Assembly (NCBI GenBank): GCA_040768745.1
Contig: JAXGMI010000001.1
Span: 448,001 to 512,000 of the forward strand
Direction of reading: 5' to 3'
Source of the DNA: Desulfomicrobium sp.
GTDB lineage: Bacteria > Desulfobacterota > Desulfovibrionia > Desulfovibrionales > Desulfomicrobiaceae
Length of the DNA: 64,000 nt
Of this stretch, positions 1 to 64,000 are shown in pieces. The number at the start of each line of letters is the position of its first letter. The stretch's first letter is position 1. A program made the position numbers and the translations under genes. Below the pieces are notes generated by a model. It was not told the DNA's origin and ran no database searches. It saw only the letters and a program-made list of their open reading frames with translations.

Positions 1-81
1 CAACCCAACACCTTGGAAGTCTTTCTCGCGGACCTTGAACGCGACAGATAGTTTCTCCAACCACATACCCAAGGATCTACC

Positions 82-507
82 ATGACACTTGCAGAGGGAA
101 CCAGGGTCCTGGTTCATTACACCGGAACACTTGACGACGGGACGCAGTTCGACTCTTCCCGGGGGCGCGAACCCCTGGAAGTTATTCTGGGCCAGAATAT
201 GGTCATTCCAGGCTTTGAACAGGCCATTGTCGGGATGGACGTCGGACAGACAGTGACCGTGACCATCGCCGAAGAACATGCCTACGGGCCCCACAACGAG
301 GAGATGGTCATCCGTGTTCCCAAAACCTCCTTTCCCCCCGAAATCAAGGTCGCGGTCGGAGAGCAGCTCATCCTGCGTTCTCCAGAAGGGCACGAAGTTC
401 CCGCCCTCATCGTGGACGTGAACGAGGAAGACGCCACCCTGGACGCCAACCACCCCCTGGCCGGCTTTGCCCTGACGTTCGAGATCGAGCTGATCAGCGT
501 GGGCTAG
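82..507 (+). CDS. FKBP-type peptidyl-prolyl cis-trans isomerase (SlyD/FkpB-like)
   Basis: VHYTGTLDDGTQFDSS, VIPGFE, AYG and LDANHPLAG..LTFEIE motifs; AAGGA RBS upstream. Confidence 0.92.
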   Translation: MTLAEGTRVLVHYTGTLDDGTQFDSSRGREPLEVILGQNMVIPGFEQAIVGMDVGQTVTVTIAEEHAYGPHNEEMVIRVPKTSFPPEIKVAVGEQLILRSPEGHEVPALIVDVNEEDATLDANHPLAGFALTFEIELISVG

Positions 508-662
508 GGGTTGCGCAACAAGACCTCGAGCCCGTGTTCTGGTTGACGCTCCTGCCCATAAGGGCATCACGATGCCTTGCTTCGCGAAGACTCCTTGCGA
601 TGACGCCCTTTCTTCCGTCGATTGCGAGGAGTCTTTGACGGGCAGAGGTGTTCTTCAACCCC
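507..662. repeat. Intergenic structured palindromic element (REP/MITE-like or ncRNA)
   Basis: Ends GGGGTTG...CAACCCC; internal stems ctgccc/gggcag, gggcatc/gatgcct and aagactccttgcga/ttgcgaggagtctt. Confidence 0.45.
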
Positions 663-681
663 AGCCGGTCCCGAGCCCAGC

Positions 682-716
682 AAAAAAGGGACCCGGCGCC
701 ATGCCGAAATCCCTTA
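682..716 (-). terminator. Probable rho-independent terminator of relA/spoT
   Basis: aaaaaagggacccggc..gccgaaatccctt: stem followed by a U-tract on the minus strand. Confidence 0.5.
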
Positions 717-762
717 TCCCTTTTCAAACCCCAACCCGTTACACAGGCAAAGCACCCCGTCC

Positions 763-2919
763 CTAGCCCGTGGCGAATCTGGTCACCTCGTGCACCGACT
801 CCAGTTTGCGCAGCTTCTCGATGATCCCGTAGAGCTGCGTGGTGGTCTTGACCTCGATCACGAAATCCATCTCCGACATGCCGTCCACACTGGAATTGAA
901 CTGACCGGAGTCGATATTGACTCCTTCCTTGGCCAGCAGCCCGGTAATCTGACTGAGCATCCCGCGCTCGTTCTTGCAGATGACCCTGATCCGGGCCGGC
1001 AATACCTTGGATTCTTCCTGTCCACCCCAACTCACGTCCAGGAGCCGCTCCACCTCCATGTTGGCCACATTGGGACAGTCCTGGGTATGGATGGTCACGC
1101 CCAACCCTCGGCTGATGTACCCGACGATGGGGTCCCCCGGCAGCGGGTTGCAGCACTGGGCGTAGCGGATGAGCACATCATCCACGCCCTTGATGAAGAT
1201 GGCGTCGTTCTTGTCCTTGGACTTGGCCGGAGCTTGTGCCCCTGAGCGATCCTGGGGTTTGCGCTCTTCGGCTTTCTGTTCTTCTTTGGGAAGCAGTTTC
1301 CTGAGCACCTGCTTGGGAGTGATGCGGCCATGACCCACTGCAGAAAAAAGGTCGTCTACCTGCCGGAAGGAAAACTCGCGGACCACGGGCTCGAATTCCC
1401 CATTCTTCAACGCCTTGGAGACATTCACCCCCATGCGGCGACCTTCCTTCTCCAGCAGTTCGCGGGCCAGGGTCAGGCTGCGGGCCCGCTCTTCCGTCCC
1501 GATCCAGTGCTTGATCCTGGATCTGGCCTTGCCGGATTTGACGAAGTGCAGCCAATCCCGGCTCGGACTGCGGGAGGCGTCGGTGATGATCTCCACGGTG
1601 TCCCCATTCTTGAGCGCGGTATTGAGGGGGACAATACGGCCATTGACCTTGGCCCCGGCGCAGTGGTTCCCGACCTCTGTGTGGATCGTATAGGCGAAAT
1701 CCACAGGTGTGGACCCCTCGGGCAGTTCCTTGACCTGACCCTTGGGGGTGAAAGCGTAGACCTCGTCCTGGGAGAGATCCAGGCTCAGGGTGGACATGAA
1801 GTCACGCGAGTCCTTCAGGTCGCCCTGCCAATCCAGGATCTGCCGCAGCCAGCTGAACCGGTCCGCCTCCTGCGCCTTCTTGCTGCCCTGTTCCTTGTAG
1901 GCCCAATGGGCGGCCACCCCGTTTTCGGCCAGCTGGTGCATTTCCTCGGTACGGATCTGAATCTCAATGCGTTCGCCATCCGGCCCGATGACCGTGGAGT
2001 GCAGGCTCTGGTACATGTTGGCCTTGGGCATGGAGATGTAGTCCTTGAACTTGCCCGGCACGGGTTTCCACAGGGAATGGACCAGCCCCAGCACGGTGTA
2101 GCACTCGCGCAGGTTGTTCACGACGACCCGGAAGGCGATCATGTCAAAGACCTGGTCCAGGGTCAGACCGCGCTGCTTCATTTTGTGGTAGATTGAGTAG
2201 ACATGCTTGACCCGGCCCTTGACCCGGCCCTTGATGTCATTCTCCTCCAGCACGGTCTGGATCATGGCGCAGACCTTGTCGATATAGGCCTGCCCCTGCT
2301 GCTCATAACGGTCAATGCCTTCGGAAATCTGGGCGTATACGTCGGGTTTCAGATACCTGAGGCTCTGGTTCTCCAGCTGCACCTTGATGCGATAAAGGCC
2401 CAGACGGTTGGCCAGGGGGGCGTAGATGCCCAGGGTCTCCTGGGCAATGGCCCGCTGCTTGTATTCTTTCTGGAACTCCAAGGTGGAAATGTTATGCAAC
2501 CTGTCGGCCAGCTTGACCAGCAGAACCCGTATATCGTCGGCCATGGCCAGGATCATCTTGCGGATATTCTCGGCCTGGGCCTGTTCCTTGGACTCGAAAT
2601 TCATCTTGCTGATCTTGGTCACGCCTTCGACAATGGCCGCCACATCGGGTCCGAACTGATTGGAAATCTGAACAATGGAGGCTTCAGTGTCCTCAACCGT
2701 GTCATGCAGCAGTCCTGCAGCAATGGTCGCCGCATCCAGACGCAAATCCGCCAGGATATGGCTGACCTCCAGTGGGTGGGAAAGGTAGGGTTCCCCTGAA
2801 AGACGGATCTGGCCGGCATGGGCCGCCGCTGAGAAGACGTAGGCCTTCTGCACCAGGGCCACGTCGGAGGCTGGAAGATAGGCGGATGCCTGGTCCAGAA
2901 TATCTGTGATGCGAATCAT
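763..2919 (-). CDS. relA: Bifunctional (p)ppGpp synthetase/hydrolase (long RSH)
   Basis: R.SGEPY..HP, LHDTVED hydrolase motif, KLADRLHN, YQSLH, EIQIRT, TGS (FTPKG...DFAY.IHT) and C-terminal ACT; start uncertain (2919 or 2982). Confidence 0.95.
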   Translation of the reverse strand: MIRITDILDQASAYLPASDVALVQKAYVFSAAAHAGQIRLSGEPYLSHPLEVSHILADLRLDAATIAAGLLHDTVEDTEASIVQISNQFGPDVAAIVEGVTKISKMNFESKEQAQAENIRKMILAMADDIRVLLVKLADRLHNISTLEFQKEYKQRAIAQETLGIYAPLANRLGLYRIKVQLENQSLRYLKPDVYAQISEGIDRYEQQGQAYIDKVCAMIQTVLEENDIKGRVKGRVKHVYSIYHKMKQRGLTLDQVFDMIAFRVVVNNLRECYTVLGLVHSLWKPVPGKFKDYISMPKANMYQSLHSTVIGPDGERIEIQIRTEEMHQLAENGVAAHWAYKEQGSKKAQEADRFSWLRQILDWQGDLKDSRDFMSTLSLDLSQDEVYAFTPKGQVKELPEGSTPVDFAYTIHTEVGNHCAGAKVNGRIVPLNTALKNGDTVEIITDASRSPSRDWLHFVKSGKARSRIKHWIGTEERARSLTLARELLEKEGRRMGVNVSKALKNGEFEPVVREFSFRQVDDLFSAVGHGRITPKQVLRKLLPKEEQKAEERKPQDRSGAQAPAKSKDKNDAIFIKGVDDVLIRYAQCCNPLPGDPIVGYISRGLGVTIHTQDCPNVANMEVERLLDVSWGGQEESKVLPARIRVICKNERGMLSQITGLLAKEGVNIDSGQFNSSVDGMSEMDFVIEVKTTTQLYGIIEKLRKLESVHEVTRFATG

Positions 2920-3208
2920 GCTTATCCTGTGAGTTCGGGAAGATGGCTCCGATGTTCCACCCTGAAATTGGCCCTCGGGCATCAAAAAGTCAACTTCTCT
3001 TTGAAACGGCCCTGCCCCAGTACAGATCCCCACACCGCTGCGGCGTGAAAATCGGGACATGGCCATAAAAATATCCCAGCCCCTTGATAAAGAATTGTGA
3101 TTTGATTAAATGGTTCTATTGTGTCATCCCGCGCTCCGCGCTGAACACGCGTCGCGGAAAAAGACCTTTCTGGCCGTCCTGCGATTTCCATGGAGCTGAA
3201 AGCAATAC

Positions 3209-6200
3209 ATGTCCCACACTGTTGAAGAACGCGTCCAACGCATCCTGAACACCTTTATGTCGGAAAACATCCCCGAACACATCCGCGACGGGGCCCAATA
3301 CCTGATCGCCGGTGGCGGCATCCAGAAAATCGACGTCCGCCGGGATGAAGAATCCTGGGACGTGGAGGGCCAGATCCAGGGGGACGATTTCCAGACCTAT
3401 ACTTCGGAACTGGGCATCGACCTGGGCCACGGCAGCATCCATTCCTACTGCAACTGCGAGGACTCCTTTTCCGGGATTTGCCGGCACGTGGCGGCCATGG
3501 CCATGGACCTTGCAGCCAGGCTCGACGTCAAACACGAGGCTGAGCCCCAGCCCCTCAAATCGGAATGGAAACACAGCTTCCGCTCGTTCTTTTCCACTGC
3601 CCTGGAGCCGGAACCGGGACAGCATTATTTCATATTCCGGTTCTTTGCCGAACCTGGGCGATTGCTGGTGGAATTCTTCCGCGCCCGTCAGAACAAGTCA
3701 GGGTTGTCCACGGTGCAGAATCCTGTGTCCCTGGAGCAGATCATCCGCAACCCGGACTGGTGTGAAATATCCCCTGACCTGCCGAAAGTCAGCGAGCAGA
3801 TCGGCCAGTACCTGGATTACTACGGACACCGGGTGGAGATACCCTTCGGCCTGATGACGTGGTTCTTCTGGGCCATCAAAAACGAATATTACCAACTCTG
3901 GGAAGAGACCGAGCAACCCGTACGCATTGAAAGCACACCCATGCGTCTGCAGTTGCGGCCCAAATTCACCGAGGAGGGCCTGTCCTTCGACATCATGCTT
4001 GGCCGCGAAGGCAAGGTACCCTTCTCGATCCTGAACCAGAAAGTGAGTTTTTACGGACAAATCCCGCTCTGGGTCTGCCTGAAACACAGTTTCTACCCTG
4101 TTCAGACGGGCCTGCGCCCCAGTCTCATCCAGGAGCTGGTCACGGCTCCACCGGTCATCCCCCACGCGGATATCTCAGAATTTCTGGACAGGGTCTGGAC
4201 CCAGATTCCCGCTTCCGACCTTCACGGGCAGGATGAATTTCTTGAACGCATGCAGCCCATTTTCGTACCCGCCGCGTACAACCCCAAGCTCTTCCTCAAC
4301 GAAGAAGGCAGCCTGCTGACCCTTGAAATCCAGAACATCTACGAAACCGAGCACGGAGACATCTTTCTGCCCGGCCCGAACCAGGATCTGCAGACCGGCA
4401 GCTACCAGTTCGAAGGCAAATCCTTTCTCATCCGTCGCGATCAGGAGGAGGAGGAGACCCTGCTGACCACTCTCGTGGACATGAACTTCCAACCCAGAAA
4501 CAATGCCATCTGGTTCCTGGAACCGGAGGAGGCCATCACCTTCCTGCTGGATTCCTATCCCAAGCTCGTCGAAGCCTACCGGGTGTACGGCGAGAAGGAT
4601 CTGACCCGCTACAAGGTCCGGCTCACCTCTCCCAACGTCGTGGCCACGGTGGAGACCCAGGAAGAAGACAAGTGGTTCAACCTGGAGATCAATGTCCAGT
4701 ACGACGATATCTCCGTGCCCATCGACAAGATCTGGAAGGCCTGGACCCAGGGCAAGCGCTATGTCCAGCTCAAGGACGGATCCTATACCAGCCTCCCTGA
4801 ATCATGGCTGGAGAAGCTTGGACATAAGCTCGTCGCCCTGGGGCTCGATCCGGAGAAGCCCCCCAAGAAACGGTTTGAAAACTTCGAAGCCCCGGTCCTG
4901 GATAAAATCCTGGAGGACATCCCTGAAACCACCTCGGACGGCTTCTGGGACACATTGCGTGAAAAAATAAATGATTTCAAAGAAATAGAACAAATTTCCG
5001 CGCCCAGGCACTTGAATGCCACCCTCCGCCCCTACCAGCTTCAGGGCATGAGTTACATGAACTTCCTGCGCGAATACCATTTTGGCGGAATCCTGGCCGA
5101 CGAGATGGGCCTGGGCAAAACCATCCAGACCCTGTCCTTCCTGCAATACATGAAGGAGAAAGGGAACAAGGGCCCAAACCTCATCATCGTCCCCACCTCG
5201 GTATTGCCCAACTGGGAACGCGAGGCCCAGAAATTCGTGCCGGACATGAAGCGGCTTGTCATCTACGGGGCCCGGCGCGAAAACCTGTTCAAGAAGATCG
5301 AATCCTCGGAACTCATTATCACGACCTATGCCCTGTTGCGCCGGGACCTGGATGAATTGCTCAAATTCGAGTTCAATGCCATCATTCTGGATGAAGCCCA
5401 GAACATCAAGAACCCGAACACCATAACGGCCAGGAGCGTTCGCAAGATGCAGGCCCGTTTCAGGCTCTGCCTGTCAGGTACGCCTATCGAGAACACCCTG
5501 CTGGAACTGTGGTCCCTGTTCGAATTCCTCATGCCGGGTTTCCTGGGCTCCCAGGCGTCTTTCCAGAAAGGTTTTGTCAAGCCCATCAAGGACGGTGACG
5601 ACGACAGCCTGGGCTACCTCAAGGCCCGGGTCAAACCCTTCATCCTGCGCCGGACAAAGAATAAAGTGGCCAAGGATCTGCCGCCCAAGGTGGAAAACAT
5701 CTACTACTCCGCCCTGCTGGACGACCAGATGGAACTCTATGCGGCCCTGGCCAAGAAGCTCAAAGAGCAGGTTCTGCAGGACGTGGACGAGAAAGGCATC
5801 GGCCAGAGCCAGATCTCCATTCTGGACGCATTGCTCAAGCTCCGGCAGATCTGCTGCCACCCGAGACTCCTCAAGCTTGACATGCCTGGCCTCCATCCCA
5901 ATTTGTCCTCGGGCAAGTTCGAGGCCTTCAAGGATCTGGTCACTTCCATTATCGACGACGGGCACAAGGTCCTGGTCTTCTCTCAATTTGTGCAGATGCT
6001 GCACATCATCCGCAACTGGCTGAACATGGTCGAAATTCCTTTCTGCTATTTGGACGGCACCTCCAAGGACCGCTTCGAACAGGTGGACAAGTTCAACAAT
6101 ACACCCGAGATCCCCATCTTCCTCATTTCCCTCAAGGCTGGCGGGACCGGGCTCAACCTGACTTCGGCAGACTATGTCATCCATTACGACCCGTGGTGGA

Positions 6201-6415
6201 ACCCGGCCGTAGAGGACCAGGCCACTGACCGCACCCATCGAATTGGTCAGACCCGCCAGGTCTTTTCCTACAAGATGATCTGCGAGAATACGGTGGAGGA
6301 AAAGATCCTGAAACTCCAGGAATCCAAGAAAGGCATCGCCGATTCGATCATACCGGGCCAGTCGGCCTGGAAGAGCCTGACCCGCTCGGACCTGGAGATG
6401 CTGTTCGAGGTCTAA
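3209..6415 (+). CDS. SWIM zinc finger / SNF2-family helicase
   Basis: CNC..ICRHV SWIM motif; LADEMGLGKT, DEAQNIKN, SGTPIEN, WWNPAVEDQATDRTHRIGQ. Confidence 0.93.
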   Translation: MSHTVEERVQRILNTFMSENIPEHIRDGAQYLIAGGGIQKIDVRRDEESWDVEGQIQGDDFQTYTSELGIDLGHGSIHSYCNCEDSFSGICRHVAAMAMDLAARLDVKHEAEPQPLKSEWKHSFRSFFSTALEPEPGQHYFIFRFFAEPGRLLVEFFRARQNKSGLSTVQNPVSLEQIIRNPDWCEISPDLPKVSEQIGQYLDYYGHRVEIPFGLMTWFFWAIKNEYYQLWEETEQPVRIESTPMRLQLRPKFTEEGLSFDIMLGREGKVPFSILNQKVSFYGQIPLWVCLKHSFYPVQTGLRPSLIQELVTAPPVIPHADISEFLDRVWTQIPASDLHGQDEFLERMQPIFVPAAYNPKLFLNEEGSLLTLEIQNIYETEHGDIFLPGPNQDLQTGSYQFEGKSFLIRRDQEEEETLLTTLVDMNFQPRNNAIWFLEPEEAITFLLDSYPKLVEAYRVYGEKDLTRYKVRLTSPNVVATVETQEEDKWFNLEINVQYDDISVPIDKIWKAWTQGKRYVQLKDGSYTSLPESWLEKLGHKLVALGLDPEKPPKKRFENFEAPVLDKILEDIPETTSDGFWDTLREKINDFKEIEQISAPRHLNATLRPYQLQGMSYMNFLREYHFGGILADEMGLGKTIQTLSFLQYMKEKGNKGPNLIIVPTSVLPNWEREAQKFVPDMKRLVIYGARRENLFKKIESSELIITTYALLRRDLDELLKFEFNAIILDEAQNIKNPNTITARSVRKMQARFRLCLSGTPIENTLLELWSLFEFLMPGFLGSQASFQKGFVKPIKDGDDDSLGYLKARVKPFILRRTKNKVAKDLPPKVENIYYSALLDDQMELYAALAKKLKEQVLQDVDEKGIGQSQISILDALLKLRQICCHPRLLKLDMPGLHPNLSSGKFEAFKDLVTSIIDDGHKVLVFSQFVQMLHIIRNWLNMVEIPFCYLDGTSKDRFEQVDKFNNTPEIPIFLISLKAGGTGLNLTSADYVIHYDPWWNPAVEDQATDRTHRIGQTRQVFSYKMICENTVEEKILKLQESKKGIADSIIPGQSAWKSLTRSDLEMLFEV

Positions 6416-6474
6416 CACCAGATTGCATGCAAAGCGGGGAGATGGCATGCCTCTTTCCCCGATTTTCGGAAAAC

Positions 6475-6849
6475 ATGTACCTGCTCGCCGCCAACCTGGT
6501 TCTTCTCCTGCACCTTGCCTTCATCTGCCTGGTCGCTGTCGGCGGACTGATCGCGATGCGCTTCCCGCGCTTCGCCTTCATACACATCCCTTCCGCCATC
6601 TGGGGATTTCTGGTGGAAGCCTTTGGATGGTACTGTCCGTTGACAGAACTGGAAACCACCTTCCTGCGCCGGGCCGCAGAAACCGGATATGAGTCAGGCT
6701 TTCTCGGGCACTATCTGATGGCCGCAATCTACCCTGCAGGCCTGACCCGGCAAACCCAGATTTTCCTGGCCGCAGCCCTCGTCGGGCTCAATGTGGGCCT
6801 CTACGGATTGATGCTGTACCGGCGTACACAACGCGGTGCACGGTCGTGA
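6475..6849 (+). CDS. DUF2784-like membrane protein
   Basis: Hydrophobic; LHLAF, HIP...WG, CPLT.LE, GF..HY...IYP pattern. Confidence 0.75.
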   Translation: MYLLAANLVLLLHLAFICLVAVGGLIAMRFPRFAFIHIPSAIWGFLVEAFGWYCPLTELETTFLRRAAETGYESGFLGHYLMAAIYPAGLTRQTQIFLAAALVGLNVGLYGLMLYRRTQRGARS

Positions 6850-6916
6850 ACAAATTCGGGCACTGATCCATCCCAGGGTCATGGTCTGCAAACCGCGCCA
6901 AACCGTGCATCCCCTT

Positions 6917-7777
6917 TCACCCGCGCGGTTGATCTTTAAGCAGGGATTGCAGCACGGCATGGGTCCGGGCCGGATAATCGGTGATAATGGCCGTGGCTCC
7001 GTCCCGGACCATCCGGAGGATGTCGCCAGCCTGGTTCACCGTGTAGACATTGACGTCAAATCCCCCTGCACGGATGTCGTGGATCCTGCCTGCCCAGAGG
7101 CCTCCCAGGGAAGGATGCAGGGCCTTGGCTTCCAGATCCTTCAACCGGACAAGGATTTCTTGGGTGGGAAGCCGCAGTGCGGTCTCATCCATCAGAAGTC
7201 CGACGGGCACCTGCGGGCAAAGGGTCCGAAAATACTCCAGGGATTTCTGCCGAAACGAGGAGACCAGCACGTGCCGGAAGGCTCCCGTTTTTTTGATCTC
7301 GGCGGCCACCCCTCTGACCAGACCGCGATCATCCCCGCCGAGCATGTCCTTGACCTCGACATTGGCGAAAAACCCTGCCCCAAGAGTCCAGGACAGGGCC
7401 TCGGCCAGGGTTGGGATGGTTTCCCCTGCAAAATATTTCAGGTCCTCCGCACCCACCTGTCCGCTGGCCACGGTTCCAAATGGATCCCGCCGCGCAAACC
7501 AACTGCCGGCGTCCAATCGGCGAATCTGATCAAGACTCAAGTGACTGACAAGGTGCTTGGGGCGTGGCGGCATGTCAGGCAACCCGGCGATATTCGTCAC
7601 CCTGCGCAAGCCCTGATCATGGGCGACAACGATGGCACCATCGCGGGTGATGCGCACGTCCAGCTCCCAGCCATGCGCCCCTTGGGCCAAAGCGGCCCTG
7701 GCTGCGGCTAAGGTATTCTCAGGAGCAACGCTCCGGGCTCCGCGGTGAGCCCAGACTTCGGGGACGACTGCCAGCAT
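6917..7777 (-). CDS. Glycerophosphodiester phosphodiesterase
   Basis: AHRGA...PENT, ELDV..T.DG..VV.HD, NVEVK, SSF, YTVN, IITDYP. Confidence 0.92.
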   Translation of the reverse strand: MLAVVPEVWAHRGARSVAPENTLAAARAALAQGAHGWELDVRITRDGAIVVAHDQGLRRVTNIAGLPDMPPRPKHLVSHLSLDQIRRLDAGSWFARRDPFGTVASGQVGAEDLKYFAGETIPTLAEALSWTLGAGFFANVEVKDMLGGDDRGLVRGVAAEIKKTGAFRHVLVSSFRQKSLEYFRTLCPQVPVGLLMDETALRLPTQEILVRLKDLEAKALHPSLGGLWAGRIHDIRAGGFDVNVYTVNQAGDILRMVRDGATAIITDYPARTHAVLQSLLKDQPRG

Positions 7778-8149
7778 GGTCTGCTCCAACCCGGTCGAAG
7801 GGGAAACGGCCCTGAGCCCCACGGCGACAATCCCGCAAAGGCTGACACACCCTGAACAGCAGCACAGACTGGCTGTGGATGCACGTGTCAGGACCTGGCC
7901 ACCTTCATTATCAGTCGACCGGGCACTCCTTTTTGTCACATTCTGAAGCGTGCAGAAAACGCATGGCTGGCGGCGTGACGACGTTCAGATTTGCCTTCAT
8001 GGTTCGTATTTCGGACTTCCATGGTGTGAGTAATAATGCAGCTTCAGTCTCCATAATCATCAATTATTCTCCTTATACCTGGAAATACTCAGCAATAGCG
8101 GCAGATTTTTACCCATCTGGCAATGCAACCCCATGGGATTCCAACAGAC

Positions 8150-8348
8150 TGAGTTTACTTGTTTTTATTTTTTTATATATATTTCAATATATTATTCTAA
8201 AAACACGCGAATGATCCCTTTTTGGACAAAGAATCCCTTTAGTTTGATTTCTAAATTCAAAAAATTGAGAAAATAAAAGAAAATTTTAGATTTTAATTTT
8301 TATTATGTGGAAAATAGTTTTATTCTTGTGATAAAAAAAACATTGACG
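8150..8348. promoter_or_regulatory. Very AT-rich upstream region of the dnaA paralog with one consensus DnaA box
   Basis: A/T tracts; TGTGGAAAA at 8306-8314 (reverse complement TTTTCCACA fits TTWTNCACA); TTGACG near 8343. Confidence 0.45.
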
Positions 8349-8530
8349 CTCGGTCATCCATGGCCCTTCGGGGAATGCGCGGATCCCATGGAAAGCCGGG
8401 AGTACGTCTGTTCTGGCTATTCGTAATGATATGAGTGTATTACGTTGTACAGAAACAGATCCACCAACTTCTCGCATCCGGACTTTCCCGGAGTTGTCGC
8501 CAGGTCCTCACTTGGCTAGGGATCACTCCC

Positions 8531-9877
8531 ATGACTTCCCCATGGAACCGTATCTCTCTCGCACTTGAACAATGCCTTGCTCCGGGGCTTTTTCAACTCT
8601 GGATCAAGCCTCTGCGCGGATGTCTGGAAGATGATGTCCTTGTGTTGCGTGCGCCAAACGAATTCGTGCGCAGCAAGGTCAACGACCGCCTGATGGACAC
8701 GATCCGCGAAGTAGCCACCGAGAGTCTCGGTTACTCTCCGCGGATCGACCTGGGCACATTGTCAGCCATCCCCTCCACTCCAGCCTTGCCCGCCCCGGAA
8801 AAAAAGATCGTCACCAGACAAATGGGCCTGCCCATGACGCACCCCCTGACCACGCAGGTCGTGCAAAGCTGGCGACACCAGTTCGATGACTTCATTGTGG
8901 GACCTTGCAATAATTTAGCATACATGGCTTCTCGCAGTTTCTGCCAGGATATGCAGGGTTCCGAGCAGCTCTTTCTCTGCTCAGCCCCAGGCCTGGGCAA
9001 GACCCACCTGGTGCAGGCCATTGGCAATGAGATCGCCCGGCAGACCAACCGAAACCATTTGCGAATCAGCTACCTGAGCGGCGAGGAATTCGCCTCGCAA
9101 CTCGTCATGGCCATCAAAGCCAAGACTGTGGAGCAGTTCAAGACCCGCTTTCGGAACAATGTGGACTTCCTTCTTCTGGAAGACATCCACTTTTTCCAGG
9201 GCAAGGAGAAAATGCAGGATGAACTCCTCAATACGCTGAAGTCACTGCAAAACCAAGGCAGGCGCGTGGTCCTGACCAGCACCTTTCTGCCCCGCGAACT
9301 GACGGACATAGACCCCAATCTCGTGTCCCGTTTTGCCCAGGGGTTTATGGCGGTCATTGATAAGCCAGACCATCAGACCCGGCTCAACATCATTGCATCC
9401 AAAGCCCACTGCGCCCAGGTCCACATGCCCGGCAGCGTGGCCCAGCTGCTGGCAGATCGAATCAGGAACGACGTCCGCCAGCTTGAGAGCTGCCTGAAGA
9501 ACATCATCCTCAAGGCCAAGCTGCTGAACGTGGACATCTCCATGGACCTGGCCTGGAACGTGCTCAACAACTACGCGCTGGATGACGCATCTCTGGACCT
9601 GGACAAGATCATCAGCTTTGTCTGCCAGGCGTATGGTCTCGGCCTGGACGAATTGCGTTCCAAAAGCAGAAAGAAGGAACGCGTCGTGGCCCGCAATACC
9701 GCCTACTATTTGGCCCGCAAACATACCGACCTCTCTCTGGTGGACATCGGCCGGAGATTCAACCGCAAGCACTCCACGGTGATCAAGGGCATTGCCTCGG
9801 TGGAGCAGGAAGTCTCCCGCAAGACGGCCCTGGGCAATCAGATTGCCCGGACCATCAGACAGCTGCAGGCGCGATAA
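8531..9877 (+). CDS. dnaA: DnaA-family replication initiator (divergent paralog)
   Basis: Domain I WIKPL/APNEF, FDDFIVGPCN, Walker A PGLGKTHL, LLLEDIHF, VRQLE, domain IV IGRRFNRKHSTVI. Confidence 0.88.
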   Translation: MTSPWNRISLALEQCLAPGLFQLWIKPLRGCLEDDVLVLRAPNEFVRSKVNDRLMDTIREVATESLGYSPRIDLGTLSAIPSTPALPAPEKKIVTRQMGLPMTHPLTTQVVQSWRHQFDDFIVGPCNNLAYMASRSFCQDMQGSEQLFLCSAPGLGKTHLVQAIGNEIARQTNRNHLRISYLSGEEFASQLVMAIKAKTVEQFKTRFRNNVDFLLLEDIHFFQGKEKMQDELLNTLKSLQNQGRRVVLTSTFLPRELTDIDPNLVSRFAQGFMAVIDKPDHQTRLNIIASKAHCAQVHMPGSVAQLLADRIRNDVRQLESCLKNIILKAKLLNVDISMDLAWNVLNNYALDDASLDLDKIISFVCQAYGLGLDELRSKSRKKERVVARNTAYYLARKHTDLSLVDIGRRFNRKHSTVIKGIASVEQEVSRKTALGNQIARTIRQLQAR

Positions 9878-9909
9878 AAAGGCCCGCACCCGGATTCCGG
9901 GCCGGGCTT
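9876..9909. terminator. GC hairpin between convergent dnaA and HD-GYP genes
   Basis: aaaaaggcccgcacccggattccgggccgggctt. Confidence 0.55.
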
Positions 9910-9936
9910 GGCCACGTCAAACCAGTCGTTTTCGTC

Positions 9937-12009
9937 CTACCTTGCTGCCTTCTCCATGATCTTCTGACCGCGAGCCGAATCAAGCGCCTTGGCAAGGGCT
10001 TCAACAACACGCTGATCATAATGCATTGCAGCATCACGCAGGGTCTGCAATGCCTCTGCTGCTGGCATGGCCGGACGGTAGGCCCTGGGCCTGACCATGG
10101 CGCAGAAGCTGTTGGCCACGCTCAGAATTCTGGCCTGCAGGGTGATCTCGTCTTCCTGCAGTCCTCTCGGGTAGCCGCTCCCGTCGAGGCTTTCATTCAT
10201 CTGGTATATGGCCTCGAAGACAGGCAACTCGAAATCGATCTGGCGAAGAATGTCGGCCGCATGCTCGACATGTTTCTGCATCGACTGTCTTTCGGCATCG
10301 GTGAGTGGCGAGGGCTTGGTCAGCAGATCCCTGTCAATGAACATCTTGCCGATCTGGGACAGGTGGGAGGCGATTTCCACCGTGGACCTGAGAGCCTCCG
10401 GAAGCTGCAGGTCTTCTGCCACCAGGGAGGACAGATCCCGCATCAGCACCGAGTGCCCGGCCAGATAGGGATCCGTAAACTCAATGGCCTTCACGAGCGC
10501 CTCAACGGTCTGCTGAATGGCCAGCCGCTTGCGCTCCTCGGCCCGGACCATGCTGGTCACATCCCGGAACACGGACACGATGCCTTGTGGTGCGTCCTGC
10601 GCACCCTTGAGGAGGACCTTGGTGATCTGAAAATGATGCAGCTGTGACTTGAGATAAATACGTTCCGTGCACACGACAGGGGCGCCTGTCCTGAGCGCCT
10701 CTTCGTCGGATTGTTCCAGCCGTTTTCCCGTGTCGAAACCAAAAAGCGCCACGTCATCCAACCCCAGCACCTCTCCCTCGGGCCTGTCCACCCCGGCGGA
10801 CAAGGCCGGATTTGCATAGACATAGGCCCCATCCAGATTTTTCACGGCGATGAAATCCGGAATGGAACCGTTGATGGAATCCAGAAAATTGCGCTGCTGC
10901 TCCAGTTCCGTGGCTAGCTGCTGGAACTGATGCGCCCTGCGTGTCTGATTTTGCCCCATGGTCCGCCACCAGACGACTCCGAACAGCAGGCTGGCGACCA
11001 TAGCGATGAGCGCCGCGATGAGAATGGAAATGCGCGAATATTCCTGCACGCCCTTGGCGGCGTCGTGGGCGTCCACTTCCTGGACGACCCATAGGTCCAG
11101 TTCAGGCACCTTCGTGCCCAGCGAAAAGACAGGATTTTGTCCGGACAGGGCCGCACGCTTGGCGAACTTCATGCGCTGGTCCGGCTCCAGCTCCGGAGGC
11201 GCGTTCAAGGGAACCATTCCACCGGGACTCCAGGGAACAATTTCCTGGAAACCTACTTCGGTCATCTGCATGAGCCGCGTCCGTTCCCCCTTGGTTGCCA
11301 GCGGGGAGTTGGAGAGCATGGCGGAAATGTTTGTGGTCGCGCTCTTGGTCAGCATGACCACGGCCACGACATTCTTCTCAGCATCCTCGCTTGCCGTGGA
11401 CAGGATGGGTACGAACAGGTCGATGACAAGTCCGTTGTCCGTCTGCCGGAACAGGGAAAAATGAGGCATTGGATAGGCAAAGGTTTTCTTGATTAAGGCC
11501 TGCTGTGTGGGCGACAACGGCAAGGAGCGGACATCAGATCCTATGTAGGACTGCCCGGCCCTGTGCACGATACGCCCGGACATGAAACCCGCAAAGGACG
11601 TGAAGTCGGTGAAGGTCTGTTGCATGAGCGGGAGCTGCTCTGCCAACTGAGCCATCTGCTCCTGTTCATCCCCCTCGGGAATCACGCCGGTGATCAAAAA
11701 ACTCGGGTCCGCATCGATCAGATCCATGTCAGTGGCGTAGAGGCGGAACAGGTCCGACGAAACGAGCCGCTCGGTTTGCTGAACATGACCAGCCAGCCAG
11801 GACTGCAGGACTTCCACCCGGCTGTTGGCCAGAAGTGCCAAACGCTCCCGCACCTGCCCCAGCATTTCGTCCTGCTTGGACCGAATGCTCCAGACCACCC
11901 AGGAGAGCAGGACGGCGATAACCAGAAAGATCAGCGCCACGCCCATGACCATTTCGGATCTGCTGTTGCCAAGGGCTGGCTGTGCCTGATTGCCTTTTGA
12001 TGCTGCCAT
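9937..12009 (-). CDS. Transmembrane periplasmic-sensor/PAS/degenerate HD-GYP protein (LapD-analogous c-di-GMP receptor candidate)
   Basis: Two TM helices around a periplasmic region, PAS (YVYANP...SVFRDVT), DGSGYPRGL; HD dyad replaced (HLSQIGK). Confidence 0.82.
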   Translation of the reverse strand: MAASKGNQAQPALGNSRSEMVMGVALIFLVIAVLLSWVVWSIRSKQDEMLGQVRERLALLANSRVEVLQSWLAGHVQQTERLVSSDLFRLYATDMDLIDADPSFLITGVIPEGDEQEQMAQLAEQLPLMQQTFTDFTSFAGFMSGRIVHRAGQSYIGSDVRSLPLSPTQQALIKKTFAYPMPHFSLFRQTDNGLVIDLFVPILSTASEDAEKNVVAVVMLTKSATTNISAMLSNSPLATKGERTRLMQMTEVGFQEIVPWSPGGMVPLNAPPELEPDQRMKFAKRAALSGQNPVFSLGTKVPELDLWVVQEVDAHDAAKGVQEYSRISILIAALIAMVASLLFGVVWWRTMGQNQTRRAHQFQQLATELEQQRNFLDSINGSIPDFIAVKNLDGAYVYANPALSAGVDRPEGEVLGLDDVALFGFDTGKRLEQSDEEALRTGAPVVCTERIYLKSQLHHFQITKVLLKGAQDAPQGIVSVFRDVTSMVRAEERKRLAIQQTVEALVKAIEFTDPYLAGHSVLMRDLSSLVAEDLQLPEALRSTVEIASHLSQIGKMFIDRDLLTKPSPLTDAERQSMQKHVEHAADILRQIDFELPVFEAIYQMNESLDGSGYPRGLQEDEITLQARILSVANSFCAMVRPRAYRPAMPAAEALQTLRDAAMHYDQRVVEALAKALDSARGQKIMEKAAR

Positions 12010-12023
12010 GTTCCTGTCTCCGT

Positions 12024-12683
12024 CTATGGTTGTTTGGCCAGTGCGATGTGGGACCACCGGTACTTCTCGTTCACGGAAAATTGCGGGACATAATGCTTGT
12101 ATTTGCGGTGCGAAAAAATGGCGCTGGTCACATTGTCCAGCACAAGGGCATCCCCTTGCAGGAAGACAACCAAAATCGCATGGCCGATATTCCTGATGCG
12201 GTCCTTCAAGATGACGATCCGCAGGTCGCTGGCGGCGAACCCCAACTCCCGCAGCATGAAATATTTGATGATGGCGTAATCCTCGCAATCACCGGACAGC
12301 CTCAGAAATTCCTGCGGGGTGGCCCACCAGTCCGACGCCCCATAGGCTTCAACATCCAGCCGGTATGGCCAGCTGTTGAAAAAGGCGTTGACCATCTTGA
12401 GCTGGGTCACCCTGTCCTTGCCTTCGGCATCCCGCTTGATACGCAGCCAGCTGGCTGCGCCTGGAGGACACGCCGTTCTGAAATTGCAGACACTGAGCGT
12501 TTTGACCTGCTTCTGGGCCATGGACAGAACACGCTTCCATTTGGGCAGGGCCTTGAAACTGCCGCGAAAGGCCGCGGTCTGGAAGATCCTGACGGATTCT
12601 GATGCATGTTCCGCCCCACTCCTGGCCGGAAGTAAAAACACCACCACAAGAAGGAACAAGAAAATTGCAACAGCGGGCCGCAA
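12024..12683 (-). CDS. LapG-like periplasmic transglutaminase-like cysteine protease (C93/BTLCP)
   Basis: Signal peptide; WATPQEF...GDCEDYAIIKY, GHAIL, VLDN giving a Cys-His-Asp triad. Confidence 0.92.
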   Translation of the reverse strand: MRPAVAIFLFLLVVVFLLPARSGAEHASESVRIFQTAAFRGSFKALPKWKRVLSMAQKQVKTLSVCNFRTACPPGAASWLRIKRDAEGKDRVTQLKMVNAFFNSWPYRLDVEAYGASDWWATPQEFLRLSGDCEDYAIIKYFMLRELGFAASDLRIVILKDRIRNIGHAILVVFLQGDALVLDNVTSAIFSHRKYKHYVPQFSVNEKYRWSHIALAKQP

Positions 12684-12686
12684 ACG

Positions 12687-14015
12687 TTACCGCTCCCGCA
12701 AGGCGTTTTCCTTGGCCTTCAAGATCGGCTTGAGGAGGTAATCGAGAACACTTTTCTTGCCGGTCAGGATGTCCACACTGGCCGTCATGCCCGGAATGAT
12801 GGGCAGATTTCCCCCCCGGTACACGATGGCCGCAGCCTTGGTCCGCAGCTTGACCTTATAGAAGCTTTCCCCTTTCTGGTTCTCGATGGTGTCGGCGCTG
12901 ATCTGCTCCACAGCCCCTTCCAATCCACCGTAAATGGAGAAATCATACGCTGTGATCTTGATCATGGCCTTTTGCCCGGGGTGCAGGAAGGCTATGTCTG
13001 CGGGCTTGATATTGGCCTCTATTAAAAGAGTATCATCCAACGGCACGATTTCCAATATGGGCTCCCCAGGCTTGACCACCCCTCCGGCGGTGTTCAGGAT
13101 GACCTGCTTGATGGTTCCGCGGACCGGGCTGCGCACATCGGTGCGGGTCACCCTGTCCTGTCCGGCGGACAGGGCATGGAGTTTTGATTCGAGCTCGGTC
13201 TGATGCTTGTTCATTTCCTGCAAGGCCAGAGCCTTGAATTCAGCCAACCGCTGAGCCTGCCGCTCCTTGATCTCCTGGGCTGCCTGCTGGGTCCGTGGAA
13301 TAGCCACACTGAGAGTCTGCAGATCCCCGCGCAGAGAGCTGACGCTGCGTTCCAGAGTCAGATATTCCACACGCGGATAGACCTTTTTTTCCACAAGGGG
13401 CCGGGCAATATCGAGCTGTTCCTGGGCCAGTTTCAGGTCAGATGCCACTTGGGATTTGCGGATGGACATCTCGTTGGCTTCTTGCACCCGCTGGGTATAC
13501 TGGCTGCGCAAAATGTTCATTTCCTGATTGAGCTGATTCATACGCGCGCGGTAAATGTCCATCTGGTCCCTGATCAGGGCTGGAGCCTTGGTCCGCAGTT
13601 CCTCTGAAAATCCCGGCTCAGTTCCCGCTGCCTCGGCCTTCAGACGTGCAATGGCCGCTTCATGGGACAGGGCCTGGCTGGCCGTATCCTTCAAGGTGCT
13701 CTGCGCCATCTCGTTGCTGATGCGGACCAGAATGTCCCCTTTTTCCACGATCTGGTTCTCCCGCACCAGGGTTTCCTCCAGAATGCCGCCCTCCAGATTC
13801 TGGATGACCTGCACCCTCTGGGAAGGAATGACCTGTCCCGTGCCGCGGGTCACTTCATCCAGAATGGCAAAGTGGGTCCAGACCAGAAACGAACCCAGCA
13901 GGAAGCAGATGGTCAATGACAGGACATAGGCCCAGCGATGGCCGCGCCGGAACAGGGCGGCATCGACCTCATTCATGAACTCCAGCTCGTGCTCAGAAAA
14001 CAATGGCTTATGCAC
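12687..14015 (-). CDS. HlyD-family type I secretion membrane fusion protein (LapC-like)
   Basis: LDEVTRGTGQVIPS..VQ.IQNLEGG, RSPVRG, KITAYDFSIYG, IIPGM..SVDI.TG; GTG start after GGAGG. Confidence 0.93.
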   Translation of the reverse strand: MHKPLFSEHELEFMNEVDAALFRRGHRWAYVLSLTICFLLGSFLVWTHFAILDEVTRGTGQVIPSQRVQVIQNLEGGILEETLVRENQIVEKGDILVRISNEMAQSTLKDTASQALSHEAAIARLKAEAAGTEPGFSEELRTKAPALIRDQMDIYRARMNQLNQEMNILRSQYTQRVQEANEMSIRKSQVASDLKLAQEQLDIARPLVEKKVYPRVEYLTLERSVSSLRGDLQTLSVAIPRTQQAAQEIKERQAQRLAEFKALALQEMNKHQTELESKLHALSAGQDRVTRTDVRSPVRGTIKQVILNTAGGVVKPGEPILEIVPLDDTLLIEANIKPADIAFLHPGQKAMIKITAYDFSIYGGLEGAVEQISADTIENQKGESFYKVKLRTKAAAIVYRGGNLPIIPGMTASVDILTGKKSVLDYLLKPILKAKENALRER

Positions 14016-16221
14016 GCCTGCCTCCGTTGGCCCGCTTCTGCAGGTCCGCAAGCACGGCGTCGCGCGGGCCGTCAGCGATGATTTTGCCATCTTCCAGCGC
14101 GATGATCCGGGTTGCCAGGGACAAGAGACTGGGCCTGTGGGTGATGAGGAGAAGCGTTTTCTCCTTCAAGGCAGCCGCAAGGCGGAGCTTCAGTATGGCC
14201 TCCACGCCCACATCCATGGAACTGCTTGGCTCATCCAGGATGACGATGTCCGGATCCATGAGCAGGGTCCGGGCAATGGTCACTGCCTGACGCTGGCCGC
14301 CAGACAGGTTCAGACCGCGCTCTCCGACCTGCAGGTTGAAACCGGCCGGACTGTTTTTTACGAAATCCGTCACCCCGGCGATCGTTGCGGCCCTGATCAA
14401 GGCATGGTCGCTGACATGGGGAGCCCCCAGGGTGATGTTTTCCCGGATCGTGCCCTGGAAAAGAAAGTTGTCCTGGGCCATGTAGCCGATTTTCGAGCGC
14501 AGCTCGGTCGGGTCGATCTGGCGGATGTCCAGACCTCCCACCTTTACCGCCCCGCGCTGGGGCGTGTACAGACCGTTGACCAATTTGCCCAGGGTGGTCT
14601 TTCCAGACCCCATCTTGCCGACAATGGCTACCCGCTCTCCCTGGTTGACATGAAACGTCACATACGAGAGAGCATTGACTAACGCCCCAGGATATTTGAA
14701 ACTTACGTCCTCAAAGGTGACAGAGCTGCGAAGATCCCGGTGCTCTGTGTGCTGTACGTCCTCGGATCGCTCGCTGGGAATCTTCATCAGCACGTCCAGA
14801 TTTTTGAGCGCCATGCGGCTTTGCTGCAACCTCGTCAGCATGGCGGCCACGGCTCCCAGGGGACTCATGGCCCTGCCGACCAGGATGGAGCAGGCAATGA
14901 GACCACCCGTGGTCATTTCTCCGTCCGAGATGCGGTACACGCCCCAAATGATCACTCCTGCATACACCAGCTGGGAAACAAGCTGCGTGAACGTCAGGGA
15001 AAACGTGCTCAGGGATTTGGCGCGGGTGGATGACCGGGCACCCAGGCCGATGATGTTCTCCCACCGTCCGAGCATGGCCCCCTCTGCCCGGCTGGTTTTG
15101 ATGGTCTCCAGCCCTCCTATGGCCTCAACCAGCAAGGCGTTCTTCTGGGTGGACTCTCTGTAGCCTCCTTCAATGGCCTGCCTGAGAGGGCCCTGCACGA
15201 TGATCCCGACCAGGATGACGATGGGTGTGGCCACCCCAGGTATGACGGCCAAGGGGCCACCGATGAAAGCGATAATGACAATGAAGAGGACCAGGAAGGG
15301 CAGATCGATCAGGGCCAGCAGAGTCGTGGAGCTGAAGAATTCACGCAGTGCATCGAATTCACGCATATTGTTGACCAGTGCCCCGGTGGAGTCCGGCTTG
15401 TGGTCCATGCGGATGGACAGGATGTGGCTCATCAGCTTGCTGGCCACGAGTATGTCGGAGTTGCGTCCTGCAATGTCCACGAAATACCCGCGCAGGTTGC
15501 GCAGGATGAAGTCGAAGAAAAAGGCCAACCCTACCCCGATGGACAAAACCCACAGGGTTTCCAATGCGTTATTGGGCACCACCCGGTCGTACACATTCAT
15601 GGTGAAAACGGGCGAGGCAATGGCCAAAATATTAATGAATATGGATGCAAGGGCCACGTGCCTGTAGATCGGCCAGAAATGAAGAAGGGTTCCCCAGAAC
15701 CACCTCTTCGTGTCGGAGATTTTCAGATCCTTGGACCACGAGGCCGCCTTTGCCCTGGGACGGGCAAAGACCGCATGGCCCGAATAGCTGGAACGCAACT
15801 CCTCCAGTGGAATATCGAAGGGCGCGTCCGGATTTTCAGGCACGATGATCCTGGCCGAATCCGTTTGCATGCCCGTCAGCACGCAGGCCCCGCCATCGGC
15901 CATGAGCAGGATGCAGGGCAGATTGAGGGTGGAAATCTTTTCCGGGTCCGGCTTGTGAACGATCCGGGCGTCAATGCCCTCTCTCCGGGCGGCACGAATA
16001 CACGCATAGGGGGTCAATCCATCCGAGGTGCGAGGCAGACCAGCTTCCAAGGCTGTGAGGCTCACTGGTTTGTCGAACAGGCGAGAGACAATTGCCAGGC
16101 ATCCGACCAAAGGAGTGGTGAACCCGACCTGGGCCGGAGTGAGCTGGACTGTAGGCGAACGTTGCGGTTTTTCAACGGCTGGAGCAGGAAGGCGGGAGCC
16201 AATGGCTTGAGTGCCGTTCAT
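14008..16221 (-). CDS. Type I secretion ABC permease/ATPase (LapB/LssB-like)
   Basis: C39-like N-terminus, MNVYDRVVPN, GKMGSGKT, LSGGQRQ, ILDEPSS. Confidence 0.95.
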   Translation of the reverse strand: MNGTQAIGSRLPAPAVEKPQRSPTVQLTPAQVGFTTPLVGCLAIVSRLFDKPVSLTALEAGLPRTSDGLTPYACIRAARREGIDARIVHKPDPEKISTLNLPCILLMADGGACVLTGMQTDSARIIVPENPDAPFDIPLEELRSSYSGHAVFARPRAKAASWSKDLKISDTKRWFWGTLLHFWPIYRHVALASIFINILAIASPVFTMNVYDRVVPNNALETLWVLSIGVGLAFFFDFILRNLRGYFVDIAGRNSDILVASKLMSHILSIRMDHKPDSTGALVNNMREFDALREFFSSTTLLALIDLPFLVLFIVIIAFIGGPLAVIPGVATPIVILVGIIVQGPLRQAIEGGYRESTQKNALLVEAIGGLETIKTSRAEGAMLGRWENIIGLGARSSTRAKSLSTFSLTFTQLVSQLVYAGVIIWGVYRISDGEMTTGGLIACSILVGRAMSPLGAVAAMLTRLQQSRMALKNLDVLMKIPSERSEDVQHTEHRDLRSSVTFEDVSFKYPGALVNALSYVTFHVNQGERVAIVGKMGSGKTTLGKLVNGLYTPQRGAVKVGGLDIRQIDPTELRSKIGYMAQDNFLFQGTIRENITLGAPHVSDHALIRAATIAGVTDFVKNSPAGFNLQVGERGLNLSGGQRQAVTIARTLLMDPDIVILDEPSSSMDVGVEAILKLRLAAALKEKTLLLITHRPSLLSLATRIIALEDGKIIADGPRDAVLADLQKRANGGRRA

Positions 16222-16545
16222 GAAAGCGTACCCTCGAAAGCGTTTTGTTGACGAAACCTATGCATATACTGCCAGCTTTACAAGAATGGACCGCCCGGTG
16301 TCATTCACCCGAAAGTGTGAAACAAGATGCGCTTGTCCCTGAACCTTCATGTCTGCTGAACATTTTTTCCCTGATTTGTGCCAAGATGTTGCTGGCCCCC
16401 GTCATTGAAGAACCCCGGGTATGATTTGTTGACGCCAGTTCTTTTCATACTTGACCCCTGACGGCTGCGGTTTCATATATCCCGTCAAAGCATCGGGTAT
16501 TGATGCTTCAGAATTCTTCCCAGCCCGCAAACCAGCGGAGGCCCC

Positions 16546-19500
16546 ATGGCAAAGAACACGCAAAAGACCATTCAGCCCATTCACGCCCCACAAGAAGGGG
16601 AGATGCGCACAATAGACGTTACTCCAGATGCACCGATAAAACTGTCTCAAGAATTCGAGCAGGCCGAACCCAGAGTGGAAGGGGCTTCCCTGATATTCAC
16701 CTTTGCCAATGGTGGCCAGGTCGTGCTCGATTTTTCCGATCTGGGCCAAGCTGCATTGCCCAATATTGTTCTTGCCGATGGCACCGTGTTGAGTGTTGAT
16801 GAGTATCTGAGAGGTCTGGGCCTCCAGGAAATTGAAACTGCCGCAGGTCCCGGGACCCAAAGTGGAGGCGTGGGAGCCTACGAGGACGACCCCGGCGACA
16901 TCATCGACGGGGTGGCCAAGCTCGGAGGACTGGATCCAAGGGACTTCCCTGCCGTTACGGATGAAGAACTGCAAGGAAGAGGCGACGACGCGGGCCAGGC
17001 CACCATCCTCGACAACGACGAGCCCGTCCCCCCGACCCCGGCCGTGAGCGTCAGCGACGTGCAGGTCGACGAGGGCCAGGACGCCGTCTTCACGGTCAGC
17101 GTGACCAACGCGGCCCCAGGCAGCACCGTCACCCTGACCCTGGCCGACGGCACGGCCGTGGACGCCGACTACAACGAGGCCCGCTTCCAGTTCAGCACAG
17201 ACGGCACGACCTGGTCCGACGTGACCGGGCCCATTGACGTGCCGGACGGCAGCTCCACCCTGCTGGTCAGGACCGACACCGTGGACGACGCCTCGGACGA
17301 GCCAGACGAGACCTTCTCCCTTTCCGCGACCCTGAGCACCGGACAGAACGACGCGGGCCAGGCCACCATCCTCGACAACGACGAGCCCGTCCCCCCGACC
17401 CCGGCCGTGAGCGTCAGCGACGTGCAGGTCGACGAGGGCCAGGACGCCGTCTTCACGGTCAGCGTGACCAACGCGGCCCCAGGCAGCACCGTCACCCTGA
17501 CCCTGGCCGACGGCACGGCCGTGGACGCCGACTACAACGAGGCCCGCTTCCAGTTCAGCACAGACGGCACGACCTGGTCCGACGTGACCGGGCCCATTGA
17601 CGTGCCGGACGGCAGCTCCACCCTGCTGGTCAGGACCGACACCGTGGACGACGCCTCGGACGAGCCAGACGAGACCTTCTCCCTTTCCGCGACCCTGAGC
17701 ACCGGACAGAACGACGCGGGCCAGGCCACCATCCTCGACAACGACGAGCCCGTCCCCCCGACCCCGGCCGTGAGCGTCAGCGACGTGCAGGTCGACGAGG
17801 GCCAGGACGCCGTCTTCACGGTCAGCGTGACCAACGCGGCCCCAGGCAGCACCGTCACCCTGACCCTGGCCGACGGCACGGCCGTGGACGCCGACTACAA
17901 CGAGGCCCGCTTCCAGTTCAGCACAGACGGCACGACCTGGTCCGACGTGACCGGGCCCATTGACGTGCCGGACGGCAGCTCCACCCTGCTGGTCAGGACC
18001 GACACCGTGGACGACGCCTCGGACGAGCCAGACGAGACCTTCTCCCTTTCCGCGACCCTGAGCACCGGACAGAACGACGCGGGCCAGGCCACCATCCTCG
18101 ACAACGACGAGCCCGTCCCCCCGACCCCGGCCGTGAGCGTCAGCGACGTGCAGGTCGACGAGGGCCAGGACGCCGTCTTCACGGTCAGCGTGACCAACGC
18201 GGCCCCAGGCAGCACCGTCACCCTGACCCTGGCCGACGGCACGGCCGTGGACGCCGACTACAACGAGGCCCGCTTCCAGTTCAGCACAGACGGCACGACC
18301 TGGTCCGACGTGACCGGGCCCATTGACGTGCCGGACGGCAGCTCCACCCTGCTGGTCAGGACCGACACCGTGGACGACGCCTCGGACGAGCCAGACGAGA
18401 CCTTCTCCCTTTCCGCGACCCTGAGCACCGGACAGAACGACGCGGGCCAGGCCACCATCCTCGACAACGACGAGCCCGTCCCCCCGACCCCGGCCGTGAG
18501 CGTCAGCGACGTGCAGGTCGACGAGGGCCAGGACGCCGTCTTCACGGTCAGCGTGACCAACGCGGCCCCAGGCAGCACCGTCACCCTGACCCTGGCCGAC
18601 GGCACGGCCGTGGACGCCGACTACAACGAGGCCCGCTTCCAGTTCAGCACAGACGGCACGACCTGGTCCGACGTGACCGGGCCCATTGACGTGCCGGACG
18701 GCAGCTCCACCCTGCTGGTCAGGACCGACACCGTGGACGACGCCTCGGACGAGCCAGACGAGACCTTCTCCCTTTCCGCGACCCTGAGCACCGGACAGAA
18801 CGACGCGGGCCAGGCCACCATCCTCGACAACGACGAGCCCGTCCCCCCGACCCCGGCCGTGAGCGTCAGCGACGTGCAGGTCGACGAGGGCCAGGACGCC
18901 GTCTTCACGGTCAGCGTGACCAACGCGGCCCCAGGCAGCACCGTCACCCTGACCCTGGCCGACGGCACGGCCGTGGACGCCGACTACAACGAGGCCCGCT
19001 TCCAGTTCAGCACAGACGGCACGACCTGGTCCGACGTGACCGGGCCCATTGACGTGCCGGACGGCAGCTCCACCCTGCTGGTCAGGACCGACACCGTGGA
19101 CGACGCCTCGGACGAGCCAGACGAGACCTTCTCCCTTTCCGCGACCCTGAGCACCGGACAGAACGACGCGGGCCAGGCCACCATCCTCGACAACGACGAG
19201 CCCGTCCCCCCGACCCCGGCCGTGAGCGTCAGCGACGTGCAGGTCGACGAGGGCCAGGACGCCGTCTTCACGGTCAGCGTGACCAACGCGGCCCCAGGCA
19301 GCACCGTCACCCTGACCCTGGCCGACGGCACGGCCGTGGACGCCGACTACAACGAGGCCCGCTTCCAGTTCAGCACAGACGGCACGACCTGGTCCGACGT
19401 GACCGGGCCCATTGACGTGCCGGACGGCAGCTCCACCCTGCTGGTCAGGACCGACACCGTGGACGACGCCTCGGACGAGCCAGACGAGACCTTCTCCCTT

Positions 19501-22500
19501 TCCGCGACCCTGAGCACCGGACAGAACGACGCGGGCCAGGCCACCATCCTCGACAACGACGAGCCCGTCCCCCCGACCCCGGCCGTGAGCGTCAGCGACG
19601 TGCAGGTCGACGAGGGCCAGGACGCCGTCTTCACGGTCAGCGTGACCAACGCGGCCCCAGGCAGCACCGTCACCCTGACCCTGGCCGACGGCACGGCCGT
19701 GGACGCCGACTACAACGAGGCCCGCTTCCAGTTCAGCACAGACGGCACGACCTGGTCCGACGTGACCGGGCCCATTGACGTGCCGGACGGCAGCTCCACC
19801 CTGCTGGTCAGGACCGACACCGTGGACGACGCCTCGGACGAGCCAGACGAGACCTTCTCCCTTTCCGCGACCCTGAGCACCGGACAGAACGACGCGGGCC
19901 AGGCCACCATCCTCGACAACGACGAGCCCGTCCCCCCGACCCCGGCCGTGAGCGTCAGCGACGTGCAGGTCGACGAGGGCCAGGACGCCGTCTTCACGGT
20001 CAGCGTGACCAACGCGGCCCCAGGCAGCACCGTCACCCTGACCCTGGCCGACGGCACGGCCGTGGACGCCGACTACAACGAGGCCCGCTTCCAGTTCAGC
20101 ACAGACGGCACGACCTGGTCCGACGTGACCGGGCCCATTGACGTGCCGGACGGCAGCTCCACCCTGCTGGTCAGGACCGACACCGTGGACGACGCCTCGG
20201 ACGAGCCAGACGAGACCTTCTCCCTTTCCGCGACCCTGAGCACCGGACAGAACGACGCGGGCCAGGCCACCATCCTCGACAACGACGAGCCCGTCCCCCC
20301 GACCCCGGCCGTGAGCGTCAGCGACGTGCAGGTCGACGAGGGCCAGGACGCCGTCTTCACGGTCAGCGTGACCAACGCGGCCCCAGGCAGCACCGTCACC
20401 CTGACCCTGGCCGACGGCACGGCCGTGGACGCCGACTACAACGAGGCCCGCTTCCAGTTCAGCACAGACGGCACGACCTGGTCCGACGTGACCGGGCCCA
20501 TTGACGTGCCGGACGGCAGCTCCACCCTGCTGGTCAGGACCGACACCGTGGACGACGCCTCGGACGAGCCAGACGAGACCTTCTCCCTTTCCGCGACCCT
20601 GAGCACCGGACAGAACGACGCGGGCCAGGCCACCATCCTCGACAACGACGAGCCCGTCCCCCCGACCCCGGCCGTGAGCGTCAGCGACGTGCAGGTCGAC
20701 GAGGGCCAGGACGCCGTCTTCACGGTCAGCGTGACCAACGCGGCCCCAGGCAGCACCGTCACCCTGACCCTGGCCGACGGCACGGCCGTGGACGCCGACT
20801 ACAACGAGGCCCGCTTCCAGTTCAGCACAGACGGCACGACCTGGTCCGACGTGACCGGGCCCATTGACGTGCCGGACGGCAGCTCCACCCTGCTGGTCAG
20901 GACCGACACCGTGGACGACGCCTCGGACGAGCCAGACGAGACCTTCTCCCTTTCCGCGACCCTGAGCACCGGACAGAACGACGCGGGCCAGGCCACCATC
21001 CTCGACAACGACGAGCCCGTCCCCCCGACCCCGGCCGTGAGCGTCAGCGACGTGCAGGTCGACGAGGGCCAGGACGCCGTCTTCACGGTCAGCGTGACCA
21101 ACGCGGCCCCAGGCAGCACCGTCACCCTGACCCTGGCCGACGGCACGGCCGTGGACGCCGACTACAACGAGGCCCGCTTCCAGTTCAGCACAGACGGCAC
21201 GACCTGGTCCGACGTGACCGGGCCCATTGACGTGCCGGACGGCAGCTCCACCCTGCTGGTCAGGACCGACACCGTGGACGACGCCTCGGACGAGCCAGAC
21301 GAGACCTTCTCCCTTTCCGCGACCCTGAGCACCGGACAGAACGACGCGGGCCAGGCCACCATCCTCGACAACGACGAGCCCGTCCCCCCGACCCCGGCCG
21401 TGAGCGTCAGCGACGTGCAGGTCGACGAGGGCCAGGACGCCGTCTTCACGGTCAGCGTGACCAACGCGGCCCCAGGCAGCACCGTCACCCTGACCCTGGC
21501 CGACGGCACGGCCGTGGACGCCGACTACAACGAGGCCCGCTTCCAGTTCAGCACAGACGGCACGACCTGGTCCGACGTGACCGGGCCCATTGACGTGCCG
21601 GACGGCAGCTCCACCCTGCTGGTCAGGACCGACACCGTGGACGACGCCTCGGACGAGCCAGACGAGACCTTCTCCCTTTCCGCGACCCTGAGCACCGGAC
21701 AGAACGACGCGGGCCAGGCCACCATCCTCGACAACGACGAGCCCGTCCCCCCGACCCCGGCCGTGAGCGTCAGCGACGTGCAGGTCGACGAGGGCCAGGA
21801 CGCCGTCTTCACGGTCAGCGTGACCAACGCGGCCCCAGGCAGCACCGTCACCCTGACCCTGGCCGACGGCACGGCCGTGGACGCCGACTACAACGAGGCC
21901 CGCTTCCAGTTCAGCACAGACGGCACGACCTGGTCCGACGTGACCGGGCCCATTGACGTGCCGGACGGCAGCTCCACCCTGCTGGTCAGGACCGACACCG
22001 TGGACGACGCCTCGGACGAGCCAGACGAGACCTTCTCCCTTTCCGCGACCCTGAGCACCGGACAGAACGACGCGGGCCAGGCCACCATCCTCGACAACGA
22101 CGAGCCCGTCCCCCCGACCCCGGCCGTGAGCGTCAGCGACGTGCAGGTCGACGAGGGCCAGGACGCCGTCTTCACGGTCAGCGTGACCAACGCGGCCCCA
22201 GGCAGCACCGTCACCCTGACCCTGGCCGACGGCACGGCCGTGGACGCCGACTACAACGAGGCCCGCTTCCAGTTCAGCACAGACGGCACGACCTGGTCCG
22301 ACGTGACCGGGCCCATTGACGTGCCGGACGGCAGCTCCACCCTGCTGGTCAGGACCGACACCGTGGACGACGCCTCGGACGAGCCAGACGAGACCTTCTC
22401 CCTTTCCGCGACCCTGAGCACCGGACAGAACGACGCGGGCCAGGCCACCATCCTCGACAACGACGAGCCCGTCCCCCCGACCCCGGCCGTGAGCGTCAGC

Positions 22501-25500
22501 GACGTGCAGGTCGACGAGGGCCAGGACGCCGTCTTCACGGTCAGCGTGACCAACGCGGCCCCAGGCAGCACCGTCACCCTGACCCTGGCCGACGGCACGG
22601 CCGTGGACGCCGACTACAACGAGGCCCGCTTCCAGTTCAGCACAGACGGCACGACCTGGTCCGACGTGACCGGGCCCATTGACGTGCCGGACGGCAGCTC
22701 CACCCTGCTGGTCAGGACCGACACCGTGGACGACGCCTCGGACGAGCCAGACGAGACCTTCTCCCTTTCCGCGACCCTGAGCACCGGACAGAACGACGCG
22801 GGCCAGGCCACCATCCTCGACAACGACGAGCCCGTCCCCCCGACCCCGGCCGTGAGCGTCAGCGACGTGCAGGTCGACGAGGGCCAGGACGCCGTCTTCA
22901 CGGTCAGCGTGACCAACGCGGCCCCAGGCAGCACCGTCACCCTGACCCTGGCCGACGGCACGGCCGTGGACGCCGACTACAACGAGGCCCGCTTCCAGTT
23001 CAGCACAGACGGCACGACCTGGTCCGACGTGACCGGGCCCATTGACGTGCCGGACGGCAGCTCCACCCTGCTGGTCAGGACCGACACCGTGGACGACGCC
23101 TCGGACGAGCCAGACGAGACCTTCTCCCTTTCCGCGACCCTGAGCACCGGACAGAACGACGCGGGCCAGGCCACCATCCTCGACAACGACGAGCCCGTCC
23201 CCCCGACCCCGGCCGTGAGCGTCAGCGACGTGCAGGTCGACGAGGGCCAGGACGCCGTCTTCACGGTCAGCGTGACCAACGCGGCCCCAGGCAGCACCGT
23301 CACCCTGACCCTGGCCGACGGCACGGCCGTGGACGCCGACTACAACGAGGCCCGCTTCCAGTTCAGCACAGACGGCACGACCTGGTCCGACGTGACCGGG
23401 CCCATTGACGTGCCGGACGGCAGCTCCACCCTGCTGGTCAGGACCGACACCGTGGACGACGCCTCGGACGAGCCAGACGAGACCTTCTCCCTTTCCGCGA
23501 CCCTGAGCACCGGACAGAACGACGCGGGCCAGGCCACCATCCTCGACAACGACGAGCCCGTCCCCCCGACCCCGGCCGTGAGCGTCAGCGACGTGCAGGT
23601 CGACGAGGGCCAGGACGCCGTCTTCACGGTCAGCGTGACCAACGCGGCCCCAGGCAGCACCGTCACCCTGACCCTGGCCGACGGCACGGCCGTGGACGCC
23701 GACTACAACGAGGCCCGCTTCCAGTTCAGCACAGACGGCACGACCTGGTCCGACGTGACCGGGCCCATTGACGTGCCGGACGGCAGCTCCACCCTGCTGG
23801 TCAGGACCGACACCGTGGACGACGCCTCGGACGAGCCAGACGAGACCTTCTCCCTTTCCGCGACCCTGAGCACCGGACAGAACGACGCGGGCCAGGCCAC
23901 CATCCTCGACAACGACGAGCCCGTCCCCCCGACCCCGGCCGTGAGCGTCAGCGACGTGCAGGTCGACGAGGGCCAGGACGCCGTCTTCACGGTCAGCGTG
24001 ACCAACGCGGCCCCAGGCAGCACCGTCACCCTGACCCTGGCCGACGGCACGGCCGTGGACGCCGACTACAACGAGGCCCGCTTCCAGTTCAGCACAGACG
24101 GCACGACCTGGTCCGACGTGACCGGGCCCATTGACGTGCCGGACGGCAGCTCCACCCTGCTGGTCAGGACCGACACCGTGGACGACGCCTCGGACGAGCC
24201 AGACGAGACCTTCTCCCTTTCCGCGACCCTGAGCACCGGACAGAACGACGCGGGCCAGGCCACCATCCTCGACAACGACGAGCCCGTCCCCCCGACCCCG
24301 GCCGTGAGCGTCAGCGACGTGCAGGTCGACGAGGGCCAGGACGCCGTCTTCACGGTCAGCGTGACCAACGCGGCCCCAGGCAGCACCGTCACCCTGACCC
24401 TGGCCGACGGCACGGCCGTGGACGCCGACTACAACGAGGCCCGCTTCCAGTTCAGCACAGACGGCACGACCTGGTCCGACGTGACCGGGCCCATTGACGT
24501 GCCGGACGGCAGCTCCACCCTGCTGGTCAGGACCGACACCGTGGACGACGCCTCGGACGAGCCAGACGAGACCTTCTCCCTTTCCGCGACCCTGAGCACC
24601 GGACAGAACGACGCGGGCCAGGCCACCATCCTCGACAACGACGAGCCCGTCCCCCCGACCCCGGCCGTGAGCGTCAGCGACGTGCAGGTCGACGAGGGCC
24701 AGGACGCCGTCTTCACGGTCAGCGTGACCAACGCGGCCCCAGGCAGCACCGTCACCCTGACCCTGGCCGACGGCACGGCCGTGGACGCCGACTACAACGA
24801 GGCCCGCTTCCAGTTCAGCACAGACGGCACGACCTGGTCCGACGTGACCGGGCCCATTGACGTGCCGGACGGCAGCTCCACCCTGCTGGTCAGGACCGAC
24901 ACCGTGGACGACGCCTCGGACGAGCCAGACGAGACCTTCTCCCTTTCCGCGACCCTGAGCACCGGACAGAACGACGCGGGCCAGGCCACCATCCTCGACA
25001 ACGACGAGCCCGTCCCCCCGACCCCGGCCGTGAGCGTCAGCGACGTGCAGGTCGACGAGGGCCAGGACGCCGTCTTCACGGTCAGCGTGACCAACGCGGC
25101 CCCAGGCAGCACCGTCACCCTGACCCTGGCCGACGGCACGGCCGTGGACGCCGACTACAACGAGGCCCGCTTCCAGTTCAGCACAGACGGCACGACCTGG
25201 TCCGACGTGACCGGGCCCATTGACGTGCCGGACGGCAGCTCCACCCTGCTGGTCAGGACCGACACCGTGGACGACGCCTCGGACGAGCCAGACGAGACCT
25301 TCTCCCTTTCCGCGACCCTGAGCACCGGACAGAACGACGCGGGCCAGGCCACCATCCTCGACAACGACGAGCCCGCGGACGACCAGCCGACAGTGAAGAG
25401 CTTCACACACACCCTGGTCGAAGACGGCGACGCCTACGATGTTTCCGGCGACGCACTTTCCGGTTCGAGCCTCGGCAACGGGACAGCGATGGAGCACGCG

Positions 25501-27645
25501 TTCGTATGGACAACAGCCCCGACGGCGGCCCAGTACGGAACCGTGACCCTGAACCCCGACGGGACATACAGCTACACGCTGGACAACACCAATCCTGAGG
25601 TGGACGCCTTGCAGGCGAACCAGCAGCTCACGGAAACCTTCCTGTACACATACACGGACACCGACGGCGACGAAGCGACGGGCAGCGTGACGATCACCAT
25701 CACGGGCGCTAACGATGCCCCGGTGGTCTATCCTGACACGAACTGGGCCATGGATGCCACAACCCCTGGCGGTGAAAACGAGCATATCCTGGCTGTGGGC
25801 AATGTCCTTGTCAGCTCCCCGCATTCCGGCGCCCCTGATGGACTCGACCGCGGAGACGTGAAAGACCAGGATGTGGATGCAACGGACACGCTGTCCGTCA
25901 TCCAGATACGTCTTGGCAATGCCGGCGCGGACCTGCCCGTGCAATCGGCCACGACATTCGAAGACGGAACAATCATCCAGGGCCTGTACGGAACATTATC
26001 CATCGGAGCGGATGGATCATACGTGTATGTGGTGGATTTTGACCATCCCGACGTCAACAGGCTGAACGTCGGAGAACATCTCCTGGATGTATTTACCTAT
26101 ACAGCAACGGATGGGAGCCTGCCGCGGGAAACCACGCTCAGCATCGCCGTGTTCGGGACCGACGATCCCCCGGTTTTCTCTCCGGCCATTGAAACATGGG
26201 TTCCCCTGGATTCGACACAAACGACTCCCGGCTATGAACTCGGATACCCCATCACTCTCGACATCCAGGATGTGGACTCGTCCTTCGGCATCAGATTCAT
26301 TGCTTCGCTGCCGGATGGCGACGCCCAGGCGGATGGACGCCTCGTTTACTACGAAAACGGTGAATCTGTGGACGTCACCGCAGGTACCGTGTTCGAATAT
26401 GAAGCGATTCCGCAGATCTACTACATTCCTCCTGCAGGAGTCGAGCTGACTTCGACATATCTGGATTCCGTGTCGTACGAAATCGTCGACAGCGACTCGG
26501 GCATGGTGTCCGGCACCGGAATCGTCAATATCCATGCTGTTCCTCCAGCAGCAATTGCCGGTCCGACTGCGCAGATCGGGGATGGAACCAATCCGCTGAA
26601 CTCTGGATCGGATCAGAAGTTCACCATCACATTCGCCAACGATACAGGAATGAACTTCATCAACTCGTTGCAGAACAATCTGGATGATGCCCACCTGACC
26701 ATGTACACCGATTTCCAGGTCGCCCCTTTCACCGTCCCTGTGGATGCAGGCAGCCAGGACGGACTTTTTCTTGAACAGCAGGTCCAGGTCCGGCTTGAAA
26801 TAGACGGACAGACATTCCTGGTCAAAAATGCGTCCGCAATGGATTCCGACACGTGGGCCTATGACTCCGAGACGGGATTGATGAAGGCTGTCGTGGACTT
26901 CGATGACATCATGCTGGCATTCGACAATGATCCCAACAAAAACAAGGATGACTGGCAGGTGGATCCCCATGGTGAAGGACCGGGCAACACCCTGACCTTG
27001 GCGGAATACCTGACTGCCCACCCGGCCAGCCCCACGGACACCTGGATCCTGATCTACAACGACACGACCGGAGGCAGCGAACAGGCACGCTTTGTCAGCT
27101 TTGCGTTCAGCGCCAACCAGGAAGGGGATGACAGCGTGGTTGTCACCGGAACGTCCGGTCTTCCGAACTTCATATTCGGCTCAGACACGGGCAATGATAT
27201 CCTCACCGGAGCCGACATGGATGACACCATCATTGGCCGTGGCGGGAATGATACCTTGTCCGGACAGGGAGGTGACGACATCCTCCTTGGCGGGGCCGGA
27301 AGCGACACCTTCAGATATACGGCCGGTGATGTTGGGGACGGTCACGACACCATCATGGACTTTCATGTTGCGCCCCTGGATGCGGAAGGCGACGTTCTCG
27401 ACTTCACTGGCGGCCTGACTGGTGCCACTCTGGACAACATCAGTTCCTTTCTCGAGTTCAGGAATATCAGCCAGAATCCTGACGGCAGCACAAAGGCGGA
27501 TTTGTTTGTCGATCAGAATGGGAGTGCAGGCGGAACTGATTTCGCATCAATTGCCACTGTACACATGACAGGAGTCGGCGACGCTGAATCTGGTACAGAA
27601 ATCCTGAATGCAATGATTGAAAACAATTCGATCAAGATCGCATGA
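16546..27645 (+). CDS. Giant T1SS-secreted repetitive adhesin (LapA-like): N-terminal retention region, 23 Calx-beta/Ig-like repeats, VCBS-like domains, RTX nonapeptides, C-terminal secretion signal
   Basis: IETAAG motif; 121-aa repeats VSVSDVQVDEG...DETF.L...GQATILDND; GTVTLNPDGTYSYTL...ITITGANDAP; GRGGNDTLS/GQGGDDILL/GGAGSDTF; flanked by T1SS genes. Confidence 0.95.
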   Translation: MAKNTQKTIQPIHAPQEGEMRTIDVTPDAPIKLSQEFEQAEPRVEGASLIFTFANGGQVVLDFSDLGQAALPNIVLADGTVLSVDEYLRGLGLQEIETAAGPGTQSGGVGAYEDDPGDIIDGVAKLGGLDPRDFPAVTDEELQGRGDDAGQATILDNDEPVPPTPAVSVSDVQVDEGQDAVFTVSVTNAAPGSTVTLTLADGTAVDADYNEARFQFSTDGTTWSDVTGPIDVPDGSSTLLVRTDTVDDASDEPDETFSLSATLSTGQNDAGQATILDNDEPVPPTPAVSVSDVQVDEGQDAVFTVSVTNAAPGSTVTLTLADGTAVDADYNEARFQFSTDGTTWSDVTGPIDVPDGSSTLLVRTDTVDDASDEPDETFSLSATLSTGQNDAGQATILDNDEPVPPTPAVSVSDVQVDEGQDAVFTVSVTNAAPGSTVTLTLADGTAVDADYNEARFQFSTDGTTWSDVTGPIDVPDGSSTLLVRTDTVDDASDEPDETFSLSATLSTGQNDAGQATILDNDEPVPPTPAVSVSDVQVDEGQDAVFTVSVTNAAPGSTVTLTLADGTAVDADYNEARFQFSTDGTTWSDVTGPIDVPDGSSTLLVRTDTVDDASDEPDETFSLSATLSTGQNDAGQATILDNDEPVPPTPAVSVSDVQVDEGQDAVFTVSVTNAAPGSTVTLTLADGTAVDADYNEARFQFSTDGTTWSDVTGPIDVPDGSSTLLVRTDTVDDASDEPDETFSLSATLSTGQNDAGQATILDNDEPVPPTPAVSVSDVQVDEGQDAVFTVSVTNAAPGSTVTLTLADGTAVDADYNEARFQFSTDGTTWSDVTGPIDVPDGSSTLLVRTDTVDDASDEPDETFSLSATLSTGQNDAGQATILDNDEPVPPTPAVSVSDVQVDEGQDAVFTVSVTNAAPGSTVTLTLADGTAVDADYNEARFQFSTDGTTWSDVTGPIDVPDGSSTLLVRTDTVDDASDEPDETFSLSATLSTGQNDAGQATILDNDEPVPPTPAVSVSDVQVDEGQDAVFTVSVTNAAPGSTVTLTLADGTAVDADYNEARFQFSTDGTTWSDVTGPIDVPDGSSTLLVRTDTVDDASDEPDETFSLSATLSTGQNDAGQATILDNDEPVPPTPAVSVSDVQVDEGQDAVFTVSVTNAAPGSTVTLTLADGTAVDADYNEARFQFSTDGTTWSDVTGPIDVPDGSSTLLVRTDTVDDASDEPDETFSLSATLSTGQNDAGQATILDNDEPVPPTPAVSVSDVQVDEGQDAVFTVSVTNAAPGSTVTLTLADGTAVDADYNEARFQFSTDGTTWSDVTGPIDVPDGSSTLLVRTDTVDDASDEPDETFSLSATLSTGQNDAGQATILDNDEPVPPTPAVSVSDVQVDEGQDAVFTVSVTNAAPGSTVTLTLADGTAVDADYNEARFQFSTDGTTWSDVTGPIDVPDGSSTLLVRTDTVDDASDEPDETFSLSATLSTGQNDAGQATILDNDEPVPPTPAVSVSDVQVDEGQDAVFTVSVTNAAPGSTVTLTLADGTAVDADYNEARFQFSTDGTTWSDVTGPIDVPDGSSTLLVRTDTVDDASDEPDETFSLSATLSTGQNDAGQATILDNDEPVPPTPAVSVSDVQVDEGQDAVFTVSVTNAAPGSTVTLTLADGTAVDADYNEARFQFSTDGTTWSDVTGPIDVPDGSSTLLVRTDTVDDASDEPDETFSLSATLSTGQNDAGQATILDNDEPVPPTPAVSVSDVQVDEGQDAVFTVSVTNAAPGSTVTLTLADGTAVDADYNEARFQFSTDGTTWSDVTGPIDVPDGSSTLLVRTDTVDDASDEPDETFSLSATLSTGQNDAGQATILDNDEPVPPTPAVSVSDVQVDEGQDAVFTVSVTNAAPGSTVTLTLADGTAVDADYNEARFQFSTDGTTWSDVTGPIDVPDGSSTLLVRTDTVDDASDEPDETFSLSATLSTGQNDAGQATILDNDEPVPPTPAVSVSDVQVDEGQDAVFTVSVTNAAPGSTVTLTLADGTAVDADYNEARFQFSTDGTTWSDVTGPIDVPDGSSTLLVRTDTVDDASDEPDETFSLSATLSTGQNDAGQATILDNDEPVPPTPAVSVSDVQVDEGQDAVFTVSVTNAAPGSTVTLTLADGTAVDADYNEARFQFSTDGTTWSDVTGPIDVPDGSSTLLVRTDTVDDASDEPDETFSLSATLSTGQNDAGQATILDNDEPVPPTPAVSVSDVQVDEGQDAVFTVSVTNAAPGSTVTLTLADGTAVDADYNEARFQFSTDGTTWSDVTGPIDVPDGSSTLLVRTDTVDDASDEPDETFSLSATLSTGQNDAGQATILDNDEPVPPTPAVSVSDVQVDEGQDAVFTVSVTNAAPGSTVTLTLADGTAVDADYNEARFQFSTDGTTWSDVTGPIDVPDGSSTLLVRTDTVDDASDEPDETFSLSATLSTGQNDAGQATILDNDEPVPPTPAVSVSDVQVDEGQDAVFTVSVTNAAPGSTVTLTLADGTAVDADYNEARFQFSTDGTTWSDVTGPIDVPDGSSTLLVRTDTVDDASDEPDETFSLSATLSTGQNDAGQATILDNDEPVPPTPAVSVSDVQVDEGQDAVFTVSVTNAAPGSTVTLTLADGTAVDADYNEARFQFSTDGTTWSDVTGPIDVPDGSSTLLVRTDTVDDASDEPDETFSLSATLSTGQNDAGQATILDNDEPVPPTPAVSVSDVQVDEGQDAVFTVSVTNAAPGSTVTLTLADGTAVDADYNEARFQFSTDGTTWSDVTGPIDVPDGSSTLLVRTDTVDDASDEPDETFSLSATLSTGQNDAGQATILDNDEPVPPTPAVSVSDVQVDEGQDAVFTVSVTNAAPGSTVTLTLADGTAVDADYNEARFQFSTDGTTWSDVTGPIDVPDGSSTLLVRTDTVDDASDEPDETFSLSATLSTGQNDAGQATILDNDEPADDQPTVKSFTHTLVEDGDAYDVSGDALSGSSLGNGTAMEHAFVWTTAPTAAQYGTVTLNPDGTYSYTLDNTNPEVDALQANQQLTETFLYTYTDTDGDEATGSVTITITGANDAPVVYPDTNWAMDATTPGGENEHILAVGNVLVSSPHSGAPDGLDRGDVKDQDVDATDTLSVIQIRLGNAGADLPVQSATTFEDGTIIQGLYGTLSIGADGSYVYVVDFDHPDVNRLNVGEHLLDVFTYTATDGSLPRETTLSIAVFGTDDPPVFSPAIETWVPLDSTQTTPGYELGYPITLDIQDVDSSFGIRFIASLPDGDAQADGRLVYYENGESVDVTAGTVFEYEAIPQIYYIPPAGVELTSTYLDSVSYEIVDSDSGMVSGTGIVNIHAVPPAAIAGPTAQIGDGTNPLNSGSDQKFTITFANDTGMNFINSLQNNLDDAHLTMYTDFQVAPFTVPVDAGSQDGLFLEQQVQVRLEIDGQTFLVKNASAMDSDTWAYDSETGLMKAVVDFDDIMLAFDNDPNKNKDDWQVDPHGEGPGNTLTLAEYLTAHPASPTDTWILIYNDTTGGSEQARFVSFAFSANQEGDDSVVVTGTSGLPNFIFGSDTGNDILTGADMDDTIIGRGGNDTLSGQGGDDILLGGAGSDTFRYTAGDVGDGHDTIMDFHVAPLDAEGDVLDFTGGLTGATLDNISSFLEFRNISQNPDGSTKADLFVDQNGSAGGTDFASIATVHMTGVGDAESGTEILNAMIENNSIKIA
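16985..25375 (+). repeat. Tandem array of about 23.1 copies of a 363-bp unit
   Basis: Unit recurs every 363 bp (17026 to 25012 is 22 steps); no differences between copies seen by eye and translations are identical. Confidence 0.97.
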
Positions 27646-27724
27646 AGACAAGAATATACGCTTTGATTTACATCTCTTAATTTTCAGAAATTCAATAAAT
27701 TTGAGAGATACAAAGGGCTGCACA

Positions 27725-28471
27725 ATGACATTTTTTCAGGATATGAAAGTTTCGGAAATTCATTCCTATGATACGCATACCAATAAATGCATTCCTGATC
27801 TTGCCGATGGGGGTGTTCCAGTGCAGTTCAGCCCATGCCCCGCAGCGAATGCACTGACCGAAACGGGAAGCATCCTGAAGCATGGACTGGCGAAAGATTC
27901 CTTTCGGGTCGTCTCCTTTGCGGGACTGCCTGTCCCGAAAACCTTCCTGACTGTCCATCCGCCCCAGGGCGGGGAGCTGACCGTCTGGCAGGACTGCGGA
28001 TACTCCTTCGTGCCCTTTTCAGCGGGCCCGGACAGAAGGGCCCGCGAGTCCATAACCACCTATTACAGCTATGTCATCGAGAACATCCATGGGGACACGG
28101 CCCAGGGAACATTCGCCCTGAACCGCATGGACGCGATCCCGTCCAGGATGCATGATTTCCAGTCCTGGTCCCTTTCAGATCTTCTCGAAATCCTCGGACT
28201 TTCGGACATGAGCGCCGATTCTCCATGGCCGGGACCTAGCCCTGTTCCCTCCCTCAATGCCGAGGGGGCCAACAAGGCGAAATCCATCCTGCAGTGGCTC
28301 GATGACTATGATTACTCCGCATCGAGGCCCAAAAATCAACCCCAAGCCCTTGATCCGGGGTCTTTCCTTTCCTGCGGCAAAGCACCCGGGAGGTGCCAAA
28401 ATAACGACGAAGAGGATGCCTCGGATCGTGTCCCGGGTTGCCACACCCAGGCGCCGGAAGATCAGCTGTGA
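27725..28471 (+). CDS. Hypothetical protein with a possible degenerate VCBS/Ig-like segment
   Basis: ORF between adhesin and TolC; GELTVWQDCGYSFVP...YSYVIENIHGDTAQGT resembles the adhesin's VCBS-type strands. Confidence 0.5.
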   Translation: MTFFQDMKVSEIHSYDTHTNKCIPDLADGGVPVQFSPCPAANALTETGSILKHGLAKDSFRVVSFAGLPVPKTFLTVHPPQGGELTVWQDCGYSFVPFSAGPDRRARESITTYYSYVIENIHGDTAQGTFALNRMDAIPSRMHDFQSWSLSDLLEILGLSDMSADSPWPGPSPVPSLNAEGANKAKSILQWLDDYDYSASRPKNQPQALDPGSFLSCGKAPGRCQNNDEEDASDRVPGCHTQAPEDQL

Positions 28472-28643
28472 AAATGGAAGGCAGGTTGATCAACGCAGAC
28501 GCATGGCGGGCACACGCATGACAGGCGGCCACGGCACCCATGGAAGACAAGCCCATGAATTTCGGTACAAAAAATGCTAAGTTAACCCTGAGCGCGTAGA
28601 TTTATTGCGAACAACCCCTCTCATCATCAGCACGAGGAACGGC

Positions 28644-29963
28644 ATGCGATTCAAAACATTCAGCTTTGCCTTGGCATTGACCTTCATGTCCTTCAGTGGC
28701 GCCGTCCTGGCCGAAGAACTGACCGTGATCCAGAAGACTGTCATTGACACCCTGCGGTACGCTCCACGTCTGGAAATGATCAAAAGTAACCGGGAAGCCG
28801 TAGGACATGACCTGGAAAAGTCCAGGGGCCGCTGGTATCCGAAACTGGATGCCCGCGGAGGCACGGGAGCGGATGCCTTCAGCAGCGATGTGACCCGCGA
28901 TTCGGGCAGGGACGACCATTGGAAAAGTCGCTCCGAGCTGGGGGCCTATTTGACCCAGCGTCTCTACGATGGCGGCGAGGCTTCCAGCCAGATCCGCCTG
29001 GACGAACGACGTCTTGCCTCTCTGAACCATCGCGTTTTTGACAACGCCGAGTCCCTGGCCTTGGACGCCGTCATCGCCGCCCTGGAGGTATACCGGCAAC
29101 GGGAGCTGTTGTCCCTGGCTGAAGAGAACGCCAGGGCGCACCGGGAAATCCTCGCCTCCCTGGAAGAGCGTGAAAAGGCTGGGGCCGGAACCGTGGCCGA
29201 TGTCACCCAGACCCAAGCGCGGTTGTTCATGGCCCAGGCATCCCTCCAAAAAACACATGCGGCCTTGCAGGCAGCCCTTTCCAATTACCAGCGCCTGACC
29301 GGCTATCTGCCGGGCAAGTTGGCCATGACCCCGTATCCTGCGCAGAGCATCCCCGGAACCCTGGAGGAGATGACTGCCGTGGCCAAGAGCGGCAACCCGA
29401 AAATCAATGCCGCAGGGGAGGATGTCAATGCAGAGTCGGAACGGGTGAACATAACGAAGGCCAACTACCACCCTTATGTCTATGCAGAGCTGTCCTCTGC
29501 GTACACCGATGGCGTGGAAGACCAGGAGGAATGGGAGCACGGCAATGCCGCCATGATCCGCTTCACCTGGAATTTGTTCAACGGAGGCTCGGACACAGCC
29601 GCGCAGAAAGCGGCCAAGGCTCGTCTCCGGCAGGGCGAAGCCGATCGCGAGGATCTGATCCTGGCGGTGGAGGATGAAACCAAGGCCACATGGGCGCAGT
29701 ACAAATCTGCCATCAGCGAAGTCAAAGAATACAAACAGGCAGTAGAATTCAACCGGACCACCAAGGACGTCTATCTGGAGCAGTTCAACGTGGCCCAGCG
29801 GAGTCTTCTGGACGTGCTCGACTCAGAAAACGAAGTTTTTCAATCGTCCAATCAGTTGGTAACGTCCTCAGTCAATGAACAGATCGCCGGGTACAAGCTT
29901 CTGGCCTTGTCCGGCAGCCTGATCAAAAGCCTGGGCGTGGATCCTGCGCTGTACAAGGAGTGA
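28644..29963 (+). CDS. TolC-family outer membrane channel (LapE/AggA-like)
   Basis: Signal peptide; WYPKLD, LTQRLYDGG, WNLFNGG, QRSLLDVLDSENE. Confidence 0.93.
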   Translation: MRFKTFSFALALTFMSFSGAVLAEELTVIQKTVIDTLRYAPRLEMIKSNREAVGHDLEKSRGRWYPKLDARGGTGADAFSSDVTRDSGRDDHWKSRSELGAYLTQRLYDGGEASSQIRLDERRLASLNHRVFDNAESLALDAVIAALEVYRQRELLSLAEENARAHREILASLEEREKAGAGTVADVTQTQARLFMAQASLQKTHAALQAALSNYQRLTGYLPGKLAMTPYPAQSIPGTLEEMTAVAKSGNPKINAAGEDVNAESERVNITKANYHPYVYAELSSAYTDGVEDQEEWEHGNAAMIRFTWNLFNGGSDTAAQKAAKARLRQGEADREDLILAVEDETKATWAQYKSAISEVKEYKQAVEFNRTTKDVYLEQFNVAQRSLLDVLDSENEVFQSSNQLVTSSVNEQIAGYKLLALSGSLIKSLGVDPALYKE

Positions 29964-30011
29964 TGCCCCTCCTCCACCTGAGTACCGAAGGCCTCCTCGC
30001 TCTCGCCAGCC

Positions 30012-30036
30012 AACCCCTGCCCTGCAGGGGTTTTTC
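30012..30036 (+). terminator. Rho-independent terminator after tolC-like gene
   Basis: aacccctgc-cct-gcaggggtt followed by a T-run. Confidence 0.8.
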
Positions 30037-30071
30037 GTTGCCCGCGGCCACACTGTCCTGAAATCCGGGAC

Positions 30072-30092
30072 AAAAAAAGCCCCTCCCGGGGC
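30072..30092 (-). terminator. Rho-independent terminator after PilZ gene
   Basis: Minus strand gccccgggaggggc-ttttttt. Confidence 0.7.
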
Positions 30093-30129
30093 GTGTCAAG
30101 GTCGCCTTTCTGCGTCCTGCGGCTCATGT

Positions 30130-30465
30130 TCAATGTGACGGAACCGGCTGTTTCCCCTGCTTCCCCTTGGGCGCAATCTCCAATCCAGCCGCATACATGC
30201 CTGAAAAACGGCCGTCCTGCTGTGCGCTCCAGCGGACCATGGCCATGCAGGACGTTTCGCCGGCAGGTTGGACATTCTCCGACTCGGGCCGGAAGCGTAT
30301 CCTGACAGGTTCGCCTTTGACCAAGGGCTGATCAAGTTCCACCAGCAACCCCCTTTCACTGGCATTGAGCACACGCGAAGGGATCGGCGTTCCCTCCAAA
30401 GAGTAACGCTCAAGGCTGCAGGCCGACAAACTCGCCCTTCTGGAGAACTGCCTCCGTTCGATCAT
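30130..30465 (-). CDS. Single-domain PilZ protein
   Basis: ERRQFSR (RxxxR) and NASERG (N/DxSxxG), VRW, GLE. Confidence 0.8.
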   Translation of the reverse strand: MIERRQFSRRASLSACSLERYSLEGTPIPSRVLNASERGLLVELDQPLVKGEPVRIRFRPESENVQPAGETSCMAMVRWSAQQDGRFSGMYAAGLEIAPKGKQGKQPVPSH

Positions 30466-30643
30466 TTTTCTTGGCCCTGAGAGGACAGGATATGCAAAAA
30501 ATATTGCTGTCCCACAATTACGTCAGACAAAAAACATTGTCCAGCATCATGACGGAAGATTGAGGCATGGCCGAGACATCCTTACTCCGAGAACAATTGC
30601 CTCCCTCTTCCGATCATCCCCTCTGGCTGCACAGCATAGGGCT

Positions 30644-30913
30644 TCAGTAGCGGCCATTTTTGACTGTGACCACAAAGAGTTCCAACTGTGGATCGTTTTC
30701 CGCGCTCACCCCGGGCTGATTCGGTTCGCACCACTCGAATCGGGACTCCCGCCAGACCACGGTGGTTCGCCAGGCCTTGAAGGCCGCGTCGACATAGACA
30801 ACGTCCACCTTGCCGGACGCATCATAGCCGGAATCATCGCAGACAATGCCGACCTTGGTGAATGCATGACCGTGTATGGTCACCGGGTAGCCCGGCTTGA
30901 TCCTGGGGCGCAT
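30644..30913 (-). CDS. Hypothetical protein (89 aa)
   Basis: Isolated ORF with GGAGGAAG upstream and plausible composition. Confidence 0.5.
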   Translation of the reverse strand: MRPRIKPGYPVTIHGHAFTKVGIVCDDSGYDASGKVDVVYVDAAFKAWRTTVVWRESRFEWCEPNQPGVSAENDPQLELFVVTVKNGRY

Positions 30914-31025
30914 GGGAAACTTCCTCCGTCAAGTTCGCAATAGTGGCAGTTCGTACTTGATAACGACCTTTTGGCCGCATGCAAAGAAAAATACGTTCCG
31001 CCTCCCAATGGCCGCCTTTTCACGG

Positions 31026-31058
31026 AAAGAAAAGCCCGCCTCCCTGGGGAAGCGGGCT
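31026..31058 (-). terminator. Rho-independent terminator downstream of pal
   Basis: Minus strand agcccgcttccccagggaggcgggct-tttcttt. Confidence 0.7.
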
Positions 31059-31199
31059 GGGTCCGTCCTGAACGCATTGTCTGCCTCTGCCGGTCAAGCA
31101 CTGTCGCCTTTTTGGTCAGGGAGAACTCCCTGACATGGCGCCACTCTGCTGACCTCCGTAGAACAATGCTTCATCTCATGAAAACTTCAATCTGCAGAG

Positions 31200-31733
31200 C
31201 TATTTGGCGCTGGCCTTGAACTCATCGCGTCTGTTCTTGGCCCAGGCAGCTTCGTTGGATTCCGCAACTGCCGGATATTCTTCACCATAGCTGATGATGG
31301 ACAACTTGGAAGAGTCAATGCCCATCAGGACCAGGAATTCATAGGCCGCACGGGCGCGACGCTCTCCGAGAGCCATGTTGTACTCGTTGGTGCCGCGTTC
31401 GTCACAGTGGCCTTCAATCAACAGGGCCAAACCAGGGTTGGCCTTCATCAGGTCCGACTTTTCGGTCAGGATCCGACGGGACTCTTCGGTCAGATCGCTC
31501 TTGTCGAAGGCGAAATAAATCCTGTCCGCGCCGATCTTGTCGATGGCCTGGCGCTGCATCTCCGCGAGACGCTGGGCCTCCAGTTCGGCCGCTGTCAGAC
31601 CAGTCGCCTTGGGTCCGGCCGCACCTGCCGCGGACGTCCCCGCAGGAGTGGAGCTCACTTTTTTGGAGCAGCCGCCGGCCATGCCGAGAAAAAAGACCAA
31701 CAGGGCCAATCCCAACAAACCAAACTTTCTCAT
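31200..31733 (-). CDS. pal: Peptidoglycan-associated lipoprotein
   Basis: Lipobox AGGC; IYFAFDK, IEGHCDERGTNEYNMALGERRA, ISYGEE, NRR. Confidence 0.93.
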   Translation of the reverse strand: MRKFGLLGLALLVFFLGMAGGCSKKVSSTPAGTSAAGAAGPKATGLTAAELEAQRLAEMQRQAIDKIGADRIYFAFDKSDLTEESRRILTEKSDLMKANPGLALLIEGHCDERGTNEYNMALGERRARAAYEFLVLMGIDSSKLSIISYGEEYPAVAESNEAAWAKNRRDEFKASAK

Positions 31734-31863
31734 AACTTCCCCCTCTTGTGATACGGTTAAAAAACAGCCCCAAACGCAACAGAAATTTGCTGTGCAAATT
31801 CCTAACACACCTCGCGGACAAAGGGTAGAATAATTTTTCTTCTGCGCCTTGGGAACTTCTGCG

Positions 31864-32544
31864 TCAGACCAGCGTGGCCGCTGTGCCGTCGTGTTCCATG
31901 ACCTGCAGGGATTCCGCGAAACGGGCGTGCAGATCGTCAAAGAGAAGGGGAATGCGGGCCCGGAAGGCGGCCATAAGGGGAAGCATGATCTGCCGCATCT
32001 GGGGATGGGCGGCCTTGTCGCAACGGAGTTTGAAAATATGCCGCCATTCTCTGATGTTGGCCGTGGTCACGATTTCGGTCTTGAGGCTGTTGGGCAGGAC
32101 ACTCCGCGCTTCCTGGGCCGTGGCGCCGGCTTCCACCAGGCGCAGATAGGCGTCCTCGCAGGCCTGCATGGCCGCAAGCCACAGGGCGTAACGCCGGTCA
32201 TCCTCTTTCCAGAAAAAAGGCCGGATGACCGTGATCTCGCTCCCGAACTTGTCGTGGGCGTAGTTGGCGTACCTGGTGCTCTCCTGAGAAAACGAGCACA
32301 GCCGGTGGCGGACCAGCTCGTGGGTCACTCCCCGATCGCAGACGATGCGCACGGTTACCGAGATGTGTTCGAGCACGCTGTCGTGCCCCAGCCGGACGAT
32401 CCGCTCCAACAACCTGCGGGCGGAATCGGCGTCGGCCTTGTCCTCGGACTTGTAGCAGGTCCGGGCGGCCAGCTCCAGATGACGCAGGACAAATTCCCCG
32501 CCCGGGAGGTGCATGAAGGAGAAACTCGGATCGATGACTTTCAT
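31864..32544 (-). CDS. thyX: FAD-dependent thymidylate synthase
   Basis: GHDSVLEH, THELVRHRLCSFSQESTRY, ARSVLP. Confidence 0.95.
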   Translation of the reverse strand: MKVIDPSFSFMHLPGGEFVLRHLELAARTCYKSEDKADADSARRLLERIVRLGHDSVLEHISVTVRIVCDRGVTHELVRHRLCSFSQESTRYANYAHDKFGSEITVIRPFFWKEDDRRYALWLAAMQACEDAYLRLVEAGATAQEARSVLPNSLKTEIVTTANIREWRHIFKLRCDKAAHPQMRQIMLPLMAAFRARIPLLFDDLHARFAESLQVMEHDGTAATLV

Positions 32545-32553
32545 GGTGCTTCC

Positions 32554-33525
32554 TTAGCTGCGCAGCTTGAGTCCGCCGTCGATATGCTGATAGGCCTTGG
32601 CCGTTACCACCCGCCCCCTGGGCGTGCGTTTCAGGAACCCGCACTGGATCAGGTACGGTTCGTAAATATCCTCGATGGTCCGCACTTCCTCGGAGCAGGC
32701 CGCCGCAATGGTCTTCACCCCCACTGGCCCGCCCCCAAAATTGTCGATGATGCACTCCAGGATCTTGCGGTCCATCATGTCCAGCCCCCGGGAATCCACA
32801 TCCATGATGTCCAGTCCCTTGGCCGCCACCGTGGCGTCGATGACCGCACACCCGGCCACCTGGGCATAGTCGGCCACCCTGCGCAAAAGCCGATTGGCGA
32901 TGCGCGGGGTGCCCCGGGATCGGCGCCCGATCTCCACGGCCCCCTCGCGGGAAATCTCCACGCCCAGGATGCGGGCCGCCCGGATGACGATCTGGGACAG
33001 TTCCGCGGGGTTGTAGAACTCCAGGCGGCAGATGACCCCGAAGCGGTCCCGCAGGGGCGAGGTCAAAAGTCCAATGCGGGTCGTGGCCCCGACCAGGGTG
33101 AAGGGCTCCAGCTCGATCTTGACCGTGCGCGCCCCAGGCCCCTGCCCGACAATGAGGTCCAGCTTGAAATCTTCCATGCCCGGATACAGGATCTCCTCCA
33201 CCACTGCGGGCAAACGGTGGATCTCGTCGATGAAAAGCAGATCGTGCCTGTTCAGGCTGGTCAGGATGGCGGCCAGGTCTCCGCTGCGCTCCAGCACCGG
33301 CCCGGAGGTGGAAATCAGGTTCACCCCCAGCTCGCTGGCCATGATCTGGGCCAGGGTGGTCTTGCCCAACCCGGGGTTCCCGTAGAGCAGGCAATGGTCC
33401 AGATGCTGGCCGCGTTCCTTGGCGGCCTGCAGATAGATTTTCAGATTCCCGCGCACATCGTCCTGACCGATGAAATCGTCCAGGGTCCGGGGCCGGATGT
33501 GTTCTTCGCTGGCGTTCAGACTCAT
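32554..33525 (-). CDS. ruvB: Holliday junction branch migration helicase
   Basis: [42 protein letters not shown]. Confidence 0.97.
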
Positions 33526-33526
33526 C

Positions 33527-34123
33527 TCATTTCGCGGCAAAGAGTTTGAGGGCCTGGCGGATGGCGCTGCCTGTGTCGAGATCCGCGTCGTTCTCGAAGA
33601 CCTGCCTGGTCACGTCTTCGGCCTCCTGCCGTCCGTAACCAAGGGAGAGCAGCGCGGACACGGTGTCGGCATAGGCTGAAACCGGAGCTGACGGGGAGGG
33701 CGACAGTGTCGCGCCAGACGCGGACATCTTGTCCTTCAGATCCAGGACCAGACGTTTGGCCGTCTTCAGCCCGATGCCCGGCACCCGGGCCAGGGAGGCT
33801 GCGTCCTCCTTGACCACGCACCCGGCCAGCTCCGATGGCGTGAACACGCCGAGCATGGCCAATGCCGTCTTGGGGCCCAGCTTGGGCGCGGACAGAAGCG
33901 TGGAGAAAGTCCGCTGCTCCTCCCAGGAAGCAAATCCGAAGAGGGCCAGGGCATCCTCGCGGACCAGGGTGTGCACGAACAGACGGGCGTTCTCGCCCGT
34001 ACTGGGCAGGGCCGACAGACCGCGCGTGGTCAGGAAAACCTTGTAGCCCACCCCGCCCTGGGTCAGGACCACGCACGAGTCCTCGTCATGGTGCAGGACG
34101 GTTCCTTCGAGATAGGCGATCAT
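33527..34123 (-). CDS. ruvA: Holliday junction DNA-binding protein
   Basis: [36 protein letters not shown]. Confidence 0.95.
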
Positions 34124-34132
34124 GGTCCTGAC

Positions 34133-34654
34133 CTATAACCGAGAAACACCGGCTTGACCAGCGGCCGCCGCCGCGAGGAAACGGCAATGGTTGTGGTGGC
34201 AGATGGCCACGGCCAGGGCGTCGCCGGCGTCCTCGGCCCAGTCCGGCCGCACTCCCAGGAGCTGGCCGACCATGAACGAGACCTGGGACTTCTCGGCCCG
34301 CCCCGCGCCGACCAGGGACTTCTTGACCAGGGTGGGCTCGTAGCCGAAGACCTCCACCCCGTGCACCCCGCAGGCGGCCAGGACCGCCCCGCGGGCCTGC
34401 CCGAGCTTGAGAGCCGAATCCGAATTGCGCGCAAAAAAAACATTCTCCACGGCCACGGCCTGTGGAGAATGGGTTTGCAGCAACTGCACGACGCGGGAGT
34501 ACATCAGGCCCAGCCTGGCGCTCATGGATTCCCCGTCCGGGCGGACAGTGCCGGCCTCCACCAGGGTCAGGACTCCGGAACGCTCCCGGACCAGACCATA
34601 GCCCATGCACCGGGAGCCGGGATCGATGCCGAGAACGAGGCGGTCATGGGGCAT
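34133..34654 (-). CDS. ruvC: Crossover junction endodeoxyribonuclease
   Basis: LGIDPG, AVENVF, KLGQARG, DAGDALAVAICH. Confidence 0.96.
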   Translation of the reverse strand: MPHDRLVLGIDPGSRCMGYGLVRERSGVLTLVEAGTVRPDGESMSARLGLMYSRVVQLLQTHSPQAVAVENVFFARNSDSALKLGQARGAVLAACGVHGVEVFGYEPTLVKKSLVGAGRAEKSQVSFMVGQLLGVRPDWAEDAGDALAVAICHHNHCRFLAAAAAGQAGVSRL

Positions 34655-34659
34655 GGCCC

Positions 34660-35400
34660 TTACATCTCGGCCAGAAGTTCAGGAGGCAGTTCGAAATTCG
34701 CGTAGACGTTCTGCACGTCGTCGTTGTCGTCCAGCGCGTCGTAGAGCCTCAGGACCTTGCGTCCTGTCTCCACGTCCACGGCCACGGTATTCTGCGGGAT
34801 GCGGTTCAGTTCTGCGCTCAGAAACTGGATGCCCGCCGCCTCGAAGGCGGCCCTGGCTGTCTGGAAGTCCTCCACGGCGCACTGGACCTGCCAGGAATCG
34901 TCGTCGTCCAGCACGTCCTCGATCCCGGCCTCGATCCCCACTTCCAGAAGCTGGTCCTCGGAGTACTTTTCCTTGTCAAAGGAGAACACGCCCTTCTTGT
35001 CGAACATCCAGGCCACGCACCCGGCCGCGCCCATGGACCCGCCGTTCTTGCTCAGGATGTGGCGGACCTCGGCCACGGTCCTGTTCTTGTTGTCCGTCAC
35101 AGCCTCGACCAGAATGGCGACTCCGCCGGGCGCATAGCCCTCGTAGGTGATCTCTTCCAGGGCTTCCGACGCCAGTTCGCCCGTGCCCTTCTTGATGGCC
35201 GTGTCGATCTTGTCCTTGGGCAGGTTGACCGCCTTGGCCGCGTCAATGGCGGCGCGCAGCCGGGCATTCATGTCCGGGTCCCCGCCGCCCTTGGCCGCCA
35301 GGATGATTTCCTTGGTCACTTTGGTGAAAACCTTGCCCCTCTTGGCATCCTGGCGTCCCTTGCGGTGCTGGATGTTCTTCCATTTACTGTGTCCTGCCAT
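34660..35400 (-). CDS. yebC: YebC/PmpR-family protein
   Basis: MAGHSKWKNIQHRKG, YEGYAPGG, DDVQNVYAN. Confidence 0.96.
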   Translation of the reverse strand: MAGHSKWKNIQHRKGRQDAKRGKVFTKVTKEIILAAKGGGDPDMNARLRAAIDAAKAVNLPKDKIDTAIKKGTGELASEALEEITYEGYAPGGVAILVEAVTDNKNRTVAEVRHILSKNGGSMGAAGCVAWMFDKKGVFSFDKEKYSEDQLLEVGIEAGIEDVLDDDDSWQVQCAVEDFQTARAAFEAAGIQFLSAELNRIPQNTVAVDVETGRKVLRLYDALDDNDDVQNVYANFELPPELLAEM

Positions 35401-35417
35401 GTCGTCCTCCAAAAAAA

Positions 35418-36041
35418 TTATGTGGCTATTGTTCCCCGCTCAGCGGGGGCGAAACCCAGGCCCAGGATGAAGATTTCCTTGCTCTCTGCCCGGCTGCTCT
35501 TGGGTTTGACCATGCCCACCTTGGCAAATCTTGGCCGCAGGGTCTGCACGAAGGGCTGCACGTCCGGCCCCTCGAAGACCTTGGCGATGAACGTGCCGCC
35601 CGCGGCGAGCCATTCCTCGGCCACGGCAAAGGCCGCCTCCACCAGCTGGATGGAGCGGGCCTGATCGGTGAACCTGGAGCCCGTGGTCTTGGGCGCCATG
35701 TCGCTCATGACCACGTCGAACGGACCCAGCTCACGCAGATGCCCGAGAAACAGGGGCGAACGGGCGAAGATGTCTTCCTGCAGAAAAATCACCTGGGCCG
35801 GAAACGCCGTGTCAGGCATGTTCAGGTCGATGCCGAGCACCCGTCCGCCCGGACCAACCCGTTCAGCCGCGTACAGGGTCCAGGAACCCGGACAGGCCCC
35901 CAGATCGAGCACCTTCTGTCCGGCCCGCAGCAGCTTGTGCGCCTTGTCCATTTCCTGCAGCTTGTAAACGGAACGGGCGGGATAGTTTTCCTGTTTGGCC
36001 TTTTTGAAATAGTAATCGCGGTATTGTTTCATGCGTTCCAT
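35418..36041 (-). CDS. rlmE: 23S rRNA 2'-O-methyltransferase RlmE/FtsJ
   Basis: ARSVYKL, LDLGACPGSW, SDMAP, KPKSSRAESKE. Confidence 0.94.
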   Translation of the reverse strand: MERMKQYRDYYFKKAKQENYPARSVYKLQEMDKAHKLLRAGQKVLDLGACPGSWTLYAAERVGPGGRVLGIDLNMPDTAFPAQVIFLQEDIFARSPLFLGHLRELGPFDVVMSDMAPKTTGSRFTDQARSIQLVEAAFAVAEEWLAAGGTFIAKVFEGPDVQPFVQTLRPRFAKVGMVKPKSSRAESKEIFILGLGFAPAERGTIAT

Positions 36042-36477
36042 GACCGGGCGGCACCCCGACGGCCCGAGCGAGCGCCTTCATGCCAGCCGGCCCTGCAGGT
36101 GTAAAGATGAAAATCAGGCATGGTTTCTCTACATCGCTCCCCGGGAGAGAGCAATATCCCGGACTTTTGGCCCAGGGCTGGCCGGGTCTCTCCGCCTCAC
36201 GTGGCCCGGACTGTCTGGCGAAAATCCGGCCCCGCTCCAAGGCCTGCCACATGCCCATCCGCCGTGTGGCAGGCACGGGTCACAGGGGTGACGAACCGAT
36301 GATGCAGGCCGGGACCGACCCGCCCGGCACCGTGCTTCGAGGGAGATCTTCCTTGTCTTCCTCCCCTCTCTTTCGGATGCCGGGTGGCGGCGGCCACTTG
36401 CCACCCATTTCTCTATGGTTATAGATTTCAGCCCGCAAGAAATTCCCTGCGGCCCAAAATTCTGCCCAGAGCCTGCC

Positions 36478-39219
36478 ATGCATACCAAAGTCATCCACAT
36501 TGCCGGAGCGCGCGAACACAACCTGAAGAACCTGACCCTGGACATCCCCCGGGACCAGCTCGTGGTGGTCTGCGGCCCCTCCGGCTCGGGCAAATCCACC
36601 CTGGCCTTCGACATCGTCTATGCCGAGGGCCAGCGCCGTTACGTGGAGTCCCTTTCGGCCTACGCCCGGCAGTTTCTGCCCCAGATGGACAAGCCGGCCA
36701 TCGACCTCATCGAGGGACTGACCCCGGCCATTTCCCTGGAGCAGCAGACCGTGTCCAGGAATCCCCGCTCCACCGTGGGCACGGTCACGGAAATCCACGA
36801 CTTTCTGCGCGTCTTCTACGCGCGCCTGGGCGTGCCCTCCTGCCCGGTCTGCGGCGACCCCATCCAGGCCCAGACCACCGACGAAATCATCGCCCGCATC
36901 CTGGACCTGCCCGAAGGGACCAGATTCATGCTCCTGGCCCCCCTGGTGAGCCACAAAAAGGGCACCCACGCCGATCTGTTCAAGAAGCTCAAGTCCCAGG
37001 GATTCGCCCGGGTGCGGGTCAACGGCGAGGTCGCGCCCCTGGATCCCATGCCTGAGCTGGCCAAGAACCTGAAGCACTGCGTGGACCTGGTCGTGGACCG
37101 GCTCGTGCTGAAGCCCGACATCCGCAAACGCCTGGCCGATTCCGTGGAACTGGGCATCAAGGCCGGGGACGGGCGGATCGTGGCCGCGGTCGTGGACGGG
37201 GAGGAGATCTTCTTTTCCACCGAGGCGGTCTGCCCCAGGTGCAGCATCAGCCTGCCCAAACCCAGCCCCCAGCTCTTCTCCTTCAACGCCCCCCAGGGCG
37301 CCTGCCCGCACTGCGCGGGTCTCGGAACCGTGGAGTACTACGAGCCGTCCCTCCTGGCCCCCAACAACGGGTTGTCCCTGCGCCAGGGGGCCGTCCTGCC
37401 CTGGAGGGGACGCGGCCTTGACCGGGTCGCCCCGGGACTGGAAGCCCTGGGCCAGGAATTGGGGTTCACCCTGGACACCTCCCTGGGCGATTTCTCCGCC
37501 CCGGCCCGCCACGCCCTCTTCCATGGCCACGCATCCTGGCCCGGCGTGATCCACTTCCTGGAACAGGGGCAGAACCTGGGCTCCATCTGGCGGGACGAAC
37601 TGGCCCGCTTCCGCCAGACCATGGACTGCCCGGCCTGCCGGGGAGCGCGGCTCAGGCCCGAATCCCTGGCCGTGCGCATCGACGGGCTGAATATTTTCGA
37701 GTTCTGCTCCCTGCCCATTTCCCGGGCCCTGGCCTGGCTGGAGGGACGGACGTTCAGCGGCGTGGCCGCCGAAATCGCCACCCCCCTCCTGAAGGAGCTG
37801 CGCCATCGTCTGGAATTTCTGGTCAACGTCGGCCTGGAGTACATCAGCCTGGCCCGGAACATGTCCACCCTGTCCGGCGGCGAGGCCCAGCGCATCCGCC
37901 TGGCCGGGCAGCTGGGATCCGGGCTGGTCGGGGTGACCTACGTGCTGGACGAGCCGAGCATCGGCCTGCACCCGCGGGACAACCAGCGCCTGATCAACAC
38001 CCTGCGCCAGCTTCAGGGCCGGGGCAACACGGTCCTGGTGGTGGAGCACGACGAGCCGACCATCCGGGCCGCCGACCACGTGCTGGAGCTGGGCCCAGGG
38101 TCGGGCCTTCTCGGCGGAGAGCTGGTTTTCAGCGGCACCCCGCGCGAACTGGTGGAAAAGTCGTCCTCCCTGACCGGCAAATACCTGCGCGGAGACCTGC
38201 GCATCGCCCGTCCCCCCCGGCGCAGGGTGTCCCGCCGGCGCATCACCCTGCGCGGGGTGACCACCAACAACCTGCGCGACATCGACGCCTCTTTCCCCCT
38301 GGACGCCCTGGTCTGCATCACCGGGGTTTCCGGTTCCGGCAAGAGCTCCCTGGTCATGGACAGCCTGTACAAGCACCTGGCCCTGGCCCAGGGCCTGAAA
38401 GTCGAGTCCCCCGGGTCCATCAAGGGCATGGATGGTGCCGAGGCGGTGGAGAAGGTCATCTCCATCGACCAGAGCCCCATCGGACGCACGCCCCGCTCCA
38501 ACCCGGCCACCTACACCAAGGTCTTCGACGAGATCCGGGACATCTTCGCCGGCAGCAAGGATGCCAAGAAGCGCGGATACGCCCCTGGCCGGTTCAGCTT
38601 CAACGTGCGCGGCGGCCGGTGCGAGGCCTGTCAGGGGGACGGGCAGATCCGGGTGGAGATGCATTTCCTGCCCGACGTCTTCGTCACCTGCGAGGTGTGC
38701 GGGGGGAAGCGCTACAACCGCGAAACCTTGGACATCCTGTACCGGGACAAATCCATCGCCGACGTGCTGGACATGTCCGTCAGCGAGGCGCGGGCCTTTT
38801 TCGCCAACCATCCGGCCCTGGAGCGCAGGCTCGGGGTGCTGGAAGAGGTGGGTCTGGAGTACATCCGCCTGGGCCAGCCGGCCACCACCCTGTCCGGCGG
38901 CGAGGCCCAGCGCATCAAGCTCTCCCGTGAACTGGGCAAGCGCAGCCTGCCCGGCACCCTGTACATCCTGGACGAGCCGACCACGGGCCTGCACATGCAC
39001 GAGGTCGGCAAGCTCATCGCCGTCCTGCACTCTCTGGTGGACAAGGGCGCGTCGGTGATCGTCATCGAGCACAACCTGGACGTGGTGGCCGCCGCCGACC
39101 ATGTCATGGACCTGGGCCCCGGCGGCGGCGACAACGGCGGGATCATCGTGGCCCAGGGCACGCCGGAGGAATTGCGCAACAACTCCGGCTCCATCACCGG
39201 GCCTTTCCTGGCCCTGTAG
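36478..39219 (+). CDS. uvrA: Excinuclease ABC subunit A
   Basis: GAREHNLKN, two Walker A motifs (GPSGSGKS, GVSGSGKS), two LSGGEAQR, zinc fingers. Confidence 0.97.
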   Translation: MHTKVIHIAGAREHNLKNLTLDIPRDQLVVVCGPSGSGKSTLAFDIVYAEGQRRYVESLSAYARQFLPQMDKPAIDLIEGLTPAISLEQQTVSRNPRSTVGTVTEIHDFLRVFYARLGVPSCPVCGDPIQAQTTDEIIARILDLPEGTRFMLLAPLVSHKKGTHADLFKKLKSQGFARVRVNGEVAPLDPMPELAKNLKHCVDLVVDRLVLKPDIRKRLADSVELGIKAGDGRIVAAVVDGEEIFFSTEAVCPRCSISLPKPSPQLFSFNAPQGACPHCAGLGTVEYYEPSLLAPNNGLSLRQGAVLPWRGRGLDRVAPGLEALGQELGFTLDTSLGDFSAPARHALFHGHASWPGVIHFLEQGQNLGSIWRDELARFRQTMDCPACRGARLRPESLAVRIDGLNIFEFCSLPISRALAWLEGRTFSGVAAEIATPLLKELRHRLEFLVNVGLEYISLARNMSTLSGGEAQRIRLAGQLGSGLVGVTYVLDEPSIGLHPRDNQRLINTLRQLQGRGNTVLVVEHDEPTIRAADHVLELGPGSGLLGGELVFSGTPRELVEKSSSLTGKYLRGDLRIARPPRRRVSRRRITLRGVTTNNLRDIDASFPLDALVCITGVSGSGKSSLVMDSLYKHLALAQGLKVESPGSIKGMDGAEAVEKVISIDQSPIGRTPRSNPATYTKVFDEIRDIFAGSKDAKKRGYAPGRFSFNVRGGRCEACQGDGQIRVEMHFLPDVFVTCEVCGGKRYNRETLDILYRDKSIADVLDMSVSEARAFFANHPALERRLGVLEEVGLEYIRLGQPATTLSGGEAQRIKLSRELGKRSLPGTLYILDEPTTGLHMHEVGKLIAVLHSLVDKGASVIVIEHNLDVVAAADHVMDLGPGGGDNGGIIVAQGTPEELRNNSGSITGPFLAL

Positions 39220-39294
39220 CCGCATGTCCCCCCATACGGAGAAAGGCGGCCAGGTTCCCCCGGTCGCCTTCCCTTCCGTCCGATCCGCCCATCC

Positions 39295-40278
39295 TCAATA
39301 CCGGGAGGTCAAGTGGGCCGATCCCCGCATCAGGTAGTTGTGCACATAGTCCTGCACGCCCTCTTCCAGGGAGCCGAAACCCACGTCGCATCCCCGTCCG
39401 GCCAGCTTGGTCAGGTCGGCGCAGGTGTAGTACTGGTACTTGTCCCGGATTGATTCGGGCATGTCCACGTATTCGATCCGCGGCTCCCGGCCCATGGCCG
39501 CGAACACGGCCCGGGCCAGATCGTTCCAGGTCCGGGCCTGTCCCGTGCCCACGTTGAAGATCCCGCCCACGTCCGGACGCTTGAGCAGCCAGTCCATGAC
39601 CCGCACGCAGTCCTTGATGTACACGAAGTCCCGGCGCTGCTCGCCGTCGGCGTAGTCGGGCCGGTGGGACCTGAACAGCTGCAGCCGTCCTGTCTGGCTG
39701 ATCTGGGCAAAGGCCTTGCAGACCACGGACTTCATGTCGCCCTTGTGGTACTCGTTGGGTCCGAACACGTTGAAGAACTTCAGGCCGGCCACCTTGTCCA
39801 GCAGCTTTTCGCGGGCCAGCCACAGGTCGAACAGGTGCTTGGAATAGCCGTACATGTTCATGGGCTGCAATGCGTCCATGACCTCGTCGGCGTCGTCAAA
39901 GCCCCGGCTGCCGTCCCCATAGGTGGCGGCGGAGCTGGCGTGGATGAACCGGGCCCCGTGCATCTGAGCAAAACGGCACATGGCCTTGGAGTACTCCAGA
40001 TTGTTGCGCATGAGGTAGTCGCAATCGGTTTCCGTGGTGGAGGAGCAGGCCCCCATGTGGATGACCGCCTCGATGGAACCCTCCTGGTCCAGGGTGTGCA
40101 GATTGGCCAGGAAGGCATCCTTGTGCGCGTAGCGCAGATAGGACAGGCCGACCAGGTTCCGCCACTTCATGCTGGTGGACAGGTTGTCCACCACCACGAT
40201 GTCCGTGTACCCCTGCCGGTTCAGCTCCCAGACCATGGCGCTGCCGATGAATCCCGCGCCGCCGGTGATGATGATCAT
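39295..40278 (-). CDS. hldD: ADP-L-glycero-D-manno-heptose 6-epimerase
   Basis: ITGGAGFIGS, HMGACSSTTE, ASSAATYG, YGYSK, FNVFGPNEYHKG.M, YQYYT.AD. Confidence 0.94.
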   Translation of the reverse strand: MIIITGGAGFIGSAMVWELNRQGYTDIVVVDNLSTSMKWRNLVGLSYLRYAHKDAFLANLHTLDQEGSIEAVIHMGACSSTTETDCDYLMRNNLEYSKAMCRFAQMHGARFIHASSAATYGDGSRGFDDADEVMDALQPMNMYGYSKHLFDLWLAREKLLDKVAGLKFFNVFGPNEYHKGDMKSVVCKAFAQISQTGRLQLFRSHRPDYADGEQRRDFVYIKDCVRVMDWLLKRPDVGGIFNVGTGQARTWNDLARAVFAAMGREPRIEYVDMPESIRDKYQYYTCADLTKLAGRGCDVGFGSLEEGVQDYVHNYLMRGSAHLTSRY

Positions 40279-40424
40279 AGCCCCTCCTTGAAGGAGGGTT
40301 CAACCTAGCCGGATTTCGGCATGGCGGCAAGGGCGGCCGGCGCACCACTCTGGAAAACCTTGGATTTTGGAACTTCTTTGGCTACAGTGCCTCTTTCCTT
40401 TCACCCTCTGTCTGAGGAGCGTTC

Positions 40425-41066
40425 ATGCTCGCCATCCTGGACTACGAGGCTGGCAATCTGACCAGCGTCAAGCGGGCCCTGGACCATCTGTCCATCCCGG
40501 CCACCATCACGGCGGAAAAGGGCGTCATTGCCCGCAGCCAGGGCCTCATCTTTCCCGGCGTGGGGGCTGCCGGGTCGGCCATGGCCAACCTGCGCCGGTC
40601 CGGCCTGGACATGGTTATGGCCGCGGAAATCGCGGCCGGCAAGCCCATGCTGGGCATCTGCCTGGGCTGCCAGATCCTCCTGGACTACAGCCCTGAAAAC
40701 GACACCCCCACCCTGGGCCTCATCCCTGGCCAATGCGGCGTGTTCACCCCGGACCTGACCGAGGAGGACGGCCTGCCCATCAACATCCCGCACATGGGCT
40801 GGAACACGGTAAAGCTGAAAAAGGAATGCCGCCTTTTCGCCGGAATCGCGCCCGAGAGCGAATTCTATTTCGTGCACAGCTTTTTCCCGGCTCCTGACCC
40901 GGAATTCGTCATCGGCACGACCCGATACGGCCGGGAATTCTGCTCCGTCCACGGCCGCGACGGGCTGTGGGCCACCCAGTTCCACCCGGAGAAGAGCGGC
41001 CGCCCTGGCCTGCAGCTGCTCTCCAACTTCTTCGCGTACTGCCGGGAGGTGGCCCATGCTCAGTAA
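40425..41066 (+). CDS. hisH: Imidazole glycerol phosphate synthase glutaminase subunit
   Basis: GNLTSV, PGVG, GICLG, PHMGWN, YFVHS, QFHPEKS. Confidence 0.96.
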
Positions 41067-41835
41067 GCGTGTCATCCCCTGCCTGGACGTGCGCAACGGC
41101 AAATTGACCAAGGGCGTCAAGTTCCTGGGCAACGTGGACATCGGCGACCCCGTGGAGACGGCCCGCTGCTACTACGAGGATGGGGCCGACGAGATCGTCT
41201 TCTACGACATCACCGCGTCCCACGAAGGCCGGGGCATCATGCTCAAAGTCGTGGAGCGGGTGGCCTCCCAGATCTTCATCCCCTTTTCCGTGGGGGGCGG
41301 CATCTCCACCGTGGCCGACATGCGCGACGTGCTCCTGGCCGGGGCGGAGAAAATCTCGGTCAACTCCGCGGCCGTGAAGACCCCGCACATCATTTCCGAT
41401 GGCGCGGCGGCCTTCGGGTCCCAGTGCATCGTCGTCGGCATGGACGTGCTGCGCGTGCCCACAAGCGAGGCCATCCCCTCGGGCTACGAGATCGTCATCC
41501 ACGGCGGCCGCAGGCACATGGGCATCGACGCCCTGTGGTGGGCCCGGGAGGTGGAGCGGCTGGGCGCGGGGGAGCTGTGCATCAATTCCATCGACGCCGA
41601 CGGCACCAAGGACGGGTACGAGCTGACCCTGACCCGGCTCATCGCCGACAGCGTGCGCATCCCGGTCATCGCCTCGGGCGGGGCGGGCACCCCCCAGCAC
41701 ATGGTCGACGCCGTGACGGCGGGCAGGGCCTCGGCCGCCCTGATCGCCTCCATCGTGCACTACGGGGAATACACGGTGGCGGACTTGAAGGCCTTCATGG
41801 CCCGGCAAGGAGTCAAGGTGCGGCAGGTCTGGTAG
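41056..41835 (+). CDS. hisF: Imidazole glycerol phosphate synthase cyclase subunit
   Basis: [37 protein letters not shown]. Confidence 0.97.
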
Positions 41836-41854
41836 CCTGCCGCGGCGGCCTCAC

Positions 41855-44164
41855 GTGAACCATCGTCCGCAGGAGGCGTTCACCATGGACCACGCGCGTC
41901 TTTCCCAGGAAGAATACGAGTTCCTCTCCTCGCCCCTCGAAAACAACGCACGCTGGAGGGAAACCCTGCCCTTGCGCCGCGTGCATCCCGATCTCGGCGC
42001 CTTCCTCCGGGACATGCCCGTGGGCCAGTGCGCCCTGATCTGCACCACCCCGGAACACGCCCGGGCCACCCTGGAACTCCTGCGCCGGGGCAGCCTGGAC
42101 GCCCAGATCCCCCTCCTGGGCTATGTCGAGGCCATGCCTGATCCGGACTTCGCCCCGGCCTGCGCCATGCTGCCCCGCACCGGCATCTCCCTTTTCGCCG
42201 CCGACGCCATGGTCCCGGAGCAGCTCGCCCTGCTCGCCCCGGCCCAGGGCCGGCCTGTCCGGTACGTGCATTCGGTGGACAGCCGCACCCTCCCGGCGGA
42301 ATCCCTGTACCGCCGGGCCGTGTCCCTGTCCCGCCTGGAGCACGGGGCCGTGACGGTCCTCACCCTGCTGTGCGGGCCCGTGCCTCCGGCGACCCTGGCC
42401 TGCGCGTTCCTCTCCTACCCCGCGGTGGTCGTGGATTCCGTGCTCTACCTCATGGACCAGCCCCGGCCGGAGGCCTGGACCTCCCAGGCCGCGGTGCCCG
42501 AGGCGTGGGATGTCGTGGCCGTCTTCCGGGACCAGCACCGCCTGCAGCAGAAAAGCCGGCTACTGGAGGGAATCCTGGATTGCGTGGATCTGCCCCTTGT
42601 GGCCGGATACGCCGACGGCGAACTCATGGGCGGGAACCAGGCCTTCCTGCGCCTGAGCGGCTATCAACGCGCCGACCTGCATGCCCATTTCCTGCGCGAT
42701 CTGGTCAGCAGGGAGTACGAGGCCGCGCAGGAAACTGTGTTCGAGGCCTTGCTGGCCACGGGCAGGGGCCAGGACCTGCGCACGGAGCTGCTTTCCGCCT
42801 CGGGCGCGCGCATCCCGTGCAGGTTGCAGCTGTTCGTGCACGCCGAAGACGGGCGGCCCCTTTTCTTCTGGGCCCTCTATGCCCCGGAGCAGATGGCCGC
42901 CGAGCCGGAGCAGGAACAGCTGACCGGCAGGGAACAGTTCCTCATCCGCCTGCAGGGCGCCCTGCAACGCTCCATCCGCCAGAAGGACTACGCCTTTGCC
43001 GTGCTGGTCATGGGCATCGACAACCACGGCATGGTCATGGAGCAGGTCGGAACCAGGGACAGGGACGAGTTTGCAGGCCTCCTGGCCAAGCGCGTGGACC
43101 GCTGCCTGCGCAGTCTGGACGTGCGCGCCCATCTCGACCCGCACCATTTCTTCATCCTGCTGGACGACGTGACCGACGTCATCGGGGCCGTGCGCGTCGC
43201 CCAGCGCATCCAGGAGGAAACCCGCAAGCCCTTCCGGTTGGGCCAGCGGGAGATGCTCATCACCTGCAGCATCGGCATGGTCCTGGCCCCCTTTTCCTAT
43301 GAGAACCCCGAGGAGATCCTGCGCGACGGGGAAACGGCCCTGCAGCGGGCCATGCAGCGCGGGGAGCGCCAGACCGTCGTGTTCGACGACCGGCAGAACA
43401 ACAGGGCCATGCAGTTCCTGCGCATCGAGACGGAGCTGCGCGGCGCCCTGCTGAACAACGAGGTGTGCATGCACTACCAGCCGGTCATGTCCCTGCAATC
43501 CGGGGCCATGCTCGGCATGGAGGCCTTCATGCGCTGGGAGCGCAAACACCGGGGGCTGGTCCGGGCCGAGCGGTTCCTGCCCTTTGCCGAGCACAGCGAC
43601 ATCATGTTCGAGCTGGAAGGCTGGGCCATCCGCCAGACCTGCAAGACCCTGGCCCTCATGCAGCGGCTGTGCGGGCCCGGTTTTTTCCTGGGCCTGAACG
43701 TGTCCCTGAAGAACATGCTCCGCATCGGTTTTCTGGAGGAGCTGGCCGCCGTGATCCAGGCCCACGACATCGACCCCGGCACCATCCTGCTGGAAGTGCG
43801 GGAGGCCTGGCTCCCGCAATTCGCGGAACGCTTTCCCGTGGTCCTCGGGCAGGTGGCCCGCCACGGCCTGGGCGTTGTCCTGGACCACTTCAACGCCAGG
43901 CGCACGTCCCTGCTGGACCTGCACCATCTCCCCCTGCGCGGGGTCAAGCTCGCGCCGTCCCTGATCGAGGACACGAACGTGGTCAAGAGCCTGGTGGCCA
44001 TCGCCAAGGCCGCGGGGATGCACATCCACGTCCCTGGCCTGGAACAGGCCGGCCAGATCGCGACCTTCCGGGATCTGGGCTGCGACTTCGCCCAGGGCGA
44101 AGCCCTGGCCCCGTCCATGACCGCCGAAAAGATCCAGGATTTCGCGGCGGAACGCTTCCGCTAG
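41855..44164 (+). CDS. PAS-GGDEF-EAL protein with both catalytic motifs degenerate; possible N-terminal MEDS-like domain
   Basis: PAS (NQAFLRLSGY), GGDEF fold with RAHLDPHHF, YQPV...EAFMRW, LDHFNARRTS, AQG; start uncertain (41855 or 41885). Confidence 0.8.
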   Translation: MNHRPQEAFTMDHARLSQEEYEFLSSPLENNARWRETLPLRRVHPDLGAFLRDMPVGQCALICTTPEHARATLELLRRGSLDAQIPLLGYVEAMPDPDFAPACAMLPRTGISLFAADAMVPEQLALLAPAQGRPVRYVHSVDSRTLPAESLYRRAVSLSRLEHGAVTVLTLLCGPVPPATLACAFLSYPAVVVDSVLYLMDQPRPEAWTSQAAVPEAWDVVAVFRDQHRLQQKSRLLEGILDCVDLPLVAGYADGELMGGNQAFLRLSGYQRADLHAHFLRDLVSREYEAAQETVFEALLATGRGQDLRTELLSASGARIPCRLQLFVHAEDGRPLFFWALYAPEQMAAEPEQEQLTGREQFLIRLQGALQRSIRQKDYAFAVLVMGIDNHGMVMEQVGTRDRDEFAGLLAKRVDRCLRSLDVRAHLDPHHFFILLDDVTDVIGAVRVAQRIQEETRKPFRLGQREMLITCSIGMVLAPFSYENPEEILRDGETALQRAMQRGERQTVVFDDRQNNRAMQFLRIETELRGALLNNEVCMHYQPVMSLQSGAMLGMEAFMRWERKHRGLVRAERFLPFAEHSDIMFELEGWAIRQTCKTLALMQRLCGPGFFLGLNVSLKNMLRIGFLEELAAVIQAHDIDPGTILLEVREAWLPQFAERFPVVLGQVARHGLGVVLDHFNARRTSLLDLHHLPLRGVKLAPSLIEDTNVVKSLVAIAKAAGMHIHVPGLEQAGQIATFRDLGCDFAQGEALAPSMTAEKIQDFAAERFR

Positions 44165-44193
44165 GGAAAAACTGGTCAGATCCCTCTTGTTCT

Positions 44194-44548
44194 TGGTTCG
44201 ACACCTCCCGCTCGTGGTTCGACAAGCTCACCACGAACGGCGATAGTATCTCCGCTCAGGACACATGGTAATTCGTTGTTCCCGTTTATTGTGAGCCTCT
44301 CCGTTCCGTTCGTGGTGAGCCTCTCCGTTCCGTTCGTGGTGAGCCTCTCCGTTCCGTTCGTGGTGAGTCCCCGTTCGTGGTGAGTCCCCGTTCGTGGTGA
44401 GTCCCCGTTCGTGGTGAGCCTGTCGAACCATGGACGGAATCGTACATTTGCCGTTCGTGGTGAGCCTGTCGAACCATGGACGCAATCATGCATTTCCCGC
44501 TCGTGGCGAGCCTCTCCGTTCGTGGTGAGCCTGTCGAACCATGAACGC
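44194..44548. repeat. REP-like cluster built on CCGTTCGTGGTGAGCCTGTCGAACCATG with derived 24-bp and 17-bp tandem repeats
   Basis: Three direct copies (~44405, 44451, 44516), one inverted copy (44215-44240), 3x gtgagcctctccgttccgttcgtg and 3x gtgagtccccgttcgtg. Confidence 0.88.
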
Positions 44549-44717
44549 AATCAGGGCGGCACCGACAGACGGCCCGGTTTGGAGCCGTTCTTCCAACCCC
44601 TCGAAATTACGCCTTGTGCCCTGCGCTGCCCCTGGGCTATGTCCAGAGCGTTTTGTGGCTTGGCCCGTCCGGGCCTGACCCCCCGTCCCTGCATCCCCCG
44701 CTCTGGAGGCTATTTTC

Positions 44718-46409
44718 ATGGCTCGTCCCAAAAAGAATGCCGCCGCACCCACCGCCACCATTGGCTTCGAGGCCAAGCTCTGGCTCGCGGCCGACAAGCT
44801 GCGCAACAACATGGACGCGGCGGAATACAAGCACGTTGTCCTTGGGCTCATCTTTCTCAAATATATTTCAGATACTTTTGAAGAGCACCGCGCCAAACTC
44901 CTGGCCGGAGAAGGCGACTACGCCGGGGCCAATCCCGGGGATGCCGACGAGTACCGCGCCGAAAACGTGTTCTGGGTTCCGGCCGAGGCCCGGTGGTCCC
45001 ATCTTCAAGCAAATGCCAAGCAGCCCACCATCGGCAAGATCGTGGATGATGCCATGGTCGCCATCGAGCGTGACAATCCGCGCCTCAAAGGAGTGCTGCC
45101 CAAGGATTACGCCAGGCCCGGTCTCGACAAGCACCGCCTGGGCGAACTCATCGACCTGATCGCCACCATCACTCTCACGGCAGCCAGCGAGGGCGAACAG
45201 ACGCACCGTTCCGTTGATCTGCTCGGGCGCGTGTACGAATATTTCCTGACCCGCTTTGCCAGCGCCGAGGGCAAGAACGGCGGGCAGTTCTACACGCCAT
45301 CCTGTGTCGTGCGCTGTCTGGTCGAGATGCTCGCGCCGTACAAGGGGCGCATTTATGACCCCTGTTGCGGCTCTGGCGGCATGTTCGTGCAGTCCGAAAA
45401 ATTCGTGGAAGCCCACGGCGGCAAGGTTGGGGACATCAGCATCTACGGGCAGGAGAGCAATTCGACCACCCGGCGCCTGGCCGTCATGAACCTGGCCCTG
45501 CGCGGCATCGAGGCCGACTTCGGCCCTGAACACGCCGACACCTTCCGCCGAGACCTGCATCCTGACCTGCGAGCCGACTATGTTCTGGCCAATCCGCCCT
45601 TCAATGATTCGGACTGGTTCCGCAAGGACGATGACGTGCGATGGCAGTTCGGCATCCCGCCCAAGGGCAACGCCAACTTTGCCTGGGTGCAGCACTTTAT
45701 CCACCATCTTGCGCCCCAGGGCATGGCCGGTTTTGTCCTGGCCAATGGCAGCATGTCTTCCAACCAGTCAGGCGAAGGCGACATACGCCGCGCCCTGATC
45801 GAGGCCGACCTTGTGGACTGCATGGTGGCGCTGCCCGGTCAACTCTTCTACAGCACGCAGATTCCGGTCTGCTTGTGGTTTATTTCCCGCGACAAATCAG
45901 GCGGGAAACCCTCAACCCGTCCTCTCGGCCACCCTTCTCCCACTGGGAGAAGGGCTGGGGATGAGGGGCGTTTGCGCGACCGAAGGAAGCAAACGCTGTT
46001 CATAGACGCCCGCAAACTCGGCACTTTGATCGACCGCGTTCACCGAGAACTGACCGACGCTGATTTGGAGAAAATCGCCACTACCTATCACCGTTGGCGA
46101 CGGGCAGGATGCCCAAGTGCCGCGGAGGCCAGGACGGCCGAGAGCGGCCGAGGAGACAACGGCGCGACCGAATACGAAGACATCGCCGGTTTCTGTAAAT
46201 CCGCCACTACTGCCGAAATTGCTGCGCATGGTTTTGTGCTGACGCCGGGGCGTTATGTCGGGGCTGAGGAGGTTGAAGATGATGGGGAGCCCTTTGAGGA
46301 CAAGATGAAGCGGTTGGTGGCTGAGTTGACGGGATATTTCGAGGAGTCGGCGAAATTAGAGCTAAGTATACGCAACAACCTAGCAAGTATTGGATTCAAA
46401 TTGAAATGA
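44718..46409 (+). CDS. hsdM: Type I R-M methyltransferase subunit M, with two short in-frame palindromic insertions
   Basis: [48 protein letters not shown]. Confidence 0.96.
45909..45968. repeat. In-frame palindromic repeat in hsdM (same family as the DUF559 flanks)
   Basis: ccctcaaccc...cccttctccc-act-gggagaaggg-ctggggatgagggg, translated [20 protein letters not shown]. Confidence 0.85.
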
Positions 46410-46639
46410 GTGCACCGAAACAACGACAACGAGGGGTGTTCCACGAACCACTCCGCCCGAAGGATACTGCGACTCAAACCGAAGGATGTCGACATACTAA
46501 TCCCGATATTTGTTCCAACAATCAATTGTTCGATGTCTGTGCTTTCGTTCGGGCTGATAAAATGTGCATGCGTCCTCCTCGCTCATGGGCAAGGCAATAC
46601 GAAGTGTTGAAGACTCTTAAAATGAGATCAACAATATGA
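46406..46639 (+). CDS. Small 4-Cys hypothetical protein
   Basis: ATGA overlap with hsdM stop; C-x7-C-x8-C-x8-C followed by PPRSW; fills the hsdM-hsdS gap. Confidence 0.55.
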
Positions 46640-46675
46640 TGCTGCAGTCCGAAATAATCATTAGGAGATTTGGGC

Positions 46676-47971
46676 ATGGCGGGTGATTGGCAAACAGCAC
46701 CTCTTTCAGAACTCTGTGAGCAAATTGTTGACTGCCCACATTCGACCCCCTTGTGGACGAACTCCGGCGTTATTGTTTTGCGAAATCAAAACATCCGCAA
46801 TGGTAGGCTGGACCTCAGTTCTCCAAGCTTCACGGACGAAGCTCATTTCGAGCAACGAAGTCGACGAGCCAAATTGAAAGCTGGTGACCTCGTACTTACG
46901 CGTGAAGCACCGATGGGTGAGGTATGTCTAATTCCCGAAGGGCTGCGCTGCTGTCTCGGTCAACGTATGGTCATGCTCAGACCTGATCAGAAAAAGTGCG
47001 ATTCACGTTTTTTGCTCTATTCGATTCAATCTGACGTAGTTCAGCATGAAATCAAAGTGAACGAAGGAACTGGCTCGACGGTAAGCAATCTGCGGATTCC
47101 TTTGCTGGAGGCTTTGCCTATCTTCTTCCCATCGCTCACCGAACAAAAAACCATCGCGGCCGTGCTTGGGGCGCTGGACGACAAGATCGAATTGAACCGG
47201 CGGATGAATGCGACGCTGGAAGCGATGGCGCGGGCGCTGTTCCAGAGCTGGTTCGTGGATTTCGACCCCGTCCGCGCCAAACTTGATGGCCGCCAGCCTG
47301 TGGGGATGGATGAGGCTACGGCGGCGTTGTTTCCGGAGCACTTGGAAGATTCACCACTCGGACATATTCCCAAGGGCTGGGCGGCAGGCAGACTCGGCGA
47401 CATTGGCACGAACTTACGGCGCGGCGTACAGCCTAGCGACATTGCACCGAACACGCCATACATCGCCTTGGAACACATGCCGCGCCGAAGCATCGCGCTC
47501 GGCGATTGGGACGGCTCACCCGCCGTGGCAAGCGGCAAGTCCATTTTTAAGAAAGGCGAAATCCTCTTCGGCAAGCTACGGCCCTACTTCCATAAAGTCG
47601 GTGTTGCCCCGTTCGATGGCGTCTGTTCCACCGATATTCTCGTCCTCGCACCGAAAAGTCCCGAGTGGTTCGGCTTCCTCCTCGGCCACGCAAGCAGCGA
47701 CGAACTGATTCAATTCACCGATCTTGCCTCCACCGGAACTAAGATGCCGCGTACGAACTGGAGAGACATCAGTTCCTTCAGAGTCGTCCTGCCGCCGAAG
47801 TCCATCGCCACCACCTACACGCGTAACATTCAACCGATGCTCGACCGCATTTACGCCAACCTCCACCAATCCCGCACCCTCGCCACCCTGCGCGACACGC
47901 TGCTGCCGAAGCTGCTGAGCGGGGAGTTGAGTGTGGCGGCCTTGGAATCCAAATTGGCGGCAACCCAATGA
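46676..47971 (+). CDS. hsdS: Type I R-M specificity subunit S
   Basis: Two TRDs separated by EQKTIAAVLGALDDKIELNRRMNATLEAMARALFQSWFVDF; C-terminal LATLRDTLLPKLLSGEL; AGGAG RBS. Confidence 0.95.
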   Translation: MAGDWQTAPLSELCEQIVDCPHSTPLWTNSGVIVLRNQNIRNGRLDLSSPSFTDEAHFEQRSRRAKLKAGDLVLTREAPMGEVCLIPEGLRCCLGQRMVMLRPDQKKCDSRFLLYSIQSDVVQHEIKVNEGTGSTVSNLRIPLLEALPIFFPSLTEQKTIAAVLGALDDKIELNRRMNATLEAMARALFQSWFVDFDPVRAKLDGRQPVGMDEATAALFPEHLEDSPLGHIPKGWAAGRLGDIGTNLRRGVQPSDIAPNTPYIALEHMPRRSIALGDWDGSPAVASGKSIFKKGEILFGKLRPYFHKVGVAPFDGVCSTDILVLAPKSPEWFGFLLGHASSDELIQFTDLASTGTKMPRTNWRDISSFRVVLPPKSIATTYTRNIQPMLDRIYANLHQSRTLATLRDTLLPKLLSGELSVAALESKLAATQ

Positions 47972-49627
47972 ACCGTATGTTTCCAGCCCCAACGGGGCAT
48001 TATGCGATAGCCCAGGGCAACGCCCTGGGTTCATGGGCACACCCATTCGCAAGCCCTGAAGGGGCGGCATGGTTTTACGGGACCATGGATGGATCGACAC
48101 ACAATATTCCGCCCCTTCAGGGCGGGATTTCCTATGGGCCTTGTTCTTGTTCCCAGGGCGTTGCCCTGGGCTTTCACCGTACGCCCCGTTGGGGCTTTGA
48201 ATCATTTGGCGGCGATCCAATGAACCGCTTGCTTCCAACCCCTTCGGGGTATCATGCGACGGCAATCCAATTGAACCGTTTGGCTACAATCCAATGAACC
48301 GTCTGTTTCCAACCCCAACGGGGTATCATGCGATAGCCCAAGGCAACGCCCTGGGTTCATGGGATATACGTCCCACCAATTTCCCAAGCCCTGAAAGGGC
48401 GACATGGTTTTTCGCATCAACCGATGATCCCCCGCACAATATTCCGCCCCTTCAGGGCGGGACTTCGTATGGTCATGTTCTTGTTCCCAGGGCGTTGCCC
48501 TGGGCTTTCACCGTACGCCCCGATGGGGCTTTGAACCATTTGGAGGCAACCCAATGAACGGTTTGTTTCCACCCCCAATGGGGTGTCGTCATACATCGGC
48601 AATCCGATTGAATCATTTGGCGGCAACCCAATGAACCGCATGTTTCCAGCCCCAACGGGGCACCATGCGATAGCCCAGGGCAACGCCCTGGGTATTGGGG
48701 CACACACATTTCCAAGCCCTGAAGGGGCGATATGTTTTTACGGGACCATGGATGGATCGGCCAATATTCCGCCCCTTCAGGGCGGGATTTCGGGCCTTGT
48801 CCCCAGGGCAACGCCCTGGGTTCATGGGATATACGTCCCACCAATTTTCCAAGCCCTGAAAGGGCGACATGGTTTTACGAGATCATGGATGGATCGACAC
48901 ACAATATTCCGCCCCTTCAGGGCGGGACTTCGATGGGCGTTGTTCTTGTCCCCAGGGCGTTGCCCTGGCGGCCCCGTTGGGGCTTTGAATCATTTGGCGG
49001 CAACCCAATGAACGGTTTGTTTCCGCCCCCAATGGGGTGTCGTCATACATCGGCAATCCGATTGAATCATTTGGCGGCAACCAAATGAACCGTTTGCGTC
49101 CAGCCCCAACGGGGCATTACGCCCAGGGCAACGCCCTGGGTGCATGGGCACACACATTTCCAAGCCCTGAAGGGGCGACATGGTTTTACGGGACCATGGA
49201 TGGATCGGCACGCAATATTCCACCCCTTCAGGGCAGGATTTCATATGGACCTTGTTCTTGTTCCCAGGGCGTTGCCCTGGGCTTTTCACCGTACGCCCCG
49301 ATGGGGCTTTGAACCATTTGGGGGCAACCCAATGAACGGTTTGTTTCCACCTCCAATGGGGTGTCGTCATACATCGGCAATCCGATTGAATCATTTGGCG
49401 GCAACCCAATGAACCGCATGTTTCCATTTGCGATAGCCCAGGGCAACGCCCTGGGTACACACACATTTCCAAGCCCTGAAGGGGCGGCATGGTTTTACGG
49501 GACCATGGATGGATCGGCACGCAATATTCCGCCCCTTCAGGGCGGGACTTCCTATGCGCCATGTTCTTGTTCCCAGGGCGTTGCCCTGGGTATTTGGGTA
49601 CACACATTTCCAAGCCCTGAAGGGGCG
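47954..49627. repeat. Tandem array of about six nested-hairpin REP-doublet/MITE-like units (A-B-C-loop-C'-B'-A') with ~77-bp linkers
   Basis: A=gccccaacggggc, B=cccagggcaacgccctggg, C=gccctgaaggggc and their reverse complements; C/C' pairs at ~48053/48110, 48388/48445, 48716/48770, 48853/48910, 49164/49221, 49473/49530. Confidence 0.92.
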
Positions 49628-49634
49628 TAATCTT

Positions 49635-50087
49635 ATGCCGCAATCCCTCGCCCAAATCCTCGCACATCTGGTCTTCTCGACGAAAAACCGGGAACCGTCA
49701 CTGGCTGATGACATCCGCGATGAACTTCACGCGTACATCGGCGGCATTGTTGGAAACCAAAAAGGGACGCTGCTCAAAGCTGGCTCGGTTGCCGATCATA
49801 TCCACCTGCTGATCGCCATGCCCCGCACCTGCGCACCTGCCGATCTGGTTCAGGAAATCAAAACCAGCTCGTCAAAATGGCTGAAAACAAAATCGTCCTG
49901 TTCCACTTCTTTTCACTGGCAGGGTGGATACGGCATTTTTTCGATCAGCCCGTCCCATCGTCCGACACTAGAGAAATACATTGAAAATCAGGCAGAGCAT
50001 CACCGCGCGGTGACGTTTCAAGAGGAATACCGGCATTTGCTGCTCAAATACGGCATTGAATACGACGAACGATATGTCTGGGATTAA
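49635..50087 (+). CDS. tnpA: IS200/IS605-family Y1 HUH transposase (REP-associated type)
   Basis: HLVFSTKNR, DHIHLL (HUH), K..SSKW, WQGGY, YIENQ catalytic Tyr; no tnpB. Confidence 0.92.
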   Translation: MPQSLAQILAHLVFSTKNREPSLADDIRDELHAYIGGIVGNQKGTLLKAGSVADHIHLLIAMPRTCAPADLVQEIKTSSSKWLKTKSSCSTSFHWQGGYGIFSISPSHRPTLEKYIENQAEHHRAVTFQEEYRHLLLKYGIEYDERYVWD

Positions 50088-50096
50088 AGAAGATTT

Positions 50097-50178
50097 CGCC
50101 CTTTCAGGGCTTGGTTTGTCTGGTGACATTGCCCCCAGGGCGTTGCCCTGGGCTATCGCTTTGTGCCCCTTTGGGGCT
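50097..50178. repeat. Right-hand C'-B'-A' hairpin triplet closing the tnpA element
   Basis: cgccctttcagggct / cccagggcgttgccctgggctatcgc / gcccctttggggct. Confidence 0.9.
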
Positions 50179-50201
50179 GTGAATTGGAAGGAATAAAACC
50201 C

Positions 50202-51254
50202 ATGAGCAAAGATTCCGAGACACCACCGCCACCGGGCGGCCAGTTCCTCGTTTACCAGGCGGAAGACGGAAAGCTGAAGATCGACGTGCGGTTTGACGGC
50301 GAGACCGTCTGGCTGACGCAGCAGCACATGGCCGAGCTGTTCCAGACGACCCAGCAAAACATCAGTCTGCATCTCCAGAACATTTACGCAGAGAATGAAC
50401 TGCAGCTTGAGGCAACTCACAAGGAATCCTTGTCAGTTCGGCAGGAAGGCGCACGATCCGTCCGGCGACGTTTGGATTTCTACAATTTGGACGCCATTCT
50501 TTCCGTTGGCTACCGGGTGAAAAGCGTCGTAGCCACCCGCTTTCGCATCTGGGCCACCCAGCGACTTCGGGAATACATCGTCAAGGGTTTTATCCTCGAC
50601 GATGAGCGGTTGAAGAATCCGGACCAGCCCTTCGACTATTTCGAGGAGTTGATGCGGCGGATTCAGGACATCCGCACTTCGGAGCGGCGGTTCTACCAGA
50701 AAATCACGGACATCTACGCGACGAGTATCGACTACGATCCCACCCAAGAGGTCAGCCTGCAATTTTTCAAGACGGTGCAAAACAAGATTCATTGGGCCAT
50801 CACCGGGCAGACGGCCGCCGAGATCGTCCATGAACGAGTGGATGCGACGAAGCCCAACCTCGGCCTGACGAACTGGCGGGGCGCGGTGGTCCGCAAGCAT
50901 GATGTCGTCATCGCCAAGAACTATCTGAGTGAGCCGGAGTTGGAGGCGCTGAACAATCTCGTGGAGCAATACCTGATCTTCGCCCAGGGTCAGGCCATGC
51001 GGCGGGTTCCGATGCATATGGCGGACTGGATCGAGAAGTTGAACGGGTTTCTGACCTTGAATGACCGCGATATTCTCACCCATGCCGGACGTATTTCGCA
51101 CGAGATGGCGCAAACCAAGGCCGAGTTGGAATACGATAAGTTCAAGGCGCTCGCCGCCAGTGCCCCAAGACCCGTGGACGCGCATTTCGAACAGGCCACC
51201 AAAGACCTCAAGAAACTGCCGAAGCCGAAGAAACCCAAGCCCCAACAGCCATGA
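50202..51254 (+). CDS. RhuM-family (virulence RhuM-like) DNA-binding protein
   Basis: [54 protein letters not shown]. Confidence 0.88.
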
Positions 51255-54200
51255 CCATCAACGAATCCCTCATCGAAGAAGCAACCCTCCAATGGTTAGG
51301 GGAACTGGGCTATGCCGCTTTGCACGGCCCGATGCTCGCGCCCGGTGAACCGGCGACTGAGCGGGATTCGTTTGGTGATGTGGCGCTTGTCGGACGTCTG
51401 CGTGAAGCAATCCGGCGTCTGAATCCGGCCATGCCCGAAGAGGCTTGGGAAGATGCCGTACGCAAGGTTTTACTGGTGGCAACGCCATCCTTGACGCAGA
51501 CCAACCGTGCTTTTCACAAGATGCTGCGCGACGGGGTGCCGGTGGAGTATTCCCGGCCAGATGGCAGCATTGCTGGTGATCACGCCCGGCTGGTGGATTT
51601 CGACGACGTCTCGGCGAACGACTGGCTGGCGGTCAATCAGTTCACGGTCATTGAGGGCGCGCTCTCCTCTACCTCTGGGAGAGGCGGGGGTGAGGGTATC
51701 GGGGCGCACCGCCGCCCCGATATAGTGATTTTCGTCAACGGGCTGCCGCTGGGTCTGATCGAACTCAAAAACGCGGCGGATGAGGACGCGACGATCTGGA
51801 GCGCGTATGCACAGCTCCAAACCTACAAGAGTCAGATCCCATCACTATTGCAGTACAACGCGCTGCTTGTGGTCAGTGACGGCTTGCAGGCCCGCATGGG
51901 CTCGCTGACGGCCAATCAGGAATGGTTCAAGGTATGGAGGGAGCCGGATGTCTCGCCTCCACCCTCACCCCAACCCTTTCCCGCTGGGAGAGGGAGTGAA
52001 CATTATCGCGGAGGGTTCGGTTTTGCCGGATTGACAGACAAAGCGAGGAAATTGCGGCGGCACCAAACTTCGGCGGAAGAGTTGCTTTGGGACTTGCTGC
52101 GGGATCGACAGTTGATGGGGGCGAAATTCCGGAGGCAACACCAGTTCGGCGAATACATCTGCGATTTCTTCTGCCACGACGCAAAGCTGGTCGTGGAATG
52201 CGATGGCGAGCCGCACTCCGAAGCCGCACGCATGAAGCACGACGCCAAACGGGATGCTTATCTCAGGTCTCGGGGACTTACGGTTGTCCGGTTTGCAAAC
52301 GAACGGGTCTTGAATGACACCGACGCTGTTCTTCAGGAAATCGCCTCCCATTTCCCTTCTCCCGCTGGGAGAAGGGCCGGGGATGAGGGGCAGCAGCGAC
52401 CCAAAACCACGCTCGAACTCCAAACGTTGATTTACGGCGTCTTCGAGCGGGAACGCTTTCTCAAGCTGCTGCTACATTTCATTGTTTTCGAGGAGGACCC
52501 GGACTCCGGTGCGTTGCACAAGATCATCGCGGGCTACCATCAATTCCATGCCGTGAACGCGGCGGTGGAAGAGACCATTCGCGCCTCGCTCACTCCGCAT
52601 GATTTCGCGGGAAAGAACGCAACGCTCAGCGAGAACGCGGGCACCTACTGGGCGGGTCGCATGCATGGCGGCAAGCCGGGCGATCGACGTGCGGGAGTTG
52701 TCTGGCACACGCAGGGTAGCGGCAAGAGTTTCACCATGCTGTTCTTTGCCGCTCGCGTGATCCGCGAGAGTGCGATGCAAAACCCTACCCTAGTGGTCTT
52801 GACCGACCGCAATGACCTTGACGACCAGCTTTTCGGCCAATTTCAGCGCTGTCACGACATTCTCGGCCAGACTCCGGTACAGGCCGCGAATCGTGAGAAG
52901 ATGCGCGAATTGCTGGCCGTGGCGAGCGGGGGAGTGGTCTTCACCACGATCCAGAAATTTTTGCCCGAGCGGGGAGAGCGGATGCCCTGCCTGAGCGAGC
53001 GCCGGAACATCATCGTCATCGCCGACGAAGCGCACCGCAGCCAATACGATCTCATCGACGGCCTGGCCCGGCATATGCGCGATGCCTTGCCAAACGCCTC
53101 CTTCATTGGTTTCACCGGCACGCCCATCGAGAAGACCGACGCCAACACGCGGGCGGTCTTTGGCGATTACATTTCCATCTACGACATCCAGCGTGCCGTT
53201 GCCGACAAGGCCACGGTGCCGATCTACTACGAGAGCCGCATCTCCAAACTTGGCCTGAACGCCAGCGAACTGCCGACGCTCGACGCGGATTTTGAAGAGA
53301 TCACCGAAGGCGAAGAAGAGACGAAGAAGGAAAAACTCAAGTCCAAGTGGGCAGCGCTGGAAGCGTTGGTGGGTGATCCCAAGCGCGTCGCCCTCATCGC
53401 CGCCGATCTGGTGACGCATTTCGAGAAGCGCGTGGAGGCCATGGACGGCAAGGCCATGATCGTGTGCATGAGCCGCCGCATCTGCGTGGATATGTACGAA
53501 GCGCTCATCAAGCTTCGGCCAGACTGGGCCAGCGCCACGAATGACGACATTGAGGCCGAGAAGGGTAAGGACTGCGTGGTGAAGGTGGTCATGACCGGCA
53601 GTGCCGAAGACGGCCCGGACTGGCAACCCCACATCCGCAACAAGGACAAGCGCCGCAAGCTGGCCAACCGTTTCAAGGACAGCAAAGACCCCTTCCGGAT
53701 CGTGATCGTGCGCGACATGTGGCTGACCGGTTTTGACGCGCCTTGCCTGCACACCATGTATGCCGACAAGCCCATGCAGGGACACGGCCTCATGCAGGCC
53801 ATCGCCCGCGTGAACCGTGTCTTTCGTGACAAGCCGGGCGGTCTGGTGGTGGATTATCTGGGTCTGGCCGATCAGCTTAAAAATGCCCTGGCCAACTACA
53901 CCGAGAGCGGGGGCAAGGGTGACCCGACCTTTGACACTCGGCAGGCCATCGCCGTGATGCTGGAAAAGCACAATATCGCCTGCGACATCATGCACGGTTT
54001 CAATTGGAAATTGTGGACCACTGGCAAGCCTTCCGAGCGCCTGGCCCTCATCCCTGCCGGTCAGGAGCACATCCTGAGCCAGGAAGACGGCAAGAAGCGC
54101 TGGGTGCAGGTGGTGACCGAACTTTCTCGCGCCTTTGCCCTCTGCGCCGCGAGCGATGAAGCCACCGAAATTCGCGAAGACGTTTCCTTCTTCCAGGCCC

Positions 54201-54904
54201 TGCAAGCCGCGCTGAACAAGCAAAACGGCACCAGCCGCAAGACCCCTGAGCAGATCGACGCGGCCATCCGCCAGCTCGTGTCCAAGGCCATCACCACCGA
54301 AGGCCAGGTCATCGACGTCTTCACCGCCGCCGGACTTCCGAGGCCGGACATATCCATCCTGAGCGACCAATTCCTGGCCGAAGTGCGCGGCCTCAAACAC
54401 AAGAACGTCGCCGCCGAGTTGCTGGAGAAACTGCTCAAGGATGAACTGAAGGTCCGCGCCAAGCGGAACATCGTCCAGAGCCAGGTGTTCAGCGAGAAGC
54501 TCAAGAAGACGCTCAATTCCTATCATAACCGGGCCATCTCGACGATGGAGGTTATCGAGGAACTCATCACCCTGGCCAAGGAAATGGAAGCCGCGACAAA
54601 GCGGGGTGAACATCTCGGCCTGACGGATAATGAGATTGCGTTTTACGACGCTCTCGCCGCCAACGAATCCGCCGTGAAAGCAATGGGCGACGACAAGCTC
54701 AAGGTCATCGCCACGGAACTCATCACCCAGATCCGCAAGAGCGTGACCATTGACTGGACTTTGCGCGAAGGCGCGCGGGCAAAGATGCGCGTGATGGTCA
54801 AGCGCATCCTGAACAAGTACGGCTATCCGCCGGACCTCCAGGCAGAAGCGGTGAAGACGGTGCTTATGCAGGCGGAGTTGTTGTGCAGGGAGTGGGCGGC
54901 GTGA
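51251..54904 (+). CDS. hsdR: Type I R-M restriction subunit R with an internal DUF559 nuclease insertion
   Basis: [59 protein letters not shown]-terminal KYGYPPD. Confidence 0.96.
51962..52390 (+). mobile_element. DUF559 (Vsr-like PD-(D/E)xK) endonuclease cassette with inverted hairpin repeats, in frame in hsdR
   Basis: ARKLRR.QT.AE.LLW..LR...KFRRQH..G.YI.DF....KLVVE.DG..H...D..RD..L...G..V.RF.N; flanks 51962-51995 and 52353-52389 are mutually inverted. Confidence 0.8.
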
Positions 54905-54940
54905 GTTCCGCGCGCGAGCGCCGGCCCCCTGGCGAGAGCT

Positions 54941-54984
54941 GGCCCCTTGCGGGGGCAGGCGTGCGGCGTTCCCCCGCAGGGCCT
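54941..54984. terminator. GC hairpin between convergent hsdR and hlyD
   Basis: ggccccttgcggggg...cccccgcagggcc; no clear U-tract. Confidence 0.4.
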
Positions 54985-56318
54985 CAGCGCTCCCGACACG
55001 CCTCCAGCACGGCCTTGGTCACCGGCGAGAGCAGATATTCCAGCACGGACCGCTGGCCGAGCCTGATCTCGGCCGAAACCTGCATCCCCGGCAGCAGGGG
55101 ATAGCTCTGGCCCCCGTGGAGCAGATGCTGCGTGGCCAGGCCGATGGTTGATTTGTAGACCAGGGGCGCCCCTTCCCCTCTCTCCCCCTGACCCGCGCCT
55201 TCCCCCACGGCGTTCGCGTCCGGCCCGACCCGTTCCACCATGCCGTCCAGCATCCCGTATTTCTGGAAGGCAAAGGCCCCCAGCTTCACCACCGCGGGCT
55301 GTCCCGGGGCGACAAACCCGATGTCCTCATTCTGGATCCACACCTCGGCCAGCAATTCCTCTTTCCCGGGCACCAGGGTCATGACAATGGTGCCGGGGCT
55401 GACCACCGTGCCCACCGTATGGGTGGCCAGGTCCTTGACCACCCCGTCCTGGGGCGCGGTCAGCTCCAGCAGTTCATTGCGTCGATCCTCCTTGGTCAGG
55501 GCCTGTTCCACCGCGGCCAGCCTGGACATGGTCTCCACCCGTTCCGCGCGCAGATTGCGCTGATCATCCGCCCGGACTTGGATAATCCGCTTTTCGACCC
55601 GCACAATGTCGGCCTTCAGGCCCTGCACGGCGAACTCCTGCGCGTTCAGCTCCCGCTCCTTTTCCTGGCGTTCCCGGTGCTTGTCCGTGACCAGCAGGCG
55701 GGGCACATGCCCGTCCCGGCCCAGACGGCCGTATGCCTCGTCCTGATCCCGGTAATGGGCCAGGGAGTCCACCATGCGCGTCCTGGTCTCCACCGCCCCG
55801 GACAGCTCATGCCGGGCCTTTTCCAGCAGGGCCCGCTGTTCGGCCACGGCATTGGCCAGGGCCAGGCGATTGGCCTGGAACTGGGCCTGCACCCCGGCAA
55901 AGAGATCCGCCGGATCGTCCTGGTGCCGGAAAAACGGCGAATCCGCCAACTCCGCGTCGATGCGGCGCAAGGTCAAAGTCAGGCGGTGCCTGTCCGCCAC
56001 CAGGGTCGCGCGGTCCGCCCGCACGTCGGTGCCGTCCAGGCGCATGAGGGGCTGCCCCTGACGGACCGCATCGCCCTCCCGCACCAGAATCTCCTTGACG
56101 ATGCCGCTCTCGGCAGGCTGCACGATCTTGAGATACGTTCTGGGCACCAGCCTGCCCTGGGCCACGGCCACGATATCCAGTTGCCCGAAGATGCCCCAGA
56201 CCAGCATTGTGGCGCAAAACGCCAGGAGGGTGCCAAGCAGTTTCCGGCCCAGGGGCGAAGGCGGAGTTTCCCGCACACGACGGTGCCCGGGCCAAAATTC
56301 CAGAAATTCGTCGGTCAT
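54984..56318 (-). CDS. HlyD-family type I secretion membrane fusion protein
   Basis: LDIVAVAQGRLVP..KIVQP, LTAPQDGVV, KLGAF.FQKYG, PGMQVSAEI..GQRSVLEYLLSP. Confidence 0.93.
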   Translation of the reverse strand: MTDEFLEFWPGHRRVRETPPSPLGRKLLGTLLAFCATMLVWGIFGQLDIVAVAQGRLVPRTYLKIVQPAESGIVKEILVREGDAVRQGQPLMRLDGTDVRADRATLVADRHRLTLTLRRIDAELADSPFFRHQDDPADLFAGVQAQFQANRLALANAVAEQRALLEKARHELSGAVETRTRMVDSLAHYRDQDEAYGRLGRDGHVPRLLVTDKHRERQEKERELNAQEFAVQGLKADIVRVEKRIIQVRADDQRNLRAERVETMSRLAAVEQALTKEDRRNELLELTAPQDGVVKDLATHTVGTVVSPGTIVMTLVPGKEELLAEVWIQNEDIGFVAPGQPAVVKLGAFAFQKYGMLDGMVERVGPDANAVGEGAGQGERGEGAPLVYKSTIGLATQHLLHGGQSYPLLPGMQVSAEIRLGQRSVLEYLLSPVTKAVLEACRER

Positions 56319-56397
56319 GACCCAACCCGTGGGGGTTTGCCCCCTTCAACCGCATCGGCAGGGCGGGAGAATGCGCATGCCCCCCGCCCTGCCGCGT

Positions 56398-59300
56398 TCA
56401 TCCAAGACGGACCGCGCCGGTCTGCAGACCGGAGAATGGCCGCAGGGCTTGCAAAGATGCGCCGAAGTCCGCACCCCCCACCACCTCCTGGGCGGCCAGG
56501 ACGTCCATGCCCGTCAGACTGCCATTCCTGCCGTACCAGTAGGCCAGATCACCGCCCACGGCCTCGCTGTCGCTGCCGCCGAGATGGTACTGCCCCAGGG
56601 CGTTCAGCAGGTCCCAGCTTGTCAGCCCGGGATCGGCCTGCCTGGCCTGGTCGAACTGGCCCACCAGACCCATGAAATCGAACCGCTCCACCCTGTGGTC
56701 CAGAATGGGGCTCGTCGAGGTGGGATCGTACTCGTCCGTGGAGTCCAGAACGACCTGCAGCGTTCCGACACTCTGGCCCGAACGCGCATACCAATCCCTG
56801 AACAGCACCGACTCCGCGTTGCCCACGTCCAGGATCAGATCCTTGCCCTGCACGCGAAACGAGAGGTCGGAGTATCCGATCCCGTTGCCCAGGGACAGGG
56901 TGTTGTCCCCGCCCTTGGACGCCCCGACGATGTCCGCCCCGTCACCGCGGTTGAAGGCGATGACGTCCGTCCCCGTGCCCGTGATCACTGTGTCGTTCCC
57001 GCTGCCGCCGATGAACAGTTCCGCACCGGCGCCGCCGGTCACGGCGTCGTCGCCGGAACCGCCATGCAGCAGGGCGTTGCCCGAGGTGTCGGTCAGGACG
57101 TCGTTCCCCGCCCCTCCCTCCAGGATGTCGTTGCCCCGGCCGCCGTTCAGGGCATTGGTGGAGCTGTTCCCGCGCAGATAATTGGCCAGGGCGTTGCCCG
57201 ACCCATCCAGGGCCGCCTCCCCGCTCAGCATCAAGTATTCGACGCTGCGGGGCAAGGTCAGGGAGACCGCGGAGTGGAGAAGATCCATGCCCTCGTCCGC
57301 GTTTTCCGTGATCTTGTCCGAGGTCGTGTCCACATGGTAGGCGTCGTCGCCGGTTCCCCCGGCCATGGTGTCCGCACCCCCGCCGCCATCGAGCACGTCG
57401 TCCCCCGCGCCTCCGGTCAGGACGTTCTTCGCGCTGTTGCCCACGAGCACATTGTCCAGGGCATTGCCTGTTGCGCTGGTGGCGGCCGTGCCGGTCAGGG
57501 TCAGGTTTTCGACATGGTCGGGCAGGGTGTAGCCCACAGAACTGACCACCTGATCCGCGCCTTCCCCTGCATTCTCCATGACCACATCCCCTGTGTTGTC
57601 CACGAGGTACGTGTCGTTGCCAGGCCCTCCGCCCATGGTGTCCAGACCCGCGCCGCCGTCGAGGAGGTCGTCGCCGGCCTTGCCGATGAGGGCGTCGTCG
57701 CCGGCCAGGGCAAAAACCCGGTCATTGCCCGAACCGCCCTGCAGTGTGTCCGCATCCGCCGTGCCGGTGAGGATCAGGTCCTGTACCGTGACCGTGACGT
57801 CGAAAACGTCGCTGGCGCTGAGCCCCCCCGCATCCCGGGCAGTGACCCGCACGCTCAGGGTGCCCGATGCCCCCTCGGGAGGAATGCCCTCAAATGCGCG
57901 GCTCCGGCTGTCAAAGGTCAGCCATGCGGGCAGGTCCGATCCATCCACCAGGGTCGCCGAGTAGGACAGGGGATCGGCATCCGGATCGACAAAGGCCCCG
58001 GCTGGAATGACGTGACTGAAGGCCGCCCCCTCGGCCACGGCCAGGTCCTCCAGAGGCTCGGCCAGGGCGGGGGCCCGGTTGGGAGCGTCCACCACGATGG
58101 TCACGGGGGTGCCCGCCGCAAGCCCGTATGTGTCCGTCCCCCACAGCACGAAGTCCAGGATGCCGGCGTCTGGAGCCAGCGGGGTGCCTTCGAAAATCCG
58201 CAGGTTCGCGTCGAACTGCAGCCATGGGGGCAGCGGGGAGCCGTCGCTCATGCTGGCGCTGTAGGTCAGTCTGTCCCACGCATCGGGATCAGCCATGATC
58301 CCATCCCGCACGACATACGAGAAAGGCATGCCGATGGTGGCCTGCAGTTCCGGCACGGGCTGAACCGAAACCGGGGCCTGGTTGGAGGCGACCCGGTTGA
58401 CCACGGTGTCGATCATGGAACCATCCCAGGCCGCGCCGTTCTCGAAGCAAACCTGTTCGATCCTGTAGTCCTGAAAGCCCATTCCTTGCAGAACAGCCGG
58501 GGCGTAGTGGTTGAACACGACCACCTGGTCCAGGCCCTCCGTGAGGGTGAACACCAGATGTTCGCCGACGCGGAAGGCCCTCACGTCCTGCTCGCCGATG
58601 CCCGACCCGAAGCGCAGGGTGTCATTGCCCCCGGCAAGATCATGGTCATCAATGGTGTCCTGGCCGTCCCCCCGCCGGAAGACGTAGATGTCCTGACCAC
58701 CTCCGCCCTGCAGGTAATCGCTTCCCACATCCCCGTGCAGTGCATCGTCCCCGTCATCCCCATACAGCACGTCATCCCCGTCTCCTCCGGACAGATCGTC
58801 TGCATCTTCCCCCCCTGACAGATGATCGTCTCCGATCCCGCCATGAAGGGTATCACCCCCCTCCTGGCCAAGCAGGACATCGCTGCCGTCTCCTCCAAGG
58901 AGAACGTCGCTGCCTGCCCCGGCCTGCAGATGGTCATCCCCGTCCCCGCCCAGCAGGGTGTCGTCGCCGGAGTCCCCCTGCAGCAAGTCGTTCCCCTCAC
59001 CGCCGTCAAGGATGTCTTTGGCGTCACCGCCAAGCAGGGTATCGTGTCCGCTGCCGCCGGACAGGACATCGTCGCCAACACCTCCATAGAGCATGTCCTG
59101 CCCGCTGCCGCCGCTGAGCATGTCGTTGCCCCCGTCCGGGGCGTCATGGTTGAGGACGAAATTCAGGGTCGTGTAGCCTGTATGAAAACCTTTTTCGTGG
59201 GTCTGGAACTCAACGCCCAGGCTGGGCAGATTGTCCAGATTCAGAGATATGGGCAGGGTCAGGTAGCCATCCCCGACCAGGATGTCGTCGCCATCTCCCC

Positions 59301-61857
59301 CGGACAGCTTGTCCGCATGGGAGGCCCCGGCCAGCACATCATTTCCAGCCAGTCCCTGCATCTGGTCGTCGCCGTTCAACCCATCCAGAAAATCATTGTC
59401 CTCCCCGCCAGCGATCCGGTCCGCCCCGCCGCTGCCGCTGATCCAGTCGTTGCCAGCGCCTCCGTCCAGCTGGTCCCCCTCCACGGGTCCGGCCATGGAG
59501 ATGGGCTTGTTGTTCCAGGCGGTGATGTTGCCCATGAGGATATCCGATCCGTTCCCTCCAAGAATTTCGTCCCGGCTCTGGAATCCGAACAGAAAGTCCC
59601 CGGAATCCCCGCCGTTGACATGCAGACGCGGGGCCGTGGCCGGAAAGGGCTGCTCGAAAATGAACGAGCCTTCCGTCGCACCGGGCGGAAAGGTGGCCAG
59701 GTACAGTTTCCAGTTGGCCGGGTCGGAGCTGAAATTGAGAATGCCCATTTCGTCCCGGTCCTGCGTTCCGTTCAGGACCAGGTCCGAAGCCGGAGGCTCG
59801 TCCTGCAGGACAAAGCCGAAGTCCTGCCCTGCGAAGTCGGCTGCCGAGGTTTGCCGGTCAAACGTGACGCTGTCAGTGGGGCCCAGGTTCAGGACCCCGG
59901 GGGAATGGAAGGTCAGGGGCCGGAGGCTGCCGTCATCGCTGATGAACGTGTAGGTGTCCTCGTCGACTTTCATGAACACGCCGGCGATGAGCTGCCCGTT
60001 GTACAGGATATTGTTGCGCCCTTCGTCGATGACGTGGTCGTTTCCCTGAATGGAGTAGGTGTCCACCCCGGCGCCGCCAGACATGACATCATCCCCGACC
60101 CCACCGTCCAGAACGTCGTCGCCAGGACCGCCTTCGAGATAATCGTTGCCGGCGTATGTCCGGAGGATGTCGTTCCCGCCGCCGCCAAAAACGTGATCGT
60201 CGAATCCGGCGTCCGGGTTCAGCGGATCACGGGCCACGTCTATTGTGTCCGCCTGTTCGGACCCGAAAACGTACTCCGGCGAGGGTGTGCGGTAGGGAGC
60301 AGAGTTGGGCACTGTGTTGTTGATGGACACCCCCGTCCCCCTGTCCTCGAAATAACAATAAAGGTCCGGCGAAATCGTGTCCTGCCTGTCCAGATCACGG
60401 ACAGCCAGCTCATTCTTCAGGGCCAGAAACCTGGCCCGCGCCTCCAGATATTCCCCGGTCAAGCCCTGCCCGGTCTGGGCATCGAACAGGTCAAGCTGGC
60501 CCTGATGGTTGAACCGGTCATACAGCCCCCCTTCCCCGCTGACCATGAACGGATTCAGATTGACCAGTGCGTAGCGGGCGGCCACTGAGGCTTGGGCAAG
60601 GCTGGCCAGCTGGGCAGCACTCTGGTTCACCAGGGGCGTAATGGTCCGGGACGTGCCAGCCAACGCTTGGTGAATCATCGAAATCCGCTGATAGAGCGCT
60701 TCACGAATGCTCCCGTCCACGGCCTCGTCCTTGTGCACATCCTGATAGCCGGGAACCAGCATCCTGCCGAAGACATTGACCAGGGATTCGAAGGTGGAAT
60801 TCGTGTCACCAGAGGCTCCCTCGAAAATGGGGCTCAACTCGGCCATGACGGCGTCGGCGCTGGCCGTTTGCAACCGGCTGTCCGCCCTGATGAAAAGATC
60901 GTACACGGCCAGAGCGTCGGTCATCTGCTCGATGCCATGCCCAAAGGAACCGTTCCATGCTGTCTCGATGAAAATCCCGGTATGGGATCCGGGCTGGGCC
61001 AACAACCCTCCTGGCGAATCCTGGGTGACCAGCTCCGGTCCCTTTGTCCCGTACAGGTTGAGGATGCTGGCCTGGTCAAAAGACCCGCCGCCCAGCGTGG
61101 AAAAAAGGTGCTCGATGTTTGCCGTCTTCCACGAGTCCGCGCCCAGGGAAAACCCGGCCCCGTTGATTGCCACGGCATCCTCGACCAGACCCGGGAAAAG
61201 GCGGGACGCGGCCATGGCCAAATGCCCACCCAGGCTATGCCCCGTGGTGATGATGTCTGCCGCGGCCTTGAGGGCGCCGTCCTCTGTGGCGATGACGGAC
61301 TGCAATTGGATCGCGTATACGCCCGAGCCTGGCCCATCAAAAATCAGGTCGGTCCTGGCCATGAGTTCCGATTTGACCTGCGCGTACAGCACCGGGTCAT
61401 GAGCGGCCTGGAGCAGCCGATCCGTGGAGGCCTGGTCAAACTCCAGCGCCGCCACGGTATATGTGGAGCCTTGGGCCGAGCGCAGACGCTGCATGTCGTT
61501 GAACAGGTCGAGAATCTGCTTGATGGCCACCCCGTCGGCAATGATGTCCCCGAAATCCGCGGACGTGGTGTCTTGGGAGAGAAACTCGGTCCCGCGACAG
61601 GCGTAGACAAATTCTCCGCTGACCTTGTTCTGAAAGAGTGTGGCGGAAAACCCGGTACCGGTGTTCGGCAGATGGTACACAACAGACCATGTTCCCACAA
61701 AGTCTGCGGCCTGGGTGGGGGAAAAGGAGCCATTAAGGTTTGAATTTTGGAGAGCAGCTTCGATTCGCTCTTTTGAAAAATCTGGCAACTTGTCGAATGC
61801 GATATAAACTGCATCACTCAACGATGCCATATCATACAAGTTTTTTGTATTAATCAT
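56398..61857 (-). CDS. RTX calcium-binding exoprotein with N-terminal lipase-like (alpha/beta hydrolase) domain and two cadherin-like/Ig domains
   Basis: TGFSATLF, RGTE, TGHSLGGHLA (61225-61242); many GGxGxD nonapeptides; two N.AP...F.Y...D.D...L.YSA...DGS.LP.WL.FD domains. Confidence 0.9.
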   Translation of the reverse strand: MINTKNLYDMASLSDAVYIAFDKLPDFSKERIEAALQNSNLNGSFSPTQAADFVGTWSVVYHLPNTGTGFSATLFQNKVSGEFVYACRGTEFLSQDTTSADFGDIIADGVAIKQILDLFNDMQRLRSAQGSTYTVAALEFDQASTDRLLQAAHDPVLYAQVKSELMARTDLIFDGPGSGVYAIQLQSVIATEDGALKAAADIITTGHSLGGHLAMAASRLFPGLVEDAVAINGAGFSLGADSWKTANIEHLFSTLGGGSFDQASILNLYGTKGPELVTQDSPGGLLAQPGSHTGIFIETAWNGSFGHGIEQMTDALAVYDLFIRADSRLQTASADAVMAELSPIFEGASGDTNSTFESLVNVFGRMLVPGYQDVHKDEAVDGSIREALYQRISMIHQALAGTSRTITPLVNQSAAQLASLAQASVAARYALVNLNPFMVSGEGGLYDRFNHQGQLDLFDAQTGQGLTGEYLEARARFLALKNELAVRDLDRQDTISPDLYCYFEDRGTGVSINNTVPNSAPYRTPSPEYVFGSEQADTIDVARDPLNPDAGFDDHVFGGGGNDILRTYAGNDYLEGGPGDDVLDGGVGDDVMSGGAGVDTYSIQGNDHVIDEGRNNILYNGQLIAGVFMKVDEDTYTFISDDGSLRPLTFHSPGVLNLGPTDSVTFDRQTSAADFAGQDFGFVLQDEPPASDLVLNGTQDRDEMGILNFSSDPANWKLYLATFPPGATEGSFIFEQPFPATAPRLHVNGGDSGDFLFGFQSRDEILGGNGSDILMGNITAWNNKPISMAGPVEGDQLDGGAGNDWISGSGGADRIAGGEDNDFLDGLNGDDQMQGLAGNDVLAGASHADKLSGGDGDDILVGDGYLTLPISLNLDNLPSLGVEFQTHEKGFHTGYTTLNFVLNHDAPDGGNDMLSGGSGQDMLYGGVGDDVLSGGSGHDTLLGGDAKDILDGGEGNDLLQGDSGDDTLLGGDGDDHLQAGAGSDVLLGGDGSDVLLGQEGGDTLHGGIGDDHLSGGEDADDLSGGDGDDVLYGDDGDDALHGDVGSDYLQGGGGQDIYVFRRGDGQDTIDDHDLAGGNDTLRFGSGIGEQDVRAFRVGEHLVFTLTEGLDQVVVFNHYAPAVLQGMGFQDYRIEQVCFENGAAWDGSMIDTVVNRVASNQAPVSVQPVPELQATIGMPFSYVVRDGIMADPDAWDRLTYSASMSDGSPLPPWLQFDANLRIFEGTPLAPDAGILDFVLWGTDTYGLAAGTPVTIVVDAPNRAPALAEPLEDLAVAEGAAFSHVIPAGAFVDPDADPLSYSATLVDGSDLPAWLTFDSRSRAFEGIPPEGASGTLSVRVTARDAGGLSASDVFDVTVTVQDLILTGTADADTLQGGSGNDRVFALAGDDALIGKAGDDLLDGGAGLDTMGGGPGNDTYLVDNTGDVVMENAGEGADQVVSSVGYTLPDHVENLTLTGTAATSATGNALDNVLVGNSAKNVLTGGAGDDVLDGGGGADTMAGGTGDDAYHVDTTSDKITENADEGMDLLHSAVSLTLPRSVEYLMLSGEAALDGSGNALANYLRGNSSTNALNGGRGNDILEGGAGNDVLTDTSGNALLHGGSGDDAVTGGAGAELFIGGSGNDTVITGTGTDVIAFNRGDGADIVGASKGGDNTLSLGNGIGYSDLSFRVQGKDLILDVGNAESVLFRDWYARSGQSVGTLQVVLDSTDEYDPTSTSPILDHRVERFDFMGLVGQFDQARQADPGLTSWDLLNALGQYHLGGSDSEAVGGDLAYWYGRNGSLTGMDVLAAQEVVGGADFGASLQALRPFSGLQTGAVRLG

Positions 61858-62036
61858 TCTTTTCTCCTCCCTAACTGTTTGAATTCATTTTGATAATTTC
61901 CAAATTCATTAATATTCGGAATGCATAATTCAGATTGGACCCAAAATTTTAACGTCTTCCAATCTCCTTGATTTTTTTTAGTATTATATCCAGATCCAAC
62001 GCTGATTCTCTCAACCATCTTTTTCCCAGTAATAAC
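61854..62036 (-). pseudogene. 3' remnant of an AT-rich gene interrupted by IS66
   Basis: 60 open codons (VITGKKMVERISVGSGYNTKKNQGDWKTLKFWVQSELCIPNINEFGNYQNEFKQLGRRKE*) from the IS end, with the stop overlapping the RTX start (ATGA). Confidence 0.65.
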
Positions 62037-62100
62037 GTAAGCGCTCAGGCATCCGCATCTTCCTGGGACGTGCCTGTGATGTGTGATATGAGCAGAAGTC

Positions 62101-63654
62101 TTACTTTTTGCGAGGCTTGGGCTTGGGAAGGCTTGGGAGAAGGGATTTGTCCACGTGCTGCGGCATGAGCGCCCGCATGTCTTCCGTGGTCCGTGCTGCG
62201 GGGAAGCGTTCGAAGAGGAATTTCAGGTAGGCTTGGGGCTCGATCTCGTTGGCCTTGGCGGTTTCCACCAGGGAAAAGAGCATGGCGCTGGCGTCAGCGC
62301 CCTTGGGGACTCCGGCAAAGAGCCAGTTCTTCCGGCCCAGGGCCACGGGGCGGATGGCGTTCTCGGCCGTGTTGTTGTCGGGCGTGAGCAATCCGCAGTC
62401 CACGTAGCGCACGGCCCGGCTCCACTGGTTGCGGGCGTAGGTCATGGCCTGTCCGAGCAGGCTTTTGGGCGGGACGTGGTCGATGCGCTCGTCGAGGATG
62501 GCCCGTATTGCGTTGAGGATGGGAACTGCTTGCTCCAAGCGCATTGGTACCTTTTCCTCCGGCTCCAGTTCTTTGATATTGTGCTCGACCTTGTAGAGCA
62601 GACCGATGAGATCCAGGATTTCCTTGGCCGTCCCGTGCGTGATCTTCTTTGAGGTCGCTTTCTGGACGTCCATGAACTTACGACGGATGTGGGCCATGCA
62701 ACCGACATGGATGATGCCGTCCGATTCGCCGAGAGCCTGGTACCCGGAGTAGCCGTCGGTCTGGATGTAGCCCTTGTACTCGCCCAGATACTCCTTGGGG
62801 ACAGAGCCCGACCTGGTCGGGTCGTAGCAATAGACCACGGTCGGCCGATCTGGATTGCCGCCACGGAAGAGCCACAGATACGATGTGGAAGTATCGGATC
62901 GCCCTGGTTCGTTGAGTACTTGCAGTGTGGTTTCGTCCATGTTGATGACCGGGCCGGAGCGGATTTCCGCCTGGAACAGTTCATGGAGCGGCTCCAGCGC
63001 CTTGGCCACGGCCATGGCCCATCCGGACATGGAATGACGCGGGATGTCCACGCCCAAGCGGGCAAACTGCTTGGTCTGGCGGTAGAACGGCATGGCATCG
63101 ACGAACTTGGCGGTAATGACCTGGGCCAAGAGGCTCGGCGTGGCGATGCCCTTGGGGATGATCTGCGGCGGCATGGGTGCGATACGCACCACCGGCATAC
63201 CCTCCTCTCCGTCGCAGGCCGGACAGGCGTACTTCGGGCGGATATGGCGTTCTACCCGCATGACGGCCGGGACGTAATCGAGCTTTTCGGAGACTTCTTC
63301 GCCGATGCGCTTCAGGCAGGCTCCGCAAGAGCAGAGTTTCTGGTCTTCGGGCAGATCGTGAACGACTTCGATGCGCGGCAGGTGATCCGGCAGAGGCTTG
63401 CGTCCCCGCTTGGCTCTGGTGTGGGCCGGGACTTCGACGACGGGCATTTCCGCAGGCTTCGCCTCTGCGATCCTAACCAAGGGCAGAGGTAGGATGCCTT
63501 GGTAGAGGTCTTTGGATTTCTCGGACTTGGGAGCATACAGGGCGGCCTGCAACAGGGCCACGCGATCCTGGAGATGGCGGTTTTGCTGGTAGTAATCCCA
63601 GACCAGATGCTTGAGTTGCCCGATGTCATCGGGAAGGTTCTCGATGTCTCCCAT
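62101..63654 (-). CDS. tnpC: IS66 DDE transposase
   Basis: RKPLP.HLPR, CxCG...IGEEVSEKL, P.YRQ, MDET, TDGY..Y, C.AH.RRKF, DNN.AENAIRP..LGRKNWLF; start could be 63702. Confidence 0.95.
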   Translation of the reverse strand: MGDIENLPDDIGQLKHLVWDYYQQNRHLQDRVALLQAALYAPKSEKSKDLYQGILPLPLVRIAEAKPAEMPVVEVPAHTRAKRGRKPLPDHLPRIEVVHDLPEDQKLCSCGACLKRIGEEVSEKLDYVPAVMRVERHIRPKYACPACDGEEGMPVVRIAPMPPQIIPKGIATPSLLAQVITAKFVDAMPFYRQTKQFARLGVDIPRHSMSGWAMAVAKALEPLHELFQAEIRSGPVINMDETTLQVLNEPGRSDTSTSYLWLFRGGNPDRPTVVYCYDPTRSGSVPKEYLGEYKGYIQTDGYSGYQALGESDGIIHVGCMAHIRRKFMDVQKATSKKITHGTAKEILDLIGLLYKVEHNIKELEPEEKVPMRLEQAVPILNAIRAILDERIDHVPPKSLLGQAMTYARNQWSRAVRYVDCGLLTPDNNTAENAIRPVALGRKNWLFAGVPKGADASAMLFSLVETAKANEIEPQAYLKFLFERFPAARTTEDMRALMPQHVDKSLLPSLPKPKPRKK

Positions 63655-63701
63655 GCAAGAATATTTAGCAATAATATCTTGAAATAGCAAGATATTTGTC
63701 A

Positions 63702-64000
63702 CTATAGAACCGATCTGTAGTACAACCGCTGATGTGCTCCTTGCGGCGTGAGCGTGAGTCCATCGAGGAGCCAGCCAAGCTGTTGCGGGGTGATATTCAT
63801 GACCTCTGACGCCCGCTCGGGCCAGCAGAATCGATGCTTCTCCAGGCGCTTGTGCCAGAGGCAGAAGCCGTTGCGATCCCAGTACAGCACCTTGATGGCG
63901 TCGCGCCTGCGGTTGCAGAAGACAAAGAGGTGTCCGGAAAAGGGGTCCAGATCGAGAATGCCCTGGGCCGTCATGCTCAGTCTGTCGATGCCGGCGCGCA
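63702..64000 (-). CDS. tnpB: IS66 accessory protein TnpB (5' end outside the window)
   Basis: LDPFSGHLFVFCNRRR..IKVLYWDRNGFCLWHKRLE..RF.WP, L.WLLDG. Confidence 0.93.
   Translation of the reverse strand, partial: RAGIDRLSMTAQGILDLDPFSGHLFVFCNRRRDAIKVLYWDRNGFCLWHKRLEKHRFCWPERASEVMNITPQQLGWLLDGLTLTPQGAHQRLYYRSVL

Follow-up and report, generated by a model that had tools for sequence, protein, structure and literature searches.

The hsdR gene of a Desulfomicrobium type I restriction operon carries, in frame, a predicted Vsr-fold nuclease domain of the DUF559 family that is bracketed by two inverted copies of the BoxC/PIT/TM triplex motif. From sequence comparison, we interpret this cassette, with a probability of about 0.6, as a selfish unit composed of a YcjD-like DUF559 nuclease and its two folded DNA ends, resembling REP/RAYT systems in layout and recombining between alleles of restriction–modification (RM) genes. 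The copy studied here appears, judging from aligned alleles, to have been copied in laterally from a related gene together with short flanks, and relatives in many other loops of RM proteins suggest a previously undescribed selfish element that may be tolerated without splicing. Positions refer to the window, the whole stretch of 64,000 nucleotides that was analysed, and the features are as follows.

51251..54904, plus strand: hsdR, the host gene, a type I restriction subunit of 1217 amino acids
51934..52474, plus strand: donor-type (co-converted) tract, the cassette with short host flanks, matching filled alleles
51962..51994, minus strand: left end, a BoxC/TM-type triplex motif with a 9-bp stem, a 3-nt loop and a G-rich third strand, one mismatch
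52001..52353, plus strand: predicted DUF559 / YcjD-like Vsr-fold nuclease domain with its HYRGG leader, no start or stop of its own
52354..52389, plus strand: right end, a triplex variant with a 10-bp stem, all 10 predicted base triads valid
51661..51708, plus strand: repeat-only copy of the right-end type in hsdR, in frame, 14 extra codons just before the catalytic PD
45909..45967, plus strand: repeat-only copy in hsdM, in frame, reading left tail, small hairpin, stem, right tail

The host protein is a type I HsdR (TIGR00348, 557.7 bits), encoded in an operon that by Pfam runs hsdM (44718), hsdS (46670), a Y1 transposase, rhuM and hsdR. Its own nuclease motif (PD157...E171xK173, with QxxxY at residues 188–192) and its motor motifs (Walker A QGSGKS at residue 488, DEAH at residue 592) are intact. 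HSDR_N spans residues 3–225 in Pfam, with the DUF559 insert placed between it and the motor domains. An earlier note, made from the letters alone, had reported about 150 extra residues with a complete DUF559 motif set and proposed a profile search; the net gain relative to empty alleles, which read WRTIDGETDAPK at the insert site, is 145 amino acids, and DUF559 (PF04480) matches residues 262–366 with 121.6 bits against a cut-off of 20.6, covering nearly the whole model (positions 4–106 of 109).

The insert contains E276, D305, E316, D318, H322 and D331, and the ExDGxxH motif is kept in 75 of 80 related cassettes. In an AlphaFold model of HsdR residues 1–700 the insert forms a separate, confident domain (pLDDT of approximately 90) between low-confidence linkers; the model has a mean pLDDT of 61 and is confident only in parts, and we left domain packing uninterpreted. 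The modelled domain matches the structure with PDB code 3hrl (TM score of 0.84 by target length, rmsd 2.6) and, more weakly, the catalytic domain of I-Bth0305I (3r3p, TM score of 0.75 by target length). Together with the catalytic residues, these fold matches agree with the note's assignment to the Vsr-like nucleases: the insert is modelled as a Vsr-type fold with an intact catalytic residue set, and is a predicted nuclease. It belongs to a subfamily other than YcjD, as its score of 82 bits falls below the 218-bit cut-off of the YcjD equivalog (PRK09767). Among gap-free pairs with dS of 0.1–1.5, the cassettes show a median dN/dS of 0.06–0.19 at each site.

DUF559 and MTES_1575 were the only Pfam families found in the insert. 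Pfam returned no Y1_Tnp match and no NUMOD match, with only a linker of around 20 residues preceding the domain, and Pfam and NCBIfam returned neither a DDE or HUH transposase nor an intein (HINT) family, the junction peptides being Pro/Gly linkers. We rejected an intein or intron because matching families are absent in Pfam, NCBIfam and Rfam, which accords with the note's description of a domain residing in frame without sign of splicing. An Rfam search of 43500–56000 at E≤1 gave only Acido-Lenti-1 and SAM-Chlorobi matches, none of them within hsdR. An assembly artefact was also rejected, as contigs from three other DNA sequencing runs carry the insert unchanged: that of X12 is identical across both insert junctions, and X13 and X14 contigs cover the insert piecewise with no differences. 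Contigs from metatranscriptome X15 extend up to 51974 and again from 52559, with none within the cassette and no joint that skips it; a single metatranscriptome at this low depth is uninformative on expression or splicing.

The two ends are DNA-level elements that double as linkers, as the earlier note had proposed from their Pro/Gly-rich translation; read on the plus strand, the left end gives an 11-residue linker and the right end a 12-residue one. The note had described them as GC hairpins that are inverted copies of each other. Both were found and they do form terminal inverted repeats, but the left one is not a perfect hairpin, its stem being interrupted by a T at 51978; counting G.G-C, A.A-T and T.A-T as valid triads, the right end has 10/10 and the left end 8/9. 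The repeat does flank DUF559 elsewhere too, and it is already familiar as the BoxC/PIT/TM triplex motif, a family of repeats known since the 1990s. The left end is a one-mismatch copy of the TMECO consensus and the right end its 10-bp variant, with 0 exact consensus matches in the window and 67 in 80 related loci.

Holder et al. 2015 (PMC4666352) describe the TM motif as a pyrimidine stem, a short loop, a purine stem, a short loop and a G-rich third strand, and report that single strands of the E. coli motif fold as a triplex in vitro by CD and NMR, with a stable triplex seen neither in duplex DNA nor in vivo. The same report connects the sites with local instability in E. coli and with polymerase stalling in vitro, and treats the repeats as lying near or between genes without an assigned function; its main text mentions neither ycjD nor a nuclease or endonuclease.

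In a test of flank enrichment, as suggested in the earlier note, an element of the left-end type borders 70 of 81 related cassettes on the left and 74 of 81 on the right, compared to 8 of 1340 random windows of those loci as a chance control. Among the 70 left-flank copies all three reading frames are used (58, 10 and 2), indicating that the left end is conserved as DNA, and the right end is almost always read in one frame because it also encodes the C terminus of the nuclease. The third strand covaries with both strands of the stem, as a triplex requires: where the purine stem has A, the tail has A or T (60 of 61 distinct copies), and where it has G, the tail has G (81 of 81), these copies being related, such that they reflect few events copied widely and not 142 independent ones. 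Three-frame reading and three-strand covariation led us to reject the idea that the ends are conserved merely as peptides. The GTAG/CGTC tag is absent at both window ends and is not common to the listed flanks of the relatives. We saw no target-site duplication relative to the empty alleles, the junctions being old, eroded and replaced by donor flanks, and found no target consensus or common target sequence among the insertion sites.

Comparison of alleles shows the putative unit to be optional and mobile. A full hsdR was present in 3 of 24 same-genus genomes searched (G155, G159 and G175), and all three are empty; a group of HsdR proteins of 1054–1064 residues also lacks the insert, including one (P0072) whose aligned positions are 94% identical to those of the window protein. 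The earlier note had asked for such an alignment and had named, as evidence against its reading, close homologues that all carry the domain vertically without conserved flanking hairpins, no association of DUF559 with the repeat elsewhere, or a failed profile match. We found insert-less close homologues, DUF559 associated with the repeat at other loci and a match to the profile.

We aligned the nucleotide sequences of five empty and seven filled alleles, excluding cassette and scar columns and taking 51930–52480 as the region; an earlier alignment with three empties gave the same picture. Inside the tract, 23 of 25 informative sites are of the donor type (1 empty-type, 1 other), in contrast to 10 of 121 outside it (107 empty-type, 4 other). 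The breaks lie between 51877 and 51934 on the left and between 52474 and 52483 on the right, and the tract reaches at most around 85 nt to the left and 90 nt to the right beyond the repeats. A motor-region tree places the window protein inside a group with 100% support whose other 16 members are all empty. The site-B label requires 14 changes on this tree, at least 8 of them forced by well-supported branches, with two cassette-bearing proteins outside the window's group (P0039 and P0062) labelled empty by the motif rule. Because recombination among RM genes is free, discordant trees are weak evidence by themselves; the mosaic tract and the motor-region tree together indicate that an empty-type hsdR acquired a copy of the cassette from a filled allele by recombination. 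On these alignments, the arrival of the window copy is a case of homologous recombination between alleles rather than of fresh insertion. The same-genus empty alleles and the mosaic tract also led us to reject a vertical domain of an HsdR subfamily, and they show the cassette to be patchy and laterally moving. The co-conversion tract mapped against same-genus empty alleles is what this locus adds.

All four repeat copies in the window's genome lie inside this hsd operon; the earlier note had overlooked the two repeat-only ones. Other hsdR alleles share the insert at 51661–51708, which the empty allele lacks. The hsdM loop at 45909–45967 has near-identical counterparts in alleles L138, L139 and L181, and none in L106 and L148, the closest operons. 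Both repeat-only loops show an import pattern similar to that of the cassette. Three repeat-bearing loops in one hsd operon, missing from its closest empty relatives, are a further contribution of the locus itself. Elsewhere, repeat-only scars occupy the same loops as cassettes.

A scan of species genomes seeded with the insert gave 405 relatives, from which the best 80 loci were kept, a design that overstates cassette prevalence. Counting the window together with these best 80 loci, 75 of 82 cassettes are in frame in RM genes, at nine loops (four in HsdR, four in HsdM and one in HsdS), one is in a broken frame at an hsdM locus, and six, all from Acidobacteria, stand free among unrelated genes. 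Five proteins (P0001, P0121, P0122, P0125 and P0176) hold two cassettes each. An RM-type Pfam domain is present in all 120 of the longer homologues listed, out of 490. We also scanned 76 long proteins out of 145 new representatives with Pfam: 52 have RM domains, mostly HsdS but also HsdM, HsdR, Eco57I/TaqI-like, MmeI, Type ISP and type III Mod, 21 have DUF559 alone at the threshold used, and the other three have GNAT, poly(A) polymerase or DUF7814; of the 76, only 2 are clearly non-RM. More distant relatives reside in type IIG and type III enzymes. In a quick and weakly supported tree of the nuclease, 10 of 11 site-B cassettes fall together (support 88) and cassettes group by site, yet some loops have been colonised by several lineages, and the free-standing and HsdR-embedded copies from Acidobacteria are neighbours. 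Comparison shows that the in-frame form occupies variable loops of RM proteins without intein or intron features, with its ends serving as linkers and the nuclease as a domain of its own.

The six genomes with a free-standing copy hold 5–30 exact repeats, many as inverted pairs. A putative free-standing form between genes, in genomes with dispersed and often paired repeats, is shown by comparison and has a REP/RAYT-like layout; the RAYT/REP parallel drawn in the earlier note fits this form, with inverted repeats dispersed and as doublets. Among genomes picked for an RM-embedded cassette, 20 of 26 hold no more than 4 exact repeats, which indicates that embedded copies do not visibly amplify the repeat. 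In a sample of 121 genomes of the family, at least 5 repeats are found in 4 of 5 genomes with the close subfamily versus 3 of 116 others, one of the four repeat-rich genomes being the chosen centre. A generic triplex motif lies within around 550 nt of 14 of the 30 DUF559 loci scanned, with five more that lacked an anchor motif left out, as against 0 of 60 control segments, and was not found near the remaining 16. The positive loci come from E. coli, cyanobacteria, alpha- and gammaproteobacteria and Acidobacteria and comprise several sequence variants, distinct DUF559 lineages pairing with distinct triplex variants. The free-standing relatives, the 121-genome sample and these 14 loci all link DUF559 to the repeat outside the window, as the note had anticipated.

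The E. coli DUF559 gene ycjD is flanked by sapF and fabI; approximately 170 nt downstream of it is a BoxC copy in the orientation of the window's right end, and 3343 of 5426 genomes have the complete locus. Exact motif counts are 23, 29, 26 and 10 in ycjD-positive chromosomes and 12, 11, 3 and 2 in ycjD-negative ones, an association that is suggestive, with four chromosomes per class, overlapping ranges and confounding by lineage.

Each component is already known: the nuclease family, the repeat and the in-frame palindrome. The cassette shares with BoxC/PIT/TM repeats the plan of stem, loop, stem, loop and third strand, as the 67 exact matches attest, and those repeats are likewise dispersed, often paired in inverted orientation and very uneven in copy number between relatives (as described in PMC4666352); here, however, a nuclease lies between them and they are translated as part of proteins. 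REPtrons (REP/REPIN with RAYT, or TnpA-REP) are described as a nuclease gene flanked by inverted folded repeats, which also occur alone or as doublets and occasionally in frame within genes (PMC8266576, PMC3733652), but the cassette's enzyme is a predicted Vsr-fold PD-(D/E)xK nuclease rather than an HUH Y1 transposase, its ends have a third strand and no GTAG/CGTC tag, and its whole enzyme sits in frame inside host proteins. The EDxHD homing endonuclease I-Bth0305I has a related catalytic fold and an E-D-x-H-D residue set (PMC3239194), and such endonucleases and inteins also reside inside host genes as site-specific alleles that spread with co-converted flanks; the cassette differs in its lack of intein, intron or NUMOD regions, its many unrelated sites and its conserved structured DNA ends. 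Rickettsia palindromic elements and in-frame MITEs are, as described in PMC2229807 and PMC3733652, palindromic DNA tolerated in frame as peptide, but they are non-autonomous and without an enzyme, whereas here repeat-only copies accompany an intact nuclease cassette. E. coli YcjD (PRK09767) and Neisseria NGO0050 (PDB 3hrl) belong to the same DUF559 family as free-standing genes, the insert being of another subfamily. The combination does not fit the definition of REPtrons, inteins, introns, EDxHD homing endonucleases or IS elements, and a search of open papers listed no description of DUF559 cassettes in RM genes or of a link between YcjD and BoxC.

If the cassette is a selfish unit, its nuclease would recognise the folded single-stranded end, as triplex or hairpin, and nick at or near it. 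Nicking would rarely seed a new site, with the repeat alone or with the whole cassette, and would raise local recombination, such that a filled loop could be copied over to empty alleles whenever horizontal transfer brings RM operons together; short-tract recombination of this kind is seen for the window copy and may account for spread among RM alleles more widely. Survival in frame would follow from ends that encode flexible linkers and a domain that folds alone. Recombination between the two self-complementary stems may delete the nuclease and leave repeat-only scars, a decay suggested by the presence of scars at the same loops. RM genes would probably act as a long-term refuge, as they are often exchanged between lineages and tolerant of loop insertions. 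Several observations count against this reading. The tie between nuclease and repeat is an association, and ordinary homologous recombination explains the arrival of the window copy equally well. E. coli counts overlap, 16 of 30 DUF559 loci are without the motif, and 20 of 26 genomes with embedded cassettes have at most 4 repeats; neither a target-site duplication nor a target sequence was found, and no stable triplex was seen in duplex DNA or in vivo in the work described in PMC4666352.

The restriction of in-frame hosts almost entirely to RM proteins also weighs against a selfish unit, as tolerance alone explains such a bias poorly, and it keeps alive the alternative offered in the earlier note, that the insert gives HsdR a second nuclease activity. 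We consider such domestication unlikely. Selection would here favour the tethering of a Vsr-fold nickase anywhere on the RM complex, for a second cut on phage DNA or for repair of damage near target sites, with the triplex repeats as mere recombination handles. In its favour are the almost exclusive location of the insert and its relatives in RM proteins (types I, IIG/IIL and III), the strong purifying selection and intact catalytic motifs of embedded copies and the preserved catalytic motifs of the host HsdR, and Vsr enzymes are described as functional partners of methyltransferases (PMC3424549). However, positions that vary across R, M and S argue against a defined geometry, and among 78 loci found with the empty HsdR the operon contains a cassette in only 5, compared to repeat copies in 15. 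Inserts that consist of the repeat without the nuclease spread likewise, free-standing relatives with the same ends occur among unrelated genes, and PADLOC gave no defence-family match beyond a weak 19-bit DpdF stretch.

Two further explanations fit less well than either a selfish unit or an accessory nuclease. An unstable, recombinogenic triplex motif could move without any enzyme, by replication stalling and slippage, and have captured a nuclease between copies that RM recombination then carried along. The instability of TM sites in E. coli and polymerase stalling in vitro (as described in PMC4666352), a slippage-like 66-nt tandem duplication that ends at the left stem in locus L005, and the 2–12 motifs kept by E. 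coli strains without ycjD are all compatible with this passive route, which is nonetheless improbable: it leaves unaccounted for the purifying selection on catalytic residues at every site, the pairing of DUF559 lineages with triplex variants and the association of the nuclease with repeat number among the 121 genomes sampled. Classical homing, in which the nuclease would cleave the empty allele at the insertion site like I-Bth0305I and be copied in by break repair, would produce the short co-conversion tract on both sides and the clustering of cassettes by site, like intein alleles, and the fold resembles the I-Bth0305I catalytic domain. We nevertheless regard it as very improbable, given that the insert lacks a NUMOD or other DNA-binding region, in contrast to the NUMOD repeats described for the EDxHD family (PMC3239194), that domains 55–85% identical to one another sit at nine unrelated target sequences, and that repeat-only loops have been imported similarly without a nuclease.

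Beyond the selfish unit itself lies a wider proposal, possible but tentative: DUF559/YcjD proteins may be the missing mobilising enzymes of BoxC/PIT/TM repeats, forming a class of triplex-ended elements whose RM branch would be a non-splicing, in-frame parasite that cuts its own folded ends to colonise loops and drive its copying into empty alleles. The pairing with DUF559 gives these repeats a candidate enzyme that can be tested in E. coli K-12 through ycjD. If the nuclease acts on the ends, the cassette would represent a mobile element whose end signal is a DNA triplex, and would show how an entire enzyme domain can become part of a protein, in frame, with neither intein nor intron splicing. 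The cassettes account for many 'DUF559-containing' annotations of HsdR, HsdM, HsdS, type IIG and Mod proteins, and for the PSPQPSPxGRG, PHPNPLPEGEG and LTPALSQGERE peptides in RM proteins.

DUF559 genes are described as enriched among predicted targets of programmed inversion (PMC9881135). We rejected an invertible on/off switch here, as none of the 82 cassettes was seen inverted in an RM gene: 75 are in frame on the host strand, 6 have no RM gene nearby and 1 is in a broken frame. With the window's cassette flipped, HsdR would stop at residue 256.

The restriction–modification operon that carries the DUF559 cassette in hsdR hosts a second hairpin-plus-nuclease element, consisting of a Y1 transposase and a palindrome array. 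This element and several further features are listed below (window coordinates unless a contig is named).

44170-44560, region upstream of hsdM, with a cluster of palindromes of the TTCGACA(A/G)GCTCAC type and short tandem units
47985-50178, Y1 transposase gene (IS200-like, RAYT-type; 49509-50087) with its palindrome array, between hsdS and rhuM
54984-61857, HlyD-type secretion adaptor, then a protein of 1819 aa that contains glycine-rich calcium-binding repeats, downstream of hsdR (from the ORF list only)
62101-63702, IS66-like transposase, also downstream of hsdR (from the ORF list only)
G000:C3:102233-102532 (a contig of the same genome), free-standing DUF559 gene L002, flanked by hsdS-like and hsdM-like genes

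The array around the transposase gene comprises ten palindromic repeats of the form CCCAGGGC-nnn-GCCCTGGG, with no copy elsewhere in the genome, and in an Rfam scan these palindromes scored slightly below the cut-off for Acido-Lenti-1. By operon comparison, the transposase and array have no counterpart in L106 and L148, the closest operons without the cassette, and we therefore regard them as a second such element in the same operon.

The palindromes upstream of hsdM are of a type with a putative link to GIY-YIG nucleases. A genome-wide repeat count found 16 copies, 10 of them clustered at C1:900260-901864. L002 is the sole DUF559 gene of the genome besides the hsdR cassette; by eye, its neighbours belong to another type I locus, and it is preceded by GC-rich double hairpins of a different kind.

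In X13, a DNA run with contigs that tile the insert without differences, contigs break on either side of the cassette, at 51908-51937 and 52400-52424, and depth across it falls from 9.9 to 7.2. A second allele in the sample may account for the breaks and the drop; among the joints listed, none skips the cassette.

At the related locus L005, 66 nt at the left end of the cassette are duplicated in tandem and in frame; the duplicated stretch comprises host flank together with the left end and stops directly past the stem of that end. HsdM of the window has another variable loop, at 46100-46150, with small hairpins of a different type, and this loop is the site of a full cassette in relatives such as P0122, P0125 and L056.
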